Assembly: GCA_964624115.1 (NCBI GenBank)
Contig: CAZUXI010000001.1
Span: forward strand, 35,548-99,547
Source of the DNA: an uncultured Candidatus Peribacteria bacterium
GTDB lineage: Bacteria > Patescibacteriota > Gracilibacteria > UBA1369
Direction: 5' to 3'
Length of the DNA: 64,000 bases
Shown here: in pieces, positions 1 through 64,000 of the stretch
Numbering within the stretch: the stretch's first letter is position 1
Layout: every line of letters begins with the position of its first letter
Program-made: the position numbers and the translations under genes
The notes under the pieces: generated by a model
Databases searched by the model: none
Told to the model about the DNA's origin: nothing
What the model saw: only the letters and a program-made list of their open reading frames with translations

Positions 1-747
1 AATTCCGTTCTTTTTTTCTTCCATGGAAACCCTTTCAATGTTAACTGTGTCACGCTCGATAACGACATCAAATGGCTTTTCTGAGTTTTTCCTAATAATG
101 GTAAGGGTCACTTTTGAACCCTTTGTTCCGCGAATTTTCATGATGGCATCAAAAAGTGTCAGTTCCGAGGTAAGATCACCGTCAATTTTATAAATAATAT
201 CTGCAGGTTGGAGTCCAGCTTTTTCTGCGGGTGAGTTTTTTAATGCAGATACCACGACAAGACTTTGATCGCGCACCGTTAATTCAGCACCAATGCCTTC
301 GAGTTGACCGTTGAGGTTTTGATCAAACTCTTTGGTCTCATCTGGATTCATGTAAACGGTATAGGGATCATTGAGGGCAGCTACCATTCCTTTTGTTGCA
401 CCATAGACCATGGTTTGGGTATCGAGGCTGTTTTCATCAATATAGCGATCGGCAAGGGTTGACCAAACCTTCCAAAAAATCTCGAGATTTGCTGGTGAAT
501 CTTTCTTTTTTTCAGGTGCGGAAATGAGCGAAGTCAGCGCGTCAACAGGGGAATTTTGCTGATAACCTTCTCCGAGTGTATCGAGTTTATATTGATAGTA
601 ACTGGCACTTTGCCAACCAAAAACAAATACGAGAACAAAAATAATTCCGTTTTTGAGAATTTTTCGTGATTGTTTATTTCCTTTTTTTTGACGAGTATTT
701 TTTTCGTTCTGTTGATGCAGATTGTTATAGGTCAGATCTTCGTTCAT
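1..747 (-). CDS. C-terminal processing (S41, Ctp/Prc-type) peptidase, N-terminal part; 3' end runs off the window
   Basis: Own minus-strand translation from ATG 747-745; the ORF is open at the window edge, so it is absent from the track. It reads MNEDLTYNNLHQQ..., then a TM segment IIFVLVFVFGW, then GQLEGIGAEL and a PDZ-like SPAEKAGLQPADIIYKIDG. Confidence 0.75.
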   Translation of the reverse strand, partial: MNEDLTYNNLHQQNEKNTRQKKGNKQSRKILKNGIIFVLVFVFGWQSASYYQYKLDTLGEGYQQNSPVDALTSLISAPEKKKDSPANLEIFWKVWSTLADRYIDENSLDTQTMVYGATKGMVAALNDPYTVYMNPDETKEFDQNLNGQLEGIGAELTVRDQSLVVVSALKNSPAEKAGLQPADIIYKIDGDLTSELTLFDAIMKIRGTKGSKVTLTIIRKNSEKPFDVVIERDTVNIERVSMEEKKNGI

Positions 748-757
748 AAGTTTTTGA

Positions 758-1558
758 TTAGTCGAACTCAGGAAGGTACTCCTGAACACGTTGGATTTTG
801 GTCGCGAGTCGAGTGTTTTCATCGATCTCGACAATTGTAGCATTAAAGACCGTTGGGCCTCCAGCCACTTCGTGTTTAATTGGGATTTGGGTGAGGAAAT
901 TTTCGATAATTGATTCGGTTTCAAGCCCAATGACTGAATTTGCGGGACCGGTAAAACCTACATCGGTTTGGTAGGCGGTTCCGTTTTCTAATATCCGTTC
1001 GTCCGCAGTGGGAACATGGGTATGAGTGCCGACAACAAAAGACACTTTTCCATCCAAGAAATGGCCAAATGCAACTTTTTCGGATGTAGCTTCGGCATGA
1101 AGATCTACAATAATTGCACTGATGTTTTCATTGGCAGTTTCTTTGAGAATTTTTTCAACCGCTTTAAAAGGACAATCAAGCTGAACAGGCATAAAAACAC
1201 GCCCCATGACATTTATTACCAGGACGCGCTGCATGAGACTCCCTTCAACAATTTTATATCCTTTTCCCGGTGCTGAGGTCGGATAATTGGCAGGACGAAT
1301 AAGGGGAAAATTTGGTTTGTCTAAAAATGGAATGATACTTCGATCTTTCCAAACGTGGTTCCCTGAAGTGAAAAAATCTACTCCTGCCGCCGTGAGTTCT
1401 TTGGTGTTGTCTTCCGTCACCCCTTTTCCGTGGTGCAGATTTTCTGCGTTGGCAATGACAAGGTGTATACCGAACTCTTTGCGGTATTTTCTCAATACTT
1501 TTTGTATTGTTTTGCGACCTGGTCGGCCAAAAATGTCACCAATAAAAAGAATGTTCAA
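758..1558 (-). CDS. ymdB: YmdB-type metallophosphoesterase (2',3'-cyclic-nucleotide phosphodiesterase family)
   Basis: ORF 758..1639 has motifs LNILFIGDIFGRPGR, ANAENLHHGKG, GNHVWK and VGTHTHVPT. The listed 5' end overlaps tRNA-Cys, so I start at the in-frame TTG at 1558. The start is uncertain. Confidence 0.8.
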   Translation of the reverse strand: MNILFIGDIFGRPGRKTIQKVLRKYRKEFGIHLVIANAENLHHGKGVTEDNTKELTAAGVDFFTSGNHVWKDRSIIPFLDKPNFPLIRPANYPTSAPGKGYKIVEGSLMQRVLVINVMGRVFMPVQLDCPFKAVEKILKETANENISAIIVDLHAEATSEKVAFGHFLDGKVSFVVGTHTHVPTADERILENGTAYQTDVGFTGPANSVIGLETESIIENFLTQIPIKHEVAGGPTVFNATIVEIDENTRLATKIQRVQEYLPEFD

Positions 1559-1607
1559 GGGGCTGGGATTAGAAAAAATTGATGGAGATTTTGATTGAGC
1601 AAAACAT

Positions 1608-1682
1608 TGGAGGCGGCTACCGGATTCGAACCGGTGCATAACGGTTTTGCAAACCGCTGCCTTACCACTTGGCTAAGCCGCC
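1608..1682 (-). tRNA. tRNA-Cys (GCA), CCA encoded
   Basis: Cloverleaf folded by hand: acceptor GGCGGCT/AGCCGCC, anticodon loop TTGCAAA, T arm ACCGG-TTCGAAT-CCGGT, discriminator T plus CCA. Confidence 0.9.
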
Positions 1683-1694
1683 GTTTATTTGTAC

Positions 1695-1787
1695 TGGCGG
1701 AGAGAGAGGGATTCGAACCCTCGCGGGGACATACATCCCCCTACAGGTTTAGCAAACCCGCCCCTTCAGCCTCTTGGGTATCTCTCC
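1695..1787 (-). tRNA. tRNA-Ser (GCU), long variable arm, CCA encoded
   Basis: Acceptor GGAGAGA/TCTCTCC, anticodon loop TTGCTAA, long extra arm (GGGGGATGTATGTCCCC), T loop TTCGAAT, G plus CCA. Confidence 0.9.
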
Positions 1788-1909
1788 GTAGAGTGTCGAG
1801 AAAAGAAAATGTTTTATTTCCTTTTCCAAGGCCTTCTTTCTGCTCAATCTTTTAAGGAACGAAAATGCTTTGTGATGATACTTGGTGAAGGTTGAAAAAT
1901 CAATATTCG

Positions 1910-4660
1910 CTACATTTTCTCAAAAACCGTAAGCCCGAGGAGTTTTAACCCGTTACTTAAGACGACATTGACGGCATCTACAATTTTGAGACGGCTTTCA
2001 CGGAGTTCAGGATTTGAGGTATTTAAAACGCTCACATCGTTGTAGAAGGCGTTGAAAGACTTGGAAAGTTCGAAGAGATAATTGGTGATTAAGTTTGGTT
2101 TGTAGTTTTCAATCGAGTTTTGAATCACTTCAGGGAATTTTCCGAGTTCACGCAGGAGGGTTTGTTCGGTTGGATGTGAGAATGGAGCACCTGACTCAAC
2201 TTCAGTTTCAGCTTGTATTTCTGGTTCTTCTTCTTCATCCGTGAGGCTGAAGAGTGAGGTTTGGCGGTCATTTTGATTGAAGGATTTTTTAACAGTTTTT
2301 TCCTCTTTTTCAATTGGAGTTTCTTCACTTTTTCTGAGGATACTTTTGGCGCGAGCACAGGTGTATTGAATAAATGGGCAGCTGTTTCCTTCAAAGGTAA
2401 GGATTTTATCCCAGCTAAAGGTGATATTTGTCTCACGGTTTTGAGAAAGGATGCTGTATTTTATTGCTGAAATCGCGAGGTTTCCGGAGATCTGTTCCTG
2501 CTCCTCTGGGGTCAGATCTTTACTTTTTTCGTTGAGGAGTTCGGTGGCCCGTTTATGACCTTCGTTAATAAGTTCGTCGACAAGAATAATTTCACCTTTT
2601 CGAGTACTCATTTTTCCCTCTGGCATTTGCATGCGACCAAAAATGACGTGTTTCAGTTCAGTCCTTTCGTCACTCAAATGGAAAAGTTTGGCAGTTTCAA
2701 AAAGCTGATTAAAGTGTAGCGTTTGGGCAACATCTACGACATAAATGAGTTTCATCGGATGGTAACGCTTGATCCGATCTTGGATACTTGCAAGGTCACG
2801 GGTGCTGTAAAGCGTTGTTCCATCACTTTTTTGGAGAAGATAAGGCGGATATTTTTCTTCAGGAAAACTCACTATAAGCGCATTATTTTCGCCAGTTGTA
2901 ATGATTTTTTTATCTTCGCCTTCAGCTATGAGTTGCTTCGCCTGGTTCAAATACATTTGTTCACCGAGAAATTCGTCGAAATGGACACCGAGTTTGGTGT
3001 AAAGCCTCTTGAGTTCTTTGATGCTTAATTCCCTCATCCACTCCCAAAGTTTTTGATTTTCGGAATCCCCCTCTTCGAGTTTTTTGAATTCTGCACGACC
3101 TTGTTCGTCTAAGCTTGGGTCTTTTTCTGCTTCATCATGAAATTTAACATAGAGTTTGAGAAGTTCGTTGAGCGGATCCACTTGGACCTGTTCTTGATCA
3201 CCCCAATGACGATAAGCATAGATGAGTTTCCCGAACTGAGTTCCCCAATCGCCGAGGTAGTTTAATTTTGTGACTTTATAACCACCGAAGGACATCATGT
3301 CAGCTATGCTTTGCCCAATCAATGTACTTAAGAGGTGATGAACACCAAGTGGTTTGGCGATATTTGGGGATGAATATTCAACAAGGACCGTTTGATTTTG
3401 ACCAATATTCAATCGGCCGTAATTAGCACGGTAAGAGAGAATTTGTTGGAGTTCTTGTTGTAGATATTTCAGTGAGAGAGTGCAGTTAATAAAGCCAGGA
3501 CCGGCGATTTCTGTTTTCTCAATATCAGCGGTGAGTTCAAGTTTTTTGATAACCTCAGCAGCAAAGTCTTGTGGATTTTCGTTATATTTTTTGGCCAATT
3601 TCATGGCGATATTGGTCGTGTAGTCGCCGTGTGATTGATCTTTAGGAATATCAATGATGATTTCAGATTTATTTTCAAGAAGTGGGAGTCCTTTTTCACT
3701 TAATAATGTGTTGGTCGCGTTAAAAAACTTTTCTTGAAGAATTTCAGAGGTGAGTTTTGAGCTCATGACGGGTGTTTCTGTTGGATGTTCGAGAAAAGAA
3801 GGGAGTTCTTTTTCTTTTGGTACTGTTTTGACCTTTGGGGATTTTGTCGCGGCTTTTTTGTTTCCGGACTTGGTTTCGGAATTTATTTCAGGGGCGGTGA
3901 TTGCTTCTGAAACTTGAGGTGCTGATTCGGGTGATTGAGTTGGGGTTGCAGGAATCGGTGGCTCAAATGATTCAAAGAGTTCGATCTCTTCTTCTTCAAT
4001 ATCTTCGGCTGATGGTTCGGTCATTTGTTCTTGATACTCAAGCTCACGAGTTGAGGTGTATTTGAGATCGCAGTTTTGGTGATCTGCATCGAGGAGATAG
4101 TAGTCAATTTGGCTTGATTCGAGGTATTTATCAATCACTTTCGCAACTTCATCGCTCAGTAAAATGAAGTCTTCACGTGAAAGTGAGTGGATGTTAAAGA
4201 ACCAAAAGACAACGTTTTTGGTCTCTTTGGTGGCTTCAATATCCGGGGTCTTTCGGCCTTTTTTTGGCTCGAAGAGGTCAATGGTAAAGTCCTTTTCCGT
4301 GGTATCGAGATCAGCACCAAAAAGTGGAAGGATGTTTTTAAGAGAAATATAGTTGAGGAGTGAGTAGAAGTTGTTCTTTTCTTCTACATTTTTTCCTTTG
4401 GCAATTTTTTTGAGGGTTTGATCAAGAACGTAAACTTCAAGGAGTTTTTTGTTTTTGAAATCAAAACTGTCGAGCATGGCAAAAATTTTCTCTTTTTTCA
4501 CCGGGTTGGCGAGGTCGCGTTTCCGTTCGGCTTCCGCCCCTCGCAGAAGTTGGCTAATCATGGATTTCCGGCGACTGTTTTGAATATTGTGGGCAACAAT
4601 TACGCTCACATATAAGCCGGGTAACTGTTCAAATATCTCAGGACGAAGGTGAAATTTCAT
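1910..4660 (-). CDS. argS: Arginyl-tRNA synthetase fused to an N-terminal B3/B4-like (PheT-type, COG3382-like) domain through an acidic/Pro-rich linker
   Basis: ORF 1910..4720. The ArgRS core shows SSPNIAKPLGVHHL (HIGH region), MSTRKG (KMSK-like) and a DALR-type C-terminus ending FEKM. The start is taken at ATG 4660 (MKFHLRPEIFEQLPGLYVSVIVA...). Confidence 0.85.
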   Translation of the reverse strand: MKFHLRPEIFEQLPGLYVSVIVAHNIQNSRRKSMISQLLRGAEAERKRDLANPVKKEKIFAMLDSFDFKNKKLLEVYVLDQTLKKIAKGKNVEEKNNFYSLLNYISLKNILPLFGADLDTTEKDFTIDLFEPKKGRKTPDIEATKETKNVVFWFFNIHSLSREDFILLSDEVAKVIDKYLESSQIDYYLLDADHQNCDLKYTSTRELEYQEQMTEPSAEDIEEEEIELFESFEPPIPATPTQSPESAPQVSEAITAPEINSETKSGNKKAATKSPKVKTVPKEKELPSFLEHPTETPVMSSKLTSEILQEKFFNATNTLLSEKGLPLLENKSEIIIDIPKDQSHGDYTTNIAMKLAKKYNENPQDFAAEVIKKLELTADIEKTEIAGPGFINCTLSLKYLQQELQQILSYRANYGRLNIGQNQTVLVEYSSPNIAKPLGVHHLLSTLIGQSIADMMSFGGYKVTKLNYLGDWGTQFGKLIYAYRHWGDQEQVQVDPLNELLKLYVKFHDEAEKDPSLDEQGRAEFKKLEEGDSENQKLWEWMRELSIKELKRLYTKLGVHFDEFLGEQMYLNQAKQLIAEGEDKKIITTGENNALIVSFPEEKYPPYLLQKSDGTTLYSTRDLASIQDRIKRYHPMKLIYVVDVAQTLHFNQLFETAKLFHLSDERTELKHVIFGRMQMPEGKMSTRKGEIILVDELINEGHKRATELLNEKSKDLTPEEQEQISGNLAISAIKYSILSQNRETNITFSWDKILTFEGNSCPFIQYTCARAKSILRKSEETPIEKEEKTVKKSFNQNDRQTSLFSLTDEEEEPEIQAETEVESGAPFSHPTEQTLLRELGKFPEVIQNSIENYKPNLITNYLFELSKSFNAFYNDVSVLNTSNPELRESRLKIVDAVNVVLSNGLKLLGLTVFEKM

Positions 4661-4867
4661 GGCAGTAAAAAATGATCGACTTGAAGTATATGGGATGGTT
4701 GCTAAATGAGCAAACGACACGAAACAATATGAGTAAAATTTGTCAAATGCATTTTAAGGGTTTTGGTGGCTTAGGGGTTAAAGAAAAGCCGTTTTTTTGC
4801 TATAATGACCAGATATGTTTATCAAATACATCAAAAATAAAACTTAAACACTTAAAACCACTGGCTT

Positions 4868-6436
4868 ATGCTTCGTACAAAAAAACTTCAGATTGTCCTT
4901 ACCGGTTCACTGGCTCTCCTGCTCACGACCGGGTATAGCGCTGGAATTGTTCTGGCCCAAACCACCATGATGAGTACCACCAATGAGGTGGCAGCGGCTG
5001 ACACCACTTTCCCTTCAGATGTGGAAAAAGTGAAAGCGGTTGCAAAAAATGGGGCGGTTGAACTGAGCTGGGATGTGGCAACTGACGATACTGGTGTGAC
5101 CGGCTATAAAATTTATTATGGAACCAAACCGGTCATGAATGCGGGTGATCAATACGAGTTTGGTCCTTTGGATGTCGGAAATAAGATTAAAAATGAGGTT
5201 ACCGCTTTGCAGAATGGTACCAAATACTACTTTACGGTCACTGCTTACGATGCTGCAGGAAATGAAAGTGAAAACTATAGTACTGAAGTAAGTGCTACTC
5301 CGGGCTTTGGTGCTGCTGACAAAGAAGCTCCAAAAGTTTTGAGTGCCGAAGCGGTTTATCGCGATACTCTTCGAATCGTTTTTTCTGAACCTGTCGTTTT
5401 ACCAAGTGCACCGGCGAGCAGTATTTCATTAAAAAATGATACCACTCAGGCGGTACTGGAAGTGAAAAAAGTTGAATTGGATGCAACCGATTCGACCGGA
5501 AAAACTCTTTTAGTAACTACAGCAGTTCAGCAAACAGGTACAAGTTATATCGTTACGGCGAGTAGTCAATTAAAAGATGCTGCCGGCAATCCTATTGTGA
5601 GTGGGACTTCAGATACTGCTGTATTTAAAGGGACTGATAAGGAACCTTTGCTTGCTGATGCAACCACCGATAAAACTCCGCCAGAACTTGCAGATGTTCA
5701 GGTGACTGATAAAAACACCGTGGTGGTTGAGTTCTCTGAGCCGGTTAAACTTACCGGTGATGGCTTGGGAAACTTTATTATTACTGAAGAGGAAAATATT
5801 GATAACACGTTGGATATCCAAAAAGTGGTTTTAGCTGCTGACGGTAAAAGTGTTACGCTCACCACTTCGGCTCAACAGAACATGAACTATAATTTAGTCG
5901 TTTATGAAATTGCTGATACTGCTGGAAATAAAATGAGTTTCTCTAATAACGCCACTACTTTTAAAGGAAAAACAACCGGGGGTGAAGTCACTACACAAGA
6001 GCCAGCAACTCAGGAAGATACCCAGGAGGCGACACAAGAAGAAACTCAGCAAACCCAAGAAGCTGATAAAACACCGCCTGAGGATGCAACGAAACTGATG
6101 ACAACACTTATGGAAAAAATGATGGTGGAACTCCAATGGGTTGGAAGTTTGGATAGTGCCGGCGATTTAGCCAATTATGTCCTCTATAAATCCACAGATG
6201 ATAAAAGTTTTGGTCAAGGAATGGTTTTAAGTGCGAGTGAGAATAAGTATGATTTTTCTGATCTTACTCCTGGTACCAAGTATTACTTTAAACTTACTGC
6301 CCAAGATAAAGTGGGAAATGAAAGTAAAGGTATTCTGACGAGTTTTATTCTTCCTGAAACTGGCCCTGAGCTTGGATTGTTGCTGTTTGGTTCATTGGGG
6401 CTTGGGAAGTTTATGAAACGAAAAAATAAAAAATAG
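4868..6436 (+). CDS. Secreted LPXTG-anchored surface protein with FN3 and SbsA/Big_5-like Ig domains
   Basis: Signal peptide MLRTKKLQIVLTGSLALLLTTGYSAGIVLAQ. FN3-like segments (GYKIYYG...YYFTVTAYDAAGNES; YVLYKS...YYFKLTAQDKVGNES). Two DKEAPKV/DKTPPEL ...FSEPV Ig-like modules. The C-terminus has LPETG, a hydrophobic stretch, and KRKNKK. Confidence 0.8.
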   Translation: MLRTKKLQIVLTGSLALLLTTGYSAGIVLAQTTMMSTTNEVAAADTTFPSDVEKVKAVAKNGAVELSWDVATDDTGVTGYKIYYGTKPVMNAGDQYEFGPLDVGNKIKNEVTALQNGTKYYFTVTAYDAAGNESENYSTEVSATPGFGAADKEAPKVLSAEAVYRDTLRIVFSEPVVLPSAPASSISLKNDTTQAVLEVKKVELDATDSTGKTLLVTTAVQQTGTSYIVTASSQLKDAAGNPIVSGTSDTAVFKGTDKEPLLADATTDKTPPELADVQVTDKNTVVVEFSEPVKLTGDGLGNFIITEEENIDNTLDIQKVVLAADGKSVTLTTSAQQNMNYNLVVYEIADTAGNKMSFSNNATTFKGKTTGGEVTTQEPATQEDTQEATQEETQQTQEADKTPPEDATKLMTTLMEKMMVELQWVGSLDSAGDLANYVLYKSTDDKSFGQGMVLSASENKYDFSDLTPGTKYYFKLTAQDKVGNESKGILTSFILPETGPELGLLLFGSLGLGKFMKRKNKK

Positions 6437-6482
6437 AGTTTTTTAAGAAAAAATTAAGACCTTTTTAGACTGATCGACTTCA

Positions 6483-7355
6483 ATGATTGGTATGAAAAGG
6501 TCTTTTTTGTATTTGTGGGGAGGACTTATAGTTCTTTTTCTGACTATGGGAAGTTGTGTTTTGAGTTTACCCGATATGAAATTTCACCTCTGGATGCTCA
6601 ATATTGGTCAAGGGGATGCGATTCTCATAAGAACACCTTTGAACCAATGGATTTTAGTGGATGGTGGACCGGATGAGAAGGTGGTTCAAGAGCTCTCAGA
6701 GGTGATGCCGTGGTATGAGCAGGTGATTGATGTGGTGATTTTGTCGCATCCGCATGCTGACCATGCGAATGGCTTGGTGAGCGTCCTTTCTCGTTATGAG
6801 GTGAGGAATATCGTTTGGAGTGGGATACAGAGTTCAACGAGCGGGTATGGGGAGTTGAAAAAACTGGTGAAGGTGAAAGGTGTGAAGGAGTGGATTTTTG
6901 ATGGGAAGGTGGATTATCAATTGGGAAATATTGTTTTGGATAACCTGTTTCCGTTTGATGTGGTGAAGGGGCAAAAATTTGAGAATCTCAATGATAGCTC
7001 GTTGGTTTTTGTTTTGAAATATGGAAAAGAACGGTATTTGTTTCCCGGGGATTTGGAGACGAAGGGGGAAATGGATTTGGTGGAGAGTTCTTTCGATCTT
7101 CGTGCTGATGTGCTGAAGGTTGGGCATCATGGGAGTAAAACGAGTAGTACTTTGGATTTTTTGATGAGGGTGAGGCCGAAGTTAGCGCTTATTTCTTGTG
7201 GGGTAAAAAATAAGTTTAAGCATCCGAATAGTGAGGCACTTGAGCATTTAAAACAGGCAGGAGTGAAACGGGTTCAGCGAACGGATTTGGAGGGGAGGGT
7301 GGAAGTAAATTCAAATGATCAAGCATCAACCGACCAAATAAATTTTAATATTTAA
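6483..7355 (+). CDS. ComEC/Rec2-related metallo-beta-lactamase-fold protein (single TM plus MBL domain only)
   Basis: N-terminal TM, then LNIGQGDAILI, SHPHADHANGL, FPGDLE and LKVGHHGSKTSS, which are typical of the ComEC C-terminal MBL domain. The polytopic competence domain is absent. Confidence 0.7.
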   Translation: MIGMKRSFLYLWGGLIVLFLTMGSCVLSLPDMKFHLWMLNIGQGDAILIRTPLNQWILVDGGPDEKVVQELSEVMPWYEQVIDVVILSHPHADHANGLVSVLSRYEVRNIVWSGIQSSTSGYGELKKLVKVKGVKEWIFDGKVDYQLGNIVLDNLFPFDVVKGQKFENLNDSSLVFVLKYGKERYLFPGDLETKGEMDLVESSFDLRADVLKVGHHGSKTSSTLDFLMRVRPKLALISCGVKNKFKHPNSEALEHLKQAGVKRVQRTDLEGRVEVNSNDQASTDQINFNI

Positions 7356-7370
7356 TTTCAGAATCTCTAT

Positions 7371-8651
7371 TTACTCTTCGATTCGCTTGAGGTTGGCACC
7401 GAGGGCGAGGAGTTTTTCGTCGAGGTTTTCGTAGCCGCGGTCGATGTAGCGGATGTTGGTGATTTCGGTGGTGCCATCCGCACTGAGGGCGGCGATGACC
7501 ATGGCGGCGCCGGCGCGGATGTCGCAACTGGCGATGGAGGTGCCGATGAGTTCGGTTGGGCCGTGAATGGAAGCTTGGTGTGGATTGTGGATTTCAATTT
7601 TGGTGTCCATTTTTTCGAGTTCGAAGAGGTAGTTCAGACGGCCTTCAAAAAGGGTTTCAAAGATTTTGCTGGTGCCGTTGGCAAGAGCGAGGAGGACGGC
7701 AAAAGGGGCTTGGAGATCGGTGGGGAAACCCGGGTAGACACCGGTTTTGAGCATGGGGATGGGTTTGAGTTCTGAGGCTGGGTAGATGGTGACTTCTTCG
7801 GTTTTGAGATCGTATTTGACGCCAATTTCGGTGAATTTTTGCCAGAGGGCGTCGAGTTGGTTGGTTTGGATGCCTTGGATGGTGATTTGGCCTTTGGTGG
7901 CTACGGAAGCGATGGCGAGGGTTCCCGCTTCAAGGTAATCGCCGGTGACGGTGTATTCAGTGCCTTGGAGGTTTTCGGTGCCGGTGATGGTGAGGAAGTT
8001 GGTGCCGATGCCTTCAATTGTGGCGCCCATTTTGATCAGGAGGTGGCAGAGGTCTTGGACGTGGGGTTCGCAGGCGGCGAGGCGGAGGTCGGTTGAGGTG
8101 CGGTCTGAGTTGGGAGGGATAATTGCGGCGAGCATGAGGGCGTTTTCGGTGGCGGTGACACTGAGTTCAGGGAGGATAATGAGGTTGGGTTGGAGCTGTT
8201 TTTTGCGGAGGTGAAGCTGGGTTTCTTCGTCGAGGATTTCGATTCCGAGGGCACGGAAGGCTTGGGTGTGGGCGTCAACCGGGCGTTTCCCGAGAACACA
8301 GCCGCCTGGGAAAGGGATTTTGGTTTCCTGGAAATGAGTAAGAAGCGCAGGAAGAAGCAGGATTGAAGCGCGCATACTTAAAATGGCGTCCGCAGGAATG
8401 TTGGTGTTTTGGATAGTCGAAGGGTCGATTTTGGCGGTGTTGTTGGCAAATTCGACTTTCACCTTGAGGGCGCGGAAGATATCAAAGAGGAGGCGGATGT
8501 CGGCGATGTCGGGGACGTTGTGGATTATCGACGGGGTTTTTGCGAGAAGAGTAGCGCAAAGAATGGGGAGGGCAGCGTTTTTGGAACCGCTGACTTTGAC
8601 GGTGCCGCGGAGAGGGGTTGGGCCGGTGATGAGGTATTTGGGGGTGTCCAC
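7371..8651 (-). CDS. murA: UDP-N-acetylglucosamine 1-carboxyvinyltransferase
   Basis: 426 aa with a GTG start. Motifs VKVSGSKNAALPIL and the catalytic-Cys loop FPGGCVLGKRPVD, with full-length MurA architecture. The gene is visibly more GC-rich than its neighbours, and many spurious ORFs overlap it in the track. Confidence 0.9.
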   Translation of the reverse strand: MDTPKYLITGPTPLRGTVKVSGSKNAALPILCATLLAKTPSIIHNVPDIADIRLLFDIFRALKVKVEFANNTAKIDPSTIQNTNIPADAILSMRASILLLPALLTHFQETKIPFPGGCVLGKRPVDAHTQAFRALGIEILDEETQLHLRKKQLQPNLIILPELSVTATENALMLAAIIPPNSDRTSTDLRLAACEPHVQDLCHLLIKMGATIEGIGTNFLTITGTENLQGTEYTVTGDYLEAGTLAIASVATKGQITIQGIQTNQLDALWQKFTEIGVKYDLKTEEVTIYPASELKPIPMLKTGVYPGFPTDLQAPFAVLLALANGTSKIFETLFEGRLNYLFELEKMDTKIEIHNPHQASIHGPTELIGTSIASCDIRAGAAMVIAALSADGTTEITNIRYIDRGYENLDEKLLALGANLKRIEE

Positions 8652-8700
8652 TGCGTGGGAGAATTAAGAATTGAGAATTGAGGGTTAGAATTAAGGGTGG
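8652..8700 (-). promoter_or_regulatory. G-free AATTCT-repeat leader directly upstream of the murA GTG
   Basis: The minus strand reads CCCTTAATTCTAACCCTCAATTCTCAATTCTTAATTCTCCCACGCA-GTG. It shares TTAATTCTAA and AATTCTCAATT with the leaders at 50984 and 62308. Confidence 0.4.
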
Positions 8701-8868
8701 TCGCGGGGTGCTGTTTTTTTGTGTGAGTTTTTATTATAGGTGAAGGTTGGTAAAAGGGAAGAGGTGGATTTATGGGTTTCTTAGAAATACTTTAAATTGA
8801 TGATGTATTTTTGGGTTAATTTACTTTGTGGAACAAATCGTGTATCATTTAATTGTATAATTAATTGT

Positions 8869-9144
8869 ATGAATATGTATACACATAACGATACTGTATT
8901 TGTTGGAACGAGTGAGCTCCGATCAAATGGAGGTAAGATCCTGCAAGAATTAAAAAATAAAAAAATTGTTTTAATGAATAAGGGAAAAGCTATCGCCATT
9001 ATTGAAAGTTTGGACGAGTATGAAAAAACTCAAAATAAAATTGAGGAGATTGAAGATCTTGTTTTAGGGCATATTGCCAAAGAACGAATGAAGAATGGTA
9101 AATTTATATCAAGTGATGAAATGCAGAAATTACTCTTTTCTTAA
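8869..9144 (+). CDS. Phd/YefM-family antitoxin
   Basis: The small protein VFVGTSELRSNGGKILQELKNKKIVLMNKGKAIAIIESLDEYEK sits immediately upstream of a RelE/ParE-type gene. The start is at ATG 8869 or 8875. TTAATTGTAT direct repeats lie just upstream. Confidence 0.7.
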   Translation: MNMYTHNDTVFVGTSELRSNGGKILQELKNKKIVLMNKGKAIAIIESLDEYEKTQNKIEEIEDLVLGHIAKERMKNGKFISSDEMQKLLFS

Positions 9145-9154
9145 ACGAGATGTT

Positions 9155-9442
9155 ATGAATTATACGATTGTTTTTCATGAGAAGGTTTGGAGTGAAGATT
9201 TTGAGAAATTGGATATTCCGGTGCGTAAGAAGATCTTTAAAGCGATTGAGAAAAAACTTACCACCAATCCACTTGATTATGGGAAAGCACTGACAGGTAA
9301 TCTGCAGGGGTTTTTCCGATTACGAGTTGATGATTATCGGGTGGTTTATTCGATTCGTGAAAAAGAGGTTGCTGTTTATGTCTTAAAAGTTGGTTTCAGG
9401 CGGGATATGGAGGTTTATTTTGAGGTGATGAAGAGGATTTAA
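9155..9442 (+). CDS. RelE/ParE-family toxin
   Basis: MNYTIVFHEKVWSEDFEKLDIPVRKKIFKAIEKKLTTNP...FRLRVDDYRVVYSIREKEVAVYVLKVGFRRD, which is a typical RelE/StbE pattern. It is paired with the antitoxin gene. Confidence 0.75.
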   Translation: MNYTIVFHEKVWSEDFEKLDIPVRKKIFKAIEKKLTTNPLDYGKALTGNLQGFFRLRVDDYRVVYSIREKEVAVYVLKVGFRRDMEVYFEVMKRI

Positions 9443-9996
9443 GTATACCCGGAAGCGATTGGTTACTTGACGATTGTAGTAAAGAGTTCCGTCCCGGGAC
9501 GGCGAGAATTGGCTTTTTTGCTTATGGGGAAGCGGTTGAGTGTAAAAAAACTTGGTGATTCTTGTAGAATAATGGAGGGTGGAGTATTGACAAAATGTCA
9601 ATTTAATGATAAAAAGGTTCTCACGATTGATTTTGGGAGGCTTCTCGGATGAAAAGTTTTGGCTTTTCGGAGCTATAACACTTGATTCCGGCGGGGTTAA
9701 CCAGCGGTTGTGAGATCTTTGACACAACGGATACTTCAAATTATTAGGCTTTTGACTCTTTGAGCTGAAAGTTTACAGGGCCAAAACCTGTTCACCGGTG
9801 AAAGTGAATAGGTTTTGGCTCTGTGGCATTTTGCACGGAGTCGAAAATTCGCACTGCTCATGCAGTGCACACTTACCTTTACTTCACTTTACTTCCTTTG
9901 GATTCAAAAGGCGTTTGCCTCAGAATCCACTTAACCTCTTAGCGAAATGGTTCGCTGAGAGTTGTCTTTTCTCTAACCCATGAAAGGTTGACTCCC

Positions 9997-11928
9997 ATGT
10001 CGACCCTCCGACCGCCTCCTGGTGGTTCTGCAGTTCCTCCCGTCCCGCCCACCACCCCCCACCCTAGTTGCCGTCCCCACCCCACACCCCCCCCGGTTTA
10101 CCCCTTCCCAACCCCACCGCCCCCAACCACCCCCCCCCCCCCCTCAGGTACCGCCATGAACCAGACCACCGATCCGCTCGACAACGCCATAACAGCTCCC
10201 CGCCAGCTCCCCTCGCTCCCCGTCATCGCCCCCGTCGAGATCCCCGGCGTCCCCCCGCCCAGCCCGTGGCCAAAGCGTCTCGGGAGGGCGGCGACGCTCG
10301 GACTTCTCTTCACCTCGGGGAGCTGCGCCTGGTATGGTTACCAGGCCTGGAACACCGGCAAAGAGTTCATCGAAATCCTCCCCGTCCTCCCCATGGTCGT
10401 GGTGGCACTCGCCATCATGGTCGTCACCTTGCTGTTTCCCATCATCGTGGGAATGCTCAAGGAACTCGTCGGGGACACGTCCAACGCCGCCAACAAGAAG
10501 CCGATTGTCGCCCAGATCGTGGTCTCCATGATCATCGCTGGCGTCATCGTGTACTTGTTTGATAGCTCGGCTGGGGTCGTGTTCCATGCCGTGGGCACCG
10601 ACACCACCAAGAAGCTCGGATTCCTATCCTTCCTCGGCTGGCTTGGCTGGACGGGGCACAGCTTCGGGTGGTTCCGCTCCCTCCCGGCCCTCATCGAGGA
10701 CGAGCAGAAGGACACCCCCCTCGCGCTGTGGAGCTCGAAGTCCGTCTGGGCCGCGAGCGCCATCGCGGGCACCGGCGTCGCCGCGCTCTTCAGCCACGCG
10801 TACACCTGGATGTTCAACTCAGCCCTCCACTTGCTCGGCGCGAGCCTCGCTTGTGGCCTCGGGTTGGTCTTGATCGCCGGGCTGGGCGGGTGGATGTGGA
10901 GCAAATCGATCCGTGGTGCTGGCAAGGCTAGCTCGCTGTACGAGCAGTCCAAGAACGAAGCGAAGAACGAGCAGAGCTGGTTCACGTTGGTGAAATTCGT
11001 CATCCTCGTGGTGGAATTGTCCGTCGGTCTCTTCATCGGGTTGGCCATGTGGCCGCACGACCCGGGCTTCGGGCCCTACCACCTCCTGGCGATCGTGACA
11101 GGGTTCGTCTCGTTCTTGATCACCTTCAGCTTCGTGGGGAGCGCCGTCAACATGGCCTACCACAAGGACCAGGGCAGCAAGAAGACCTGGTACGCCATCG
11201 GGCTGTCGCTCCTGATCGCCACCATCACCGGCATCTTCTCCAGCTCAGAGATGTACGCCCTCGTCAGCCGTAACGACCGCTTCGAGAACGAGAAGGCAGA
11301 GATCCTTCAGCAGAGCAACACCTTCATGAGCAATGCCACCACCCCGGCCCTCGTCGTCGCGAAAGCGCTCGGCGGGGACACCGGCAAGTCAATCAGCGAC
11401 GGAGTGGACAAGGCCAAGAGCGGCGTCGAGCAGATCCGGCGGGCGACCGACCGCGAGCAACTCGAGACCGCCACCGCCGAGTTCATGAAAGGTGCCACCG
11501 CCATGAGCAACCGGGACGACGACCGGAAGCTCCTTACCAACATCAAAGTGAACCCCGAGCCGGTGAGCGTCCAGCTCTTCGTCGACGCCATGACCAGCAT
11601 CTTCGGCGGCAAGGGCTACCTCCACAAGGGTGCCTTGCTGGCGGCGTTCGGCCTCGTGTTCATCTTCGACTTCGCCGCGTTGTTCGCGGCGCTGATCACG
11701 ATGGCGCGCAGCCCGAACCGCTTCGCCAAGGCGAAAAGCAAGCAGATGCTGGAGCTCGAGGATGCTGCAGAAGAGGCCAAGCAGCGCGCTGAGCTCGCCG
11801 AGCAGATCGCCCAGTCGAACAAGAAGATCACCGGCACCCACCAGCAGCCCGCGCCCCAGTCCCTCCTCGTGACCCCCACCCCGCAGGACGTCGCGGCGGT
11901 CAGCCAGGGCCGGTCCGTCATCAAGTAG
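9997..11928 (+). CDS. Orphan polytopic membrane protein with a Pro-rich N-terminus, carried on GC-rich cassette 1
   Basis: This is the only coherent frame among more than 10 overlapping ORFs. It uses G/C-ending codons throughout (atc, ttc, ctc, aag, gag, gcc). AAAGG lies 8 nt upstream of ATG 9997. It has about 9-10 hydrophobic helices and a charged C-terminal region. I recognise no family. Confidence 0.65.
   Translation: MSTLRPPPGGSAVPPVPPTTPHPSCRPHPTPPPVYPFPTPPPPTTPPPPSGTAMNQTTDPLDNAITAPRQLPSLPVIAPVEIPGVPPPSPWPKRLGRAATLGLLFTSGSCAWYGYQAWNTGKEFIEILPVLPMVVVALAIMVVTLLFPIIVGMLKELVGDTSNAANKKPIVAQIVVSMIIAGVIVYLFDSSAGVVFHAVGTDTTKKLGFLSFLGWLGWTGHSFGWFRSLPALIEDEQKDTPLALWSSKSVWAASAIAGTGVAALFSHAYTWMFNSALHLLGASLACGLGLVLIAGLGGWMWSKSIRGAGKASSLYEQSKNEAKNEQSWFTLVKFVILVVELSVGLFIGLAMWPHDPGFGPYHLLAIVTGFVSFLITFSFVGSAVNMAYHKDQGSKKTWYAIGLSLLIATITGIFSSSEMYALVSRNDRFENEKAEILQQSNTFMSNATTPALVVAKALGGDTGKSISDGVDKAKSGVEQIRRATDREQLETATAEFMKGATAMSNRDDDRKLLTNIKVNPEPVSVQLFVDAMTSIFGGKGYLHKGALLAAFGLVFIFDFAALFAALITMARSPNRFAKAKSKQMLELEDAAEEAKQRAELAEQIAQSNKKITGTHQQPAPQSLLVTPTPQDVAAVSQGRSVIK
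10130..10143 (+). repeat. Poly(C) tract of 14 nt inside the CDS (codes TPPPP); a second C8 tract lies at 10087-10094
   Basis: Counted directly from the sequence lines: ...aaccac cccccccccc ccc tcagg. Confidence 0.9.
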
Positions 11929-12167
11929 TTGGCAACTCCAAGCCCCAGCAACCCGGCTGGCTAAATACAGGGGAGCTCCAACGTACGCGACGTTGTTGAG
12001 CTCAAGGTAAGGCCACAAACAAAAAGGGAGCGTTTGATTGATTTCACGCTCCCTCCCACAGAAGTATCTGTTGTGTCCTACCTCTTGTTTCTTCAGATGA
12101 AGAGATAGAAGGTAGGAAGAAAGATTGGATTGATGAGATTTACCTCATTTGCCAGGTGAATTTTTTG

Positions 12168-13754
12168 TTATTCTTGTTCTGGTTTTTCGTTATCCAGTGT
12201 TTTTTTACCGTAAACCATTGGCATGATGGCTTTCATGAACTCTTCTGGATTGTTTTTTGAAGGAGGGAGTTCTAAGCCAGAGCCACCACCTTTGGTTTTT
12301 CCACCGTACATTCCGGTAGCGTCATCGAGTTTCAAGTAGAAGGTACCGTTGAATTTTGGTGTCCAAGATTTGTCATCATTTTGGTAAGCATAATCTTTGA
12401 CGACCACTTTTTGGGTGTAGCCTTTGTCGACGTACTCTTTGTCTGTGGTTGCATCCAAATCGGTCACGGTGAGGTTATGTTTTGGTAAATGACGGAGGTC
12501 CTCAAGCATTTGTTTGCCTTTATCACGATCTAAACCATCAAGTTTTGCTTTGAGATCAGCGGCTTTCATGTTTTTAAGATCTGATACTTCAGAAGTTTTT
12601 GGATCGTTCGCTTTGAGGGTGAGGAGTTTTGAGTTGTAGGTACCATCTGCGTTATAGGTGATTTCCATGCGTTGTTCACCGAGTTTGGCGTACGTAGTTT
12701 CACCTACTTTTGCTGGAGGGTTGTCGATCACAAAACCTTGATCGGTTAATTCTTTTGTTCGTTTTGCGACGTCCGCGTTTTCTTTGGTCTCAGGTTTTCT
12801 TGGTGCTGGCGGTGGGGTAACTGGAGGTGCTGGGGTTGGTTTTACAGGTACTGGCGGTGGGGTGACTGGAGGTGCTGGGGTTGGTTTTACAGGTGCTGGC
12901 GGTGGATTTGGTGCCGGTGTGTTTGCCCGAGCAGCATCGAGTTGGGCTTTGACCCATTCGGCAGTCATTACTTTGTTGGCTGTGTTGTTGAGAACTTTGT
13001 CTGGGTCTTTACTATCTACTTCCAGTTTTTGGAGATGGTCGGCATTGTCCCAACCTGGAAATTGACCTTTCATAGCGGCTAAACCCTGACGGCTCATTTC
13101 GCCGGTTTCTGATAATGCAGAAAGGCGAATGGCTTCTTTGAGCCATTGGCGGTTATTTTTCAGATCATCAGTATCACCGGGTTTTTCTGGATTGAGTTCG
13201 ACCCATTTCATGGCTGCTTGACGGAGTTGGTTTCGGGCGAGCTCGGAATCGGTGGTTTCGATGTCGATGACTTTGAGGGGTGATGGTTTGAGTTTACCAT
13301 CTTCGGTGTAGAGGGTTCGTACTTCGTCGAGTTTTGTTTTAAGTGCATCCGCCGCATCTTTTTTCTCCTGGTCGGTATATGGGATCATTTTTTCTGGATT
13401 TCCACCGTCTGATTTTAAACCGAATTCAGCTTTACGAGCGTCCATGATTTTGTCGTCAAGTTCGTGGAGTTGATCGCGGTTGGCTTTATCTGGTTCGAAT
13501 TGGTATTTTTTGAGCATCATGACGGACTGACCAATGATTGCGTTGCGGCCTTCTGGATTTTCTTTATCCTCACGAGCATTTGGGGCATCAAAATCTTTGG
13601 CATTTGGTGATGCTTCTGCATTAAGCTCCTGGCCACGGAGGGCTTTGAAGTTTTCCGGTTGGCCACCTTCAAAAACCAAACGATTGGTGAGTTCGAGGGC
13701 TGCGGCTACTTTACAGCTGAGGAGGTTACGGGTGTTAAAAAAGAGTTTTTTCAT
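12168..13754 (-). CDS. Hypothetical protein, paralog A (528 aa) with a Pro-rich tandem repeat and a unique C-terminal domain
   Basis: The N-terminal ~190 aa align with ORF 13796..14614 (RLVFEG, PNAKDFD, EGRNxIxGQ, MLKxYQxEPD, PLKVxDIExTDxELARNQLR). I recognise no family. Confidence 0.6.
   Translation of the reverse strand: MKKLFFNTRNLLSCKVAAALELTNRLVFEGGQPENFKALRGQELNAEASPNAKDFDAPNAREDKENPEGRNAIIGQSVMMLKKYQFEPDKANRDQLHELDDKIMDARKAEFGLKSDGGNPEKMIPYTDQEKKDAADALKTKLDEVRTLYTEDGKLKPSPLKVIDIETTDSELARNQLRQAAMKWVELNPEKPGDTDDLKNNRQWLKEAIRLSALSETGEMSRQGLAAMKGQFPGWDNADHLQKLEVDSKDPDKVLNNTANKVMTAEWVKAQLDAARANTPAPNPPPAPVKPTPAPPVTPPPVPVKPTPAPPVTPPPAPRKPETKENADVAKRTKELTDQGFVIDNPPAKVGETTYAKLGEQRMEITYNADGTYNSKLLTLKANDPKTSEVSDLKNMKAADLKAKLDGLDRDKGKQMLEDLRHLPKHNLTVTDLDATTDKEYVDKGYTQKVVVKDYAYQNDDKSWTPKFNGTFYLKLDDATGMYGGKTKGGGSGLELPPSKNNPEEFMKAIMPMVYGKKTLDNEKPEQE
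12802..12905 (-). repeat. 45-nt tandem repeat, about 2.3 copies, coding (VKPTPAPPVTPPP)x2
   Basis: On the plus strand, ggtgctggcggtggggtaactggaggtgctggggttggttttaca (12802-12846) repeats at 12847-12891 with 2 mismatches. A partial third unit follows. Confidence 0.9.
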
Positions 13755-13795
13755 ATGGGTTTTTAAATGATTTTTTTATTAATTTATTGGTTTAT

Positions 13796-14614
13796 TTATG
13801 AGCGAGCGGTGTCGAGGGCGGATTTGAGGTTCTTTGCAGCTTCGGTTTTATTTATTTTTCGTGTTAAGGGAGGAGTATCTTTTGGGTTATCATTAATGCC
13901 TATTTTGGTTGCATTTGAACCGAATTTTGCTTTTACTTGTTCTGCTGTTTGGTTGTAGAGCTCGCCAGTTTCAGCATAGATGGAAAGTGCGAGGGCTTTT
14001 TTTAGATTTGCGAGATTATCTTTATTTTTATCGGTTTCTTTGGTTTCTTTGAGGAATTTTTGTGCTACTGCACGGAGTTGGTTACGTGCAAGCTCGGTAT
14101 CAGTGGCTTCGATATCAACTACTTTTAAAGGTGGTGGAACGAGTTTGTTCGTTTTAGCGTCGGTGTAGAGTCCACGAACTTTATCGAGTTGTGTTTTAAG
14201 TTCAGTGGCAGCAGTGGTCTTTTCTGCTTCGGTGTATTCTTTTCCATCATCTTTTAAGCCGGCTTCTGTTCTACGAGATTCAACGATGAGTGAATCGAGA
14301 CTTCTTAATTGCTGACGTTTTCCTTCAGTTTCAGCGGTACCGGTATCTGGTTCGTATTGATAACGTTTTAACATCAAAATGGCTTGGCCACGGATAATGT
14401 TGCGGCCTTCAGCGGTTTCTGCTTTTTCACGAGCGAGGTCTTTGTCAAAATCTTTCGCGTTTGGTTCTTCACTTTGCAAATTCGGCTCCACATCACGAAG
14501 GGATTGGAAGTTTTCAGCAGTTGGACCTTCGAAGACTAACCGTTGGGTGAGTTCGATGGTGTTTTTTGCTTTACAGCTGAGGATTTTTCCAGTGAGGAAA
14601 AGTCTTGTTTTCAT
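13796..14614 (-). CDS. Hypothetical protein, paralog B (272 aa)
   Basis: It shares the N-terminal domain with ORF 12168..13754, on the same strand and 41 nt apart. Confidence 0.6.
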   Translation of the reverse strand: MKTRLFLTGKILSCKAKNTIELTQRLVFEGPTAENFQSLRDVEPNLQSEEPNAKDFDKDLAREKAETAEGRNIIRGQAILMLKRYQYEPDTGTAETEGKRQQLRSLDSLIVESRRTEAGLKDDGKEYTEAEKTTAATELKTQLDKVRGLYTDAKTNKLVPPPLKVVDIEATDTELARNQLRAVAQKFLKETKETDKNKDNLANLKKALALSIYAETGELYNQTAEQVKAKFGSNATKIGINDNPKDTPPLTRKINKTEAAKNLKSALDTARS

Positions 14615-14763
14615 GTGAGGGTTTTATTTGTTTTTGATTTTTGCTTCGGCTTTCCATTGGGAAATCTTTAAATTATACCATATCTTTTTTAAATGTAAAA
14701 TACATTTAAAGCTCCAACGGAAGAATGGCTGATTGCCTTCGCTTTTGCCAAAAAAACTTATCC

Positions 14764-17700
14764 CTAGGTATTTTTGAGGAATTTTTCTAATGTTTCGAAG
14801 TGTCCCTGGGCGAAGGTTTCTTCAAAGGGCATATACGCGGGGAGTCTCACTCGGGTGCGGGTGGCTACGGTTCCGTCAGTTTTTTGGACCTGTTCCTGGA
14901 TGGTTACGGCTTTTTTTTGGAGTTCAGCGGCTTCTTTTTGGGATTTTTCTTGTTCGTACCTGGCGTATCTTTCCAGACGCTCCTTAATGCTGAGATATTT
15001 CAGAAGGTTTGGCTGGAGTACCTCAAGGTATTTTTTTCGTGCTTCCTGGATATTATGGCTGAGTTGATCTTCAATTTGGTGTCTGGTTTTCTGGGTGATG
15101 TGGGGAATGTTTTGCGGCTTTCTGATGGCTTCAAAAATCTCTCTGATCCAGGGGGATTCGTCTTTTTCTTCCAGATCGTAGTAAAGCACTCCCAGACGGG
15201 TTTTGGTTTCGAGATCTTGGCCTTCTTCAGCGTCTTGAAACAAAGCCCTTCGTAATGCACTTTCCGCATCACGTTCGTGTCGTTGGTGTACGGTATATAA
15301 TGTTGTTCCTGCATCGGTTGTTGTTGCTCCCAGGTCATAGGAGAGTGGAAGTGTGTAGGCTCTTGAGCGACGGACATATACTTCGGTGGGCAGTGATTGT
15401 TTGGTGTTTAAGTCTTCATAGAGTTTTTTCAGGTCAAAAATACGTTCGTAATATTTTTTCCCTCCGATGGTAACGACACGGAAAAGGGTGACTTCTGCAA
15501 GTTCTGCTGGCGCAGGTTGTGGCAGTTGTTCACCGATGAGCAGGGGCTCAAAAATTTTTTTTATTTTGGCACGGTTGGTTTCGAGTTTTTTTCGTTCCGC
15601 TTCGGCACGTTTTTTTCGAATGAGCTTGTCACGGTCGGTGAGGTCGATGGCCATTTCTCCGACGTTTCTTTCAGAAGTGACCGTTGGGGGTAAATCTGGT
15701 TCTGGATGGGATGATGGTGGTGGGACTGACGGTGGGCTTTGATCAGGCGAAGGAATGATTGCATTCTTGTCCGGACTTGGTGGGGCTGGTGGTTCTGCAG
15801 GTATTAGAACTGGTTTTGCTTTGCGGACAAGGACTTTACATAAAACTTCCAAAGCAAGGAAATGTATTTCTGAAAATAATGGTCCCATGACCCCTTGCAC
15901 GGTGCTTTCGTTTTCTCCGAGCAATTGAGTGGGTATGCCATTTTGATCAAGCAGGCGGATATGCATTTCTCCGTTCGGGTTTATTTGGAGATGTAATGGT
16001 TCGACGTTTGTTCCGGTAAGGGTAACGTAGCCGCTTAATCCGACCTCGGCGTTTTTGACTGATTTGGCTGGTTTTACCTTGGCTTGGGTGTAATATTTGG
16101 TGAGTGCGGAAGTACAGGAGGATAGGTCCAGGATGTTACCAGCTGAGGAAATATGGCTGGATTTCTCATCTTTTAAGGTTTGGATAAGCCCATTCAGGTC
16201 ACGGAGTGGATAGGGGCCATTGAGATCTTTCAGCGTAAAATGCTGAATATTTTCCAATGCCTTTGTGTGAGTAATATCAAGGGCTTTGATGGCTTGAAGT
16301 TCCTCAATACTTAGGCTAAGAAAGCTCATTATATACTCGTCTGTGACGTCAAAATTTTTCCGTGATCGGAGTCCATAAGCAATGAGTTTAATTTTTTTGG
16401 CCGGTTTTAATTTGCTGTTATCCAGAATGTTTTTGAGTACCAGGAGACTGTTCTTTACACCTGCGTTTAATGCTTTTTGTGCGAACTTCTCAAGGAGTTC
16501 TTCTTCTGCCTGACCATCATGAAGGTTGAGGAGTCCGGCAAATACTTCGGCAGCGTTGTACGCGGTCTGATAGTTATTTCCAAAACATTCGGAAACAATT
16601 TCGTTCAAATGACTCGCCATTTTTTGCCAACGTTTGGCTGAAAAAAAGTTAAGAAAAAAGTCGATTCCCGGCTCAGTGAGATCCTCAATGTTGTCATTTA
16701 TCTTTCCATCGGTTTGATACCAGGTCAGAAGTGCTCGAATGGTGTTTGGTTTTTGAGCTATGAGGTCGAGAATTTTTTCTGGACATTGTTCAGCAGCCGG
16801 GAGGCCTTGATTGTAGTTATATCTTTCAACGAGTTCGAGTGGATTTTCAGCTTTTTCAAGGACTCGTTGATAAGCTTCACGTTTTTTGTTGAAGACTCTT
16901 GTTATCTTCTGGAGTGTTTTTGGGTCGGTGGTCGTTTTTTGGTATGCAGCAAATTCTTCATTGATGGGGCGAAAGGTTGTATCAAGCCAATTCCTGTATA
17001 TTTTGTAATCAGCAAAATTTGGATGTTCTACGGCACTTTGAGGGTTTGCCCCTGACTCTAACCAGATGTGTTTCCAGATTCTGGCGATCGACTGGATATG
17101 TCCGGCCGGTATAGCGAGTGACCGGTTTGGTTTGATATCGATCTTTATGCCTCTTTGTTCCAGCATCAAGGCAAAATTTGCCATTTCCTGATAAAGTTTT
17201 GTTAAAAAATCTCTTTGCTTTGAATACTCTTGTATTGCCCGTTCGGATAATTGGGAAGTGTTGAGTTCCAATGGTTTTGCCTCGCGTAAAAAGGTCAGAA
17301 CGTAGATGAGACCTAAGGCTTCTTTTTGCCGCTCATTCTTTTGTTCTTCATCTGATTCATTGGCAAAGTGACTTGTGGCGTAGGTATCAACAATATGGAA
17401 AAGTGCGCTTTTAAATTCAGTTTCTACTACCGATTGAACGATTTTGATTATTTCTGCCTCGTCATGAGTATGCAAAATCTGCGTGGCGATTCTACTATAC
17501 AAATACAGCAATGGTCTCGCGATGCGGTCTGAGAGGCAGGCAGTTTCTACATTATGTTTTTGATGTTTTGCCAGAACACGGTCACTATCGACGGAATTGG
17601 TTTTCATCATGAATTCATCATTTTTGCTTACGCTTTGGACTTTTTTTATTAAGCGACTGATTAATTTGGATATCCGTGGATCACCCAGTTGTCCGACTCG

Positions 17701-18132
17701 GCAGAGGAGGGTTTTATGATCAACAAACTCACGGAGGAATTCAGGTGATTTTTCTGTCGCTAAAAAATTTATTGCGTCCTGCTCACTTTCGCCCAGTGCC
17801 GCTTGAAGATATCTTGAAACGGGCCAGAGACCATTGTGTAAGGTAGCGAGCAATGCTGCCGGGGTCTGTGAATCAAAAAGATCTTCGTGTGCCATCACTT
17901 GAAGTAAATCTAAAAGCGTTTGGAGATCGTGATCTGATAATCCGATAGGATTATTGGAATGGAGTTTACTCTCGATTCTAGTTCCTTGACTTAACCAACG
18001 GGTTTTCAAAATATCGGGGACGTTTTTCCCTTTCGCTTGAAGTGCATTGAGAAATGGTAAGTATTTTTCTTCTGCAAAGGTCAACTGCTCTTGTCTTTCT
18101 CTTAACGCCTCTTCTTCAGGAAATAATGGCAT
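14764..18132 (-). CDS. Giant helical ORFan (about 1122 aa) with an internal Pro-rich linker
   Basis: Uninterrupted ORF 14764..18150. The first ATG is at 18132 (MPLFPEEEAL); a TTG at 18150 is an alternative start. It has no signal peptide or TM and uses native C/A-ending codons. The Pro-rich segment is PAEPPAPPSPDKNAIIPSPDQSPPSVPPPSSHPEPDLPP. Confidence 0.6.
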   Translation of the reverse strand: MPLFPEEEALRERQEQLTFAEEKYLPFLNALQAKGKNVPDILKTRWLSQGTRIESKLHSNNPIGLSDHDLQTLLDLLQVMAHEDLFDSQTPAALLATLHNGLWPVSRYLQAALGESEQDAINFLATEKSPEFLREFVDHKTLLCRVGQLGDPRISKLISRLIKKVQSVSKNDEFMMKTNSVDSDRVLAKHQKHNVETACLSDRIARPLLYLYSRIATQILHTHDEAEIIKIVQSVVETEFKSALFHIVDTYATSHFANESDEEQKNERQKEALGLIYVLTFLREAKPLELNTSQLSERAIQEYSKQRDFLTKLYQEMANFALMLEQRGIKIDIKPNRSLAIPAGHIQSIARIWKHIWLESGANPQSAVEHPNFADYKIYRNWLDTTFRPINEEFAAYQKTTTDPKTLQKITRVFNKKREAYQRVLEKAENPLELVERYNYNQGLPAAEQCPEKILDLIAQKPNTIRALLTWYQTDGKINDNIEDLTEPGIDFFLNFFSAKRWQKMASHLNEIVSECFGNNYQTAYNAAEVFAGLLNLHDGQAEEELLEKFAQKALNAGVKNSLLVLKNILDNSKLKPAKKIKLIAYGLRSRKNFDVTDEYIMSFLSLSIEELQAIKALDITHTKALENIQHFTLKDLNGPYPLRDLNGLIQTLKDEKSSHISSAGNILDLSSCTSALTKYYTQAKVKPAKSVKNAEVGLSGYVTLTGTNVEPLHLQINPNGEMHIRLLDQNGIPTQLLGENESTVQGVMGPLFSEIHFLALEVLCKVLVRKAKPVLIPAEPPAPPSPDKNAIIPSPDQSPPSVPPPSSHPEPDLPPTVTSERNVGEMAIDLTDRDKLIRKKRAEAERKKLETNRAKIKKIFEPLLIGEQLPQPAPAELAEVTLFRVVTIGGKKYYERIFDLKKLYEDLNTKQSLPTEVYVRRSRAYTLPLSYDLGATTTDAGTTLYTVHQRHERDAESALRRALFQDAEEGQDLETKTRLGVLYYDLEEKDESPWIREIFEAIRKPQNIPHITQKTRHQIEDQLSHNIQEARKKYLEVLQPNLLKYLSIKERLERYARYEQEKSQKEAAELQKKAVTIQEQVQKTDGTVATRTRVRLPAYMPFEETFAQGHFETLEKFLKNT

Positions 18133-18277
18133 AATTTTTGAAGGGTTCAATGATTATGGATGGATACTCTACTGCATTTTTATTTTTTTGCAACATTTCT
18201 TTTTTTTGTGGGGTATGAATTGAGAAGTTTTTTAGATGTGATCGGTACCTTGATGGGGATTTTATGAAAAAAAACTT

Positions 18278-19846
18278 ATGGCTATTCGACTTTTTTCAGC
18301 TATGGCATTGGGTCTTCAGGGAAAATTGATTGAAGTTGAAGTGGATATCTTTCAGGGCATGCCGGCGTTTCAGATTGTAGGTCTTGGCGACACTGCGGTA
18401 CAGGAGGCGAAGGAACGGATTCGATCGGCGATTAAAAATAGCGGGATGAAGTATCCGCAACAGAAGAAGGTTGTTAATTTGGGTCCGGCCTCTTTAAAAA
18501 AAACCGGACCGCAGTTTGATTTGGTCATGGCACTTGGGATTTTAGCAGTGAGTGGGGTTTTTAGGGCCGAATTACTCAAAGATTATTTGATTCTTGGAGA
18601 ACTTAATTTGAATGGTGATGTGCGGGGAATGAGTGGGGTGCTTACTCTTGCATTATTTGCACGAGCATTAGGGAAAAAACTTTTGTTGCCAGAGGAAAAT
18701 TTTGTTGAAGCTTCGTTGGTAAAAGGGGTCGAAGTGCTGCCCGTGAGTTCGCTTCAGCATCTGGTTGAGGTATTGCTTCAAGGTGAAGATTGGCAGAAAA
18801 AGCTTTTGATTGGTAGAAATGTGGATATGATTTTGGAGAAGAAAGTTCGGAGTGATGTGGAGAGTCGAATAAAAATACGATTCGAGGATATTGTTGGCCA
18901 ACAGGCAGCGAAACGGGCCTTGATGGTTGCGGCAGCTGGTGGGCATCATGTGCTTATGCAGGGGGTTCCTGGAGTGGGGAAAACGTTGTTGGCCAAGGCG
19001 ATGGCGGGCATTTTACCACCACTTTCTGAGCAGGAGATGCTGGAGGTGTGGCAAATTCATTCATGCGCTGGAGTGTTTCAAGGGGGACAAAAAGAGCAGC
19101 CTGCGTTGTTTTTACGAATGTTTCGCGAGGTACAGCCGAGTATTTCTCTTGTTGCCTTGCTTGGGGGTGGTGCTCAGTTGAAGCCTGGAGAGATTTCCTT
19201 GGCGCATCATGGAGTGCTATTTTTGGATGAGATTGCAGAGTTTCCGCGAGCGCATTTGGAGTCTTTGCGCCAGCCGTTGGAGAGTAAAAAGTTTCAGGTG
19301 CAGCGAGTTTCTGGAGTGGTGGTGTATCCGGCTCAGTTTACTTTGATTGGAAGTATGAACCCTTGTCCGTGCGGGTATTTTGGTGATGAGGTGAAGGAGT
19401 GTACTTGTTCACCGGCGCAGGTTTTGGGTTATCAAAAAAAGATTTCTGGGCCGATTTTGGATCGGTTTGATTTGATTTTGGATCTGAAACGACCAAGGAA
19501 AAATGTTGAGGTCAATGGTGTAGCGGCGCAGTTTCTTTCCACGCTGGAAGTCAAAGGGTTGGTGGAAAAAGCCCGAGCTGTTCAACACAAAAGATTTAAC
19601 GGCGGGCCTACCTATTTGAATAGTCAAATGAATGTTCGTGAAATTCAGAAGTTTTGTACGTTAAGATCGGAAGGATGGAAAATTTTGGACACAGCTGAAA
19701 GCACCATGGGGTTTTCGTTTCGTCGTAGAGATATGGTGTTAAAAACAGCACGGACGATTGCAGATATTGCGGGAAGCGTCCTGATTGAGAACGAACATTT
19801 GGCTGAGGCTTTGCTGTATTCGCGAGGGATTGGTGTTATGAGGTGA
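18278..19846 (+). CDS. comM: YifB/ComM-family Mg-chelatase-like AAA+ ATPase
   Basis: N-terminal Lon-protease-like domain (EVDIFQGMPAFQIVGLGDTAVQEAKERIRSAI), Walker A GVPGVGKT, Walker B LFLDEIAEF, and the Cys cluster NPCPCGY. Confidence 0.85.
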   Translation: MAIRLFSAMALGLQGKLIEVEVDIFQGMPAFQIVGLGDTAVQEAKERIRSAIKNSGMKYPQQKKVVNLGPASLKKTGPQFDLVMALGILAVSGVFRAELLKDYLILGELNLNGDVRGMSGVLTLALFARALGKKLLLPEENFVEASLVKGVEVLPVSSLQHLVEVLLQGEDWQKKLLIGRNVDMILEKKVRSDVESRIKIRFEDIVGQQAAKRALMVAAAGGHHVLMQGVPGVGKTLLAKAMAGILPPLSEQEMLEVWQIHSCAGVFQGGQKEQPALFLRMFREVQPSISLVALLGGGAQLKPGEISLAHHGVLFLDEIAEFPRAHLESLRQPLESKKFQVQRVSGVVVYPAQFTLIGSMNPCPCGYFGDEVKECTCSPAQVLGYQKKISGPILDRFDLILDLKRPRKNVEVNGVAAQFLSTLEVKGLVEKARAVQHKRFNGGPTYLNSQMNVREIQKFCTLRSEGWKILDTAESTMGFSFRRRDMVLKTARTIADIAGSVLIENEHLAEALLYSRGIGVMR

Positions 19847-20924
19847 GCCTGAGTTGGTATACATCGTCATTGAATTTCAGGTAGAGGCCGTTTTTGGTTT
19901 CGTTGAGTTTGATGGCGTTGGGGAGGTTTGGAAAATCGAGGGTTTTTACGAAGGTGAAAGTGTTTTCGGTGGTGTTGTATTTGAGTATGTTGACTTGATT
20001 TTCGGTTATTTGATTGGTTAATGTTACGGGAATATCGGGCAGACTGGTTTGATTTTGTGGAAATTCGATGTCTTGGAGCGTGGCGGCGAAGAAAGTGTGT
20101 TGATCAATTGTGGCGAGGTTTTCGAGAGTTGTTTGGAGTTCAAATTTGCGTGGACTGTCTCCGTTCTTCACATAATAGAGCGTTTCGATGATGTCGTCTT
20201 TTGCTCTTCCTTGAAGGATGTAATCGTCTTTGGATAGCCAAAAGACATTTTTTATAAATTTGAAGGTGAGCAGATTTTCACGTTTTTTTTGCTTGAGATC
20301 AACGAGGTAGAGTTCAGACTTTTCGTCAGTGATATCGATGATGAGAATGAGGTTTTGGCTTGGAATTGGGATGATACGATGGTTTTTCATGCGTCGGAGA
20401 AAGGAGGTGATGTTTTCTCCTTTTGGTTCAGTGATATCTCCGGTTGCGGAGAGTTCATAGAGCATGAGGTTTTGGCGATTTTGGTTTTCATCGGTTTCGA
20501 GCCATGCGAGGTAGCCATCTTGTGCGAAATATTTTTGGGGATTGTTGGCAACGAAAGAAATTGGAGGTGGAAAGATCGTGAGATCGGTGTTTTTTCCCAG
20601 CTGGTCGAGGGTGGGAATGTATTTGAAATCTACCGGGATACTTAGCGGCTTACCAAAAATAAGATTAAGGGTAAATACCTGGCTTTCAAAACCATTCTTG
20701 GTCAGGGTGAAAAATTGTGTTCCAGGTGACCCGTACATGGTGCAAGGTGATTTTTCACAGTTCAATGGGGCTTCATTGTTCATTCGGATCGCAAAGGGTG
20801 GTTCAGCAATGAAGGATATTTCCGCTTTATTAAGGAAAAGTAACCAGGTGAGTGTAACGGTTATGAAAAGTGCGGTTATGATAATGAAGATGAGCGCAAG
20901 AAGCTTTTTCGCCTGATTGGTCAT
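19836..20924 (-). CDS. Hypothetical membrane-anchored protein
   Basis: 362-aa ORF with an N-terminal TM (LLALIFIIITALFITVTLTWLLFL). I recognise no motif. Confidence 0.5.
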   Translation of the reverse strand: MTNQAKKLLALIFIIITALFITVTLTWLLFLNKAEISFIAEPPFAIRMNNEAPLNCEKSPCTMYGSPGTQFFTLTKNGFESQVFTLNLIFGKPLSIPVDFKYIPTLDQLGKNTDLTIFPPPISFVANNPQKYFAQDGYLAWLETDENQNRQNLMLYELSATGDITEPKGENITSFLRRMKNHRIIPIPSQNLILIIDITDEKSELYLVDLKQKKRENLLTFKFIKNVFWLSKDDYILQGRAKDDIIETLYYVKNGDSPRKFELQTTLENLATIDQHTFFAATLQDIEFPQNQTSLPDIPVTLTNQITENQVNILKYNTTENTFTFVKTLDFPNLPNAIKLNETKNGLYLKFNDDVYQLRLTS

Positions 20925-20960
20925 GATTGATGAATTTTGATTTGCTGTTTCTATAGTGCC

Positions 20961-21314
20961 TTATTCGGCAAAAATATCCAAATAATGTTTTAAGGTGTGA
21001 GGTGTAAGAGTAATGAGGTCACAACGCCAGGAGGGGTGAGGGATTTTGTGTGATGTATACTTGTGTTGTAGGTATTGATGAATTGCCCATGCCAGATGTT
21101 TTTTTTTACGAGGTGTCATTGACTCTTCAGGCGTCCCAAAATGTTCATTTTGACGCATTTTTACTTCCACAAAAATAAGGAAGTTTTTCTTTTGGAGAAT
21201 AAGATCGATTTCGCCACCAGGAACTCGATAGTTCTTTTTGACCAGTTGATATCCAAGATTTTGAAAATATTCCATCGCCCTTTCCTCTGCTAAAATTCCG
21301 GTAGAGTAGGACAT
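20961..21314 (-). CDS. yraN: YraN-family (UPF0102) endonuclease-like protein
   Basis: GILAEERAMEYFQNLGYQLVKKNYRVPGGEIDLILQKKNFLIFVEVKMR is the canonical YraN pattern. Confidence 0.8.
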   Translation of the reverse strand: MSYSTGILAEERAMEYFQNLGYQLVKKNYRVPGGEIDLILQKKNFLIFVEVKMRQNEHFGTPEESMTPRKKKHLAWAIHQYLQHKYTSHKIPHPSWRCDLITLTPHTLKHYLDIFAE

Positions 21315-21406
21315 AAAAAAATAAAAAAAATTAAGTGTCCAGATAAAAATAAGAGGAAAAGCTTAAAGAAAAATAAAAAAGAAGTAAAATCCGGGCGACT
21401 GAGCAA

Positions 21407-22786
21407 ATGACAGAAGAAAATATGCAAGAGACATTCAAAGTACCTCCCCATAGTCTGGAGGCCGAAAAGTCGACTCTGGGAGCCATGTTGATTGATAAAG
21501 ATGCCGTGATGAAAGTTGCGGATATCATCCAAGCGGATGATTTTTATCATTTAGCTCATGGGACCATTTTTCAGGTAATTTTTGACCTTTATGATCGACG
21601 TTCACCGATTGATCTTTTGACCGTGAATAATTTATTGGAAGATCGTGGGCAACTGGAACAGGTGGGTGGGGCTTCCTATTTGGCTGCACTTGCCAATGAA
21701 GTTCCCACGGCAAGTCATATTTTTCAATATGCTTTGATAATTAAACATAAAGCTACGTTGAGAAAACTCATTAAGGCGGGCGATACCATCACCGGTTTAG
21801 GTTATAACTCAATGGACCCGCTCGAGGAGCTCTTAGAGAATGCTGAAAAAGCTCTCTTTGGTGTTTCGCAGACTTTTTTGAAGGATCGATTTATCCATAT
21901 TAAGGAGGTGTTGAATGCAACGTATGAAAAAATAACTGAGCTTCATGATCCGGAAATGAAGGATAAGTATCGGGGCATACCGACCGGTTTTGTCGATTTG
22001 GATGGAATTCTTTCCGGCTTTCAACCGGCAGATTTGGTTATTTTGGCGGCACGGCCTTCCATGGGTAAAACGGCTTTGGCTTTGAATGTGGCCCAAAATA
22101 TTGCCCAGAAAGGTTTTAGCTGTGGAATTATTTCTTTGGAAATGTCCAAAGAGCAGTTGGTGGAACGTATGTTCTGTTCATTGCTCGAAGTGGATTCCTG
22201 GAAATTACGAACTGGGAAATTAACCGAAGAGGATTTTATGCGTATTGGAGCGGTCATGGACGAGATGTATGCTATGAAGGTTTATATTGATGATTCCGTG
22301 GGGAATTCGATTGCCGAATTGCGGGCGAAGGCAAGAAGGCTTCAGATGGAACATGGCTTAAACTTTTTGATTATTGATTACCTTCAGTTGATGAGTAGTG
22401 GAGGAAAAGGTTTTAATCAGACAAACCGGGTGCAGGAAATTTCCGAGATTTCACGGGCATTGAAGGGGTTAGCGAGGGAGTTAAAGATTCCAATTTTGGC
22501 TTTATCTCAGCTTTCACGTGCGGTGGAGTTGCGTCCAAGTAAAGTGCCACAACTTTCGGATTTGCGTGAATCTGGGGCGATTGAGCAGGACGCGGATGTG
22601 GTGATGATGATGTATCGGGAGGATTATTATGAGGAAGATACGGACCGAAAAGGGATTACGGATATTTTTGTGCGGAAGCATCGTAATGGGCCGGTAGGCC
22701 GGGTGGAGCTGGGGTTTAAGAAGGAACAGTTGAAGTTTTATAGCTTAGAACGAAATCGGAAGAGTGAAGATTATGCGATGGATTAA
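21407..22786 (+). CDS. dnaB: Replicative DNA helicase
   Basis: N-terminal PPHSLEAEKSTLGAML, Walker A ARPSMGKTALAL, IIDYLQLM, and SQLSRAVE...SDLRESGAIEQDAD. Confidence 0.95.
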   Translation: MTEENMQETFKVPPHSLEAEKSTLGAMLIDKDAVMKVADIIQADDFYHLAHGTIFQVIFDLYDRRSPIDLLTVNNLLEDRGQLEQVGGASYLAALANEVPTASHIFQYALIIKHKATLRKLIKAGDTITGLGYNSMDPLEELLENAEKALFGVSQTFLKDRFIHIKEVLNATYEKITELHDPEMKDKYRGIPTGFVDLDGILSGFQPADLVILAARPSMGKTALALNVAQNIAQKGFSCGIISLEMSKEQLVERMFCSLLEVDSWKLRTGKLTEEDFMRIGAVMDEMYAMKVYIDDSVGNSIAELRAKARRLQMEHGLNFLIIDYLQLMSSGGKGFNQTNRVQEISEISRALKGLARELKIPILALSQLSRAVELRPSKVPQLSDLRESGAIEQDADVVMMMYREDYYEEDTDRKGITDIFVRKHRNGPVGRVELGFKKEQLKFYSLERNRKSEDYAMD

Positions 22787-22946
22787 CGAGGAGGGGAAAC
22801 GAGGTTTCCCCCTCGTAGGCTCCCCCTTCCTATAAAGTCAAAAAATAAAAGGTACTTCGCTTAACTTCGCATTTTACTTTTTAGGGAACCCACAAGACCC
22901 TTAAAAGTAAAATACTACGTGCCGCTTCGTACCTTTTATTTTTTGC
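22773..22946 (+). repeat. Repeat element copy A: 20-codon ORF/hairpin module (MRWINEEGKRGFPLVGSPFL*), then a 16-bp outer stem enclosing a conserved core hairpin
   Basis: It aligns with 54952-55113. Hairpin ggggaaac/gtttcccc lies at 22793-22811. The outer stem is 22840-22855 paired with 22929-22944 (16/16). The core 22858-22925 is nearly identical to copy B. Confidence 0.8.
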
Positions 22947-23188
22947 AGGTTTCATTATTGTTGATTTATATTTGTCATTTTTTTGGTTGATTTTTCGGGA
23001 AAGTGGGCGTTATAGTGCGCGCGTTCTTTAAAAATGCCTTTTGTAGCTTTTGGTTAGCGGAAAGTTTCGGGATAAAGTCTTCTTTTTTTGGGGAAGTTTT
23101 ATGCGAGGTTTTCCGCTGGCCTCAAGTTCTGGGCTATGCCTGTGGCTCTGACAGGTTCAGAGTGTGTTGTGTTCGTGGAGGTGGTTCC

Positions 23189-23674
23189 ATGGCTGATTTG
23201 AAGGTGTTTGTGGGGCTCGTGGGGACTAAGACTGTTGTCCGTGTTGCCGAGACCGAAGTGCAGGCTCGGCAGGGGCTCGACGGGGAGCCTACGTTCTTGA
23301 TCAATGTCGAGAATGAGGGTACGAAAAAGCCTCCACCTGAGTTGGAAGGGATTCTCGACGCGATTGGGCTCTTTGGGCAAGCCACGAAAGAGGAGCTTGA
23401 AGTTGCTCTTCTTTTCATGCTGGTCTCAGGTATAGAGATTGGCTCGCGGATCCGGCTGGAGAACTTGGAAAAACCTGAGGACTTTGTCCGGGTTACCCGG
23501 AGCGTCTTCGGACTGAATCCCGTTCTCGACCAAGAGCCGACGGACCGAGCTCCTCCGGTTACCACGACCTTGCCGCCGCCGGGTCACGACGACCCGACGG
23601 ATCGCCCTCCCGTAGTCGGGGATGACCAGGACGACCCTGGCCATCCTGAGTACAAGCAGCCCAAGGGCTGCTGA
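23189..23674 (+). CDS. Orphan acidic 161-aa protein with a Pro-rich C-terminus, carried on GC-rich cassette 2
   Basis: GGAGGTG lies 6 nt before ATG 23189. The frame is coherent (MADLKVFVGLVGTKTVVRVAETEVQARQG...DDPGHPEYKQPKGC). The antisense ORFs are Ser/Arg-rich junk. A hairpin plus T-run follows the TGA stop. Confidence 0.6.
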   Translation: MADLKVFVGLVGTKTVVRVAETEVQARQGLDGEPTFLINVENEGTKKPPPELEGILDAIGLFGQATKEELEVALLFMLVSGIEIGSRIRLENLEKPEDFVRVTRSVFGLNPVLDQEPTDRAPPVTTTLPPPGHDDPTDRPPVVGDDQDDPGHPEYKQPKGC

Positions 23675-23828
23675 AGGCCACAGGCGAGAACTTCTGGGTG
23701 GTCGGTTGAGCTTTGCTCCCGGCCGCCCAGTTCGCTGTGTTTGTTTTTTTAATTTTTGTGTTTTGCGATTTGGTTTTTTTGCTGGTTTTGAGTATGCTAG
23801 CGGAGGTATTTTAGCTGTTTCTATTTTT

Positions 23829-25373
23829 ATGTCAGAACATTCAACTTCATCGTCTCTTTCGCCGTCTCAAGAGTTTGAGGAACGGAAACGAAAACTTCAG
23901 GATTTGCGGGATGCCAAAATTTCGCCTTATCCAGAGCGGTTTGAGCGGACTCATTTGACCCGGGAGGCTCGGGATTTTGCTGAAAAGAATCCGCCACGTC
24001 CTTTGGAAGATATTTTGAATGGGCCAAAAAATGAGGTTTCTTTGGCGGGTCGATTGATGTTGATGAGACCGCATGGGAAACTTACTTTTGGTCAAATTCA
24101 GGATGCGGGTGGTCGGCTTCAGATCTGTTTTATGCAGGACTTTTTGGGTGTTGATGCCTACAAAATGTTGAAAAAGATTGATATGGCGGACTTTTTGAGC
24201 GTGAAAGGAGAACTTTTTTTGACCAAACATGGAGAGATTACGGTTCTGGTCAAAGAGTATCAATTGCTTTCAAAAGCTCTTCGCCCTCTTCCGGAAAAAT
24301 TTCATGGACTCAAAGATACTGAATCCCAGTACCGTTACCGGTATTTGGATATGCTGAGTAATCCGCAAACTTATGAGCGGTTTATTGTGCGAAGTAAGCT
24401 TATTTCTGCGCTGCGGAAGTTTTTGGATAGTCATAATTTTTTGGAGATTGAAACACCGATTTTGAATACGATTGCTTCGGGGGCTATGGCAAAACCGTTT
24501 GTGACTCATCATAACGCTCTCGATTTTGATGTCTTTTTGCGGATTGCACCTGAAACTTATTTGAAACGTGCGGTGGTTGGTGGATTGGAACGAGTGTATG
24601 AGTTTGCGAAATGTTTTCGGAATGAAGGGATTGATCCTTCACACCTTCAAGAGTTTACGATGCTGGAGTTTTATGGCTCCTACTGGAACTTTGAGGACAA
24701 TATGAACTTTACGGAGAACATGATTGTGGAGGCGATTAAAGAGGTAAATGGAGGAAGTCTCCAGGTAAAATGTTTGGATCGTGATGGGAAAGAACAGCTG
24801 ATTGATTTTGCTGCGCCTTGGCCACGGGTTCAATTTGGGGAGTTGATTCGTCAGGATTGCGGGATTGATATTTTGGAATATTACAATGATGCTCCAGGTC
24901 TTTTGAAAGCGATTAAAGATAAAGGTATCAAACTTGAAAAAGCTGAAGGTCTTGGGTATGGAAATTTATGTGATGCACTCTATAAGAAGGTTTCTCGTCC
25001 AAATTTAATTCAACCAATGTTTGTGATTAAGCATCCGGTGGATACCAAACCGCTTGCACGCCGCAATGATGATGACCCTCGATTGGCTGACACTTTTCAG
25101 CTCCTGGTGAATACGTGGGAAATTGTGAATGCTTATTCTGAGCTTGTTGATCCGCTTGATCAACGGGAACGTTTGGTCAATCAAGCGTCTGCCAAGGCGG
25201 GCGGGGATGATGAAGCGATGCCGATGGATGAAGATTACCTGCTTTCCATGGAGCATGGTATGCCGCCGATGTCCGGGTTTGGAATGGGTATTGACCGATT
25301 GATGGCGCTTTTGAGTCAGCAGGATAACCTTAAAGATGTGGTCCTCTTCCCACTCATGAAACCGCAGGAGTAA
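23829..25373 (+). CDS. lysS: Lysyl-tRNA synthetase, class II
   Basis: ORF 23622..25373; the start is taken at ATG 23829 (MSEHSTSS...). It has an OB-fold N-domain, CFRNEGID (motif 2 region) and GFGMGIDRLMALL (motif 3). Confidence 0.9.
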   Translation: MSEHSTSSSLSPSQEFEERKRKLQDLRDAKISPYPERFERTHLTREARDFAEKNPPRPLEDILNGPKNEVSLAGRLMLMRPHGKLTFGQIQDAGGRLQICFMQDFLGVDAYKMLKKIDMADFLSVKGELFLTKHGEITVLVKEYQLLSKALRPLPEKFHGLKDTESQYRYRYLDMLSNPQTYERFIVRSKLISALRKFLDSHNFLEIETPILNTIASGAMAKPFVTHHNALDFDVFLRIAPETYLKRAVVGGLERVYEFAKCFRNEGIDPSHLQEFTMLEFYGSYWNFEDNMNFTENMIVEAIKEVNGGSLQVKCLDRDGKEQLIDFAAPWPRVQFGELIRQDCGIDILEYYNDAPGLLKAIKDKGIKLEKAEGLGYGNLCDALYKKVSRPNLIQPMFVIKHPVDTKPLARRNDDDPRLADTFQLLVNTWEIVNAYSELVDPLDQRERLVNQASAKAGGDDEAMPMDEDYLLSMEHGMPPMSGFGMGIDRLMALLSQQDNLKDVVLFPLMKPQE

Positions 25374-25426
25374 TCTTGTCGCATTGGAGGATCCAACGAA
25401 GGCTTTTTTTATTGTCTCTTCGAATT

Positions 25427-26758
25427 ATGCCCAAAAATATCAATATTCGCTCGTGGTACCAAAGGTATCTTTTGCTCGCACCGTTTGCGATTGTGGCGGC
25501 AGTTTTTCAGTGGCATTTTCAGCAATTTTTGCCTTTTCAATCACGATTTAAAGGACCAGAGTTTTTTGATTTTTTAAGTGTATTGGATCTGTATGTGATG
25601 GGGTTGGTTTTATTTTTTGCCGTGATTTTGGTTCAAAAAGCATTACCGCAAAAAGTAAGAAGGTTCCCTTGGGAGTTTGTTTTTGGGTTTGGACTGCTTT
25701 TGTTGGCAGGTGTTTTGGAACTCTTTTTTCAGACAGTGTATGGACCCGCCCTTACGACTCCAATACTCTACTTTCGCACGATGGTGGTTTTTCCGGTGAT
25801 TTTCTTTCTTGTTTTTTGGAGGAGTTGTGAGACTGCTACTGTTGAAAAGTTGCGACTTAGCTTTTTTGCGGCTTTGAGTTTTATGGGTGGACTTTCATTA
25901 CTTCAGTATTTTACTGGAATTTTTCCTGGGGTTATTACTGATTTTACGGCACGGCTGGTTTGGCCTTATGTGGATTTTTTGGATATGAAAGCTCAGAGTG
26001 CCAACTGGTTGGCGTTTATGATGTTACCGGGATTTATACTCAGTTTTGGGGTTTTATTTTTGGAGTATCGAAAGGGGTTACGTCGTCGTCGGACTGAGGG
26101 AGCTTGGTCAAGTTTTTCAAATTTGGGTGCGGTTATTACCTTCATTATTACTGGCTTGGTTTTGCTTTTGGTTCAATCATATGGAGCGTTTTTAGGTTTG
26201 GGGGTGGCAGTGGTGCTTTTGCTGTTTCGGAATTTGCCGTTCAAAAAGTTTTTGGTGGCGTTTGGGATTCTGATTGTTTTGGGTGGAGGATATTTTTGGT
26301 ATCAAAAGGATTCAGCAAAGTACAAGATTATTACCAATGAAGTTACCCATAAGTATGTGAACTCGATTGATGCACGCGGGGATATTTGGAAAATGAACAT
26401 GGCAATTGTTCAGAAGAATTGGGTCTTGGGTGTAGGCCTCAATCAGTATCAAAATTATTTTCGATTGTTTCATCAGGAGGTTCTGGGGAAAACTTTTTTG
26501 GAACAGCATATTCCGCCCCATCCGCATAATTTCTTTTTGGGTTTTTGGCTAAATTTGGGCATTTTTGGGTTGGTAGGGATTCTGGTTATTTTAGGCGGTA
26601 TGTTCTATCGATTTGCCTTAGAAAAGCAGAATCTGGCGATGTTTGTGATGATTGGTATTTTGCTCCATGGCATGGTGGATATTTATTATTGGAAGCAAGA
26701 GATTGTCTATGTGTTTTGGTTGGTGATTTTGTTTGCCTATTTAAGGCCAAAACATTAA
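25427..26758 (+). CDS. O-antigen ligase/Wzy_C-like polytopic membrane protein
   Basis: It has more than 10 TM helices and a periplasmic-loop pattern (RGDIWKMNMAIVQKNWVLGVGLNQYQNYF). The start is at ATG 25427. Confidence 0.6.
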   Translation: MPKNINIRSWYQRYLLLAPFAIVAAVFQWHFQQFLPFQSRFKGPEFFDFLSVLDLYVMGLVLFFAVILVQKALPQKVRRFPWEFVFGFGLLLLAGVLELFFQTVYGPALTTPILYFRTMVVFPVIFFLVFWRSCETATVEKLRLSFFAALSFMGGLSLLQYFTGIFPGVITDFTARLVWPYVDFLDMKAQSANWLAFMMLPGFILSFGVLFLEYRKGLRRRRTEGAWSSFSNLGAVITFIITGLVLLLVQSYGAFLGLGVAVVLLLFRNLPFKKFLVAFGILIVLGGGYFWYQKDSAKYKIITNEVTHKYVNSIDARGDIWKMNMAIVQKNWVLGVGLNQYQNYFRLFHQEVLGKTFLEQHIPPHPHNFFLGFWLNLGIFGLVGILVILGGMFYRFALEKQNLAMFVMIGILLHGMVDIYYWKQEIVYVFWLVILFAYLRPKH

Positions 26759-26789
26759 AATTCAGCCATCTTTTATTTATCAAAGATCT

Positions 26790-28589
26790 ATGGATAAGAT
26801 TGCTGTTTTGGATTTTGGTGGTCAGTATGCGCATTTAATTGGGAATCGGGTTCGGCGATTGGGTGTTTATAGTGAGATTTTTGATGGTGAGGTGAAGGCA
26901 GAGCAACTTAAGGGTTTTCAGGGAATTATTCTCTCGGGGGGCCCACAGAGTGTGTATGATGAAGGCGCAATCCAATGTGATCCGGCTTTGTTTGATTTGG
27001 GGATTCCTGTTCTGGCAATCTGTTATGGGCATCAACTTTTGGCACAAACTCTTGGGGCAAAAGTGGCCCCGGCTCAGGTAAGAGAATATGGAGCAACGGA
27101 AATGGTGGTAAAAGAGAAGAAGAGTATTTTTGAAGGCCTTGATGATATGGAAATGGTTTGGATGAGCCATGGTGATACCGTTACTGATTTACCTCAGGGT
27201 TTTGAGGTTTTTGGTTCGACCCAAGATGGTGAATGTGCGGCGATTGGAAATGTGGAAAAAAGTTTTTTTGGAATTCAGTTTCATCCGGAAGTGACCCATA
27301 CGGTTCATGGAAGAATGATGCTGGATAATTTTTTGAAAATTTGTGGCGTAAAGCGTGAATGGAAAATTGATAATTTTATTGAGCAGGAAATGGGGGCTGC
27401 CCGAAAGTTTGCCGGTGACAAGAAGGTCTTCATGCTCATTAGTGGCGGTGTTGATTCCACTGTTGCTTATGCACTTTTGGCCAAGGCTTTAGGAAGTGAA
27501 CGGGTCTATGGAATGTTTGTGAATACCGGTTTCTTACGAAAAGCTGAGGTTGAACAGGTGGAAAAAAGTTTGCGTGATTTGGGCTTTAGTAACCTCCATG
27601 TGGAAGATGCGAGTGCTCAATATTTTGAAGCTTTGAAAGGGGTTTATGAACCGGAAGCGAAACGAAAAATTATTGGTGAACTTTTTATTCAGGTCGCACG
27701 GGAAGCTTTGGCTCGACTGAATTTTAATACCGATGAATGGTTATTGGGTCAAGGAACCATTTATCCTGACACCATTGAAAGTGGTGGGACGAAACATGCG
27801 GCAAAAATTAAGACGCATCATAATCGGATTGAAGCGATTGAAAAAATGATTCAGGAAGGTAAAGTTATTGAGCCACTGGCACAGCTTTATAAAGATGAAG
27901 TTCGTGAGGTTGGTGAAAAATTAGGGATTCCGCGAGAACTGGTTTGGAGGCATCCGTTTCCGGGACCGGGTTTGGCGGTTCGCTGTTTATGTGCGGAAGG
28001 TGATGATTATCCAGATGGGTATGCAGAGCTTGAAAACACTCTTAATGCTGAGCTTCAGGAGCATAATCTTCAGGGACGACTTCTGCCCATCAAGAGTGTG
28101 GGGGTTCAGGGCGATTTTCGAACTTATCGACACCCGTTGGTGGTTATGGGAAAGAGCGATTTTAAGGTTTTAGGCGCATTGGCTACCCGGATGATTAATC
28201 AGCATCGAGAAATCAATCGGGTCATGTGGATGGTGGGTGGTGATAATATTGAGAAAGTTAATGTCAAAGCGGGATATTTAACTCCTGAACGTATTGCGCT
28301 CCTTCAAGAAGCTGATAAAGTAGTTCACGACTTTATGGTTGAAAAACAGCTGGATCGAAAGATTTGGCAATTTCCTACGGTTTTGATTCCGATTTCTGTG
28401 AATGGAGAAAATACTGAGTCGGTGGTTTTAAGACCTGTGGAATCAGAGGAAGCGATGACGGCGAATTTTTATCAAATGGACTTGGAACTTGTTCAGGAGC
28501 TTGGAAAACGGGTATTGGTCATTTCTGGCATTGGAGCGGTATTTTATGATGTTACTTCGAAGCCGCCGGGAACGATTGAGTGGGAGTAG
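26790..28589 (+). CDS. guaA: GMP synthase (glutamine-hydrolysing), long form
   Basis: GATase domain with ICYGHQLL, PP-loop SGGVDSTV, and C-terminal dimerisation domain ending PPGTIEWE. Confidence 0.9.
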   Translation: MDKIAVLDFGGQYAHLIGNRVRRLGVYSEIFDGEVKAEQLKGFQGIILSGGPQSVYDEGAIQCDPALFDLGIPVLAICYGHQLLAQTLGAKVAPAQVREYGATEMVVKEKKSIFEGLDDMEMVWMSHGDTVTDLPQGFEVFGSTQDGECAAIGNVEKSFFGIQFHPEVTHTVHGRMMLDNFLKICGVKREWKIDNFIEQEMGAARKFAGDKKVFMLISGGVDSTVAYALLAKALGSERVYGMFVNTGFLRKAEVEQVEKSLRDLGFSNLHVEDASAQYFEALKGVYEPEAKRKIIGELFIQVAREALARLNFNTDEWLLGQGTIYPDTIESGGTKHAAKIKTHHNRIEAIEKMIQEGKVIEPLAQLYKDEVREVGEKLGIPRELVWRHPFPGPGLAVRCLCAEGDDYPDGYAELENTLNAELQEHNLQGRLLPIKSVGVQGDFRTYRHPLVVMGKSDFKVLGALATRMINQHREINRVMWMVGGDNIEKVNVKAGYLTPERIALLQEADKVVHDFMVEKQLDRKIWQFPTVLIPISVNGENTESVVLRPVESEEAMTANFYQMDLELVQELGKRVLVISGIGAVFYDVTSKPPGTIEWE

Positions 28590-28593
28590 AAAA

Positions 28594-28674
28594 AACGGGA
28601 AGGGGAAACGGGGTTTCCCGATTCGGCTGAAAGGCCTCCTGAACAACTGCCCTCTCGTAGGCCCTTCTTTCCTT
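28594..28674 (+). repeat. Repeat element copy C: short module only, with a 30-nt in-frame insertion
   Basis: aac ggg aag ggg aaa cgg ggt ttc ccg [30 nt] cct ctc gta ggc cct tct ttc reads NGKGKRGFP[IRLKGLLNNC]PLVGPSF. It fills the convergent gap between guaA and the next gene. Confidence 0.65.
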
Positions 28675-29784
28675 TTAGGCCATGGTGTTCATGGTGAGGG
28701 CGGCGATGAGGGGGATGATGAGGTTGTCGTCGAATGTTTTGTCTAAGAAACGGATAGAGAAGATCTCCCAGGCCATGGCAAAGGTGGCACCGAGGAAGGC
28801 CATTTGGAAGGGGACAAAATTAAAAGCGCCTATGGTTGCAATAATGATGGCAAGCACAGTACCTTCCAAGTGCTTTATGGGATTGAGTGGATTTTTGAGT
28901 TTGCCAAAGTAGGTTCCAACCAGCGTTGAGACTGCGTCACCGAGGCCCATAATCATGATGGAGGCGAGGGCGATAGGTTTGGGGAAAAAGATGGTCACCA
29001 TAAATGAACCTATCAGGAGGTAGATTGCTCCCTTTCCAGGAAATTGTGTCAGGTGGTCTTTCCGTTCAAAGGGTCGAAGTAAATGAAGAATGAAAGGGAT
29101 TTTTTGGTATTTGACTGAAAGTGAACACCCAATTCCGATAATTATGAGAATAAAGAGCGAAATGGTGTGCAGAAGGTCAAATTTTATGAGGAGGGCAATA
29201 GACACCGCTGAGAAGGCGTGGGCAATTTGCCTTCGTAGCTCGAGCTTGCTTTTTACATGATGGAGAAACCAGTTGGTGAGCTGATATTTTTCTTCAGCGG
29301 ACAGGATTACTTTGGCAATCACATATCCGATAACACTTCCGGCGAGGAGATCTGAAAGGTAATGAACGCCGAGGTAGATTCGACTCAAGATGATGAGGAA
29401 TGTAAAAAGCATGAGGGGAAGGTGGATCCGTTTTTTGGGGAATATTTTTGGTAAAAAGGCGATGATTGCTGAACAGATGGTCGCGTGCATACTGGGAAAA
29501 GCGTAGCCGGATGCTTGGGTTAAGGCGATATCGCTGAGGTTTTCAGTGTGGTAGGGGCGGGGGATTTGAAAAAAACGTTTGAGAAGGTAACTGATTTCAA
29601 GTGTTATTCCAGCAGACAAAGTGAGGAGGATAAGGATGTTTCCTTTTCGTTTTTTCAGAAGAAAGAGTGTCAGGAGCACAAGAAAAATATAGAGGCCAAT
29701 ATCCGTTAAAAAAAGCATGCTTTGATCAAGCCATGGAGTTCGTAAGGTGGCGATGAATTTTACGATGGTTTGATCGATGTTCAT
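28675..29784 (-). CDS. PAP2 phosphatase domain fused to a polyprenol/dolichol-kinase-like (CTP-transferase-type) membrane domain
   Basis: The N-terminal half has PAP2 motifs (KRFFQIPRP, FPSMHA, SRIYLGVHYLSD). The C-terminal half (GKGAIYLLIG...IMGLGDAVSTLVGTYFGK) resembles dolichol/phytol kinase family proteins as I recall them. Confidence 0.55.
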   Translation of the reverse strand: MNIDQTIVKFIATLRTPWLDQSMLFLTDIGLYIFLVLLTLFLLKKRKGNILILLTLSAGITLEISYLLKRFFQIPRPYHTENLSDIALTQASGYAFPSMHATICSAIIAFLPKIFPKKRIHLPLMLFTFLIILSRIYLGVHYLSDLLAGSVIGYVIAKVILSAEEKYQLTNWFLHHVKSKLELRRQIAHAFSAVSIALLIKFDLLHTISLFILIIIGIGCSLSVKYQKIPFILHLLRPFERKDHLTQFPGKGAIYLLIGSFMVTIFFPKPIALASIMIMGLGDAVSTLVGTYFGKLKNPLNPIKHLEGTVLAIIIATIGAFNFVPFQMAFLGATFAMAWEIFSIRFLDKTFDDNLIIPLIAALTMNTMA

Positions 29785-29799
29785 GTCTTTTGGTTTGGA

Positions 29800-30486
29800 C
29801 TAAAATCTAGTGGCAAAAATAAACCAGAGCGGCTGCAGAAGGAGGAGTATAAAAAGTACCAGAAGGTAGATGTTTTTATTTAAACGCTCTTCTTTTAAGC
29901 GGTTTTGGAATGTTTTCAGTTTCCCTTCAACGATTCCGAGCGCCTCCTGGGCTTTTTCAACCTTGGCTTCTTCGAGTTGTAGGATTTTTTTGTATTCGAG
30001 CAATGGAACGGTTTCATTTTTTTGAATTTCCAGCTGCGCTTCCAGTTGCCCGACTCGATAATTTGCACCCTCTAAGCGCTCCTGTTTTATTTTCAGTTCC
30101 TGTTTGAGTTCTTCGTAAAGTTTTTGATAGATTTTCCCAGAATTTTCTTCGGGTGGAATTATCGACTGGGGTGGGGGTGGCGTGTCGGTCGACATGACAA
30201 CTGAGCTGTCTACCCCTGAGACATCAATCATTTCTTTTACATCAAAGTTATTACCAGTACCAATGTCTACATCAGCGACACTCCTTCGCTGGTAACTTTG
30301 TCTCCCCTGCTGACTCCTCTTTTGACCACTTTGGCCTCTCTTAAAGCTCCTTACCTCATCATCATTGAGCATTACACGCCCGTAGATCTCTTGAACACTG
30401 AGTTTTCCTGATGCAATATACCTGTCTACCGTACGGACAGATACTGAGAGTATTTGGCTTGCCTGCAATCTACTTACCGTATACAT
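29800..30486 (-). CDS. Hypothetical protein with an N-terminal excisionase/MerR-type HTH, a coiled coil and a C-terminal TM anchor
   Basis: The HTH pattern is YTVSRLQASQILSVSVRTVDRYIASGKLS. Heptad-rich QLEAQLEIQKNE follows, with a hydrophobic tail IYLLVLFILLLLQPLWFIF. Confidence 0.5.
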   Translation of the reverse strand: MYTVSRLQASQILSVSVRTVDRYIASGKLSVQEIYGRVMLNDDEVRSFKRGQSGQKRSQQGRQSYQRRSVADVDIGTGNNFDVKEMIDVSGVDSSVVMSTDTPPPPQSIIPPEENSGKIYQKLYEELKQELKIKQERLEGANYRVGQLEAQLEIQKNETVPLLEYKKILQLEEAKVEKAQEALGIVEGKLKTFQNRLKEERLNKNIYLLVLFILLLLQPLWFIFATRF

Positions 30487-30622
30487 AGTGTGGACATTTA
30501 GATGTCTATACTGTCTATATCATGGATGGAAGCGGTGTACAAATTTGGAATGTGTGGGGCCAGTGGAAATGGATAATTTTATTCTTCATTTTTCCCCTCC
30601 TCTTCCTGTAGAATGCGGGAGT

Positions 30623-31378
30623 ATGAAAATAAAAAGAAATATCACTTGTTTGATTTTAGCCTTGAGTCTATTGCTGCCAATGACGGCTTTTGGCGAAACT
30701 GTGCCGGCACCAACCGAGATAGACACTATTTCGCAAAGCCCCCAGACCAACGATCGACCGATTGGAAGAGGGGAAGCGGTGGCCAAGATGGTCAAAACAT
30801 TGGGCTTAGAGGAAAGAAACAAGGATTTTCTCGACTTGTGTTTCAATGTTCCCGATGAGTGTTTTTTCGCTTTTGGAGCACAGTCAGATTTTGATGGGAT
30901 CTCTTTTGACCCACTGGTTTTGTACCCGGACGTTCCGGCTGCAAACCGTTTTTCCCGTGAAATTAACGTCGCAACAGCACTGGGGCTCGTCAAGGGTTAC
31001 CCTGAAAATAATACCCCGTTTAAACCCCAGGGAAACCTTTTGAGGATACATGCCCTTAAAATTGTTCTGGAAGCACAAGGATTAGTTCAATGGAAGGAAT
31101 ATTTTGAGCTCGAGGGTGATGAAAAAGAAAGATTTGCAAAATACAAAGACTTGGAGGACGCACCTGAAGCATTCAAGCAGGTGTGGTGGATGGTCCGATA
31201 TATTTGTTTTGCTATAAATTATGGTATTCATCTTGATGAGATTGGCGTCAATTTCAATAACTTCGAAGGAATGTTAGACCCCATTTCCGTTCAAGAATTT
31301 GACCATATGCTTGACCAGAGTATTCAAATTTATGAAAAAAATAAGAAAGCTGACTCATCCCGAGATCCTCTTATCTAA
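30623..31378 (+). CDS. Secreted hypothetical protein with an SLH-like segment
   Basis: Starts at ATG 30623 with signal peptide MKIKRNITCLILALSLLLPMTAFG. YPDVPAANRFSREINVATALGLVKGYPENNTPFKP resembles an S-layer-homology motif. Confidence 0.45.
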   Translation: MKIKRNITCLILALSLLLPMTAFGETVPAPTEIDTISQSPQTNDRPIGRGEAVAKMVKTLGLEERNKDFLDLCFNVPDECFFAFGAQSDFDGISFDPLVLYPDVPAANRFSREINVATALGLVKGYPENNTPFKPQGNLLRIHALKIVLEAQGLVQWKEYFELEGDEKERFAKYKDLEDAPEAFKQVWWMVRYICFAINYGIHLDEIGVNFNNFEGMLDPISVQEFDHMLDQSIQIYEKNKKADSSRDPLI

Positions 31379-31880
31379 ACCGTCACCTGAGGAGGTGCAT
31401 AAGAAAAAACGTACTCCTTTTTATGTCGTTTTGGACAATATTCGGAGTCTTCATAATGTCGGGTCGATTTTTCGCACTTCGGATGCGGTTTTGGCTCAAA
31501 AATTATACTTGTGCGGGATCACTGGGCGTCCGCCCCGAAAAGAGATTGATAAGGTGGCTTTAGGGGCATGTGACTTGGTCCCTTGGGAATATGTTGAGAA
31601 CACCGAAGATGCCCTGATGCGCCTGAAGAATGATGGTGTTAAGATTTGTGCCCTGGAAATAACTGATCAAAGCAGAACCTTTTGGGAAATGAAATACGAT
31701 TTTCCCGTGGCTTTATTGCTTGGAAATGAAGTTGATGGTATTTCTGAAGGGGTTATGGGATTGGTTGACTTTGCTGTTTCGTTACCTATGCTGGGACGGG
31801 CTAATTCGCTGAATGTGGCCAATGCTTATACGGTGATGGCTTATGAATTTTTGAAGCAGTATTCGGACTTTTCCTCATGA
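31332..31880 (+). CDS. SpoU/TrmH-family RNA 2'-O-methyltransferase
   Basis: VVLDNIRSLHNVGSIFRTSDA, LLLGNEVDGIS and IPMLGRANSLNVANA are the SPOUT motifs. Confidence 0.8.
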   Translation: MKKIRKLTHPEILLSKPSPEEVHKKKRTPFYVVLDNIRSLHNVGSIFRTSDAVLAQKLYLCGITGRPPRKEIDKVALGACDLVPWEYVENTEDALMRLKNDGVKICALEITDQSRTFWEMKYDFPVALLLGNEVDGISEGVMGLVDFAVSLPMLGRANSLNVANAYTVMAYEFLKQYSDFSS

Positions 31881-31892
31881 TTTCAACAAGTT

Positions 31893-32387
31893 ATGAACAA
31901 TTATTACACAATTTTCAGTAATGAGACCGATCGGGTAGATGTTGATGTTCGTTCGCTTGAAAAACTGTTTGCAAAATGTACTGAAATTTTGGCTCAGGAA
32001 AAAGTATTTGAGCGATTTGGACAGGGTGGTAATATTTCGGTAATAATGGTCGATAATGAGCTTATTTCACAATACAATTCACAATATCGCAAGAAAGAGG
32101 GGCCGACGGATGTTATTTCATTGAGTTATTTGGAGGGAAGAGAAAAAGAGGGCGGTTTTCCAGGTGAAAATTTGGCTGGGGAGATTATTATTTCTTTGGA
32201 AATGGCCGAAAAACAGGCGAAAGAGTATGGTCTTACCTTTCAGCAGGAGTTGGAGTTTTTGTTTGTGCATGGAGTTTTGCACATTTTTGGGTTTGATCAT
32301 GAAGATGAAGCGGATCGACGGGTAATGTTTGCATTGCATGATCGGATTTTGGAACGTTCGGATTGGCGAAAGGGCCATGGTGAATAG
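31893..32387 (+). CDS. ybeY: rRNA maturation endoribonuclease YbeY
   Basis: HGVLHIFGFDHE zinc-binding motif, consistent size, and PTDVISLSY. Confidence 0.9.
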   Translation: MNNYYTIFSNETDRVDVDVRSLEKLFAKCTEILAQEKVFERFGQGGNISVIMVDNELISQYNSQYRKKEGPTDVISLSYLEGREKEGGFPGENLAGEIIISLEMAEKQAKEYGLTFQQELEFLFVHGVLHIFGFDHEDEADRRVMFALHDRILERSDWRKGHGE

Positions 32388-32425
32388 AATTTTGAAATCT
32401 GAATTTAAATGACTTTTTTTAATCT

Positions 32426-33037
32426 TTGAATGAATGTGGTATGAAAAATTTTAAGGTTCCTTCACTGGTGTGGATACTCCTCATGGTCTTGGGTCTCATT
32501 GTATTTATAGGCGGTATTACGTTGATCTTTTTTGGTATCGCAACGATAGAGGGGGTTGCGTCGATTCTTATGTTGATTGCGGGATATCTGGCGTTTCGTT
32601 TTACTGCCCCTTGGGATTCAACTGAAGTATTCAGCAATAAGAGTGGTATGAGCTCCTTTTTGGTGGCGATTGGTGTTGGGTTTTACGCTTTGATGGGCAT
32701 GGCGATTGATCAACCGGGGAATTTCCTTTACAATAAGCCTTTGGAAATACTTTTTTGCCCGGCCGGCTCACAACTTGTGCGTGACACCATTACACTCAAT
32801 CCGCTTCCTGGAAGAACCGATATTCTGCAGGATTTTCCTTGTGTTACGAAATTCGTGACTGCGGAAGAGGACGTGAGGGTGGTGAAAAGAATTGGAATGT
32901 TTGAGGTGATTGGAACCAGGTTTATTGAATATCTGGTTTTGGGTTATTTCCTCTTATGGTTGGGAAATTTTATGGCAAAACGAAAGAACAGAGGTCGCTT
33001 GATGGCGCAAAAATCCAGTGAAAATACTTTTCGATAG
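32426..33037 (+). CDS. Hypothetical membrane protein
   Basis: 203-aa ORF with 4-5 hydrophobic segments. I recognise no family. Confidence 0.45.
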   Translation: MNECGMKNFKVPSLVWILLMVLGLIVFIGGITLIFFGIATIEGVASILMLIAGYLAFRFTAPWDSTEVFSNKSGMSSFLVAIGVGFYALMGMAIDQPGNFLYNKPLEILFCPAGSQLVRDTITLNPLPGRTDILQDFPCVTKFVTAEEDVRVVKRIGMFEVIGTRFIEYLVLGYFLLWLGNFMAKRKNRGRLMAQKSSENTFR

Positions 33038-33042
33038 TTTTT

Positions 33043-35799
33043 TTACGTTCTTCCCTGACCGACAGCGATCCACTTACTGCTGTTTCCATCGTATATGAGC
33101 ATAATTGAGCCTTGAGCTGTGGTAACGAAGTTGGCACCACCACCGGTGACGAGGGTGTCGATTTGATTTGCAGCTGTTGAGGAGCCGCTCAAGCTTGTGA
33201 TGGTCATTGCCTGGTTCGTTGAATTAAAAAGGATGACTACTTTCCCATCGACTCCTCCTGCGATACCGGTAATTGAGAAGGCGCCTGTTGGGCCGGTTAC
33301 TCGAACGAAGCTGGCGGTTCCAATGTTGATGTTATTGTTGGCACCGTTTACGAGGGTGATGTCGGCACGTCGCATGGCGAGATCACCATTGATATCAACA
33401 GTTGTATTGGGATTGCCATTTAAGCCTGCGAGGAGTTCACCCGCGAGTGATAGATCATCCGAGAGGTCAAAACGGAGATTAGTTGCGTCCCAAACTAAAC
33501 TTTCATTGGTTGGAGTTCCATCACCGTACTGCAGTGTAATGTTTCCGGAAGCGTTATCGTTGTCTATGGTCCAGGAAGCGCTTGTGGTTCCTGTAAGCGA
33601 GCTGAGTTGGGCATTACTTGCCAGTTGGGTCCAAACGGCCGCGCCAGCAGTGGAGTTGGTCAGGACATATTGTGCGTCTGCAGCAGTATTGATCCAGAAT
33701 GTTCCTACGGCGAAACCATCGTTAATGTCATCTGTGGCGGTTGGAGCGGTGGTGGCGGTTTTATTGTTCGTTTCAAGCCGGGTGTTGGTGCCTAGATCTT
33801 GGATTTTCGTTGTGGCGAATGCTATCTGATTATTATTTATGATATTGCGCTCCGAAGTATTGGTGGCGATATTGATTCCCGTTGTGAAGTTACTTGGGTT
33901 GGTTGGATTTCCCCGAATGGCATTTCCAAGGATCACTGAGTCGTCAACATTATCAAAAACACTTATACCTACTGCGTTGCTTAAAATTGAGGTGCCTGCT
34001 TCAATGGTATTATTAATAACCATAACATCTTGCACATCATTCAGGGCTAAACCTAAAGCTCCAGATGTGGCTCCAATATTTCGCGCACGGTTGGAGAAGA
34101 TACCAGAAGCGTTTACGGCTGAAAATACAAAAGAACTCTCCTGGGCTTCGTTCACGATGTTTTCGGAAATAATACTATCGAGGATGGTATTATTGTAGCC
34201 AAAAACTTGTCCTGCGAGGGTGGATGGAGGTACTTCATTATTTCCGTCAAAATGTATTCCATCGACCCAAGAGTTAGTAGAGTTATTACTGGTAATAATG
34301 TTGCGGGTGGCGGTAAAACGGCTTCCTGCCGCTGAGGCACCATCGGTAAAAACAAGTCCGGTACGGGTAGTATTTTTTGTTCCAATTGATTCAATGATGA
34401 GGTCCATGGCTTTATTTTCTGATCCGCCGTTAAAGCAGATACCGTGGATATTAGGAGCGACCTGAAGTTTAAAATTACGGACGATAACATTACTTCTTGG
34501 TGTTGTTCCGGTTGCACCGCCAACCTGAATTGCACAGTTGTTTATAGTGCTAAGACCTCCCCAAGTTCCGGTTTGAACCAGTGTCCCAGGACCTTCACCA
34601 ACTATTTCAATATTATTGTTTGAGATTGTAATTTCGTTCGTGATCGTATGCGTACCAATAAGGAGTTTAATTACTCCACCGCTTGCGCCAAGGCTGTTGA
34701 TGGCGGTTTGAATGTTCATACCAGCGGATACTAGGATGGTACGGTCAGGTACGGTGGTAATTTGCCCAGAAGTGAGTACATTACTTCCCCCGATAATGGT
34801 TACAGGCCAATCGTTGATACGGAGGGGGTTTAGCCCGGTTTGGTCAAGAATGGTCACAGTAGTTGAAGCGCTGAGATTTGATGAGGCGGTGTCATCTAAA
34901 ATATCACCTGCTGCAGGGAGTGATTGGGTACAGTTGGTAAGTTCAATGATGACATCGGGTTCGGAGGCGGCGTTGGAATCAATGGCGTTTTTGAGGTTGG
35001 CAACTTTAAAATCGACTTCATCAAATTCGATAGTACTTTTGGCTGCGTCATCATAAGCATTAATACCAAAGTTGCCCGTGGGATTTATATCAAAAGTAAG
35101 ATTGGTAAAATCGGTGTCTTTTACGTCTAAACGGCCTGCTCCTGAAATTACAACCGTGGTTTGAGCGGTTTCAGTTCCCACCACACGGATATTCGCCAAA
35201 TTTACCGTGGTGGTCACCGGGTAGTTGCCGGGATCGACCCACATTTCACCTCCTGAAAGGGTGTTGAGGTAGGTTGCTGCATCGGCGATGTTGGTGTAAT
35301 CACGGCCGGTTGGGCCAACGGTGACGATTTTAGTTGCGTTGGATGTGGTAATGGATCCCTGGAGTGGCTTCCAAATGGTTCCGTTCCAAGAATAGGTACC
35401 ACTGCTACAGGCGACCGGGGTACAACCTGGCGCCGAGTTATCCGTGCCGGTTAATTCAACGATACGACCAATCTGGTTAGGATAGGGGCCGGGAATTGTC
35501 GGCATGCTCCCAACGTTTTCTGCACGAAACTGATAAATCTGGTTGTTAAGAACGTCGATATCGTTACTGAACTGGAAGCGGTCAAGGGCAATGTTCCAGG
35601 TGATGGTTTGACTGAGCGTAGATGTGGCAAATTCGATGGAGATGTTTGGGGTTGTAGTTCCGTTGTCGCTATTGATGATGAGATTTGTTGACTCTACGGT
35701 CGCAAAATCGTCATTTTGGAAAATGATTGCCGCATTCGCTTGCGTTTGAGTCATCAATAAACTCAAAAAACAGCCAATAATAACCGATCTGAATTTCAT
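33043..35799 (-). CDS. Large secreted right-handed beta-helix repeat protein
   Basis: Signal peptide MKFRSVIIGCFLSLLMTQTQANA. Recurrent N/G/I-rich turns (IxxNxI, e.g. GISVFDNVDDSVILGNAIRGNP) are typical of pectate-lyase-like beta-helices. Confidence 0.6.
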   Translation of the reverse strand: MKFRSVIIGCFLSLLMTQTQANAAIIFQNDDFATVESTNLIINSDNGTTTPNISIEFATSTLSQTITWNIALDRFQFSNDIDVLNNQIYQFRAENVGSMPTIPGPYPNQIGRIVELTGTDNSAPGCTPVACSSGTYSWNGTIWKPLQGSITTSNATKIVTVGPTGRDYTNIADAATYLNTLSGGEMWVDPGNYPVTTTVNLANIRVVGTETAQTTVVISGAGRLDVKDTDFTNLTFDINPTGNFGINAYDDAAKSTIEFDEVDFKVANLKNAIDSNAASEPDVIIELTNCTQSLPAAGDILDDTASSNLSASTTVTILDQTGLNPLRINDWPVTIIGGSNVLTSGQITTVPDRTILVSAGMNIQTAINSLGASGGVIKLLIGTHTITNEITISNNNIEIVGEGPGTLVQTGTWGGLSTINNCAIQVGGATGTTPRSNVIVRNFKLQVAPNIHGICFNGGSENKAMDLIIESIGTKNTTRTGLVFTDGASAAGSRFTATRNIITSNNSTNSWVDGIHFDGNNEVPPSTLAGQVFGYNNTILDSIISENIVNEAQESSFVFSAVNASGIFSNRARNIGATSGALGLALNDVQDVMVINNTIEAGTSILSNAVGISVFDNVDDSVILGNAIRGNPTNPSNFTTGINIATNTSERNIINNNQIAFATTKIQDLGTNTRLETNNKTATTAPTATDDINDGFAVGTFWINTAADAQYVLTNSTAGAAVWTQLASNAQLSSLTGTTSASWTIDNDNASGNITLQYGDGTPTNESLVWDATNLRFDLSDDLSLAGELLAGLNGNPNTTVDINGDLAMRRADITLVNGANNNINIGTASFVRVTGPTGAFSITGIAGGVDGKVVILFNSTNQAMTITSLSGSSTAANQIDTLVTGGGANFVTTAQGSIMLIYDGNSSKWIAVGQGRT

Positions 35800-35877
35800 T
35801 TCTTTTTTGTTTTATGACAAAATTATGTCACATTCATGATACATGATTGACAGGCTTTTGGACAATAAAAATTCCGG

Positions 35878-36390
35878 TTATCCTGCGGCGAATGGTTCAA
35901 TACCAAGTTTTTTCACCCGCATGGGCCGCATTGGCGATTTAACGATAACAGCCCTCTTTGTCACTTCAATAATTTCCGTGCTCTTCAGTAGCCGTTTTTT
36001 GGTATGATACCCAAAAAAAATTTTTGCTATGGCAATTGCTTCTAATTCAAAAGTTTTGGTGTTAAAAAAACAGTTCACCACATGGCCAAGTTTTTCACCT
36101 TCTTCGGTGAGAACCTGATTTTTGAAGATTTTGATTCCGGAATTGAGGGCTTTTTGCACAGGAATAATATCTTCAATATCATCCATGACACCGGTGTCAT
36201 GGATATAGATGTTTTCGTCCCAATACAGGATATCTTCAGGGGTAAGGACTTTTTCATGACGGAATGAAATGAGAAATCCTAAAATTTTCCCGTTTTCCGG
36301 TTTTAAAACCAAATCACGAACCCGTGCGACCGGTTTTCTCTGCTGATCAAATACAAAACTTCCGATGGTTTGAAGGAGTGATCGTTGCAT
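35878..36390 (-). CDS. PRC-barrel domain protein (two repeats)
   Basis: VARVRDLVLKPENGKILGFLI and LGHVVNCFFNTKTFELEAIAI fit PRC-barrel patterns. The ATG is at 36390; the ORF track starts at TTG 36405. Confidence 0.5.
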   Translation of the reverse strand: MQRSLLQTIGSFVFDQQRKPVARVRDLVLKPENGKILGFLISFRHEKVLTPEDILYWDENIYIHDTGVMDDIEDIIPVQKALNSGIKIFKNQVLTEEGEKLGHVVNCFFNTKTFELEAIAIAKIFFGYHTKKRLLKSTEIIEVTKRAVIVKSPMRPMRVKKLGIEPFAAG

Positions 36391-36417
36391 TTTTTTCCTG
36401 ATCAAGGATAGACTAGG

Positions 36418-37287
36418 GTGGACTTTACTTTACCTTATTTTTTGGGGATGGAACAGATTTTTATCTTGGTAAAAGACCAGTTACAGTATTTTTTTCGCAG
36501 TAAAAAGGCGGTTATTTTTTCGCTCCTCTATTTAGTTGTTTTCCTTTTGGTTATTGAAGGATTCATTACTCTTCAAAGTCACTTTTTCCAAGAAGTGGAA
36601 AGGCAGGGAGTCAGTGATTTTCAGCGTGATTTCATGATGACTTTTGCAAGAATCAGTTTTCTTAATGGTTCTGATTCGAATGTTCTCTTAGATTTTCTTT
36701 TTACTGTTCCGGTCTTTAATATTGTTTTCTTTTTGGTTTCATTGGTTGGGACGCCGATACTGATAATTTTGCTCAACTTTGATCGTTTTTCCCAAGAGAT
36801 GAGGGATGGAACTTTCCGGTATTTGATTTTTCGGATACCAAAATTCCCGCGTTGGAAAATTTATGTTGCAAAGTTTCTCGGGAGTCTTCTTGAGGTTTTG
36901 TTTGCAACAGCGGTGGCTTTTATTTTGGCTTTGGTTTGGAGTGCAGTTCGTATTCAGGGGTTTGATTTTTGGTTAAGTTTCACATTGGGAGTTCGTTATC
37001 TTTTGATTGGATTGGTGTTTTTAAGCGCTGTGGTGAGTTATGTTCTCTTGTTTTCCGTGTGTTTTAAAAGGGTAAGCTTTGGCTTGTATGCAAGTATTGT
37101 TTTTTATTTTGTTTCATTGGTATTCCCCTGGTGGGTCCGTGGGTTTTCACTTTATGATCCAAGCTATATGGAAGGACTTTTTCATGCGGATTCGGTTCAA
37201 CTTACGCTTTCTTTACTTGCCTATTTTCTTTTTTCTCTCCTGTTTAATGGGCTGGGTTTCTTTATTTTTCATAAGCGGGATTTATGA
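36418..37287 (+). CDS. ABC-2-type transporter permease
   Basis: It has 6 predicted TM helices and overlaps the downstream ABC ATPase gene by 4 nt. Confidence 0.6.
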   Translation: MDFTLPYFLGMEQIFILVKDQLQYFFRSKKAVIFSLLYLVVFLLVIEGFITLQSHFFQEVERQGVSDFQRDFMMTFARISFLNGSDSNVLLDFLFTVPVFNIVFFLVSLVGTPILIILLNFDRFSQEMRDGTFRYLIFRIPKFPRWKIYVAKFLGSLLEVLFATAVAFILALVWSAVRIQGFDFWLSFTLGVRYLLIGLVFLSAVVSYVLLFSVCFKRVSFGLYASIVFYFVSLVFPWWVRGFSLYDPSYMEGLFHADSVQLTLSLLAYFLFSLLFNGLGFFIFHKRDL

Positions 37288-38171
37288 GTTTTGCACTTAC
37301 GGTTCACGGACTTAAAAAAAGGTATGGAGAAAAAATTGCTCTCAATGGTTTAAATCTCCAGGTGGAGCAAGGTGCGGTTTATGGATTTTTGGGAGTGAAT
37401 GGAGCGGGTAAAACCACCACGTTTAGTATTTTGGGTGGGTATATTCACAAAGACGAAGGTGAATTTTTGATTCAAGGAAAGTTGGCTTTACTTCCCCAGG
37501 ATGCAAAATTTTATCAAGGGAGGGATGTGTTTGGTCAGTTACTCATGATGGCGGAGCTCATGGGTATGCGGGGTGATGGGGCAAAAAAAGAGGTCCAAAG
37601 AGTTCTTGAGATTGTTGAATTGCAGAATGTTGGACCAATGTCACCCGAAAATTTTTCCCATGGTATGTATAAACGATTGGGTATTGCTCAAGCACTTCTG
37701 GGCGATCCTGACGTACTGCTTTTAGACGAACCAACTTCAGGATTGGATCCTGAACACGCTTTTGCTGTACGCAAGCTCATTGGGGATTTGAAAGGTGAAC
37801 GAACACTCATGATCAGTTCACATAATTTGGAGGAGATTGCCGCTATGTGTGAGGTGGTTGGGGTTATTGATCAGGGGATTATGATTTATGAAGGTGCACT
37901 TGAAGGAATAACCGGAAGAGGCTATACGGTGGATTTTTACCTTAATCAGGCTATTGACGACTTAAAACAGGCATTTTCTTGGCTTAAAAAGTGGGAATTT
38001 GATCGTGATTTATTGAAATTAAGGCTCCAGTATCATGGTGATCAAATAAGTATTGATAAGGTCAATGCACTCATATTTGAGTATCTTCGTGGGCAAGGGG
38101 TTGGTGTGCTTGAGATTAGCCAAGGGAAGAGTTTGGAAGAAGGTTTTTTAGATATTTTAGGGAAAAAATAG
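37284..38171 (+). CDS. ABC transporter ATP-binding protein
   Basis: Walker A GVNGAGKTT, signature-like FSHGMYKRL, Walker B LLLDEPTSGLD. Confidence 0.85.
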   Translation: MSFALTVHGLKKRYGEKIALNGLNLQVEQGAVYGFLGVNGAGKTTTFSILGGYIHKDEGEFLIQGKLALLPQDAKFYQGRDVFGQLLMMAELMGMRGDGAKKEVQRVLEIVELQNVGPMSPENFSHGMYKRLGIAQALLGDPDVLLLDEPTSGLDPEHAFAVRKLIGDLKGERTLMISSHNLEEIAAMCEVVGVIDQGIMIYEGALEGITGRGYTVDFYLNQAIDDLKQAFSWLKKWEFDRDLLKLRLQYHGDQISIDKVNALIFEYLRGQGVGVLEISQGKSLEEGFLDILGKK

Positions 38172-38251
38172 TGCTTTTGGGGGTGGATGGTATTGCTTCG
38201 GATCTTTATGATTTGAGACTGTGGAGAGCAAAAGGTCCATCCTTGTGTCTG

Positions 38252-38280
38252 TTGACTTTCGTTTCGTTTTTGCCTATAAA
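38252..38280 (+). promoter_or_regulatory. Sigma-70-like promoter for tRNA-Pro
   Basis: TTGACT (38252-38257), a 17-nt spacer, then TATAAA (38275-38280), about 38 nt upstream of the tRNA. Confidence 0.45.
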
Positions 38281-38317
38281 TGTGATGCTTCAGTGAAGGT
38301 AGTTTGAAGAATTTTTT

Positions 38318-38393
38318 CGGGGTTTGGCGCAGTTGGCTAGCGCGCCTGGTTTGGGACCAGGGGCCACAGGTTCAAGTCCTGTAACCCCGACCA
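38318..38393 (+). tRNA. tRNA-Pro (UGG), CCA encoded
   Basis: Acceptor CGGGGTT/AACCCCG, anticodon stem CCTGG/CCAGG with loop TTTGGGA, T loop TTCAAGT, A plus CCA. Confidence 0.9.
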
Positions 38394-38415
38394 TTTATAT
38401 TATAAAAATAGTAAT

Positions 38416-38850
38416 ATGCCACAAGTTACTTTTAATCTTTGGGCTATTTTGGTCAGTGCTGTTGCAAGTATGATGATTGGTACAGTTTGGTATTCCAAGG
38501 TGATGTTTGGTCCAACTTGGGCGAAACTTATGGGCTTTGATATGAGTAAGAATCAGGATCAGGCGAAGTTGAAAAAAATGCAGAAAGAGATGACTTCGGC
38601 CTCGATTGTGATGATGCTTTCACTCATTGTTTTGGCCGTTGTGATGTCGATTTTTGTGGATTTTGCCTTGGCTCGCGATTGGATGTCCGGGGCTCTGGTG
38701 GGACTTTTAGCCTGGATCGGCTTTGTAGGGACCACTTCAGTGACAGGTGTTATGTTTGGTAAAAGATCTTGGACTCTTTGGGCAATTGATACGATGTATA
38801 TGCTCGTTTATTTTGTGCTTATTGGTGCGGTTACTGCTGCTTGGGCATAA
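38416..38850 (+). CDS. DUF1761-like small membrane protein
   Basis: LWAILVSAVASMMIGTVWYSKVMFGPTWAKLMG matches my recollection of the DUF1761 N-terminal pattern. It has 4 TM helices. Confidence 0.5.
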   Translation: MPQVTFNLWAILVSAVASMMIGTVWYSKVMFGPTWAKLMGFDMSKNQDQAKLKKMQKEMTSASIVMMLSLIVLAVVMSIFVDFALARDWMSGALVGLLAWIGFVGTTSVTGVMFGKRSWTLWAIDTMYMLVYFVLIGAVTAAWA

Positions 38851-38858
38851 ATCTGATG

Positions 38859-38894
38859 AAAAAAAAGACGCCCCGGCTCGGGGCGTCTTTTTTT
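38859..38894. terminator. Bidirectional intrinsic terminator
   Basis: A-run, then gacgccccg-gct-cggggcgtc (perfect 9-bp GC stem), then T7. It sits between convergent genes. Confidence 0.8.
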
Positions 38895-38907
38895 GTGCTG
38901 TAAATTT

Positions 38908-39558
38908 TTATTTGAGGTCGATAAAAATTTGTTCAGAAGCAAAACGTGATTTAGCATATTGTGCCGTTTTATCATTTTCAGATCGAAAACCGAAAGCACA
39001 TACAACTTTTGAAGTAAGATTTTTTTCTTTGAGGCCAAGAACTTCATCAAAGCCATCTGAACTGAATCCTTCCATTGGACAGGCGTCAATTTGACTCAGT
39101 GCTGCTGTTTCGAGAGCGAATCCAAGAGCAATGTAGACCTGTTTGGCTCCCCATTCGATAAGTTCAGTTGGGGTTTTTGTCTTGATAAAGCCTTTCATCA
39201 TATCCGCATAACCCGTGAGGACTTCCGGTGTAATCCCACGAATCTGGGCAGTGGATGCAATGTATTGATCGACATAAGCCTCATTCATCTGAGTGTGCGT
39301 GGCGAAAACAAAAAGGTGTGAAGCATTGGTAATCTGTGATTGATCCCAGGCAAGCGGGCGAAGTTTTTGGAGAATTTCTTGGTTTGAGATCACCAAAACT
39401 TTCCACGGCTGCAGGCCAAATGATGATGGAGCTAAACGGATTGATTCTTTCAGAAGGTTCACCTGATCATCCGTCAGTTTCTTGGTGGAGTCGAACTCCT
39501 TTGTGGCGTAACGCCATTTAAGCGCATTTTGAAGAGCTTCTGAAGTCATTATGTTCAT
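38908..39558 (-). CDS. NAD(P)H nitroreductase family protein (NfsB-like)
   Basis: ALKWRYATKEFD, IRLAPSSFGLQPWK and a C-terminal pattern typical of oxygen-insensitive nitroreductases. Confidence 0.8.
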   Translation of the reverse strand: MNIMTSEALQNALKWRYATKEFDSTKKLTDDQVNLLKESIRLAPSSFGLQPWKVLVISNQEILQKLRPLAWDQSQITNASHLFVFATHTQMNEAYVDQYIASTAQIRGITPEVLTGYADMMKGFIKTKTPTELIEWGAKQVYIALGFALETAALSQIDACPMEGFSSDGFDEVLGLKEKNLTSKVVCAFGFRSENDKTAQYAKSRFASEQIFIDLK

Positions 39559-39627
39559 ATTTTGTTAGGATAAATTGATTACTTTGAGCTTACCCTCAAT
39601 GCTTTACTTTGTAAAGTTGATATTCTC

Positions 39628-39948
39628 GTGAAACCATTTTATACTCCCGCTATGAAAGAACGATGTTTTCCTTGCCCCATTGCCAAAGTTGCTGAGCTTT
39701 TGTCTGACCATTGGACATTGCTGATTTTGCGTGACACTTTGGATAGTCCCAAACGGTTTCGTGAGCTTGAACAGTCACTCCAGGGGATTTCGACCCGAAC
39801 GCTTACTTCCAAATTAAAACGATTAGTTGAGCGGGGTGTTTTAGAAAAGACCGATGATGGACATTATACGATTACCCTCAAAGGAAAAGATCTGCGGAGC
39901 ATTTTAAGCGAAATGGCTGAATACGGGAAAAAACATTTCTCCGAATAG
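39628..39948 (+). CDS. HxlR-family transcriptional regulator
   Basis: CPIAKVAELLSDHWTLLILRDTL...FRELEQSLQGISTRTLTSKLKRLVERGVL. An ATG at 39652 is the more likely start. The gene is divergent from the nitroreductase, with an ACTTT-gt-AAAGT palindrome between them. Confidence 0.85.
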   Translation: MKPFYTPAMKERCFPCPIAKVAELLSDHWTLLILRDTLDSPKRFRELEQSLQGISTRTLTSKLKRLVERGVLEKTDDGHYTITLKGKDLRSILSEMAEYGKKHFSE

Positions 39949-39972
39949 ATCCATATCAATAATATTTGCATC

Positions 39973-40548
39973 ATGAATAAAGTTCTCGGCGATACCAAGA
40001 TGTTAACACCAAAACAGGCTCAAGAACTTCTGAGTACTTTAAAGGCTCGTTTTGAAAAAAATATGTTCCGGCATAAGGGACTTGAATGGTCTCAAATACA
40101 GGCAAAGCTGGAAACGTGTAGTCAAAAACTTTGGTCACTGAATGCAATGGAAAGTACTGGCGGTGAGCCAGATGTGGTTGGATATGACAAGAAAACCGGC
40201 GACTATATTTTTTTTGACTGTTCAGCAGAAAGTCCTAAGGGCCGGAGAAGCTTTTGTTATGACCGCAAGGCGTTGGATTCACGAAAAGAACATAAACCCA
40301 AAAACAGCGCTTTGGATGCGGCTGCAGAGATGGGCGTTGTACTTTTAAATGAAGAACAGTATCGGGAATTGCAGGCACTTGGAGAGTTTGATACAAAAAC
40401 TTCCAGTTGGGTAGAAACTCCTGCTGAGATTCGAAAACATGGTGGTGCGATCTTTTGTGATCGTCGCTATGATCATGTTTTTACCTACCATAATGGGGCT
40501 GAATCTTACTATGCTGCGCGAGGATTTCGTGGATCCTTAAGGGTTTAA
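39973..40548 (+). CDS. DUF4256-like protein
   Basis: 191 aa, with WSLNAMESTGGEPDVVGYD...YIFFDCSAESPKGRRSFCYD. The family assignment is from memory. Confidence 0.5.
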   Translation: MNKVLGDTKMLTPKQAQELLSTLKARFEKNMFRHKGLEWSQIQAKLETCSQKLWSLNAMESTGGEPDVVGYDKKTGDYIFFDCSAESPKGRRSFCYDRKALDSRKEHKPKNSALDAAAEMGVVLLNEEQYRELQALGEFDTKTSSWVETPAEIRKHGGAIFCDRRYDHVFTYHNGAESYYAARGFRGSLRV

Positions 40549-42335
40549 AATCCGCCTAAATCGGTTGATTTGTAGATCGGTTTTATTCCTTCCGCTTGGA
40601 GAAATTCACTGAATGGTTTTAGATTTTCAGCTTCATAGCGTACCTTGAATTTTTGAATATCTTCTGGCTTGTGAATTGCTGGATCCAAAATGAGTTTTTC
40701 TACGGGAATTGGTCGGTCTTTGGATATTTTTGCATCGATAAGGACTGTGTACCCTGCTTTTCGGGCCTGTTCGGCCTGATCAAAAATTGTTGTTAAGTCT
40801 TCAATTTTTCTGGCGGTGTAGGACTTTGCTCCCATGGCTTCCGCCACTTTTGCGTAGTCGACATCCATAAACTCCACCCCTAAATATCCTGTATTGGTAT
40901 CTTCCTGTTCATCTTTAATGAAACCGAATTGAGCGTTGGCAAAAACGATATTTACGATGGGAAGTTTGTATTGAACCTGGGTTGCGAGGTCTTGCATCAC
41001 CATTTGAAAAGCGCCATCACCTGAAAGTGACCAGACTTGGCGATGAGGGAAATCGAGTTTCGCTGTAATTGCACCGGGTAGGCCAATCCCCATGGTCGCA
41101 AAGAGATTTGATGTACGCCACATTTGCTTTGGGTTCATGTGCAAATGACGAATTGACGTTTGAGTTACGTCACCCACATCGACTGAGAAAATTGCGTCTG
41201 TTTCAGCGTGTTGGTTAATGGCGTTATAAACCTGGTACAGATGCAAATCTCCTGAAGTTTTTGTTTCAAGATTTTTCACATACTCATTCCAGTTTTTTAC
41301 ATTGTTCACATTTGCTCGCCACCAGGGAGTTTCTGCTTTTTCCTCTACCATTTTGATGAGTTCTCTGACGGCATCACCTGCGTCGGCTAAGATGGTTACA
41401 TCGTTTGAATGTCGTTTTCCCAGGTTCGCGAGATTAATATCGATTTGGATGAAGTTTTTGACGTTTTCAAAAAGATTGGTTACTTCGGCGAAAGGGTAAT
41501 TGTTTCCAATAAAAACGACGGTCTCTGCGTTTGGAAATGCCTCATTGGCGGGCTTCGTGGCGACACGATTTGCTGAACCCAGCATTGCTTCGTAATCAGC
41601 GGGGAAATTGTCAAAATTTATTGCGGTAATGGCAATTGGGGCTTTGATTTTTTGGGAAAGTTTTATTACGTCTTCACCTGCACCACGAGTTCCGATACCG
41701 GCATAGAGAATTGTTTTTTCGGATTGGTTGAGGATTTTTGCTGCTGCTTCGAGATCGGCCAAATTTAGGGTTGGATTTGGGTATTTTCGATGCGCGTTCG
41801 CGCTGGAGTAAAATTTCCTTGCTGGAATATCTTTCCAGCCGAGATCTACTGGTAATTGGACTACGGCTACCCCCCTTTTGGCGTAAGCTTGGCGAATTGC
41901 TTCATCAATCACATGAGGCAACTGTTCGGCTGTCATGACAGTTCGGTTGTAGATCGAGACGTCAGCGTATATTGGGTTTTCGTTCATTTCCTGAAAAGCG
42001 TCCATGTTCATTCCGGTTGTTGAGAACTGCCCGATAATAGCGAGGACTGGCATATGGTCTTCACGGGCGTCGTATAAGCCGTTGAGGAGGTGGGTTCCTC
42101 CAGGGCCTGCGCTCCCAAAACAAACGCCGAGGTGGCCGGTAAACTTGGTATGCATGCTGGCGGCCATGGCTCCTACTTCTTCGTGGCGCACTTGGATGTA
42201 GTTGATTTTGTCTTTCTCAGCTAAAAGGGCATCCATGAGCGTGTTTATTGAGCCGCCGGGAATACCGTAAATGTGTTTTACTCCCCACTCCTCGAGTACT
42301 TTTACTGCGGCGATGCCGGATTTGATGGTTTCCAT
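40545..42335 (-). CDS. spxB: Pyruvate oxidase (TPP/FAD-dependent, Lactobacillus Pox/SpxB type)
   Basis: It contains long stretches I recognise from lactic-acid-bacterial pyruvate oxidase: YGIPGGSIN, YIQVRHEEVGAMAA, CFGSAGPGGTHLLNGLYDAREDHMPVLAIIGQ, FQEMNENPIYADV, and the TPP motif GDGAFQM. Confidence 0.85.
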   Translation of the reverse strand: METIKSGIAAVKVLEEWGVKHIYGIPGGSINTLMDALLAEKDKINYIQVRHEEVGAMAASMHTKFTGHLGVCFGSAGPGGTHLLNGLYDAREDHMPVLAIIGQFSTTGMNMDAFQEMNENPIYADVSIYNRTVMTAEQLPHVIDEAIRQAYAKRGVAVVQLPVDLGWKDIPARKFYSSANAHRKYPNPTLNLADLEAAAKILNQSEKTILYAGIGTRGAGEDVIKLSQKIKAPIAITAINFDNFPADYEAMLGSANRVATKPANEAFPNAETVVFIGNNYPFAEVTNLFENVKNFIQIDINLANLGKRHSNDVTILADAGDAVRELIKMVEEKAETPWWRANVNNVKNWNEYVKNLETKTSGDLHLYQVYNAINQHAETDAIFSVDVGDVTQTSIRHLHMNPKQMWRTSNLFATMGIGLPGAITAKLDFPHRQVWSLSGDGAFQMVMQDLATQVQYKLPIVNIVFANAQFGFIKDEQEDTNTGYLGVEFMDVDYAKVAEAMGAKSYTARKIEDLTTIFDQAEQARKAGYTVLIDAKISKDRPIPVEKLILDPAIHKPEDIQKFKVRYEAENLKPFSEFLQAEGIKPIYKSTDLGGF

Positions 42336-42406
42336 GATAATTGGGAAATTTGTTTATCATAGAATTATACGCTAATTTTGCTGAATTAGCATGTCAAAAG
42401 GATGAA

Positions 42407-43906
42407 TTATATGCTCTTGAGCACTATTTCCGTTGCCACTTGATTTGAGTAGTTCCAGCTCCGCCAATCCTTAAAGATATTATTATTTGCCCTTCGCTTA
42501 AAAACACTCTTCACCTCATCTCTGAATTCATCAGTATATTTTTGATAGTCCGGGGAAGAAGGATCGAGTACACGGGCCATCTCTGGAATTGCATCGTCTG
42601 ATAAATCACTTAAATAAAGAATATCCAACTTGCCCGTCTGGGGGAAAATATTAATGTTTTGTCGCGTAATAAATGCATCTGGATTAAAAATATTTAATCC
42701 GATGAAAGAAATTACGGTGACGACCATTGAGGCGAAGGCAAAATCTTTTTCGTGAGCATCTCGAATAATTTTCACTAATAAAATTAGAAAAATCATTGCT
42801 AAAAATACCACAAAGAGTTGGCTATATAACCTCAACTCTGTAAAACCATAAGCATTTTCGTAGAGCATTAAGCGTTTAAATGCTGAAACCATAATGACAC
42901 CGATTTCAACTATAAAAATTCCGCTTAACCATTTAAAAACAGGAAAGTGTTTTTTCTCGTTTTTTGTTACCACTTTTTCCAGGGTCATCAAAATGAGAAA
43001 TGAAATTACCGCCACTTGAATCAGTTCAAAAAAACCTCTCCTGGCATATTCGGAATAGGTAAATCCTTGAAAGGAGATGTTGCTCTCGGCACCGAAGAAA
43101 TATGCAAATTGAATAATGATAAAAAGCAAAAAGAGTACATTGATTAATCCTAAAAAAATAGAACTTTCAACCTTTCCAAATTTTGTTTTTATAAAACCAT
43201 TTTTAAACTCCTTTGAAACGGGATCTGCAATGTTCTGAGGTAGAAGTATAAATCCAAACAGGCCCAACAGCACAAAAATTGTTCCCAGAATTATGAATAA
43301 TCTCATTACGGTCTCACCATGAATCTGGAATGAAAACATTTGTTTCAACATGCTGCTGAAAACCAAATCTGCTGAGGCAAATAAGGCGATAAACAAAAGT
43401 AAGACCGGCAATGCAACCAAAATACCACGCATTACTTGAGACGCCGTTTTGTGATTTTTTATCAATGTTCTCAGCTTTAAAAATTCTCCAATAAAATTTA
43501 CCGCTTTTTGAAAAATTTCGAGCGGAACACCTATTATCGTCTTTATATAGTCCGTAATCATCAAGTCACGAATTTTTTTCTTTAACAATTTTTCTAACAA
43601 TAAAATCGCTAAGAAGAACACCATCAAAGTATTTACATTGAGCAAAACTTCACTGCGTCGAATAGCTAAAAAACTTGCAAAAATCATCATTCCCAGTGCA
43701 AACCAATAGCTTTCTTTTGGCACCTTCATTTTAAAACCACGGAGAAGCCCAAAACCGCTCAGTAAAATAATCGCAATATAAATGGGAAAATTCAGCCCAG
43801 AAATTACCTGGCCGTAAAAAAAGTAATCGACCAAAGTACCAACTCCAGCGGCCACTCCTAAGGTCACTAAGATTTTTTTTACCCCAAGTTCTTTCACTTT
43901 ATCCAT
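42407..43906 (-). CDS. Polytopic membrane protein (DUF4153/DUF4173-like)
   Basis: It has more than 10 TM helices. The family call is from memory only. The ATG is at 43906; the ORF track starts at TTG 43915. Confidence 0.4.
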   Translation of the reverse strand: MDKVKELGVKKILVTLGVAAGVGTLVDYFFYGQVISGLNFPIYIAIILLSGFGLLRGFKMKVPKESYWFALGMMIFASFLAIRRSEVLLNVNTLMVFFLAILLLEKLLKKKIRDLMITDYIKTIIGVPLEIFQKAVNFIGEFLKLRTLIKNHKTASQVMRGILVALPVLLLFIALFASADLVFSSMLKQMFSFQIHGETVMRLFIILGTIFVLLGLFGFILLPQNIADPVSKEFKNGFIKTKFGKVESSIFLGLINVLFLLFIIIQFAYFFGAESNISFQGFTYSEYARRGFFELIQVAVISFLILMTLEKVVTKNEKKHFPVFKWLSGIFIVEIGVIMVSAFKRLMLYENAYGFTELRLYSQLFVVFLAMIFLILLVKIIRDAHEKDFAFASMVVTVISFIGLNIFNPDAFITRQNINIFPQTGKLDILYLSDLSDDAIPEMARVLDPSSPDYQKYTDEFRDEVKSVFKRRANNNIFKDWRSWNYSNQVATEIVLKSI

Positions 43907-44009
43907 ATTTTTCAATTATAAAATAAAGTCTCTTTGTTTTTAAAACTGAATACATTTATTTGTATTACACTGCGTCACCATGGTTTACCTTTGATGTACT
44001 CATAACTTC

Positions 44010-44038
44010 TTGACGCCATATACCCCTAGGGGTATGAT
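44010..44038 (+). promoter_or_regulatory. Promoter with an embedded perfect 16-bp palindrome (CsoR/CstR-type operator candidate)
   Basis: TTGACG (44010-15), 17 nt, then TATGAT (44033-38). ATACCCCTAGGGGTAT (44020-44035) occupies the spacer and the -10 element. Confidence 0.6.
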
Positions 44039-44318
44039 AATTTTGCTCTTTAATATTCTTTTTGTGCAACAGAATTGTAAAAAAATCATTGATCATATCA
44101 GTCGGCTTGAAGGACAATTGGCTTCGATAAAAAGAGAATTGCAGAGGAATGAAATCGATTGTTCGAAAGCCAGCAAAGTCTTACTGGCCGCTTCACGGTC
44201 GTTTGCGACATTGAGGCTCAATTTTGTAAAAACGTTCCTCGCAACCAAATATCAACTTGATACCGATAACGATAAATCCAAAACGCTGGAAGATCTTTTG
44301 GCTATTGTTAAAGGATAA
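44034..44318 (+). CDS. CsoR/RcnR/CstR-family (DUF156) repressor
   Basis: KKIIDHISRLEGQLASIKRELQRNEIDCSKASKVLLAASRSFATLRLNF. The start is uncertain: ATG 44034 lies inside the -10 element, and an in-frame GTG at 44064 is an alternative. Confidence 0.7.
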   Translation: MIILLFNILFVQQNCKKIIDHISRLEGQLASIKRELQRNEIDCSKASKVLLAASRSFATLRLNFVKTFLATKYQLDTDNDKSKTLEDLLAIVKG

Positions 44319-44337
44319 CTTTAGTAACTTCAATTTT

Positions 44338-44859
44338 ATGAAAAGTGTCACGATCCAGGCATTTAAGGAAATTCTTGATTTGGAAAAAAATAATAAAGAT
44401 GTGGCTTTTATTAATGTTTGTACTCCCACGGAATATAAAGAAAAGCATATTCCTGGCGTCAAAAACATTCCACTTGATGAGCTTGAATTGCGTATCAATG
44501 AGCTCAAAAATAAAACAAAAATTTATGTTCATTGCATTTCCGGTCGTCGAAGCAGCAGAGCGATTGAAAAACTTTCTGAACTTAACATTGATGCGGACCT
44601 GGTGAATGTAGAGGGAGGAATTTTGGCCTGGGAAGGTATTAATTTACCTACGAAATCGATAGGAAAACGTCTTCCGATCATTCGACAAGTTATGATATCC
44701 GCCGGATTTCTTGTTTTCCTTGGAATTGCTTTAAGTTTCACTGTTCACCCATACTTTCTTTTCCTCAGTGCCTTTATTGGTGGAGGTTTGATATTTGCCG
44801 GGATTACCGGTTGGTGCGGTATGGCGGTTTTATTATCGAAAATGCCCTGGAATAAATAA
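44338..44859 (+). CDS. Rhodanese domain fused to a YgaP/DUF2892-like membrane tail
   Basis: Active-site loop VHCISGRRS, followed by two TM helices with GWCG. Confidence 0.75.
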   Translation: MKSVTIQAFKEILDLEKNNKDVAFINVCTPTEYKEKHIPGVKNIPLDELELRINELKNKTKIYVHCISGRRSSRAIEKLSELNIDADLVNVEGGILAWEGINLPTKSIGKRLPIIRQVMISAGFLVFLGIALSFTVHPYFLFLSAFIGGGLIFAGITGWCGMAVLLSKMPWNK

Positions 44860-44875
44860 TTCATAACCATATTTT

Positions 44876-45778
44876 ATGTCTTCATTTGATCTTTCAAAAA
44901 AACCAAAAGTTCAAGCTTTTTTTGACCAAAGAACTTTTACGGTGAGTTATGTGGTATGGGATGAAAATACCCGACATGCTGCGGTGATTGATAGTGTCCT
45001 TGATTATGAACCGAATGGGGCACTTATTTACCACGAAAGTGCAAATAAACTCATTGATTTTATCAACGAAAACCATTTGCAACTTGTGTGGATTTTGGAG
45101 ACTCATGCCCATGCTGACCATTTGTCCGCCGCCAGCTATTTAAAGCAAAAACTCGGAGGAAAAATTGCCATTGGTGAGAAAATTACTGAAGTTCAAAAAT
45201 ATTTTTTTGAAATCTTTGAACTTGAGGAGGGTTTTAAACCTGACGGTAGTCAATTCGACAAACTCCTCACCGATGGAGAGAAGTTTATGTTAGGAGAAGT
45301 TCCCGTGACTGTCCTCGCAACACCCGGTCACACCCCTGCGGATTATACCTTTGTGTTTGGTGATGCCGTCTTCCCCGGAGATACCCTCTTTATGCCAGAC
45401 TTTGGTAGTGCTCGATGTGACTTTCCCGGTGGCAGCGCCGAAAACCTTTTCGATTCGGTCCAGAAAATCTTTGATTTGCCGGAATCGATGCGAATGTTTA
45501 TGTGTCATGATTATTTACCTTCTGGCAGGACCGAATATGCCTGGGAAACTACCATTGGTGAAGAGAAAAACAGGAATATTCATCTTAAAATAGGTACCAG
45601 CAAGGCTGAATTCACCCATATGCGACATGAACGTGACGCTACACTGGATATGCCAAAACTTATCATTCCTTCACTCCAAGTGAATATTTTGGCAGGTGAA
45701 TTGCCACTCAGCACTAAAACCGGGAGGCCGCTCCTTAAGGTTCCTGTTAATAGTGTGTTTGCAAAGAGTTCCATTTGA
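44876..45778 (+). CDS. MBL-fold persulfide dioxygenase (ETHE1/Blh-like)
   Basis: ETHAHADHLSAASYL, ATPGHTPADY and FPGDTLFMPDFGSARCDFPGG are typical of the long bacterial PDO/Blh group. Confidence 0.7.
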   Translation: MSSFDLSKKPKVQAFFDQRTFTVSYVVWDENTRHAAVIDSVLDYEPNGALIYHESANKLIDFINENHLQLVWILETHAHADHLSAASYLKQKLGGKIAIGEKITEVQKYFFEIFELEEGFKPDGSQFDKLLTDGEKFMLGEVPVTVLATPGHTPADYTFVFGDAVFPGDTLFMPDFGSARCDFPGGSAENLFDSVQKIFDLPESMRMFMCHDYLPSGRTEYAWETTIGEEKNRNIHLKIGTSKAEFTHMRHERDATLDMPKLIIPSLQVNILAGELPLSTKTGRPLLKVPVNSVFAKSSI

Positions 45779-45839
45779 TGGTTCGCAAAAATATACTTTG
45801 GTGTTAGATTTCAAACAGTTCTTTCTTGAATGTTTTATC

Positions 45840-47081
45840 ATGCATCCATCAAAATTCCTTTACGCGATTTTAAGCTTTTTCCTTGGCGTCACTGGGGGTA
45901 CTCAATGTATGGCGAATGATTTTTTTTATCCAAGCGATGTTAACGAATCTCAATACAAAGCGGCTTTAGAGTATTTATATGATCAGAAGATTATGCAAGG
46001 ATATGACGATGGCACGCTCAAGCCCGATCAACTCGTCAATCGGGCAGAATTTTTAAAGATCCTCATGGCATCCAAAGGCGTCGAACCTGATGGCGAAAAT
46101 TGTTTTCCCGATGTTGATACTCAGTGGTTTGCGGAATATGTGTGTAAGGGAAAGGAGCTTGGACTGATTCGAGGTTATCCCGACGGGTTGTTTCGTCCTG
46201 AACAGCCGGTTAATTTTGTAGAAGCTGCTCAAATGATCTTCCCTGATGTGACTCTTGAAGACGTTGAAGATAATTATCTCGAAGCTTCTTCTGATGCTCC
46301 TAATCCTGAATATTGGAATGATGTTACTACACCATGGTACCGGCCTGCCGTTCTGATGCTTGAAAATAAGCAAGCTATCCCTTTCGAAGTCAATTCATTT
46401 TCACAACTCCTTCGTCGAGGAGAAGTTGCAGATATTTTTTTTAAACTTGAGGTCAATCCTGATGTGACCACCAATAGCTATGATAGAATTTTGGCCATGG
46501 ACCCTCATTTATCTACAGAAGAGAAAGATTCTTTTTCACCCAGAAGATATTTAACTTATGGGCCAGAATACTCTGAGTTTCCTTATTATAAGGACAGTAA
46601 GTATGTTTATTATAGCGATGCATCAGGAAAGCTGGTCATGCTTGAGGGTGCCGATGCAGAAACTTTTGAAGAATGGAACCCAATGGGAGGTTTTTTCAGT
46701 GATCAGCACTCGGTTTATTCGATTAATACGGTTGCTCCACTTGTTATCAGTAAAGTTGAAGGTGCCAGCCCGGATACTTTTCAACAAAATTACCAATTAT
46801 TTTTCGATGAGCATTCTCTTTATACACTTTCTTCTGACGGTACACATAAACCTCTTCCCGATTTTGAAATTTCATCAATGGAAAATTATGATGGCACAAA
46901 TTTTATCCCCATGTTTTCTGACATTCAGGGCATTGTTTACCCAATTTTTAAAGACGGAAAGTTCTTTTATGTTTATGACTTTCAGTCACAAAAATTATTA
47001 AAGTTTACAGAATTCAATCGTGATGAGTTCATCAAAAAAACCAACTCGTCGATTTGGAAACGTATTTATAATGAGGTTTAA
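45840..47081 (+). CDS. Secreted protein with two SLH-like repeats and DKNYY-type repeats
   Basis: Signal peptide MHPSKFLYAILSFFLGVTGG. SLH-like segments (YLYDQKIMQGYDDGTLKPDQLVNRAEFLKIL; GLIRGYPDGLFRPEQPVNFVEAAQMIF). C-terminal YYKDSKYVYY ... GADAETFE ... SPDTFQ repeats. Confidence 0.55.
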   Translation: MHPSKFLYAILSFFLGVTGGTQCMANDFFYPSDVNESQYKAALEYLYDQKIMQGYDDGTLKPDQLVNRAEFLKILMASKGVEPDGENCFPDVDTQWFAEYVCKGKELGLIRGYPDGLFRPEQPVNFVEAAQMIFPDVTLEDVEDNYLEASSDAPNPEYWNDVTTPWYRPAVLMLENKQAIPFEVNSFSQLLRRGEVADIFFKLEVNPDVTTNSYDRILAMDPHLSTEEKDSFSPRRYLTYGPEYSEFPYYKDSKYVYYSDASGKLVMLEGADAETFEEWNPMGGFFSDQHSVYSINTVAPLVISKVEGASPDTFQQNYQLFFDEHSLYTLSSDGTHKPLPDFEISSMENYDGTNFIPMFSDIQGIVYPIFKDGKFFYVYDFQSQKLLKFTEFNRDEFIKKTNSSIWKRIYNEV

Positions 47082-47082
47082 T

Positions 47083-47168
<86 letters not shown>

Positions 47169-47229
47169 ATGGTAACTTAGCCAAAAGCTTCGCAAGTATA
47201 AAAGAAGGCTTTTAAAAAATCTAGAGGGT

Positions 47230-48345
47230 TTATTTGGGTTTTTGATTTGCTTCCAAAAGCGCGCGTAAGCTTGAAAGGCGATCTGATACTGTAGTTAGTT
47301 GCTGGCGCATTTGTGCCGTACTGAGTGCAGGTGTTGATTCTTGTTTGTTTTCGCCAAAAAGGTTCATTACCCGTTGTAAAAAACCGGTTGATTCGGCGAT
47401 CTGAGGTTCTTTTTTCTGATTTTCTAAATTGTTTCTCATGCGGATAAGTTCACGGATGAGTCGCTTGATGGTTTCCGGGTCGAATTCTTTGGCAATGACA
47501 CTCAGGTTACTACCGTATATTTCCAATACTCTTACGAGACATCTTGCCATCACCAGCTCCATTTCTTCTAAAAGCGCTTTCCAGTTTTCCAGGTCCTGTG
47601 AAGTTGGTTCCAAGCCATAGAGTTCACGTTCTTCGGCTTGACCGTGAATATTATTTGCTGCTTTTCTTAAATTTCCTACCTGGCTAGCTGTCTGCATCAC
47701 AGTCGTTTGAATACCTAATTGTGTTGCCTGCAAAATTGAGACCAGGTAATCATCGATTATTTTAAACATTTGGAGAGCGTTTTTGGGATCTTCAAAAAAG
47801 CCATCAATGAAGTAAAGTCTGCCAACATCTTCGACCAGGGCGTCGGTTGGTGCTACCGCAGATGTAAGTTCACGATTCGCAGCTCTACCGCTCGATAATG
47901 ATTTTGGCATCTGGTTAAACTGTTGTATGGCAAAATCTAATCTTTCCGCTACGCTTAGGCTATTTCCCTGATTAAGAACCGGCTCTAATGTCTGAGGATC
48001 GACAAGTAAAGGCTGGGCAAAACGGTTCAAGATTTGATCAAGATGTCGCATCACCTGCTGCAACCCTCTTACCAAAGCTGCGGCGGTTTCTATGTTTGCC
48101 TCTCTATCAAGCGCTTTTTTTGCACCGGCGCCGACGGCTTCATTTTTAAAACTTTCAAAGACTACACCCAATTGATAGTGTGCCAAGGCGAGCCTTTCCT
48201 GAATACCAGCAACTTCGCGGCGTGCTAATGTCAAAGCATTTTGGCGGTTTTCCAAAGCTGTTGTACCACCGTCCAGAAATGAAGTTTCATCGATCACGAT
48301 GTCTGGTGCAGCTTGAATCGGTGGTTTTGAGCCTTTTGATGTCAT
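47230..48345 (-). CDS. Hypothetical helical protein (371 aa)
   Basis: Clean ORF with an ATG start and native codon usage. It has no TM or signal peptide, and I recognise no family. Confidence 0.55.
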   Translation of the reverse strand: MTSKGSKPPIQAAPDIVIDETSFLDGGTTALENRQNALTLARREVAGIQERLALAHYQLGVVFESFKNEAVGAGAKKALDREANIETAAALVRGLQQVMRHLDQILNRFAQPLLVDPQTLEPVLNQGNSLSVAERLDFAIQQFNQMPKSLSSGRAANRELTSAVAPTDALVEDVGRLYFIDGFFEDPKNALQMFKIIDDYLVSILQATQLGIQTTVMQTASQVGNLRKAANNIHGQAEERELYGLEPTSQDLENWKALLEEMELVMARCLVRVLEIYGSNLSVIAKEFDPETIKRLIRELIRMRNNLENQKKEPQIAESTGFLQRVMNLFGENKQESTPALSTAQMRQQLTTVSDRLSSLRALLEANQKPK

Positions 48346-48481
48346 TTGAGTGATTTAATTTTCAGGCGGGAATGTTAGGGCGGAAAGACGTTTTTTTCAA
48401 GTGTATTTAAGTATTTTTTGGCGCTTTTTCTTGCCAATGAATGTTTTTGGCCTTAGAGTAGAGATACTTAATGAAGTTAAT

Positions 48482-48940
48482 ATGGTAGCTTTTGAAGACG
48501 AAAGAGAGAGATGTGAAGGGGATGCTGATGTTTTGTCACCAACACCTTTTCAACGAGCACTCGAGGATGAAATGGAAAATGCACGGCATGAACCTGTAAG
48601 GAAAAGAGAAATTGAGGTTCGAAGTCTGGTTGCACAAACTCTTTCTCCTGAAAGACAACAACAGATTGACGGTTTTAAAGCTGAGCTTTTAGCTTTACCT
48701 AAAGAGCTTAGGGCTCAACGTGTTGCTGAAATGCGAAAACAGGACCCTGACCTTATTAACTCGGTTCAAGCAAGTTTACGTGCAAAATCTGAAGAGACCG
48801 CGCAACAGCTTCAGGCGGTTCGTGATAGCCATGCTCAAGGGCAACAGACGGATGCTATGATTATTCGAGCCATGCAAAAGGTTGGCAATGATACTTTGAA
48901 TGCCATTGAAGATGTTCGGAAGAGAAGGAGAAGCGCTTAG
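48482..48940 (+). CDS. Hypothetical charged/coiled-coil protein (152 aa)
   Basis: ORF 48401..48940; the start is taken at ATG 48482 (MVAFEDERER...). It is divergent from the 371-aa gene and sits upstream of the radical-SAM-like gene. Confidence 0.45.
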   Translation: MVAFEDERERCEGDADVLSPTPFQRALEDEMENARHEPVRKREIEVRSLVAQTLSPERQQQIDGFKAELLALPKELRAQRVAEMRKQDPDLINSVQASLRAKSEETAQQLQAVRDSHAQGQQTDAMIIRAMQKVGNDTLNAIEDVRKRRRSA

Positions 48941-49010
48941 TTGGGTTTTAATGAATGGTTAAAAAATCCAAAGGGTTTCATGTGGATGTTTTTTGCTTTT
49001 TAAGAATATA

Positions 49011-49038
49011 TTGACAATTAAATATAGCATTTTATAAT
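49011..49038 (+). promoter_or_regulatory. Consensus sigma-70 promoter
   Basis: TTGACA (49011-16), 16 nt, then TATAAT (49033-38), 22 nt upstream of ATG 49060. Confidence 0.6.
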
Positions 49039-49059
49039 CAGTACTTCGTTAATTTTTCC

Positions 49060-50742
49060 ATGAGGAAATTACCACTTTTTCCATCGCCACGTGAAGGGAC
49101 GCAGGCCTCTGGAGAACAACATAAAGCTTCTGAAACTGAGGGCCTTCCTTTGACTGAATTTGTGGTCCAAAATACCAAGGGCGAGGTTGAAGGAACACTG
49201 GAAAATGAAAAAATCCTTACGGCTCGGAAACTTGCGAAAAGTTTTTGTCAGCAACCTTATCCGCTTACTCTTCAGGGTGAAAATTTAAAAGCCCTTCTTA
49301 CTGCTCTCCTGCAGGCTCGAGATGATCAAAAACTTTTGGAGATGTTTGATCAAATTCCTACGGTTGAAAGTCCGCGGCTTGAACTTTTTCGGGATTTGAA
49401 TTTCACACCGAATCAAGAGTTTGAGCTCTTTTTGCATCCTGGGATTACCAATATCCAGGTCACCAAAGGGTGTAGTCATAAGTGTACTTTTTGTGCGGCA
49501 TCAGCTAAAGAAGGTGTTGATCATATGCCTTTTATGGCTATCCTTAAAATTGAACAGGCAAAAAAGACTTTTTATCAAAAATTGCGGAATTTGCGTGAAG
49601 AAATAAATGTTATGGCGGCAGAGAAAAAAGATGGCGGTGTTCTTGAGGTCCTGATGGAACAAAGAGAAGCGCTTATTGCACGAGGATTCAGTCCTCAACT
49701 TCTTGATGATCTTCTTCAAAAACTTCGGAGCTTTTTTGCTCTTGAGGATCAGTATATGGCGGGCCTGGATATCCCTCTTTCTTCTAAAGCTTATGAAGAT
49801 TATCAAACGATCCTTTATTGTCTGCCGGATGACATTGATGAAGAGGTAGGTCACGAAGGTATTGAAGCTATTTATAAGGGCATTTTGGGACTTCTTGAAC
49901 ATTATAAGGACACTGAAAGGCCGCAGCGTGGCGATCAACAGTCTCGAAGTTTAGCGCAGGATGTTGCAGCCATTTTATGGAATCGAAAACAACTTTTCCC
50001 TACTTTTGAAACGTTGCTTTTTGTGTATGCCGGAAGGGATAAGTCCCCTACTACGAATTATTACGATAGTGACCCTTTGGATTACCGGGATAAAAATTTT
50101 CTCCATGCGGATGGAACTATGGCTGATTTTGGTGATGTGGTTGAGCTTTTGACTCAAACTCAACTGGTGCATGTGACCACAGCCGGCTGGAATCCAAAAG
50201 ACAAGATTGCAGGGAAAGCGGCTCGTAAAATTGCTAGAATTGCTAAAAGTAAACTGCCGAATTTACGACTTAGTGTGAATCCATATGAAGTTCAAGCGCT
50301 TAAAAGCTATGAGCGATACTTAGAATCAATCACAGAAAATGTGGAAATTCTTACTCCTGTTTTACGTGAAGTGCTCTTTTTTTTGCGATCAACACTGACG
50401 GAAGTGGGTGGCAAAAAATATTATAAAACAGATCCGGAACATCAACGATTTCATCTTGAGGTGGTGGTGCCGATTGTTCGGATGATCGAGAAACACAATA
50501 AGTCTTTAGGGCTTCGTGCAGATAGTTCTTATATTAAAATTATTTATGCAACAGTTTCTGATTTTTCTGGGCCCAGTGCGGTAAAAGGTTCTGAAGATCA
50601 TGATGTTATGGCCTGTATGCCGGGTCTTCATATTTGGCCGGATGGGACGGTGAGTTTACAGGCTGGAAGCAATCTAGACAAGGTACCTCTAGGAAGTCGA
50701 CCTACACCAACTGGAGCCAAATTGCCTTTTGGGGTAGCGTAA
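49060..50742 (+). CDS. Radical-SAM-like protein with a large insertion between the CxxxCxxC cluster and the rest of the core
   Basis: tgt agt cat aag tgt act ttt tgt at 49471-49494 gives C138-x3-C142-x2-C145 (KGCSHKCTFCAAS). GGEPL-like YYDSDPL appears only at aa 334-340, followed by VHVTTAGW and LRLSVNP, which resemble later core strands. Confidence 0.5.
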   Translation: MRKLPLFPSPREGTQASGEQHKASETEGLPLTEFVVQNTKGEVEGTLENEKILTARKLAKSFCQQPYPLTLQGENLKALLTALLQARDDQKLLEMFDQIPTVESPRLELFRDLNFTPNQEFELFLHPGITNIQVTKGCSHKCTFCAASAKEGVDHMPFMAILKIEQAKKTFYQKLRNLREEINVMAAEKKDGGVLEVLMEQREALIARGFSPQLLDDLLQKLRSFFALEDQYMAGLDIPLSSKAYEDYQTILYCLPDDIDEEVGHEGIEAIYKGILGLLEHYKDTERPQRGDQQSRSLAQDVAAILWNRKQLFPTFETLLFVYAGRDKSPTTNYYDSDPLDYRDKNFLHADGTMADFGDVVELLTQTQLVHVTTAGWNPKDKIAGKAARKIARIAKSKLPNLRLSVNPYEVQALKSYERYLESITENVEILTPVLREVLFFLRSTLTEVGGKKYYKTDPEHQRFHLEVVVPIVRMIEKHNKSLGLRADSSYIKIIYATVSDFSGPSAVKGSEDHDVMACMPGLHIWPDGTVSLQAGSNLDKVPLGSRPTPTGAKLPFGVA

Positions 50743-50772
50743 ATTTCCCAAAATAATTTGGGAGGGTTTTTC

Positions 50773-50848
50773 TGGAGCCACTTGTCGGACTCGAACCGAC
50801 GACCCACTGTTTACAAAACAGTTGCTCTACCAGCTGAGCTAAAGTGGC
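50773..50848 (-). tRNA. tRNA-Thr (UGU), CCA encoded
   Basis: Acceptor GCCACTT/AAGTGGC, D arm GCTC-AGCTGGTA-GAGC, anticodon loop TTTGTAA, T loop TTCGAGT, T plus CCA. Confidence 0.9.
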
Positions 50849-50983
50849 GTATGGAAGTTTCTGGTGCGTTGATTTTTCAAGGTATTTGCTGTACGTTTGA
50901 TTTACTGAAGAACAGCAAAGGGGATGATATTTGATGGAGGAGGATTAGTCAATAATCAGATTTGGGGGTACTTTAAAAGGAGG

Positions 50984-51033
50984 AAATTCTAAGCTTTCCA
51001 AGCATCAAACTTTCAAATAAATTCTAAAGTTAA
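50984..51033 (+). promoter_or_regulatory. G-poor AATTCT leader upstream of murB; 41 nt are identical to 63893-63933
   Basis: AAATTCTAAGCTTTCCAAGCATCAAACTTTCAAATAAATTCTAAAGTTAA-ATG. Confidence 0.5.
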
Positions 51034-51951
51034 ATGTCAATTTCAAAAATAACTATTTCTCAATTTCTTGCGCAATTTCCTCATATTCAACAGAGTGTTT
51101 CTTTGAAGAAGTATACGACGTTTCAGATTGGTGGGGAGGCGGATTTGTTTTATGCGCTGAATGATTTAGAAGATTTACCTGGTTTGGTTCTGCTGGCGAA
51201 AGAAAATGATATACCGGTTTTTGTTCTTGGAGGCGGGAGTAATACGATTTTTGCGGATGAAGGGTACCGGGGGTTGGTGATTTTGATGAAGTCAAAGAAT
51301 ATGGTGATTGATGGAGAGCGGATTTTAGCGGATGCGGGGGTGACTCTGGCACAATTGATCCAGGCTTCGATGAAGGCTGGCTTAACTGGCCTGGAAAAGC
51401 TTACGGGACTGCCCGGGACGGTTGGAGGTGCTGTGAGGGGGAATGCTGGAGCTTTTGGGGTGGAAACAAAAGATTTGGTCGAAAAAGTGAAATTGTTTGA
51501 TATGGCAAAAGGTATTGTGGAAGCTACGAACGCTGAGATGGAGTTTTCTTATCGGCATTCACGGGTGAAAGAGACACATGAAGTGGTGTTGCAGGCCACT
51601 TATCATTTTAAAAAAGCTGTTGATAATTCTGCAATGAAAGAGACTCTGGAGATTTTGAAAAGCCGAACGGGTAAGCAACCGGCGGGGAAAACTTCGGGGT
51701 CGTTTTTTAAGAATCCTTCGCCGGAACTGACGGCAGGGAAAGCGTTGGAGGAAGCTGGTTGTAAAGGCATTCAGGTTGGTGGGGTGATGGTTTCTGAGCT
51801 GCATGCTAACTGGATGATGAACGCTGGGGATGGAACGCAAAAAGATTTGATTGAACTGGAGCGAATTTTAAAAGAAAAAGTGCACCAAAAATTTGGGATT
51901 TGGTTGGAACGAGAGGTGCAGTTTGTAGATGAGGTGGGAAATTTTTTTTAG
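51034..51951 (+). CDS. murB: UDP-N-acetylenolpyruvoylglucosamine reductase
   Basis: FAD-binding domain (TTFQIGGEADLF, VLGGGSNTIF), GLPGTVGGAVRGNAGAFG, and SGSFFKNP. Confidence 0.9.
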   Translation: MSISKITISQFLAQFPHIQQSVSLKKYTTFQIGGEADLFYALNDLEDLPGLVLLAKENDIPVFVLGGGSNTIFADEGYRGLVILMKSKNMVIDGERILADAGVTLAQLIQASMKAGLTGLEKLTGLPGTVGGAVRGNAGAFGVETKDLVEKVKLFDMAKGIVEATNAEMEFSYRHSRVKETHEVVLQATYHFKKAVDNSAMKETLEILKSRTGKQPAGKTSGSFFKNPSPELTAGKALEEAGCKGIQVGGVMVSELHANWMMNAGDGTQKDLIELERILKEKVHQKFGIWLEREVQFVDEVGNFF

Positions 51952-52160
51952 GGCAAAAGCTTGCGATGTTTGGAGGGCTGGCGTTGGAGTTGCACGGGTG
52001 CTGTGGCAGTTTGTTGCGGGGCCGGGCGTTTTTTGTTTTCTTTTGCCTGATTCCCAGACCAATGTGAGGGCTGTTTGCAGGTCGTAGCATTGCTACTAAA
52101 AACTTGACGAATTTGGATTTTGGCGTATCTTGATGCAAATTGTTATCTTTTTTTGATTTT

Positions 52161-52904
52161 ATGAGTGAGAAACCTGGTTCAAATGAGGGTGAAAATCTTG
52201 ATCTACCGCCTATTCCTGATGAGATTCGGCAGATTTTGAAAAATCCGCAGGCAGCAAAAAAATTGCTTGGAAGCCTTGAAGAGATTGTTTTGCCTTTTGG
52301 CCAATGGCAGCTGATTATCACTCCTGACAAATATACGATTGTGAATCCTGGTCCAAATGGGGAAAAAAGGTTTTACCAGGTTACTCCAGGTAAATATGGT
52401 GAACCGCTGATTACTGCTGAACCTGATAAGGCTTTTGCTCCACCAACGAATCTCCGATATGTTGATGGTAAAGGGCAAACCACTACACCAAATGAAAAAA
52501 TTGCGGGGATAGTCTGTAAAGATGGGCCCAGATTTAGCCTGTCTTCTCCTCAGGCTCCTGAATTTGTAATTTCTCCTGAAGGGGATTTGATTATTGGTGA
52601 AACCCGTTACGCATTGAACGCTCTTTATAAAAAAGATGACCGACGGATTACAAATTATGATGCTTATTTTTCCAAAGTTAAACCGGCTGAAGTACGTGTG
52701 CTTGAGCTGGGTGACCTGGATCTTTATTCGAAAAGCGAGTCTTCTGCTGCACAAACTGCACCTGTTACAACTTTTATCCCTGCAGCACCACAGCCGGTAA
52801 CACCCCCGGTTCAACAGCAGGAGAATCCGCAAGACCCTGGTTTATTTGAGCGTGTTGAAAACTGGTTTAAGGAGCTGGCTAAGAAGATTCGTAATTTATT
52901 TTAG
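52161..52904 (+). CDS. Hypothetical protein (247 aa) with a Pro-rich C-terminal segment
   Basis: ORF 52140..52904; the start is at ATG 52161 (MSEKPGSNEG). I recognise no family. Confidence 0.5.
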   Translation: MSEKPGSNEGENLDLPPIPDEIRQILKNPQAAKKLLGSLEEIVLPFGQWQLIITPDKYTIVNPGPNGEKRFYQVTPGKYGEPLITAEPDKAFAPPTNLRYVDGKGQTTTPNEKIAGIVCKDGPRFSLSSPQAPEFVISPEGDLIIGETRYALNALYKKDDRRITNYDAYFSKVKPAEVRVLELGDLDLYSKSESSAAQTAPVTTFIPAAPQPVTPPVQQQENPQDPGLFERVENWFKELAKKIRNLF

Positions 52905-52911
52905 CCTGATT

Positions 52912-53604
52912 ATGTACTCTTCAACTGCCAACTGGAGTCACTGTTGGGGTGATGTGTATGGGCATGAGTATAAGCTTCAAGATGTTTTACCTGTACTTGA
53001 TAGATTTGATGCTGAACGAGGGTTGGGAGAGGTTATTCTGGATGTTGGAAGTGGAAAACACCTCTACCTTGATATGCTCACAAGACCTCATTCGATAGTT
53101 GCTGTTGATATTGCGGGGGCAGCTGAAAAAAATGGTAGTGTTTTTGATGGTGTACCTTTGAGCAGAGCAAAGGTTTTGGGTGCTCAGTATGATATTCGAA
53201 AAATTACTGATTCAAGTGCTCGTGAAACCCGCTCGGTGCTGGCAAAAGTTGGAGGATTTTTGGGTGTTGATTGTCAACAGGGCGATTCTCAGCGCCAAAT
53301 TGATACTGTATATTTTGGTGATATTTTTAATTATCTGGATTATCCGGTGGTCTTGAACGGCATCAGCAGATATATGAAAGTGGGAGGGAAAGTGGCTATT
53401 GCCAATCAACCTGGGCGGGGTTATGGACATCTTTTTGCGCCTGAACGACCACAAAATAATACTGAGTTGTTGATGACGTTAGAAAAGTTGGGGTTTGAAC
53501 TGTTATATAGATGGGATGATGTGCTGATTGGGGAGAATGAAAATAACTGTTATACGGTGATGATTGCACGGTTTCCGGAGGAGATCAGTACAGAGTGGAA
53601 GTGA
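52912..53604 (+). CDS. Class I SAM-dependent methyltransferase-like protein
   Basis: Motif I VILDVGSGKH, and post-I/II spacing consistent with a Rossmann methyltransferase. The start is at ATG 52912. Confidence 0.5.
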   Translation: MYSSTANWSHCWGDVYGHEYKLQDVLPVLDRFDAERGLGEVILDVGSGKHLYLDMLTRPHSIVAVDIAGAAEKNGSVFDGVPLSRAKVLGAQYDIRKITDSSARETRSVLAKVGGFLGVDCQQGDSQRQIDTVYFGDIFNYLDYPVVLNGISRYMKVGGKVAIANQPGRGYGHLFAPERPQNNTELLMTLEKLGFELLYRWDDVLIGENENNCYTVMIARFPEEISTEWK

Positions 53605-53780
53605 TTCCCAATGAATTTAATTGACGAATTTTTCCTTTTATAGAGGCCAAATATTAATAATTAACAAGGTTTACCAATAGCTTTAATATAACCGCTTGGG
53701 GCTTTTTTGTTTGGAAGGCTTGTAAATGGGGCTGTTTTTTGCTATTATTATATGAAAACAAAATTTTTATTTCACAAAAT

Positions 53781-54170
53781 ATGCTGAAAAAAATCAAAAA
53801 AGCTCTGGTGATTGGCACCTACACCGTTATGGGCTTCAACCTTGTATCTGTTCTCCCTGTGAGTGCCCAGGGAATGATCTCTGAAAAAGATCAACCATCA
53901 CGTATTTCTGATGCAACGGGTGGAGCTGATGATTTCAGAACCCTTGCTCAGACTTTTTTAAGCTTTTTCCTTGGATTTTTGGGATTCATCGCGGTGATGA
54001 TGATCATTTATGCCGGTATTTTGTATATTACTGCTCAAGGTGAACAAGATAAGGTTGATAAAGCAAAGAAAATTATTACTTACTCTATCGTAGGTATTCT
54101 TATTATCCTCCTCTCTTACGCTATCGTTAGTACTGTTCTTGGTGGTGTTGGTGCAGGTAGTGATCAGTAA
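53781..54170 (+). CDS. TrbC/VirB2-like 'T4SS pilin' small membrane protein
   Basis: Signal peptide ending VSAQG, then two TM helices around a conserved loop (IAVMMIIYAGILYITAQGEQDKVDKAKKIITYSIVGILIILLSYAIV). This pattern is common in Patescibacteria, from memory. Confidence 0.65.
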   Translation: MLKKIKKALVIGTYTVMGFNLVSVLPVSAQGMISEKDQPSRISDATGGADDFRTLAQTFLSFFLGFLGFIAVMMIIYAGILYITAQGEQDKVDKAKKIITYSIVGILIILLSYAIVSTVLGGVGAGSDQ

Positions 54171-54335
54171 AAAGGAGTTTCGAGCGCTTTTGGATGAACG
54201 AGCGCTGGTAAAATCGCCCTAGAAAAGCTTTAAAAAAGACCTGTCGGAAACGATGGGTCTTTTTTTGTTTGTAATCGCTGGGAAACTCAAAGGTCCAAGC
54301 ATCAAACGATCAAATATTGAAATGAAAGTTTTGGC

Positions 54336-54479
54336 TTAGCGCCACTTCTTGATGAATTTTACGACGTCGAAGTTTTTGGGGAGTTTGACGTCGGAGAAAG
54401 CTTTTTGGAGGTCGATCATGGCTTGTTTGAGCTCCATGGCGTCTTTCGTCATTTTTTGTTTTTTTCGTGAGTTGGTCAT
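54336..54479 (-). CDS. 47-aa basic ORF translationally coupled to the 3' end of the PIN gene (possible cognate partner)
   Basis: Own translation: MTNSRKKQKMTKDAMELKQAMIDLQKAFSDVKLPKNFDVVKFIKKWR. Its ATG overlaps the PIN TGA (ATGA). It is below the 60-aa cutoff of the ORF track. Confidence 0.4.
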   Translation of the reverse strand: MTNSRKKQKMTKDAMELKQAMIDLQKAFSDVKLPKNFDVVKFIKKWR

Positions 54480-54889
54480 ATGGTTTTTGGATTAAATTGT
54501 TCGTAAGCGGCAAGAAGTTTTTTATCACCAGTTAGAAAAATATCGACATTATATTCTTGAGTGTATGCCAAAATAATCAAATCATGTGTATGTAATTTAA
54601 TCTTCTTGGTATAAAAATCAAATTTTTTGAACCAGAAAATTTCCTTGGAGCAGAATTTTTTTATATTTTTTCGCCTGAAAGTGTATTCGAGTTTTTGTTC
54701 TTTTATTGTATCGAATAACATTCGGTGAAGTACGTTTTTCACTTCCGCATAGATTATTTCTGGCAATAGAATAATTGAATCTTTTTCAATTAGTTTCATT
54801 ATTTTATTTGTGGTTTCACGATCTTTTTCAATACCCAGGGCATAGGAGATCCAGGTGGAGCTGTCGAAGAGGCAGGTTTTTTTGTGCAT
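54476..54889 (-). CDS. PIN-domain (VapC-like) ribonuclease
   Basis: Four acidic positions lie in the expected order: CLFDSS, IIYAEV, THDLIILAY, LTGDKKL. Confidence 0.7.
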   Translation of the reverse strand: MHKKTCLFDSSTWISYALGIEKDRETTNKIMKLIEKDSIILLPEIIYAEVKNVLHRMLFDTIKEQKLEYTFRRKNIKKFCSKEIFWFKKFDFYTKKIKLHTHDLIILAYTQEYNVDIFLTGDKKLLAAYEQFNPKTI

Positions 54890-54951
54890 AGGGGTTGGTG
54901 ATTTGCTTGAGGATAGTGGAGAGAGTTAAAGGAAAGTTAAAAAAGAGATGA

Positions 54952-55113
54952 AATTTCACGAAAGGAAAACGGGGTTTTCCTCTCGTGGGCTCTCCTTTCC
55001 TGTAGAGTCAAAAACCAACTTTTCCTGCGCTTAACTTCGCATTTTTCTTTTTTGGGACCCACAAGACCCTAAAAAGTAAAATACTACGTGCGCTCCGGAA
55101 AAGTTGATTTTTG
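54952..55113 (+). repeat. Repeat element copy B
   Basis: It reads NFTKGKRGFPLVGSPFL* with no start codon. The hairpin is aggaaaac/gttttcct. The outer stem is 55010-55025 paired with 55097-55112 (15/16). The core is nearly identical to copy A. It ends about 25 nt from the terminator of GC cassette 3. Confidence 0.8.
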
Positions 55114-55138
55114 CTGTGATTTTTTTTGGGGGCATTGG

Positions 55139-55176
55139 AAAAGAGCCCTCGACGTCGGATGACGGAGGGCTCTTGG
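55139..55176 (-). terminator. Hairpin terminator of the cassette-3 gene
   Basis: aagagccctc (55141-50) pairs perfectly with gagggctctt (55165-74). On the minus strand it is followed by a short T-run. Confidence 0.5.
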
Positions 55177-55369
55177 GGATGGACCGCAGGGACGCGCCTC
55201 GAGCCGTTGCCTTGGGAGGCTTGGGCGAGAGCGTTGCGATACGCGGGTGAGGCGCGTTTACCTGAAGGTCCATGGTGTGCCCGGGCAGAGTTTCAAATGT
55301 CTCTGCTCGGGCGTGAATCACGGTGAGCTCCCCAGCTCAGCGTGAGTGGCTCGATCGAGTTCTAAACTT

Positions 55370-56224
55370 CTAGAACTCGATCCCGTTCGGGCCAACCTTT
55401 TTCGGGTTGGCGAACGGCCAGCTTGGGGGGTTGAACGCCGGCTGGGAGGAGGCGGAGCCCGAGGAGGCTCCGCCGGGCCACGTGGGCGCCACCACGATGG
55501 TGACGTTGGTGGGGGGCTGGCCAGGCGCCCCGGGGATTGTCGTGGTGGTCGGGGCGGTGGGGATCCAACCTGGGGGGGTGGGGGCGGAGGGGGTCCAGCC
55601 GGGGGGGAGCGGAGGAATGGGCGGGATAGCGCTGGGGAAGCCGGGGGGCGGGTTCGGGGGCTGGGGCACCGGAACCCAGCCAGGGGGGAGAGGGGGCGGC
55701 GGGACCTGAGTGGGAGGGGCGGTCGGAGGGGGCGGGGCGGTCTGGGTTGAGGTCGGAGCGGGAGGTGAGGCGGGGGTGGATGACGTTGCGGTTGGCGGGG
55801 CGGGGTTGCCGTTGGACGAGCAACCCTTGTACAAAAGGCCTGCGCCGATGATAGCCGCGAGAACTCCGCCAGTGATGGCCCACGTTTGCCACTTCTTGTA
55901 CCAAGGGGTGGCGGCCGGAGCCGGTACGGGGACGATCGGAGGGACGAACCCGGGGGCGCCGGGGGCAGCCCACGCGGCCAACATGGCGCCGTTGTTGAAG
56001 GTGGCCAGAGGGCCAGCGAGCGCGGTTGCCATGGGGCTGCCAGCCGGAGCGGCGGCGACCATGGCGGCGTGGAGGTTGTTGAGTTGCGTCTGATCGGGGT
56101 TACCACCAACCCCGAAGAGGGTATCGAACTGTGTCCCGGCGGCGGTGGTATCCGCCGGGTTGAGCACGCCCACGCCATTCGGCGGGGCGGCTACGCTCCA
56201 GATGAACTGCTGTCGAGTTGCCAT
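55370..56224 (-). CDS. Orphan single-pass membrane protein with a PPGW-repeat polyproline C-terminal region, carried on GC-rich cassette 3
   Basis: AAGGAG lies 8 nt before ATG 56224 (MATRQQFIW...). The TM is WAITGGVLAAIIGAGLLY, followed by LPPGWVP...LPPGWTP...PPGWIP. Codons are G/C-ending. The alternative frames are Arg/Pro junk. Confidence 0.6.
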   Translation of the reverse strand: MATRQQFIWSVAAPPNGVGVLNPADTTAAGTQFDTLFGVGGNPDQTQLNNLHAAMVAAAPAGSPMATALAGPLATFNNGAMLAAWAAPGAPGFVPPIVPVPAPAATPWYKKWQTWAITGGVLAAIIGAGLLYKGCSSNGNPAPPTATSSTPASPPAPTSTQTAPPPPTAPPTQVPPPPLPPGWVPVPQPPNPPPGFPSAIPPIPPLPPGWTPSAPTPPGWIPTAPTTTTIPGAPGQPPTNVTIVVAPTWPGGASSGSASSQPAFNPPSWPFANPKKVGPNGIEF

Positions 56225-56522
56225 GGTGGCAACTCCTTTCTGGCGCACACAGGCGCCGGTGAAATCTCCCCCGCCTTGGCTCGGGAGAGCAAACGGGGGA
56301 GGGTTAAGGTTTCAGGTAAACGTGCCAAGGAGGAAAAATCTTTTTAAGCAAGATCTCTTTTCCTTGGCGCGTTTCGGTTGGATTGTCAAAGGGCGTCGAT
56401 ATCTTTTCTTTATGGTTGGGGAGGAATTTTCGTTATCTCTTCAAAACAGAAGAGTAGATTTATCATGAATTTGGTATTTTGTCAACTGTTCAGTGGGTAG
56501 TCAATTGGTTCGGGTGGCTTGT

Positions 56523-59500
56523 TTAGGCTGCTAAGGTGCTCATTTCATTTTGAATGGCTTGGAGGTTTCTTGTTACGATCTGTTGGTAATTCTGTGTAAA
56601 ATTGGAAGGTCCCCATGGGGTGCTACCGCTACCACCGCTCGCTCCGGTTTGGTTCTGCCAAGCTCTTTGCCATAAATTGACGATTCCATTGAGGGCTTGG
56701 GCTACTGTTTTTTGTTCGGTCGGATCGGTGATTTTTTTTGGGTCGTGGTTCATGAAGAAACTGAGGTCGTCGAGGCGGAGTTCTGAATTTTCTTGAGGGT
56801 TTGCGAGGATTGCGGTGAGGGTGTTGTAGGTTTGGGTGAGTTGTGGGTATTTATCCTGAATTGTGATGCCGTCTTTGGCTTCCTGGATTTGGGCTGGATT
56901 GGCCTGTATTTGATTGAGAAGATGAACGGTGTAACGGGCATCGATGCCGATTTTGGCTCGATTGGTGGCTTCTTGGGCGAGTTCGGTTTGGAGTACTTTT
57001 GCTTCCGCTAAGAGTTGGCGGAAGGTTTTGTGGGAATTGTAGAAAGCGAGCTCTTCTGAACTTGGATCGAAGTTGTTTTTTGCCATGGTGAGGCCGAGTT
57101 TGGTGAGTTCGAGCGCTGGGCTGCTTGCTGGTGTTGCTTCAAGGATTGCCAGAGAGTTCCTGGCAAGGGTGAGGTGGTCAAGGCGGCGGCTTTTTTTTGC
57201 CTGCTCCATGGTTTGGTAAAGATTTGTTGCGGCGACGATTCGCTGGTTGCGGAGATCGAATGCAGTGAGGGCGGCGGCTTCAAAGGTGGTGTGTTTTCCG
57301 TTTTGTTCGTTGATTTCTGTGGTGATCAGGGATGGGAGTTTTATGAGACTCATGATGGTTTCGCAGGCTTGTTGATCTACGGCCATAAGATCGTTAAGGA
57401 TTTGATTTGCTTCCTGCTCATATTTTTGGGTATCTTCCAACATTAGACCGGTATTTCTCCAATGGTCGGCGGTTTGGGCACTGAGGCAGAGCAACCAGGC
57501 ACGGCGGATTTTTTGTTTTTCCGGGTGGGACGCAAAAGCTGGAATGAGGTCGTCGGGGAAAATGAACCCTGATGATTTGCTTAATGGCTCAATGATATCG
57601 GTGAAGGTATCGATGGGTTCGAGGTTCAAATCTTTGGTTGAGACCTCATTTACTTGTTTTACGATGTGTCCAACTGAACCTTTCCAATGTTTGAGAAGCT
57701 GAGCAACTCCCTTGCTGAGCGGTGCATTGGGCGACCAGAGACTGATGGTGCGGAGCTTGCCGGTGACACTCGCCGTGAGCCAGCGTTTGATACCTAAGTT
57801 TTCGTGTTTTTCAAGGGCATCACGGAGTCTTTTTTCTTCTATTTCCAACGGTGTGGGACCAGCGGGTTGTGGTGGGATGGATTGGTTTACCGGTGCTACT
57901 TGAGGTGATTGGGGAGCAGGGTTTGGGGCTGGTTGAAGTGTTGGAGTTGGTTGAGGGGCGGATGGAGCGGGAGAAGAGGGGACTCGGGCTGGTTGGGGTG
58001 CTGGAGCTGGGGTTGGAGTTTGTGCAGATGCGACTGGAGCAGGGGGAGTGACGGGAGGGAGTGATTGCAGGACAGGGGGAGTTGAAGGAGCTGGTGGGGT
58101 AGGCTGTGTTGAAATAGCTGGGGGATGGGCTGGAGTTGGCGGCACTGGAGGCAGTGGAGGTGTGGCAGAAGTGGCTGCAGGATGTGCAGAGGGAGCCAGT
58201 TGGAATGGTTGGTTTGGTGGGGCAAATTGAACTGTGGTTGTTGTGCCTGAGGACGCTCCGTCATTTGGCGGAGGTGGCATGGTAAGTGGACCTGGCATTG
58301 GACCGTTTGAGGGTACTGTTGGAGCTGGGGCGTTTATTTGGGCTGGTGCTGCTGATGTTGGTCCGGGGATGACTGAGGGTGATGGAAGAAAAGGTGCAGG
58401 ATGATTTGTTTTTGGGAAACCGTGTTCGAGGTATTCGGTTAAACGGCCGAGGTTTTTTGCGATTTTATTGAACGCTTCAAGACGAAGGTAGTTCGCAGGC
58501 TCTGAAAAGCCACCGTTCGCTTTTATCTCACGTTCGAGGAGTTCGGATTTGGCTTTCAGTATGACAACGAGTGCTTCGGTGAGTTTTATTTGCTCAGCTA
58601 CTGATGGCACACTTATTTGGAGTGGATCGTAGGTAGAGTTTTCCAGGATGCTGAGGTCGGTCAGATCGTCTTTTCCTTCTAAAATGGCAATGTAGGTTTG
58701 ATCAATGAGTGGGTATTTTTGATAGAGTTTTGCTCCTTGATCTATTCCTCCCTGAAGCTGTTTTGAACTGGTTCCAAACTGGCTAAAGTTGAATGGTCGA
58801 TCAAACGAGCCCTCAGAAAAGGGTTGATCTGCACATATTTCGTGGATAAGGTCGTTGGTTTGGACGGGGGCAAAACCTTGATGGGCAAGATTTGTAGCTT
58901 CTGCACCGTATTTCATTATGAAGAGGTAGAGCTGATTAAGCATTTCTTCACGTGACATAAATTTCCATTCTTCCAAACTCTTAAAAGGGAACGGTTCGGG
59001 ATTTTCCTGGGCTTTCCCGGCACAACTGAGATGCTGTGCAATATTGAGCGCTGCTTCAAAAGCTTTTGGTGAGGTTTCAAGAAGTTCGAGATAGATGTTG
59101 ACTACTCTTTGAAAAGTTGCGAGGGGGTTGGTTTGGAGGTGTTGCTTATTGGCTTCTGTCAATTGTTGATAGAGGTTGTTGGCATTGATGATATTTTCCA
59201 GAATGGTGTTATTTACTTTTGACTCAACATCCGGTCTTTTGTGAAATCTTTCACGTTCCTGGGTTGCATCTGGAAGGGTTCCTTGTGCTTGCTGCATTAA
59301 AGCATCAAGTTTTTCTTTTTTAGCCTGCGTTTTATCTTCGATTTCTGCCTCACAAAGATTATCTATTTCGAGCCGACTATTGTTTTTGTAGTCGCCGCGT
59401 GTTTCTCTGAGAACGTATTCACATCTTATGAGCTGTGTTTCCTGAAGTATTGCCGTCTGAAGCGCGGCAATTTCCGGATGTTGTTTTTTCATCTCTTCAT

Positions 59501-60182
59501 CTGCAATCGTTTGGGCAATGGCATCGATGGTTTGTTCAAAATATCTTGGCAAACGGGCACTGAGGTCGATTTCGTTAAGGTAGGCCTGTGCTCTTTCTTG
59601 GTCGGTACTATTGGATAAAAGTGAGGAATGGAGTGCGTTGAGGGCAGCGGTAATTTGCTGAAGGGTTTGATCAAAGACCTGATTTCCAGCTTCTGATATT
59701 TCTGCACCGTAGAGACTGTAAAAATAAAAGAGTTCGTTTTCGGCGTGGGTAAGTTTTTGAAAGAGTCCTTGTCGTTCCTGAACTGACAAAGTGGGAGGAT
59801 TTCCGCTTTCTACTTCAGCCACTACCAGGGCGGCTTTTTGGAGATGAGGTGCTAAAAATTCTACCCCAAAGCTGTTGAGGTATTTTTGTTCTGCTTCTGG
59901 TGTGCCATTTTTTTGATGGATTTTTTTCAGTTCTGCGTTCGTTTTTTTTGCTTTCTCCAACCATTTTCTCATTTTTTCGTGGTACTTGTTGGAAAGTTTT
60001 TTTGAGTATTTACGATGATGAACGTAATTCGCAAAAGCTTCCGCGCGATTATGAAACGCAAGTTCGAGCTGCTTTTTCAACTCAATTATTTCCGTTACTT
60101 CAGGTGATTTTGTTGAATCAGGACCGGTTGCTTTGTCTTGATCATCTGGTCCCGTTGGTCCAGGAGGGGGGGTTGATGGCAT
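56523..60182 (-). CDS. Giant helical ORFan (1219 aa) with a central polyproline region of about 170 aa
   Basis: Uninterrupted ORF with an ATG start and native C/A-ending codon usage. It has no TM or signal peptide. The central part reads PAPFLPSPSVIPGP...PPLPPVPPTPAHPP...QSIPPQPAGPTP. Confidence 0.6.
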   Translation of the reverse strand: MPSTPPPGPTGPDDQDKATGPDSTKSPEVTEIIELKKQLELAFHNRAEAFANYVHHRKYSKKLSNKYHEKMRKWLEKAKKTNAELKKIHQKNGTPEAEQKYLNSFGVEFLAPHLQKAALVVAEVESGNPPTLSVQERQGLFQKLTHAENELFYFYSLYGAEISEAGNQVFDQTLQQITAALNALHSSLLSNSTDQERAQAYLNEIDLSARLPRYFEQTIDAIAQTIADEEMKKQHPEIAALQTAILQETQLIRCEYVLRETRGDYKNNSRLEIDNLCEAEIEDKTQAKKEKLDALMQQAQGTLPDATQERERFHKRPDVESKVNNTILENIINANNLYQQLTEANKQHLQTNPLATFQRVVNIYLELLETSPKAFEAALNIAQHLSCAGKAQENPEPFPFKSLEEWKFMSREEMLNQLYLFIMKYGAEATNLAHQGFAPVQTNDLIHEICADQPFSEGSFDRPFNFSQFGTSSKQLQGGIDQGAKLYQKYPLIDQTYIAILEGKDDLTDLSILENSTYDPLQISVPSVAEQIKLTEALVVILKAKSELLEREIKANGGFSEPANYLRLEAFNKIAKNLGRLTEYLEHGFPKTNHPAPFLPSPSVIPGPTSAAPAQINAPAPTVPSNGPMPGPLTMPPPPNDGASSGTTTTVQFAPPNQPFQLAPSAHPAATSATPPLPPVPPTPAHPPAISTQPTPPAPSTPPVLQSLPPVTPPAPVASAQTPTPAPAPQPARVPSSPAPSAPQPTPTLQPAPNPAPQSPQVAPVNQSIPPQPAGPTPLEIEEKRLRDALEKHENLGIKRWLTASVTGKLRTISLWSPNAPLSKGVAQLLKHWKGSVGHIVKQVNEVSTKDLNLEPIDTFTDIIEPLSKSSGFIFPDDLIPAFASHPEKQKIRRAWLLCLSAQTADHWRNTGLMLEDTQKYEQEANQILNDLMAVDQQACETIMSLIKLPSLITTEINEQNGKHTTFEAAALTAFDLRNQRIVAATNLYQTMEQAKKSRRLDHLTLARNSLAILEATPASSPALELTKLGLTMAKNNFDPSSEELAFYNSHKTFRQLLAEAKVLQTELAQEATNRAKIGIDARYTVHLLNQIQANPAQIQEAKDGITIQDKYPQLTQTYNTLTAILANPQENSELRLDDLSFFMNHDPKKITDPTEQKTVAQALNGIVNLWQRAWQNQTGASGGSGSTPWGPSNFTQNYQQIVTRNLQAIQNEMSTLAA

Positions 60183-60314
60183 GACGATAAGATTTATTGG
60201 AAATATTCTTGCTTCCTAAGGGCGAAATCATAACATTTATTTATTTTTTGTCAATAAATTGAGTTGTGTGGTATAGTAGGGCCGGAAAATTTAAAATTTT
60301 AAAACAAAATCGAA

Positions 60315-62309
60315 ATGAAAGGTATTTTTTTCCGGCGTCGGGACAAGAAAGATGAGAATCAATCAGCTCAAAACCAACCTGTTTCAGACCAACAAGTTTC
60401 GCCAACAAGTCGTCAAAATTCAGCTCCCAGTTCAGCTCCTCAAGGGGCAGCCACACCGCCAGGTGCCACTTTGGCGGCTAGCGGCACCGTTTTGGCCGGA
60501 GCAGCTCCTGGGACAGCATCGAGCGCTTTTCGCGGTGGTCCTTCCCGAGGTGGAAAAGCACCTTTTAAACCTCGGTTCAATAAACCAATTCACAAACCTC
60601 AAGGTCAAAAAGGTGGATTTTTTGGTTTCAAACCTGGTTTTTCTGGTAAATTACGGATTATTGCCTTGGGAGGTCTCGATGAAGTGGGGAAAAACTGTAT
60701 GGTTTTGGAATATGGGCGCGATATTATCCTGATTGATTTAGGTTATGAGTTTCCTGACGATCATTTATTGGGGGTTGATTATGTAATTCCTGATATTTCT
60801 TACTTAGCTGACAAGCTGGATCGAATTCGAGGTATTGTTTTTACTCATGGTCATTTGGATCATATTGGTGCGGTTTCTCACTTAATGCAGAAACTCAATT
60901 TCCCTGTGCTTTATGGAACAAAACTCACGATGGCACTTGTGGAAAAGCAATTAACCGAATTTGGTCTTACAACTCGAACAACGATTAAGACGGTGACTGA
61001 AAACGATATTCTGCAGTTGGGGGCGTTCCAGGTGAGTTTCTTTTCCGTGAACCATAGTATTCCTGATGCGGTTGGTGTGGTGGTAAAAACTCCCGCCGGA
61101 AATATTGTTCACACGGGCGATTTTAAGTTTGATTTTACTCCTTCAGGTAGTCAAAAACCTGCAGATTTTGCACGTATTGCGAGCCTGAGCAAAGAGAACA
61201 TTGCGGCATTGTTTATTGATTCAACCAACGCGTTAAAAGCCGGGTACACCATCACTGAAAAGAAAATTGGGGATTCGTTGGAATCTATTATTCGCAATAA
61301 CGAAGGCCGCATTTTGATTGCTTCGTTTTCTTCTCAAATTGGTCGTATGCAGCAGATTTTTGATGCGGCAAAAAAATATGGAAGAACCGTGTATTTAAGT
61401 GGACGCAGTTTGGTTGATAATGTGGCTTTGTCGATTAAGCTTGGTTATATCAAGGTCCCTCAAGGTCTTGTTCATGATATTCGACGAACTAAAAAACTTC
61501 CGGAACAGAAAGTCATTATTCTCACGACTGGTAGTCAGGGAGAAGAGGTCTCAGCTTTGAGTCGAATCTCTTTAGAAGATCATCCGGTCGTGAAGATTAA
61601 AAAGGGTGATACGGTGGTGCTTTCTTCTTCACCAATTCCAGGAAATGAAAAAGCGGTTACCGCGGTTACGAATAATCTTTGCCGTCTGGGTGCACGCATT
61701 ATCAATAACCAAATTATGGATGTGCATACTTCTGGTCATGCACAACAGGAAGATTTAAAACTGATGATGAGTCTGGTAAAAGCGAAATATGTGGTTCCGG
61801 TTCATGGTGAGTACTACATGCGTTTTGGGAATAAAGAGGTGGCGATGAATATTGGCTATGATGATAAACACACCGTTCTGATTGAAAATGGAGATGTTTT
61901 GGAAATTGAAAATGGTGAAGTTTCATACAAAGGTGAAAAGGTTTCGACCAATTATATTCTTGTGGATGGCTTGGGATATGGGGATGTTGGTGCGCAGGTT
62001 ATTTTGGATCGACAAACACTGGCTGAGAATGGAATGCTCATTGTAACAATTCCGGTGGATACCCATAGTCGTAAACTTAAGGGTGATATTGATGTGATTT
62101 CTCGTGGATTTATTTATATGAATGAGACCGCAGAGATTACCCAACATGTGGTTGAAGTGGCTTCCAAGGCCTATAAAAATATTTTGGAAAAACGTCCGGA
62201 TGCAAGTCGTGCGGATATTAAAAAGTATCTTCGGGATCAGATTGAACGATTTGTTATTCAGAAGATTGATCGGCAACCTTTGGTGTTACCGATTATTGTT
62301 GAGAAATAA
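60315..62309 (+). CDS. rnj: Ribonuclease J with a disordered N-terminal extension of about 110 aa
   Basis: MBL motif THGHLDHIG, a beta-CASP domain, HTSGHAQQEDL, and a C-terminal domain. The N-terminus is rich in Q/S/P/G/K. Confidence 0.85.
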   Translation: MKGIFFRRRDKKDENQSAQNQPVSDQQVSPTSRQNSAPSSAPQGAATPPGATLAASGTVLAGAAPGTASSAFRGGPSRGGKAPFKPRFNKPIHKPQGQKGGFFGFKPGFSGKLRIIALGGLDEVGKNCMVLEYGRDIILIDLGYEFPDDHLLGVDYVIPDISYLADKLDRIRGIVFTHGHLDHIGAVSHLMQKLNFPVLYGTKLTMALVEKQLTEFGLTTRTTIKTVTENDILQLGAFQVSFFSVNHSIPDAVGVVVKTPAGNIVHTGDFKFDFTPSGSQKPADFARIASLSKENIAALFIDSTNALKAGYTITEKKIGDSLESIIRNNEGRILIASFSSQIGRMQQIFDAAKKYGRTVYLSGRSLVDNVALSIKLGYIKVPQGLVHDIRRTKKLPEQKVIILTTGSQGEEVSALSRISLEDHPVVKIKKGDTVVLSSSPIPGNEKAVTAVTNNLCRLGARIINNQIMDVHTSGHAQQEDLKLMMSLVKAKYVVPVHGEYYMRFGNKEVAMNIGYDDKHTVLIENGDVLEIENGEVSYKGEKVSTNYILVDGLGYGDVGAQVILDRQTLAENGMLIVTIPVDTHSRKLKGDIDVISRGFIYMNETAEITQHVVEVASKAYKNILEKRPDASRADIKKYLRDQIERFVIQKIDRQPLVLPIIVEK

Positions 62310-62358
62310 ATTCTAAGTACTCAACTTCAAATTCTCAATTAAATTTTAATTCTTTTTT
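62308..62358 (+). promoter_or_regulatory. G-poor AATTCT leader between rnj and the flippase gene
   Basis: (T)AAATTCTAAGTACTCAACTTCAAATTCTCAATTAAATTTTAATTCTTTTTT-GTG. It starts on the rnj stop codon. Confidence 0.45.
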
Positions 62359-63894
62359 GTGTCCACGGTAGCGCGTAAAATTTTGTTTAATACGGTTGCT
62401 CAGGTGATTGGTCGTGGGTTTACGGCGGTTTTTAGCGTAATCATCGTTAAGATTATTACGAACTATTTGGGTGTTGCGGGTTATGGCGATTACACGGCGA
62501 TTTACGAATTTATTTCATTTTTTGCAATTGCTTCTGACTTGGGACTTTATACGATTGCAGTGCGGGAAATGGCGAAAAATCCTGTAAAAACCCAAATGAT
62601 TGTTGGGAATGTACTGACGGTTCGAACCCTGGTTTCGGCGTTTACGATGTTTTTGGCGGTCGTCCTTTCTTTCTTTTATGCGAGTCCTGAAACCACTATC
62701 GTTTTTCCTTTAGCTGTCGCAATTACCGGCTTATCAACAATTTTTGCGCTTCAAACGGTGGCAGTTTCGACTGTTCTGCAAGTTAATTTGAAGATGCAAT
62801 ATAACTCGCTCGGATCGGTGTTTGGAAAAATATTGACCCTGGTCTCGATTGTTTCAGTTGTTTTTTTGATCCATCCAAGTACGCCAGAACAGGGATTTTA
62901 CCTCCTCTTGGTTGCGGGGATTGTGGGAAACTTGGGTATGCTTTTAATGACCTATGGTTTTGCTCGAAAATATACCAATATTCGTTTTCGGATTGATTGG
63001 GATTTCTTGAAAAATGTGGTTTGGAAAGCACTTCCTTACGGCTTGGCACTGGTGCTCAATGTGCTTTATTTCCGGATTGGCTCGATGCTGCTTTATCGGA
63101 TTGCTGGGCCGGAGCAGGCCGGTATTTATGGTGTACCAATGCGGATGCTTGAGGCCGTAGCAATTGTGCCGCAGTATTTTATGAATTCGGTTTTGCCCAT
63201 TCTGACCAGAACTCTGGAAGAGAAAAATAAAAGGTATCAGCAGATTATTCAGTATTCGTTTGATTTTTTGGTCATGACGGGGGTTTCTATTGCGGTTGGT
63301 ACTGCGGTACTCGCCTATCCAATTGTGGCGATTGTGAGTAGTCCAGAGTTTTTGAGCCGCGTGAATGAAGGTTTTTTTGGTTCTGATATGTCTTTGCAGA
63401 TTTTGATTTTCGCACTCGCGTTTTCGTTTATTAACACTTTGTTTGGGTTCACTTTGGTGGCCATCAATAAGCAGTCGAAGTTGTTAATTATTAATGGAAG
63501 CGGCGCGCTGATTGCTATTGTTCTCAATTTACTTTTGATTCCGCAATTTGGTTCACGGGGATCAGCGATGAGTTCAATTGTTGTTGAGTTTTTTATTGCA
63601 CTTGCCGCTTATTTGTATGCCAAAAAATATCTGGATTTTAAATTGAATTTTGTTCCGGCGTTGAAAATTTTGTTTTCTGGAGCAGTGATGGGAGCTGTCC
63701 TTTTAGCTCTACGCGATCCCCTCTTTCATTTTATGGGACTAGAGAATAAGAGTTTGATTTTATTGATTCCATTGGGGGCTTCAGTATTTATTGGATTACT
63801 GGTATTTACCAAAGTTATTACCAAAGATATGGTGCAGACGATTTTGAAGAGGAATAAGGTGGTTACTGAAGAGATTGAGCCACCGGTGGTATAA
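62359..63894 (+). CDS. Wzx/MOP-superfamily oligosaccharide flippase
   Basis: About 14 TM helices, with an N-terminal pattern (LFNTVAQVIGRGFTAVFSVIIVKIITNYLGVAGYGDY) typical of polysaccharide-biosynthesis flippases. GTG start. Confidence 0.7.
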   Translation: MSTVARKILFNTVAQVIGRGFTAVFSVIIVKIITNYLGVAGYGDYTAIYEFISFFAIASDLGLYTIAVREMAKNPVKTQMIVGNVLTVRTLVSAFTMFLAVVLSFFYASPETTIVFPLAVAITGLSTIFALQTVAVSTVLQVNLKMQYNSLGSVFGKILTLVSIVSVVFLIHPSTPEQGFYLLLVAGIVGNLGMLLMTYGFARKYTNIRFRIDWDFLKNVVWKALPYGLALVLNVLYFRIGSMLLYRIAGPEQAGIYGVPMRMLEAVAIVPQYFMNSVLPILTRTLEEKNKRYQQIIQYSFDFLVMTGVSIAVGTAVLAYPIVAIVSSPEFLSRVNEGFFGSDMSLQILIFALAFSFINTLFGFTLVAINKQSKLLIINGSGALIAIVLNLLLIPQFGSRGSAMSSIVVEFFIALAAYLYAKKYLDFKLNFVPALKILFSGAVMGAVLLALRDPLFHFMGLENKSLILLIPLGASVFIGLLVFTKVITKDMVQTILKRNKVVTEEIEPPVV

Positions 63895-63933
63895 ATTCTA
63901 AGCTTTCCAAGCATCAAACTTTCAAATAAATTC
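63893..63933 (+). repeat. Second copy of the 41-nt AAATTCTAAG...AAATTC leader; it starts on the flippase stop codon
   Basis: It is identical over 41 nt to 50984-51024 and presumably precedes the next gene, which starts beyond the readable region. Confidence 0.6.
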
Positions 63934-64000
63934 AAAATATTAAATCCTAATGTTTAAAGTTGGGGCAGTTTTTTATTTTTGTTTTTTCTAAAATCGAGGT

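What the first reader, a model, noticed from the sequence alone, without database searches (positions are those of the whole stretch)
49060..50742. Radical-SAM-like enzyme with about 190 aa inserted between the Fe-S cysteine triad and the SAM-binding strands
C138-x3-C142-x2-C145 (GCSHKCTFCAAS, with an aromatic residue before the last Cys) is a canonical radical-SAM cluster motif. In normal members a GGEP-like strand follows within a few tens of residues. Here the first plausible equivalents (YYDSDPL at aa 334-340, VHVTTAGW, LRLSVNP) come about 190 aa later, after a helical and acidic insert. There is also an N-terminal domain of about 130 aa and a C-terminal region of about 150 aa of unknown type.

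This is either a novel split or embellished radical-SAM architecture, or a non-radical-SAM protein that happens to carry the motif.
Basis: partly seen in the sequence, partly recalled or inferred. Interest (0 to 1): 0.6.

Follow-up and report, generated by a model that had tools for sequence, protein, structure and literature searches.

The report
Divergent radical-SAM enzyme with hypervariable insert
This gene encodes a very divergent, unannotated member of the radical-SAM enzyme superfamily whose catalytic barrel is interrupted by a fast-evolving helical insert of about 150 residues; it is a rare single-gene addition in a tiny-genome (Patescibacteria/Peribacteria-type) bacterium and its substrate is unknown.

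Summary

- **Family:** about 120 representatives at 50% clustering, publicly named "hypothetical protein". The Cys triad is invariant in 69- and 77-sequence alignments.
- **Insert:** deep-branching relatives have the YFDSDP-type strand 36-51 residues after the triad, the usual radical-SAM spacing. The crown clade has 75-228 (192 here). The insert (about aa 171-326) is therefore real, derived, variable in length, unalignable between relatives, helical and acidic.
- **Profile evidence:** removing it in silico extends the PF04055 match from profile positions 1-51 to 1-109, still below threshold (26.5 vs 29.5 bits).
- **Fold evidence:** AlphaFold gives six beta/alpha units. The nine best PDB matches of a short-insert relative are radical-SAM enzymes (EpeE, probability 0.99; OxsB).
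- **What it lacks:** no SPASM or twitch domain (only one further semi-conserved Cys), no B12, TRAM or RRE domain, and no conserved neighbours.
- **Genomic setting:** it has its own consensus promoter and terminator. It sits in a slot that is empty in syntenic relatives and occurs in about 1% of genomes of the phylum.

Verdict: a new architectural variant of a known superfamily. Catalysis is inferred and the substrate is unknown.

The parts
49011..49038 (+). Sigma-70-type promoter-like site: TTGACA, 16 nt, TATAAT (12 of 12 consensus positions), ending 21 nt before the ATG
   Evidence: This is a consensus match only; no transcript data were available.
49060..50742 (+). Whole ORF, 560 aa plus stop: divergent radical-SAM family protein
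49060..49176 (+). aa 1-39: unconserved, predicted disordered N-terminal tail
   Evidence: pLDDT about 40; alignment occupancy 0.25-0.39
49177..49443 (+). aa 40-128: conserved family-specific helical N-terminal domain. It carries YPL..G and the near-invariant P100-T-V-E103-x-P105 segment that leads into beta1.
   Evidence: pLDDT 80-98; conservation; no Pfam family
49471..49494 (+). C138-S-H-K-C142-T-F-C145: CX3CX(aromatic)C motif, the predicted ligands of the radical-SAM [4Fe-4S] cluster. H140 is also near-invariant.
   Evidence: Invariant in 69 of 69 and 77 of 77 sequences. PF04055 aligns here.
49570..50037 (+). aa 171-326: derived, hypervariable, acidic helical insert between helix alpha1 and strand beta2
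   Evidence: Spacing is 36-51 in deep relatives and 75-228 in the crown clade. No Pfam hit. No similarity to the inserts of relatives. pI 4.75. pLDDT 46-71.
50059..50076 (+). Y334-Y-D-S-D338-P: end of strand beta2, positional equivalent of the GGE(P) SAM-binding motif
   Evidence: D338 is D or E in 68 of 69 sequences. Some relatives read FDGEP, YDAEP or YRGDP. PF04055 aligns across it after the insert is excised.
50167..50190 (+). V370-HVTTAGW377: strand beta3 and the T-A-G-W turn (near-invariant)
50263..50283 (+). L402-RLSVNP408: strand beta4 with S405 (S or T in 69 of 69), a candidate ribose-contacting position
   Evidence: The assignment to the ribose motif is an inference.
50380..50439 (+). 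aa 441-460: second, small lineage-specific insertion (a beta-hairpin after beta5)
   Evidence: Occupancy 0.37; strands 444-449 and 452-457
50560..50739 (+). aa 501-560: conserved C-terminal three-stranded element (D515-VMAC519-MPG-x-H-IWPDG ... GSRP548). It carries only one semi-conserved Cys.
50744..50775 (+). Terminator-like hairpin and T-run, 2 nt after the stop codon
   Evidence: pattern match only
50773..50848 (-). tRNA-Thr(TGT). Its 3' end abuts the gene. In syntenic relatives the upstream 179-aa gene lies 17 nt from this tRNA.

Best explanation
The gene encodes a genuine but very divergent radical-SAM (rSAM) enzyme of an undescribed family.

**Shown:**
- It has an invariant CX3CX(F/H)C triad on the loop after strand beta1.
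- It has a six-unit beta/alpha partial barrel whose nearest structural neighbours are rSAM enzymes.
- A helical N-terminal domain and a short C-terminal sheet are conserved across the family.
- A 156-aa acidic helical insert sits in the alpha1-to-beta2 connection. It arose once at the base of the crown clade and has since changed length (75-228 residues of spacing) and sequence freely.

**Inferred mechanism:**
- C138, C142 and C145 hold a [4Fe-4S] cluster whose fourth iron binds SAM.
- F144 stacks on the adenine.
- The D336-S-D338 turn replaces GGE in holding the methionine amino group.
- S405 and N407 on beta4 contact the ribose.
- One-electron reduction cleaves SAM to a 5'-deoxyadenosyl radical, which abstracts a hydrogen from the substrate.

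**Where the insert sits:** by barrel topology, an alpha-to-beta connection lies on the face opposite the cluster. The insert is therefore most probably a tolerated surface module, possibly a docking surface, and not part of the catalytic machinery.

**Substrate:** not identified. My best guess, at about 35%, is a protein or peptide. The nearest folds are EpeE and anSME/PqqE-type maturases, and in other lineages the domain is embedded in giant proteins.

**Genomic status:** the gene is a self-contained accessory unit with its own promoter and terminator. It sits next to tRNA-Thr at a site that is empty in syntenic relatives.
For: - **ORF and motif:**
- **Family size:** 120 representatives, 66 of them at E<=1e-30. 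All match as two blocks, aa ~42-175 and ~329-555.
- **Conservation:** the triad is invariant, and E103, H140, D338, Y342, D344, H349, D359, T374-W377, S405, Y420 and D515 are near-invariant.
- **Canonical spacing in relatives:** 36-51 residues in P0104, P0110-P0113, P0118, P0109 and P0090, with the flanking motifs kept (PTVxxP..LF, GCxxxCxxC, MPYPM, Y[FY]xSDP, THGW).
- **Pfam PF04055:** 23.3 bits over profile positions 1-51 for the native protein. With aa 171-326 removed it is 26.5 bits over positions 1-109. At least eight relatives each hit PF04055 at 17-29 bits, up to profile positions 2-143.
- **AlphaFold:** window protein pLDDT 79.5, with the core mostly above 90 and the beta/alpha units in order. 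Short-insert member P0034 has pLDDT 91.9 and pTM 0.90.
- **Foldseek, PDB:** ranks 1-9 are rSAM enzymes. EpeE has probability 0.96-0.99 over about 305 columns; OxsB has 0.90.
- **Foldseek, phage library:** 11 of the top 14 are rSAM proteins, with probability up to 1.00.
- **Foldseek, window model:** rSAM enzymes DesII, DUF512, QueE, RimO, EpeE and RlmN appear in the top 50.
- **Cofactor supply:** the genome also encodes five canonical rSAM proteins.
- **Tree:** the insert is derived.
- **Synteny:** relatives G018 and G030 have tRNA-Tyr / 371-aa gene / 179-aa gene / tRNA-Thr / MurB without this gene.
- **Rarity:** 2 of 61 relatives and 4 of 401 genomes of the phylum, the window's own included.
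- **Promoter and terminator:**
Against: - No family model reaches its curated threshold: PF04055 gives 23.3 or 26.5 bits against 29.5, and NCBIfam scores are 10-18 bits against cut-offs of 35-578.
- Sequence and profile searches of the PDB find nothing significant.
- Foldseek E-values are modest (1e-2 to 1e-3), TM-scores are 0.3-0.5 and rmsd is about 9 A.
- The GGE motif is replaced by DSD, and no GxIxGxxE-like beta5 motif is visible.
- No coordinates were available to me. I could not check the geometry of the three Cys, the SAM pocket or the position of the insert; the 'opposite face' statement is topological inference.
- There is no biochemical, expression or operon evidence for any substrate.
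Confidence: 0.75

Rival explanations
1. The protein descends from a radical-SAM scaffold and still binds an Fe-S cluster, but it no longer performs reductive SAM cleavage. It would then be, for example, a redox, sensor or structural Fe-S protein, or it would use another ligand.
For: - The canonical GGE motif is replaced by D-S-D, and no GxIxGxxE motif is seen.
- Scores against PF04055 stay below the gathering threshold even after the insert is removed.
- H140 inside the cluster loop is near-invariant, which is unusual for the motif.
Against: - The aromatic residue before the third Cys, which contacts adenine in rSAM enzymes, is F or H in 62 of 69 sequences.
- The acidic residue at the GGE position is kept in 68 of 69. 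Some members read G-E-P or G-D-P.
- S405 on beta4 is invariant as S or T.
- This pattern of conservation at SAM-contact positions is what selection for SAM binding would give.
Confidence: 0.13
2. The gene is one part of a three-gene functional module, together with the 371-aa and 179-aa ORFs, bracketed by tRNA-Tyr and tRNA-Thr.
For: The three ORFs are the only genes between tRNA-Tyr (47083-47168) and tRNA-Thr (50773-50848). None has a recognised family.
Against: - The 371-aa/179-aa divergent pair is conserved between the same two tRNAs in G018 and G030, which lack the rSAM-like gene.
- The only relative with the rSAM-like gene (G016) has neither of the other two genes nearby.
- No neighbour family recurs in 3 or more of the 16 loci that carry a homologue.
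- The gene has its own promoter-like and terminator-like signals.
Confidence: 0.05
3. The 'insert' is foreign or artefactual: an intein, a mobile-element remnant, a gene fusion or an assembly error inside an otherwise ordinary radical-SAM gene.
For: - The segment has no similarity to the corresponding segments of relatives.
- It is modelled with low confidence.
Against: - Every crown-clade member, from many independent assemblies and several candidate phyla-level lineages, has an in-frame segment at exactly this position.
- There are no intein, endonuclease or transposase signatures (protein 2: no Pfam family).
- A public gene call, P0001, is 100% identical over aa 156-560 and spans the whole insert.
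- No repeats flank it.
- Its lengths form a continuum (75-228), not a presence/absence pattern.
Confidence: 0.02
4. This is a non-radical-SAM protein that carries CX3CX2C by chance.
For: No curated model passes its threshold.
Against: - The triad is invariant across 77 sequences.
- The strand and helix order matches the rSAM core.
- The top structural matches in two independent libraries are rSAM enzymes.
- Multiple relatives hit PF04055 over most of its length.
Confidence: 0.02

Closest known systems
Radical SAM superfamily core (Pfam PF04055)
   Same: - It has CX3CX(aromatic)C on the loop after beta1.
- It has six beta/alpha units in the canonical order.
- An acidic turn ends beta2, and a polar residue sits on beta4.
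- Deep-branching relatives have canonical spacing (36-51 residues) between the triad and beta2.
   Different: - It scores below the Pfam gathering threshold.
- GGE is replaced by D-S-D.
- A variable helical insert of about 60 to 190 residues (about 150 here) sits in the alpha1-beta2 connection. From my own knowledge of the superfamily, I know of no characterised rSAM enzyme with an insert of this size there; the known irregularities are within the Cys motif itself, as in QueE and ThiC variants. I did not make a systematic literature check.
EpeE (YydG), the radical-SAM peptide epimerase of Bacillus subtilis (PDB 8AI1-8AI6)
   Same: It is the best structural match of the short-insert family member P0034: Foldseek probability 0.96-0.99, about 305 aligned columns of a chain of about 317-323 residues. 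Both have a compact rSAM core followed by a short C-terminal beta element.
   Different: - EpeE carries an auxiliary [4Fe-4S] cluster in an extended twitch ('T-SPASM') domain (PMC13012085). This family has only one semi-conserved extra Cys.
- EpeE is encoded beside its precursor peptide. This gene has no conserved neighbour.
- Sequence identity is 11-13%, and TM-scores are 0.30-0.42.
SPASM/twitch-type maturases (anSME/AslB, PqqE, MoaA-like)
   Same: They recur among the best matches in the phage structure library: AslB-type 'arylsulfatase regulator', a Nif11-peptide maturase and a MoaA/NifB/PqqE family protein. The beta3 turn T-A-G-W resembles the T-N-G turn of this group; that comparison rests on my own knowledge.
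   Different: There is no C-terminal Cys-rich domain. No NCBIfam model of this group scores above noise.
MiaB/RimO methylthiotransferases and B12-binding (class B) radical-SAM enzymes
   Same: There are weak NCBIfam alignments (E 1e-3 to 2e-2) over the segment just before and across the Cys motif, aa 83-167.
   Different: Scores are 14-18 bits against cut-offs of 251-360. There is no UPF0004, TRAM or B12-binding domain.

Membership tests
Radical SAM superfamily | CX3CX(aromatic)C motif after beta1 that supplies three ligands to a [4Fe-4S] cluster | tested here: met
   C138/C142/C145 with F144. The triad is invariant in 69 and in 77 homologues. Position 144 is F or H in 62 of 69. Cluster binding itself was not tested.
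Radical SAM superfamily | Score at or above the curated threshold of the family model (PF04055, 29.5 bits) | tested here: not met
   23.3 bits for the native protein. 26.5 bits with the insert excised in silico. Relatives score 17-29 bits.
Radical SAM superfamily | Partial (beta/alpha)6 TIM-barrel fold most similar to solved radical-SAM enzymes | tested here: met
   Both models show six beta/alpha units in order. PDB ranks 1-9 for P0034 are rSAM enzymes, probability up to 0.99. In the phage library, 11 of the top 14 are rSAM, probability up to 1.00. Caveat: E-values are 1e-2 to 1e-3 and TM-scores 0.3-0.5.
Radical SAM superfamily | GGE motif at the end of beta2 (binds the amino group of SAM) | tested here: inconclusive
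   The motif is replaced by Y-Y-D-S-D-P. The acidic residue is kept in 68 of 69 sequences, and some members have G-E-P or G-D-P. The position is correct in the PF04055 alignment after excision.
Radical SAM superfamily | Ribose motif on beta4 and GxIxGxxE-type motif on beta5 | tested here: inconclusive
   S405 on beta4 is S or T in 69 of 69 sequences. No GxIxGxxE-like pattern is visible on beta5 (aa 437-442, EVLFFL).
Radical SAM superfamily | Reductive cleavage of SAM to the 5'-deoxyadenosyl radical | not testable with these tools
   This needs anaerobic biochemistry.
SPASM / twitch subclass | C-terminal Cys-rich domain that ligates one or two auxiliary [4Fe-4S] clusters | tested here: not met
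   Only four alignment columns have 30% or more Cys: the triad and C519 (75%).
Class B (B12-binding) radical SAM | N-terminal cobalamin-binding domain (PF02310) | tested here: not met
   There is no Pfam hit in aa 1-130. The only similarity is a 14-16-bit NCBIfam alignment around the Cys motif.
MiaB/RimO methylthiotransferases | UPF0004 N-terminal domain with a second cluster, and a C-terminal TRAM domain | tested here: not met
   No such Pfam domains are found. TIGR00089 scores 17.8 bits against a cut-off of 251.
RiPP-maturase radical SAM (EpeE-like) | Encoded next to a precursor peptide and/or carrying an RRE domain | tested here: not met
   No neighbour family is shared by 3 or more of the 16 loci. 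Only 120 bp lie upstream in the window. ORFs shorter than 70 aa were not compared systematically.
Intein or mobile insertion | Splicing, endonuclease or transposase motifs in the inserted segment, and a presence/absence pattern | tested here: not met
   The insert has no Pfam family. Lengths form a continuous distribution from 75 to 228.

The most novel reading that the evidence does not exclude
The hypervariable acidic insert could be a diversifying recognition or docking module on a horizontally mobile radical-SAM 'effector'. On this reading, episymbiotic Patescibacteria use the enzyme, or other lineages use it as a domain of giant multi-domain proteins of 1,400-5,100 aa. It would modify a partner's or host's macromolecule, or the giant carrier protein in cis. 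That would make this a new functional class of radical-SAM enzyme in inter-organism interaction.
Probability: 0.08. Interest if true: 0.75.

Novelty: new variant of a known kind. Interest (0 to 1): 0.42.

Why it matters
Radical-SAM enzymes perform some of the most difficult reactions in biology, and most subfamilies have no known function. Three things make this one worth noting.

- **Annotation gap:** standard annotation misses the family. Public records call it "hypothetical protein", and it scores below the Pfam and NCBIfam thresholds.
- **Architecture:** the alpha1-beta2 connection of the core barrel accepts about 60-190 extra residues that drift freely in length and sequence. That is useful for enzyme engineers and for building better family models.
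- **Biology:** it is a rare, self-contained accessory gene in ultra-small genomes, where every retained gene is presumably under selection.

If the substrate proves to be a protein or a host molecule, it would add a new chemistry to the sparse biology known for Patescibacteria. As it stands, it is a well-supported structural variant with unknown function, not a new principle.

Tried and rejected
- **Direct sequence and profile searches of the PDB** gave only noise: a transposase, apolipoprotein A-IV, and a 12-bit hit to GDGT-MAS at the Cys motif.
- **NCBIfam** and **PADLOC** defence models found no family, so neither viperin-like nor any other known defence rSAM applies.
- **Foldseek with the full-length window model** was blurred by the low-confidence insert (best E 0.07, top hit a UV endonuclease TIM barrel). 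I therefore modelled the short-insert member P0034 instead.
- **Conserved gene neighbourhood:** none across 16 loci, and none shared with the one relative that has the gene.
- **The 'three-gene module' idea** was rejected by synteny.
- **Island signatures:** no flanking direct repeats or tRNA-fragment duplication, no integrase nearby, and GC like the surroundings.
- **Fusion partners in giant relatives:** only weak HEAT, DnaJ, kinase-like and ComF/PRTase-like hits, with no functional clue.
- **Suf operon:** one distant member lies beside a Suf Fe-S assembly operon. This is a single anecdote and carries no weight.
- **Literature search** for such a family in CPR bacteria found nothing relevant.
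- **Model coordinates are not exposed**, so I could not measure Cys-Cys distances or the position of the insert relative to the cluster.
Full report
**1. The observation**

The ORF listing finds the ORF exactly as reported: 49060..50742, + strand, 560 aa. My translation gives Cys at 63, 138, 142, 145, 254 and 519. The motif reads G137-C-S-H-K-C-T-F-C145-A-A-S. YYDSDPL is at aa 334-340, VHVTTAGW at 370-377 and LRLSVNP at 402-408. The stretch aa 171-326 is acidic (pI 4.75, 27 D+E against 18 K+R) and predicted helical.

Two points need correcting.
- The 192 residues between C145 and D338 include the normal helix alpha1, so the net insertion is about 150 aa.
- Most of the 'C-terminal 150 aa of unknown type' is the second half of the core. 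Only aa ~501-560 are extra.

**2. Is it a real, selected feature?**

An exhaustive phmmer search of 1.84 billion representatives found 120 proteins at E<=1e-3, and 66 at E<=1e-30. Nearly all match as two separate blocks, query aa ~42-175 and ~329-555. The word-indexed search found four.

In a 69-sequence alignment, G137, C138, C142, C145, P100, M156 and Y420 are invariant. These positions are 90% or more conserved: T101, V102, E103, P105, H140, P157, D338, Y342, D344, H349, G352, D359, T374-A-G-W377, S405, D515, G522, P527, G529 and P548. With eight more distant sequences added, the triad is still invariant. The residue before the last Cys is F in 43 sequences and H in 19, out of 69. The motif is under selection and is not a chance occurrence.

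**3. The insert**

In alignment A1 the number of residues between the last Cys and the D338 column ranges from 75 to 228, with a median of 138. The window has 192.

Distant representatives P0104, P0110, P0111, P0112, P0113 and P0118 keep the flanking motifs: PTVxxPxLxLF, GCxxxCxxC, MP[YF]PM.L, then Y[FY]xS[DE]PFxYxD, THGW and AQxAAE. Their spacing is only 36-41 residues; P0109 and P0090 have 43-51. From general knowledge of the superfamily, that is the usual distance between the cluster motif and the GGE strand in radical-SAM enzymes.

A maximum-likelihood tree on the 412 well-occupied core columns, midpoint-rooted, places the short-spacing sequences on the deepest branches. All crown-clade members have at least 102 residues, except P0034 (75), which is nested among sequences with 155-197. 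The insert was therefore gained once and has since expanded and contracted.

The sequence of the insert is not conserved. The window's aa 171-326 give no significant BLASTP match to the equally long inserts of P0014 or P0053 (E>=0.15). Occupancy and conservation collapse across aa 200-320. Pfam finds nothing in it. A second, small lineage-specific insertion (aa 441-460) forms a hairpin after beta5.

**4. Is the core a radical-SAM fold?**

*Profiles.* PF04055 hits aa 132-199, covering profile positions 1-51 of 166, at 23.3 bits. The threshold is 29.5. When aa 171-326 are cut out in silico, the same model aligns through YYDSDP, TTAGW and LSVNP to profile position 109, at 26.5 bits. Relatives P0104, P0111, P0118, P0121, P0094, P0109, P0093, P0105 and P0024 each hit PF04055 independently at 17-29 bits, up to positions 2-143. 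NCBIfam gives only 10-18-bit alignments at the Cys motif. PDB sequence and profile searches are negative.

*Structure.* AlphaFold2 on A1 gives pLDDT 79.5 and pTM 0.77. The core is mostly above 90 and the insert is 46-71. The elements in order are:
- beta1 129-132, then the Cys loop;
- alpha1 158-188, then the insert helices;
- beta2 ~331-337, then a conserved hairpin at 343-356;
- alpha2, beta3 370-374, alpha3, beta4 401-406, alpha4, beta5 437-442, alpha5, beta6 493-498;
- a three-stranded C-terminal element.

Foldseek with this model is weak (best E 0.07). Even so, it lists DesII, DUF512, QueE, RimO, EpeE and RlmN in the top 50.

To remove the blur from the insert I modelled P0034, a close family member (E 1.8e-51) with only 75 residues of spacing. 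It gave pLDDT 91.9 and pTM 0.90. Its nine best PDB matches are all radical-SAM enzymes: EpeE at probability 0.92-0.99 over about 305 columns, and OxsB at 0.90. QueE, HydE and MqnE follow. In the phage structure library, 11 of the top 14 are radical-SAM proteins, with probability up to 1.00. E-values (1e-2 to 1e-3) and TM-scores (0.3-0.5) are modest, so this is a remote relationship. Three lines agree on it: the motif, the profile and the fold.

**5. What it is not**

- There is no SPASM or twitch domain. Only four alignment columns are 30% or more Cys: the triad and C519 (75%).
- There is no B12-binding, UPF0004, TRAM or RRE domain.
- No PADLOC defence model matches.
- It is not an intein or a mobile insertion. 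It has no such motifs and its length distribution is continuous.

**6. Genomic setting**

The window belongs to a 1.43-Mb genome that is 98.7% complete. Its family-level relative G016 is on the same contig as L009, a Candidatus Peribacteria MAG. Named homologue-bearing genomes are Patescibacteria: Peri-, Uhr-, Falkow-, Magasanik- and Daviesbacteria. There are also two 'Gammaproteobacteria' MAGs and one short Desulfobulbaceae-labelled contig.

The gene is rare. It occurs in 2 of 61 family- and order-level relatives and in 4 of 401 genomes sampled across the phylum, the window's own included.

No neighbour family is shared by three or more of the 16 loci.

Relatives G018 and G030 have the order tRNA-Tyr / 371-aa homologue / 179-aa homologue / tRNA-Thr / MurB / T4SS-pilin-like gene. 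In G030 only 17 nt separate the 179-aa gene from tRNA-Thr. In the window, the 1.8 kb between them holds exactly three things: a perfect TTGACA-16-TATAAT site (49011-49038), this ORF, and a hairpin with a T-run 2 nt after the stop.

The 371-aa/179-aa pair is conserved in several relatives that lack the rSAM-like gene. The gene is a single-gene accessory unit. Given its rarity, it was most parsimoniously gained here. No repeats or integrase mark the event, and its GC content matches the surroundings.

The genome has five canonical radical-SAM genes, so cluster assembly and SAM supply exist.

**7. Mechanism**

*Shown:*
- conservation of the cluster ligands;
- conservation of an aromatic residue at the adenine-stacking position;
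- conservation of an acidic residue at the GGE position;
- conservation of S/T on beta4;
- the rSAM-like fold.

*Inferred:*
- binding of a [4Fe-4S] cluster and SAM;
- reductive cleavage of SAM to the 5'-deoxyadenosyl radical;
- hydrogen abstraction from a substrate held by the conserved polar residues E103, H140, Y342, D344, H349, D359, W377, Y420, D515 and H524.

The insert lies in an alpha-to-beta connection. In TIM-type barrels this faces away from the catalytic ends of the strands. Together with its hypervariability, this points to a tolerated surface module, possibly used for docking. I could not verify this on coordinates.

The substrate is unknown. I give about 35% to a protein or peptide. 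The nearest folds are peptide-modifying enzymes, and in P0024, P0097, P0105, P0120 and P0121 the domain is embedded in giant proteins. I give about 20% to RNA and about 25% to a small molecule.

**8. Novelty and score**

The superfamily is known. This family is unannotated: its public name is 'hypothetical protein'. Its architecture is an unusual variant, with a DSD-for-GGE turn and a large, evolving insert in the alpha1-beta2 connection.

It is a solid but moderate finding. It is useful for family modelling and as a candidate for enzymology in Patescibacteria. It is not a new principle unless the effector-type reading proves true.

Noticed in passing
window 40545-42335 (-): A TPP-dependent enzyme (PF02775, PF02776, PF00205) is 91% identical over 595 aa to its counterpart in relative G030 (L038 3383-5176). 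The syntenic neighbours MurB, the 371-aa protein and the pilin-like protein are only 26-52% identical. This suggests recent lateral exchange between genera, or exceptional constraint.
   Followed up: no
window 47230-48345 (-) and 48401-48940 (+): A divergently transcribed pair of family-less proteins (371 aa and 179 aa) lies between tRNA-Tyr and tRNA-Thr. The pair is conserved in at least five related genomes (G018, G030, G034, G035, G021), and in G018 and G030 it lies between the same two tRNAs. In G034 the 179-aa homologue carries three in-frame stops.
   Followed up: partly
window 9988-11928 (+) and 54000-58000: There are high-GC patches (64% and about 51%) in a genome of about 42% GC. The first encodes a 646-aa protein with a proline-rich N-terminus and many hydrophobic helices, and no Pfam family. 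The second holds a proline-rich 292-aa ORF (55370-56248, -) overlapped by several long ORFs on both strands.
   Followed up: no
window 52140-53604 (+): Two ORFs lie between MurB and the T4SS-pilin-like gene in the window: one of 254 aa with no family, and one of 252 aa with a weak methyltransferase hit. They are absent from that interval in G018 and G030. This is a second indel in the same neighbourhood.
   Followed up: no
L039 7001-9124 (distant family member P0109): This insert-less, 707-aa member lies divergently next to an Rrf2-SufB-SufC-SufD-SufS-NifU iron-sulfur assembly operon. A B12-binding radical-SAM gene lies two genes downstream, beyond a VapBC pair.
   Followed up: no
P0097 (5110 aa), P0105 (4537 aa), P0108, P0120, P0121, P0099, P0024; L019 3217-7278: In other lineages, including Gammaproteobacteria-labelled MAGs, the same divergent radical-SAM domain is embedded in giant proteins. 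Only weak HEAT, DnaJ, kinase-like and ComF/PRTase-like signatures accompany it.
   Followed up: partly
L006 2279-3652 (-) in G016: In the one family-level relative that has the gene, it lies convergent with a MiaB-type methylthiotransferase gene. This is probably coincidence.
   Followed up: no

What the first reader, a model, noticed from the sequence alone, without database searches (positions are those of the whole stretch)
55126..56300. GC-rich cassette 3: single-pass membrane protein with PPGW polyproline repeats
This is again a sharply GC-rich block with ORFs open in nearly every frame. The coherent one (56224-55370, minus strand) has an AAGGAG SD, G/C-ending codons, an Ala/Gly-rich N-terminal domain, one TM helix (WAITGGVLAAIIGAGLLY) and a Pro-rich region of about 150 aa with three PPGW(V/T/I)P repeats. 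A perfect 10-bp hairpin terminator lies at 55141-55174.

The gene lies immediately downstream of, and co-oriented with, the native 1219-aa giant ORFan, and it is flanked on the other side by element copy B. All three cassettes therefore encode Pro-rich orphans with complete bacterial expression signals.
Basis: seen in the sequence. Interest (0 to 1): 0.7.

Follow-up and report, generated by a model that had tools for sequence, protein, structure and literature searches.

The report
Foreign GC-rich single-gene cassette, repeat-flanked
A 1.2-kb stretch of 65-79% GC DNA in a 43% GC genome of a tiny symbiotic-type (CPR) bacterium carries one gene for a proline-rich membrane protein with no relatives anywhere. 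Its hairpins and flanking inverted repeats recur around similar islands in this and a related genome, which suggests an undescribed way of capturing foreign genes.

Summary
Positions ~55126-56335 are 65-79% GC against 43.8% for the window. The minus-strand ORF 56224..55370 (284 aa) has AAGGAG 8 nt before its ATG, GC3 of 0.81 and one TM helix. It has 66 prolines, three PPGW(V/T/I)P motifs and a hairpin terminator at 55141-55174. It is the only frame that scores as coding. Searches of 5.8 billion clustered and 1.84 billion representative proteins, Pfam, PHROGs, PADLOC, PDB, phages and plasmids returned only the protein itself.

New findings:
- The island is bracketed by a 16-nt inverted repeat (55251-55266 / 56311-56326), never reached in shuffles.
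- Its proximal arm overlaps a strong hairpin just after the giant ORF. Its distal arm opens a ~90-nt imperfect palindrome 3' of the gene.
- The same anatomy, with different sequence, surrounds a GC-rich ORFan after the giant ORF of a relative (RNase J 72% identical). A comparable repeat flanks island 1.
- Islands 1 and 3 share a 27-nt promoter-like motif found nowhere else in the window.
- The cassettes of both genomes share codon usage.

Best reading: a real, horizontally acquired, expressed envelope-protein cassette. It was probably integrated at a hairpin site by site-specific recombination. That mechanism is inferred; no recombinase was seen.

The parts
56459..56485 (-). Promoter-like 27-mer TTGACAAAATACCAAATTCATGATAAA (TTGACA, then an extended -10 TGATAAAT) in native AT-rich DNA, 38 nt after the giant ORF stop
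   Evidence: The pattern TTGACAAAATnnCAAnTTnATGATAAA occurs exactly twice in the window, here and at 9587-9613 upstream of island 1. Zero matches are expected in shuffles, and there are none in related loci. Local alignment score 39 against shuffles 23.7 +/- 3.5. Function is inferred.
56318..56374 (-). Hairpin H1: 25-nt arms with an AT-rich interior, at the proximal edge of the island. No U-tract follows.
   Evidence: I1. RNA fold -28.5 kcal/mol, z = -6.0, 0/200 shuffles. Positional counterpart in the relative at L025 16464-16519, z = -9.1.
56311..56326 (-). Proximal arm of the flanking inverted repeat (GGCACGTTTACCTGAA). Its first 9 nt are the end of H1's 3' arm.
   Evidence: (I5), 15/16 complementary to 55251-55266. 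0/300 and 0/200 shuffles of the edge zones reach 16 nt.
56225..56310 (-). GC-rich 5' untranslated region with small GC hairpins and the RBS AAGGAG (56238-56233)
   Evidence: Sequence; GC 0.59. The translation-initiation stretch CAGAAAGGAGTTGCCACCATGGCAAC resembles CAGAAAGGGGTGCCACATGGCCAC of the L025 cassette (read by eye).
55370..56224 (-). Coding sequence of 284 aa: Ala/Gly/Pro-rich N-terminal region, one TM helix, Pro-rich stalk, short C-terminal tail
   Evidence: Called as a protein in an NCBI record from a 363,948-bp contig.
55829..55888 (-). Transmembrane helix (aa 113-132, WAITGGVLAAIIGAGLLY, preceded by KK)
   Evidence: Kyte-Doolittle 19-aa window maximum of 1.64 at aa 114. AF2 places a helix at 107-132, at low confidence.
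55520..55807 (-). Pro-rich region (aa 140-235, 43% Pro) with PPGWVP (55670-55687), PPGWTP (55589-55606), PPGWIP (55559-55576)
   Evidence: direct repeats in the DNA (D2, D5, D6).
55353..55382 (-). Perfect 12-bp hairpin that encloses the TAG stop codon
   Evidence: I7; first of five stem-loops.
55251..55266 (-). Distal arm of the flanking inverted repeat (TTCAGGTAAACGCGCC). Its last 9 nt (AAACGCGCC) repeat the first 9 nt of H1 exactly.
   Evidence: AACGCGCC occurs only here and at 56366-56373 in the window.
55180..55272 (-). H3: ~90-nt imperfect palindrome with a GC-rich interior. Three helical segments: GGACC/GGTCC, CAGG/CCTG, ACGCGCCTC/GAGGCGCGT.
   Evidence: Fold -45.8 kcal/mol, z = -5.8. 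Counterpart at L025 17397-17465, z = -4.5.
55141..55174 (-). Terminator-like hairpin (10 bp perfect, about 14 bp in the fold) followed by UUUUCC
   Evidence: I11.
55126..55385 (-). The whole 3' untranslated region: five consecutive stem-loops
   Evidence: MFE -127.1 kcal/mol against shuffles -81.3 +/- 4.8, z = -9.6.
54955..55128 (+). Element copy B: native repeated intergenic element (two hairpin modules) abutting the island. Not considered part of the cassette.
   Evidence: 77% identical to 22783-22963. Five compensatory pairs between the two copies. Partial third copy at 28589-28695 after the guaA stop. No Rfam family.

Best explanation
Island 3 is real foreign DNA. It is a single-gene cassette of high-GC origin sitting in an intergenic gap of a ~43% GC, Peregrinibacteria/Gracilibacteria-like CPR genome.

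Shown:
- The composition and codon usage are foreign.
- One frame is coding.
- The gene has its own Shine-Dalgarno sequence and a heavily structured 3' UTR that ends in a terminator-like hairpin.
- The product has no detectable relative.

Inferred, expression and product:
- Transcription starts at the native-type promoter 56485-56459, or reads through from the giant ORF.
- The product is a bitopic envelope protein. Its ~110-aa N-terminal part stays in the cytoplasm (no signal peptide; KK precedes the helix). A rigid ~100-150-aa polyproline stalk with Trp-containing PPGW motifs projects through the wall, as in spacer or anchor proteins of the cell surface.

Inferred, how it got there:
- The cassette lies between a chromosomal hairpin H1 (AT-rich interior) and its own palindrome H3 (GC-rich interior).
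- The two share the same 9-nt stem base (AAACGCGCC / its complement).
- The 7 nt just inside H1 (ACCTGAA) are the reverse complement of the 7 nt just before H3 (TTCAGGT).
- This is the product expected from recombination between a palindromic site on a circular cassette and a hairpin site in the chromosome, with crossover at the 3' foot of the stem. It has the geometry of an integron attC x attI event, but without the integron consensus.
- A different cassette occupies the equivalent site in a relative, which points to a conserved capture site rather than one ancient insertion.
For: Composition and coding.

Orphan status.

Expression signals.

Flanking inverted repeat:
- 16 nt at 15/16 for island 3.
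- 17 nt at 16/17 for island 1 (9721-9737 / 12061-12077).
- 16 nt at 15/16 for L025 (16511-16526 / 17406-17421).
- Each reached by 0/300 and 0/200 shuffles.

H1 and H3 are strong structures in both genomes. H1 has an AT-rich interior and H3 a GC-rich one.

Stem-base motifs are similar between species:
- AAACGCGCC against AAGCGAACC (H1, 6/9).
- AAACGCGCC against AAGCGCACC (H3, 7/9).
- The 16-nt arms are 9/16 identical, and every difference is compensated in the partner arm.

Related GC-rich ORFan islands:
- L025, after the giant ORF next to RNase J, GC3 0.84.
- L110/L111, between MurL and Mur ligase, which are adjacent in L025 and L027. The sequence is identical in two runs.
- The L026 contig ends as the sequence turns GC-rich right after its giant ORF.

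Shared codon usage of cassettes across genomes: RSCU r = 0.65-0.89.

HGT and genomic islands are documented in Patescibacteria (PMC12455944).
Against: - No integrase, invertase or transposase domain was found in any large ORF of the 64-kb window. Only an excisionase-type HTH protein lies 25 kb away.
- Only three of five GC-rich islands have the inverted repeat. Island 2 and L110 do not.
- Island 1 has a weak H1 (z = -0.8) and no clear H3.
- The ~60-nt tail beyond H3 is still GC-rich, which the simple one-crossover model does not predict.
- No donor or empty site was found, and no independent assembly of this very island could be retrieved.
- Translation and protein topology are untested. AF2 gave pLDDT 49.9.
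Confidence: 0.55

Rival explanations
1. Invertible segment (phase variation). The 16-nt inverted repeats are recombination sites for an invertase that flips the promoter-less gene relative to the fixed upstream promoter, switching a surface protein on and off.
For: - Significant inverted repeats bracket the gene while the promoter-like motif lies outside them.
- The product looks like a surface protein.
- Relative to element copies A and B, cassettes 2 and 3 have opposite orientations.
Against: - No invertase in the window.
- The repeat sequences of islands 1 and 3 in the same genome differ, whereas one invertase normally needs a shared motif.
- Inversion explains neither the foreign GC content nor the H1/H3 direct-repeat geometry.
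Confidence: 0.12
2. RNA-level function. The inverted-repeat arms pair in the transcript (5' leader with 3' UTR) to form a processing or stabilising stem around the mRNA, as in rRNA precursor stems. The hairpins protect the message from RNase J and from 3' exonucleases.
For: - Geometry is conserved while sequence is not, with compensated differences between window and L025 arms.
- The UTRs are exceptionally structured, z = -9.6, -3.8 and -5.3.
Against: - In L025 the local hairpins H1 and H3 are each perfectly paired, whereas the long-range pairing carries the mismatch. Local stems therefore appear to be what is maintained.
- The 25-bp H1 would out-compete a 16-bp contact made over 1 kb.
- This does not explain the foreign composition.
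Confidence: 0.13
3. Plain illegitimate acquisition of foreign DNA with no dedicated mechanism. The hairpins are ordinary terminators and the inverted repeats are incidental or arose secondarily.
For: - Two of five islands lack the repeats.
- About 7 inverted-repeat pairs of at least 16 nt occur per 64 kb when any spacing of 200-5000 nt is allowed.
- No recombinase was seen.
Against: - Three independent edge-zone tests at 0/200-0/300 shuffles.
- The same detailed anatomy appears in two genomes.
- The promoter motif is shared by islands 1 and 3.
Confidence: 0.12
4. Assembly chimera: high-GC DNA from another organism was spliced into the contig.
For: - The source is a metagenome-type assembly.
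- There is a T8G5 homopolymer at the left junction.
- Exact-protein look-ups found no independent contig with this gene.
Against: - The insert is internal, with native sequence on both sides.
- Structured, significant inverted repeats bridge the two junctions.
- The native-type promoter is correctly placed and the gene is complete, with RBS and terminator.
- Analogous islands exist in other assemblies, one identical in two runs.
Confidence: 0.04
5. Native gene or non-coding DNA whose GC richness reflects only Pro/Ala/Gly codons or local biased gene conversion.
For: - The protein is 23% Pro and 15% Ala.
- RNase J N-terminal extensions in relatives are GC-rich low-complexity segments.
Against: - GC3 is 0.81 against 0.30 in the native Pro-rich segment next door.
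- The UTRs are GC-rich too.
- Codon usage is anticorrelated with native genes.
Confidence: 0.04

Closest known systems
Integron gene cassettes (attC hairpin sites, attI platform with Pc promoter)
   Same: - One promoter-less ORF with its own RBS, mostly ORFans, with composition unlike the host.
- An imperfect palindrome of about 60-90 nt lies 3' of the ORF.
- The first bases of the cassette are the reverse complement of the start of that palindrome.
- A promoter sits in the fixed platform upstream.
- A different cassette occupies the same site in a relative.
   Different: - No IntI gene in the window.
- No RYYYAAC / GTTRRRY core sites.
- Single cassettes at scattered loci, not an array.
- The upstream site is itself a long hairpin.
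- The sites of islands 1 and 3 differ in sequence.
Genomic islets / horizontally acquired ORFan genes (amelioration framework); genomic islands reported in Patescibacteria (PMC12455944)
   Same: Sharp compositional discontinuity, deviant codon usage, no homologues, intergenic position beside toxin-antitoxin genes.
   Different: - Very small (1.2 kb, one gene).
- No tRNA, integrase or IS at the borders.
- Recurrent hairpin and inverted-repeat border anatomy.
- Codon usage shared among cassettes of different genomes.
Acinetobacter pdif modules and invertons (segments bracketed by inversely oriented recombinase sites)
   Same: A gene-sized module bracketed by short inverted repeats.
   Different: - The repeats are 16-17 nt, not 28-bp XerC/D sites.
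- They differ between modules.
- No Xer or invertase gene was seen.
- No evidence of both orientations.
TonB-like and other bitopic envelope proteins with polyproline spacers
   Same: N-terminal anchor helix followed by a long Pro-rich rigid spacer.
   Different: No TonB C-terminal domain or any Pfam domain. There is a ~110-aa segment before the helix. This is resemblance only.

Membership tests
Integron gene cassette | Integron integrase (IntI tyrosine recombinase) next to the cassette site | tested here: not met
   Pfam scans of all large ORFs of the window found no Phage_integrase or other recombinase domain. The rest of the genome was not available.
Integron gene cassette | attC with R'' RYYYAAC and R' GTTRRRY core sites | tested here: not met
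   The corresponding positions read TTCAGGT / ACCTGAA in the window, TAGAGAC / GTCTCTA in L025 and GAAGTAT / ATACTTC in island 1.
Integron gene cassette | Imperfect palindrome of 57-141 nt 3' of a promoter-less ORF, whose 5' end is complementary to the first bases of the cassette | tested here: met
   H3 at 55180-55272 (z = -5.8) and at L025 17397-17465 (z = -4.5). The x/x' 7-mers are complementary.
Integron gene cassette | Array of several cassettes | tested here: not met
   Single cassettes lie at 10 kb, 23 kb and 55 kb, separated by housekeeping genes.
Horizontally acquired genomic islet | Base composition and codon usage deviating sharply from the host genome | tested here: met
   65-79% against 43.8% GC. 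GC3 0.81 against 0.34-0.45. RSCU r = -0.15 to -0.27 with native plus-strand genes.
Horizontally acquired genomic islet | Absent from the same locus in relatives, or donor identified | tested here: inconclusive
   The nearest available relatives are at most 73% identical in RNase J. L025 has a different GC-rich gene at the analogous place, and L028 has none. No donor was found.
Inverton (invertible DNA segment) | Flanking inverted repeats | tested here: met
   15/16 over 16 nt; 0/300 shuffles.
Inverton (invertible DNA segment) | Both orientations present in a population; invertase gene | not testable with these tools
   No read data. No invertase in the window.
TIR transposon / MITE | Target-site duplication and several copies with the same terminal repeats; transposase for autonomous copies | tested here: not met
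   The flanks TCCTCCTT and TCACCCGC are not duplicated. The repeats of islands 1 and 3 differ. No transposase.
Group II intron / known structured RNA | Match to an Rfam covariance model | tested here: not met
   Only chance-level miRNA-type hairpin hits, far below gathering scores, for 54700-56600.
TonB / anti-sigma bitopic proteins | Family-specific domain (TonB_C, zinc-binding anti-sigma domain) | tested here: not met
   No Pfam family at E <= 0.01. No PDB sequence match at E <= 1.

The most novel reading that the evidence does not exclude
This CPR lineage has a previously undescribed gene-capture system. Fixed chromosomal platforms consist of a native promoter plus a long hairpin. The hairpin carries an AARCGNNCC stem base in island 3 and L025; island 1's is different (CGGTTGTG) and weak. 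Downstream of these platforms, single promoter-less high-GC ORFan genes for envelope proteins are integrated and exchanged. Exchange occurs by recombination between folded palindromic sites. The geometry is integron-like, but there is no IntI, no attC consensus and no array, and the cassettes are drawn from a shared high-GC cassette pool.
Probability: 0.2. Interest if true: 0.8.

Novelty: new variant of a known kind. Interest (0 to 1): 0.55.

Why it matters
CPR bacteria have tiny genomes and depend on hosts. How they renew their surface proteins is poorly understood.

A site-specific way of plugging in single foreign genes for membrane or surface proteins would be a new route of genome innovation in these organisms. 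The supporting observations are a conserved platform, recurrence in related genomes, and products with no relatives among ~15 billion proteins. Such a route would also point to a hidden high-GC gene pool, for example a host or an unsampled mobile element.

Even on the conservative reading, the case is unusually clean. It is an unameliorated one-gene transfer with intact expression signals. The border anatomy gives a concrete search pattern for finding more.

Tried and rejected
- **Core 18-mer of element A/B.** A scan of genome contigs and viral contigs gave only chance hits.
- **Exact-protein look-ups** for the cassette protein (both starts), the PIN protein, the giant ORF and MurB found nothing. 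Presence or absence of the island in independent assemblies of the same organism could not be checked. Only the RNase J contigs L022-L024 were found, and they stop at 58049.
- **Homology searches:**
  - Word-index search with the whole protein returned only itself.
  - Exhaustive phmmer with aa 1-140 returned itself plus one Ala-rich chance hit.
  - Cassette 1, aa 99-646, returned nothing.
  - Viral loci, blastn against phages and plasmids, PDB, and Pfam, PHROGs and PADLOC all returned nothing.
- **AlphaFold2 without an alignment** gave pLDDT 49.9 and pTM 0.24. It was not used for fold search.
- **Giant ORFs.** L025 and L026 are distant homologues. The window's giant is not detectably related to them (BLASTP, and hhalign probability 0.2%). 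The 'giant ORF + cassette' pairing is therefore positional only.
- **Similarity right of element copies A and B**, seen by eye, was not significant.
- **Rfam** found no family for the island, its UTRs, element B or the island 1 leader.
- **Considered and rejected:**
  - Group IIC intron: no Rfam hit and no reverse transcriptase.
  - Retron: no reverse transcriptase.
  - IS200/IS605-type element: no TnpA, and it does not explain the 16-nt inverted repeat.
  - Alternative genetic code: long ORFs under table 11.
Full report
**Context**

The window is a cellular genome of 43.8% GC with scattered tRNAs and housekeeping genes: dnaB, lysS, guaA, murA, murB, argS and RNase J. It also has a T4SS-type pilin and toxin-antitoxin genes. 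RNase J places it among Peregrinibacteria/Gracilibacteria-like CPR bacteria. The nearest sequenced relatives are only 64-73% identical. Long ORFs under table 11 argue for the standard genetic code. The cassette protein and the giant ORF are on record from one NCBI contig of 363,948 bp. Logan contigs from three SRA runs match window 58049-63945 at 99.4-100%, so the organism has been assembled independently. Those contigs stop short of the island.

**The observation**

GC rises from 0.42 to 0.69 within 100 nt at ~55126-55150, peaks at 0.79 and falls back by ~56335. Several frames are open, as expected in GC-rich DNA. Only 56224..55370 (-) is coding:
- GC3 is 0.807, with a constant third-position phase.
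- A codon model trained on other GC-rich cassettes gives +49 for this frame and negative values for the other five.

AAGGAG sits 8 nt before the ATG. The protein has:
- 66 Pro in 284 aa.
- One hydrophobic helix at aa 113/114-132.
- A 43% Pro region over aa 140-235.
- PPGWVP, PPGWTP and PPGWIP motifs.

The 10-bp perfect hairpin at 55141-55174 is real. It extends to about 14 bp and is followed by UUUUCC.

The GC richness is not an amino-acid effect. The native Pro-rich part of the adjacent giant ORF has GC3 of 0.30, and the island's untranslated flanks are 59-62% GC.

**Orphan status**

The only hit anywhere was the protein itself. The searches were:
- 5.8 billion clustered proteins.
- An exhaustive phmmer of aa 1-140 against 1.84 billion representatives.
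- Pfam, PHROGs, PADLOC and PDB.
- Phage and plasmid DNA.
- IMG/VR.

Cassette 1 is equally orphan. AF2 without an alignment was uninformative.

**Border anatomy**

Read in the direction of the gene, the order is as follows.
1. The giant ORF stops at 56523.
2. A promoter-like 27-mer lies at 56485-56459.
3. Hairpin H1 (56374-56318) has 25-nt arms, an AT-rich interior and z = -6.0.
4. The last 9 nt of H1 plus the next 7 nt (GGCACGTTT+ACCTGAA, 56326-56311) are 15/16 complementary to TTCAGGT+AAACGCGCC at 55266-55251, which lies 104 nt after the stop codon.
5. That distal arm opens H3 (55272-55180), a ~90-nt imperfect palindrome with a GC-rich interior and z = -5.8.
6. A terminator hairpin follows.
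7. Element copy B follows the terminator.

The 9-mer AAACGCGCC at the 5' foot of H1 is repeated exactly at the 5' foot of H3. AACGCGCC occurs nowhere else in the window. The whole 260-nt 3' UTR folds into five stem-loops (z = -9.6).

With edge zones defined by one rule, no shuffle reaches the observed repeat length for island 3. The same holds for island 1 (17 nt, 16/17, 9721-9737 / 12061-12077) and for the island in relative L025. Island 2 and the island in L110 have no such repeat. Genome-wide, inverted repeats of at least 16 nt at any spacing of 200-5000 nt are not rare, at about 7 per 64 kb. The edge-zone test is therefore the relevant one.

**The relative**

L025 comes from GCA_964389195.1, with RNase J 72% identical and 43.3% GC. 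RNase J is followed by a 1373-aa ORFan and then a 1-kb island of up to 81% GC. Its plus-strand ORF (GC3 0.84) begins MATLSRE... and ends in a TM helix. It shares no similarity with the window protein.

The anatomy is the same, with different sequence:
- H1 at 16464-16519 (z = -9.1).
- Arm GGTTCGCTT+GTCTCTA at 16511-16526.
- Arm TAGAGAC+AAGCGCACC at 17406-17421, 15/16 complementary.
- H3 at 17397-17465 (z = -4.5), followed by GTCTCGG.
- A terminator-like hairpin.

Stem-base motifs are similar between species: AAACGCGCC against AAGCGAACC and AAGCGCACC. The arms are 9/16 identical, and every difference is compensated in the partner arm. In L025, H1 and H3 are each perfectly paired while the long-range pair carries the mismatch. 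This favours local hairpins as the maintained structures. The ribosome-binding and start regions are also alike (CAGAAAGGAGTTGCCACCATGGCAAC against CAGAAAGGGGTGCCACATGGCCAC; read by eye).

A giant ORFan after RNase J recurs in L026 and L028. The L026 contig ends as the sequence turns GC-rich. The giants of L025 and L026 are distant homologues. The window's giant is not detectably related to them.

**A class of islands**

L110 comes from another relative. It has a 1.6-kb island of up to 77% GC between MurL and Mur ligase, which are adjacent in L025 and L027. The island encodes a lipoprotein-like ORFan. The part present in a second run is 100% identical.

Cassettes 1 and 3 and the L025 cassette share codon usage (RSCU r = 0.65-0.89; C3 ~0.5, G3 ~0.3). 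Their usage is anticorrelated with native plus-strand genes.

Islands 1 and 3 are each preceded by the same 27-nt promoter-like motif, which is present nowhere else in the window or in related loci.

**Element copy B**

The element (54955-55128) is 77% identical to 22783-22963. It has two hairpin modules with five compensatory pairs. A covariance model finds a partial third copy right after the guaA stop, just as copy A follows the dnaB stop. It therefore looks like a native gene-end intergenic repeat, not part of the cassette. It matches no Rfam family.

**Interpretation**

Shown: a real, compositionally foreign, coding, orphan one-gene cassette with its own RBS and a structured terminator region. 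It belongs to a class of such cassettes in this lineage.

Inferred: it is expressed from the native-type promoter as a bitopic envelope protein with a polyproline stalk.

Inferred with less confidence: it was integrated by recombination between a palindromic site on a circular cassette (now H3) and a chromosomal hairpin (H1), with crossover at the 3' foot of the stem. Four observations fit this:
- The shared stem bases.
- The 7-nt complement just inside H1.
- The AT-rich interior of H1 against the GC-rich interior of H3.
- A different cassette at the equivalent site of a relative.

The geometry is that of integron attC x attI recombination. Membership in the integron family fails: no IntI in the window, no R-box consensus and no array.

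Weak points:
- No recombinase in 64 kb.
- Two of five islands lack the repeat.
- Island 1 has a weak H1 and no H3.
- A GC-rich tail lies beyond H3.
- No empty site or donor was found.

Rivals are an invertible segment, an RNA 5'-3' stem, incidental transfer, a chimera and a native gene. They are weighed in their own section. The last two are largely excluded by GC3, by the UTR composition and by recurrence in other assemblies.

**Novelty**

Genomic islands and HGT are known in Patescibacteria (PMC12455944). I found no description of single-gene high-GC ORFan cassettes with this border anatomy. That search is limited and is not proof of absence.

Noticed in passing
window 22783-22963, 54955-55128, partial 28589-28695: Repeated intergenic element of ~175 nt at 77% identity. 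Module 1 is GGGGAAACGrGGTTTyCC...CTCGTrGGC and sits directly after the dnaB and guaA stop codons. Module 2 is a ~105-nt long hairpin whose outer stem differs between copies but stays complementary (5 compensatory pairs). It matches no Rfam family. It may be a gene-end or terminator element, or a small RNA.
   Followed up: partly
window 9587-9613 (+) and 56459-56485 (-): A 27-nt promoter-like motif, TTGACAAAATnnCAAnTTnATGATAAA, occurs only upstream of GC-rich islands 1 and 3. The similarity does not extend beyond the motif.
   Followed up: yes
window 9721-9737 / 12061-12077 and 9738-9996: Island 1 (646-aa multi-pass membrane ORFan, GC3 0.88) is bracketed by a 17-nt inverted repeat at 16/17. It has a 260-nt leader with four hairpins and no Rfam match.
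   Followed up: partly
L025 16464-17530 (GCA_964389195.1, CAYMDR010000002.1): GC-rich island (up to 81% GC) after a 1373-aa ORFan next to RNase J. It has the same hairpin and inverted-repeat anatomy as island 3 but an unrelated tail-anchored ORFan. The gene caller took the antisense frame (16583..17380 -), although GC3 favours 16625..17383 +.
   Followed up: yes
L110 5800-7700; L111 1-1460 (Logan SRR26389801, SRR26389763): A 1.6-kb island of 62-77% GC is inserted between MurL and Mur ligase in a 42% GC relative. It encodes a lipoprotein-like ORFan (lipobox AVGC) preceded by a 26-bp hairpin. It is identical in two runs and has no flanking inverted repeat.
   Followed up: partly
window 7371-8651 (-): murA has GC3 of 0.67 with 61% C-ending codons, far from other native genes. 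This could be strong codon selection or an older transfer.
   Followed up: no
whole window: There is strong strand asymmetry. Cumulative GC skew rises throughout. Plus-strand genes have G/T-rich third positions (C3 ~0.11) and minus-strand genes C/A-rich ones (G3 ~0.11). The window therefore lies on one replichore, with the plus strand leading.
   Followed up: no
L026 10141-11040; L029 3221-3820; L030 3901-4420: RNase J of relatives carries GC-rich, low-complexity N-terminal extensions (up to 71-72% GC). Their GC is roughly equal at all three codon positions. This is a different phenomenon from the cassettes.
   Followed up: partly
window 8797-9442 and 54476-54889: Toxin-antitoxin genes sit next to the islands. 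An antitoxin/toxin-type ORF pair (8797-9144 and 9095-9442; Phd/RelE-like by eye, not scanned against any family library) lies before island 1. A PIN-domain toxin with no obvious antitoxin ORF lies after island 3.
   Followed up: no
window 29800-30486 (-): A 228-aa protein has an N-terminal excisionase-type HTH_17 domain (PHROG 'excisionase and transcriptional regulator'). It is the only recombination-associated signature in the window.
   Followed up: no
window 55121-55133: A T8G5 homopolymer junction lies exactly where element B ends and the GC-rich island begins.
   Followed up: no
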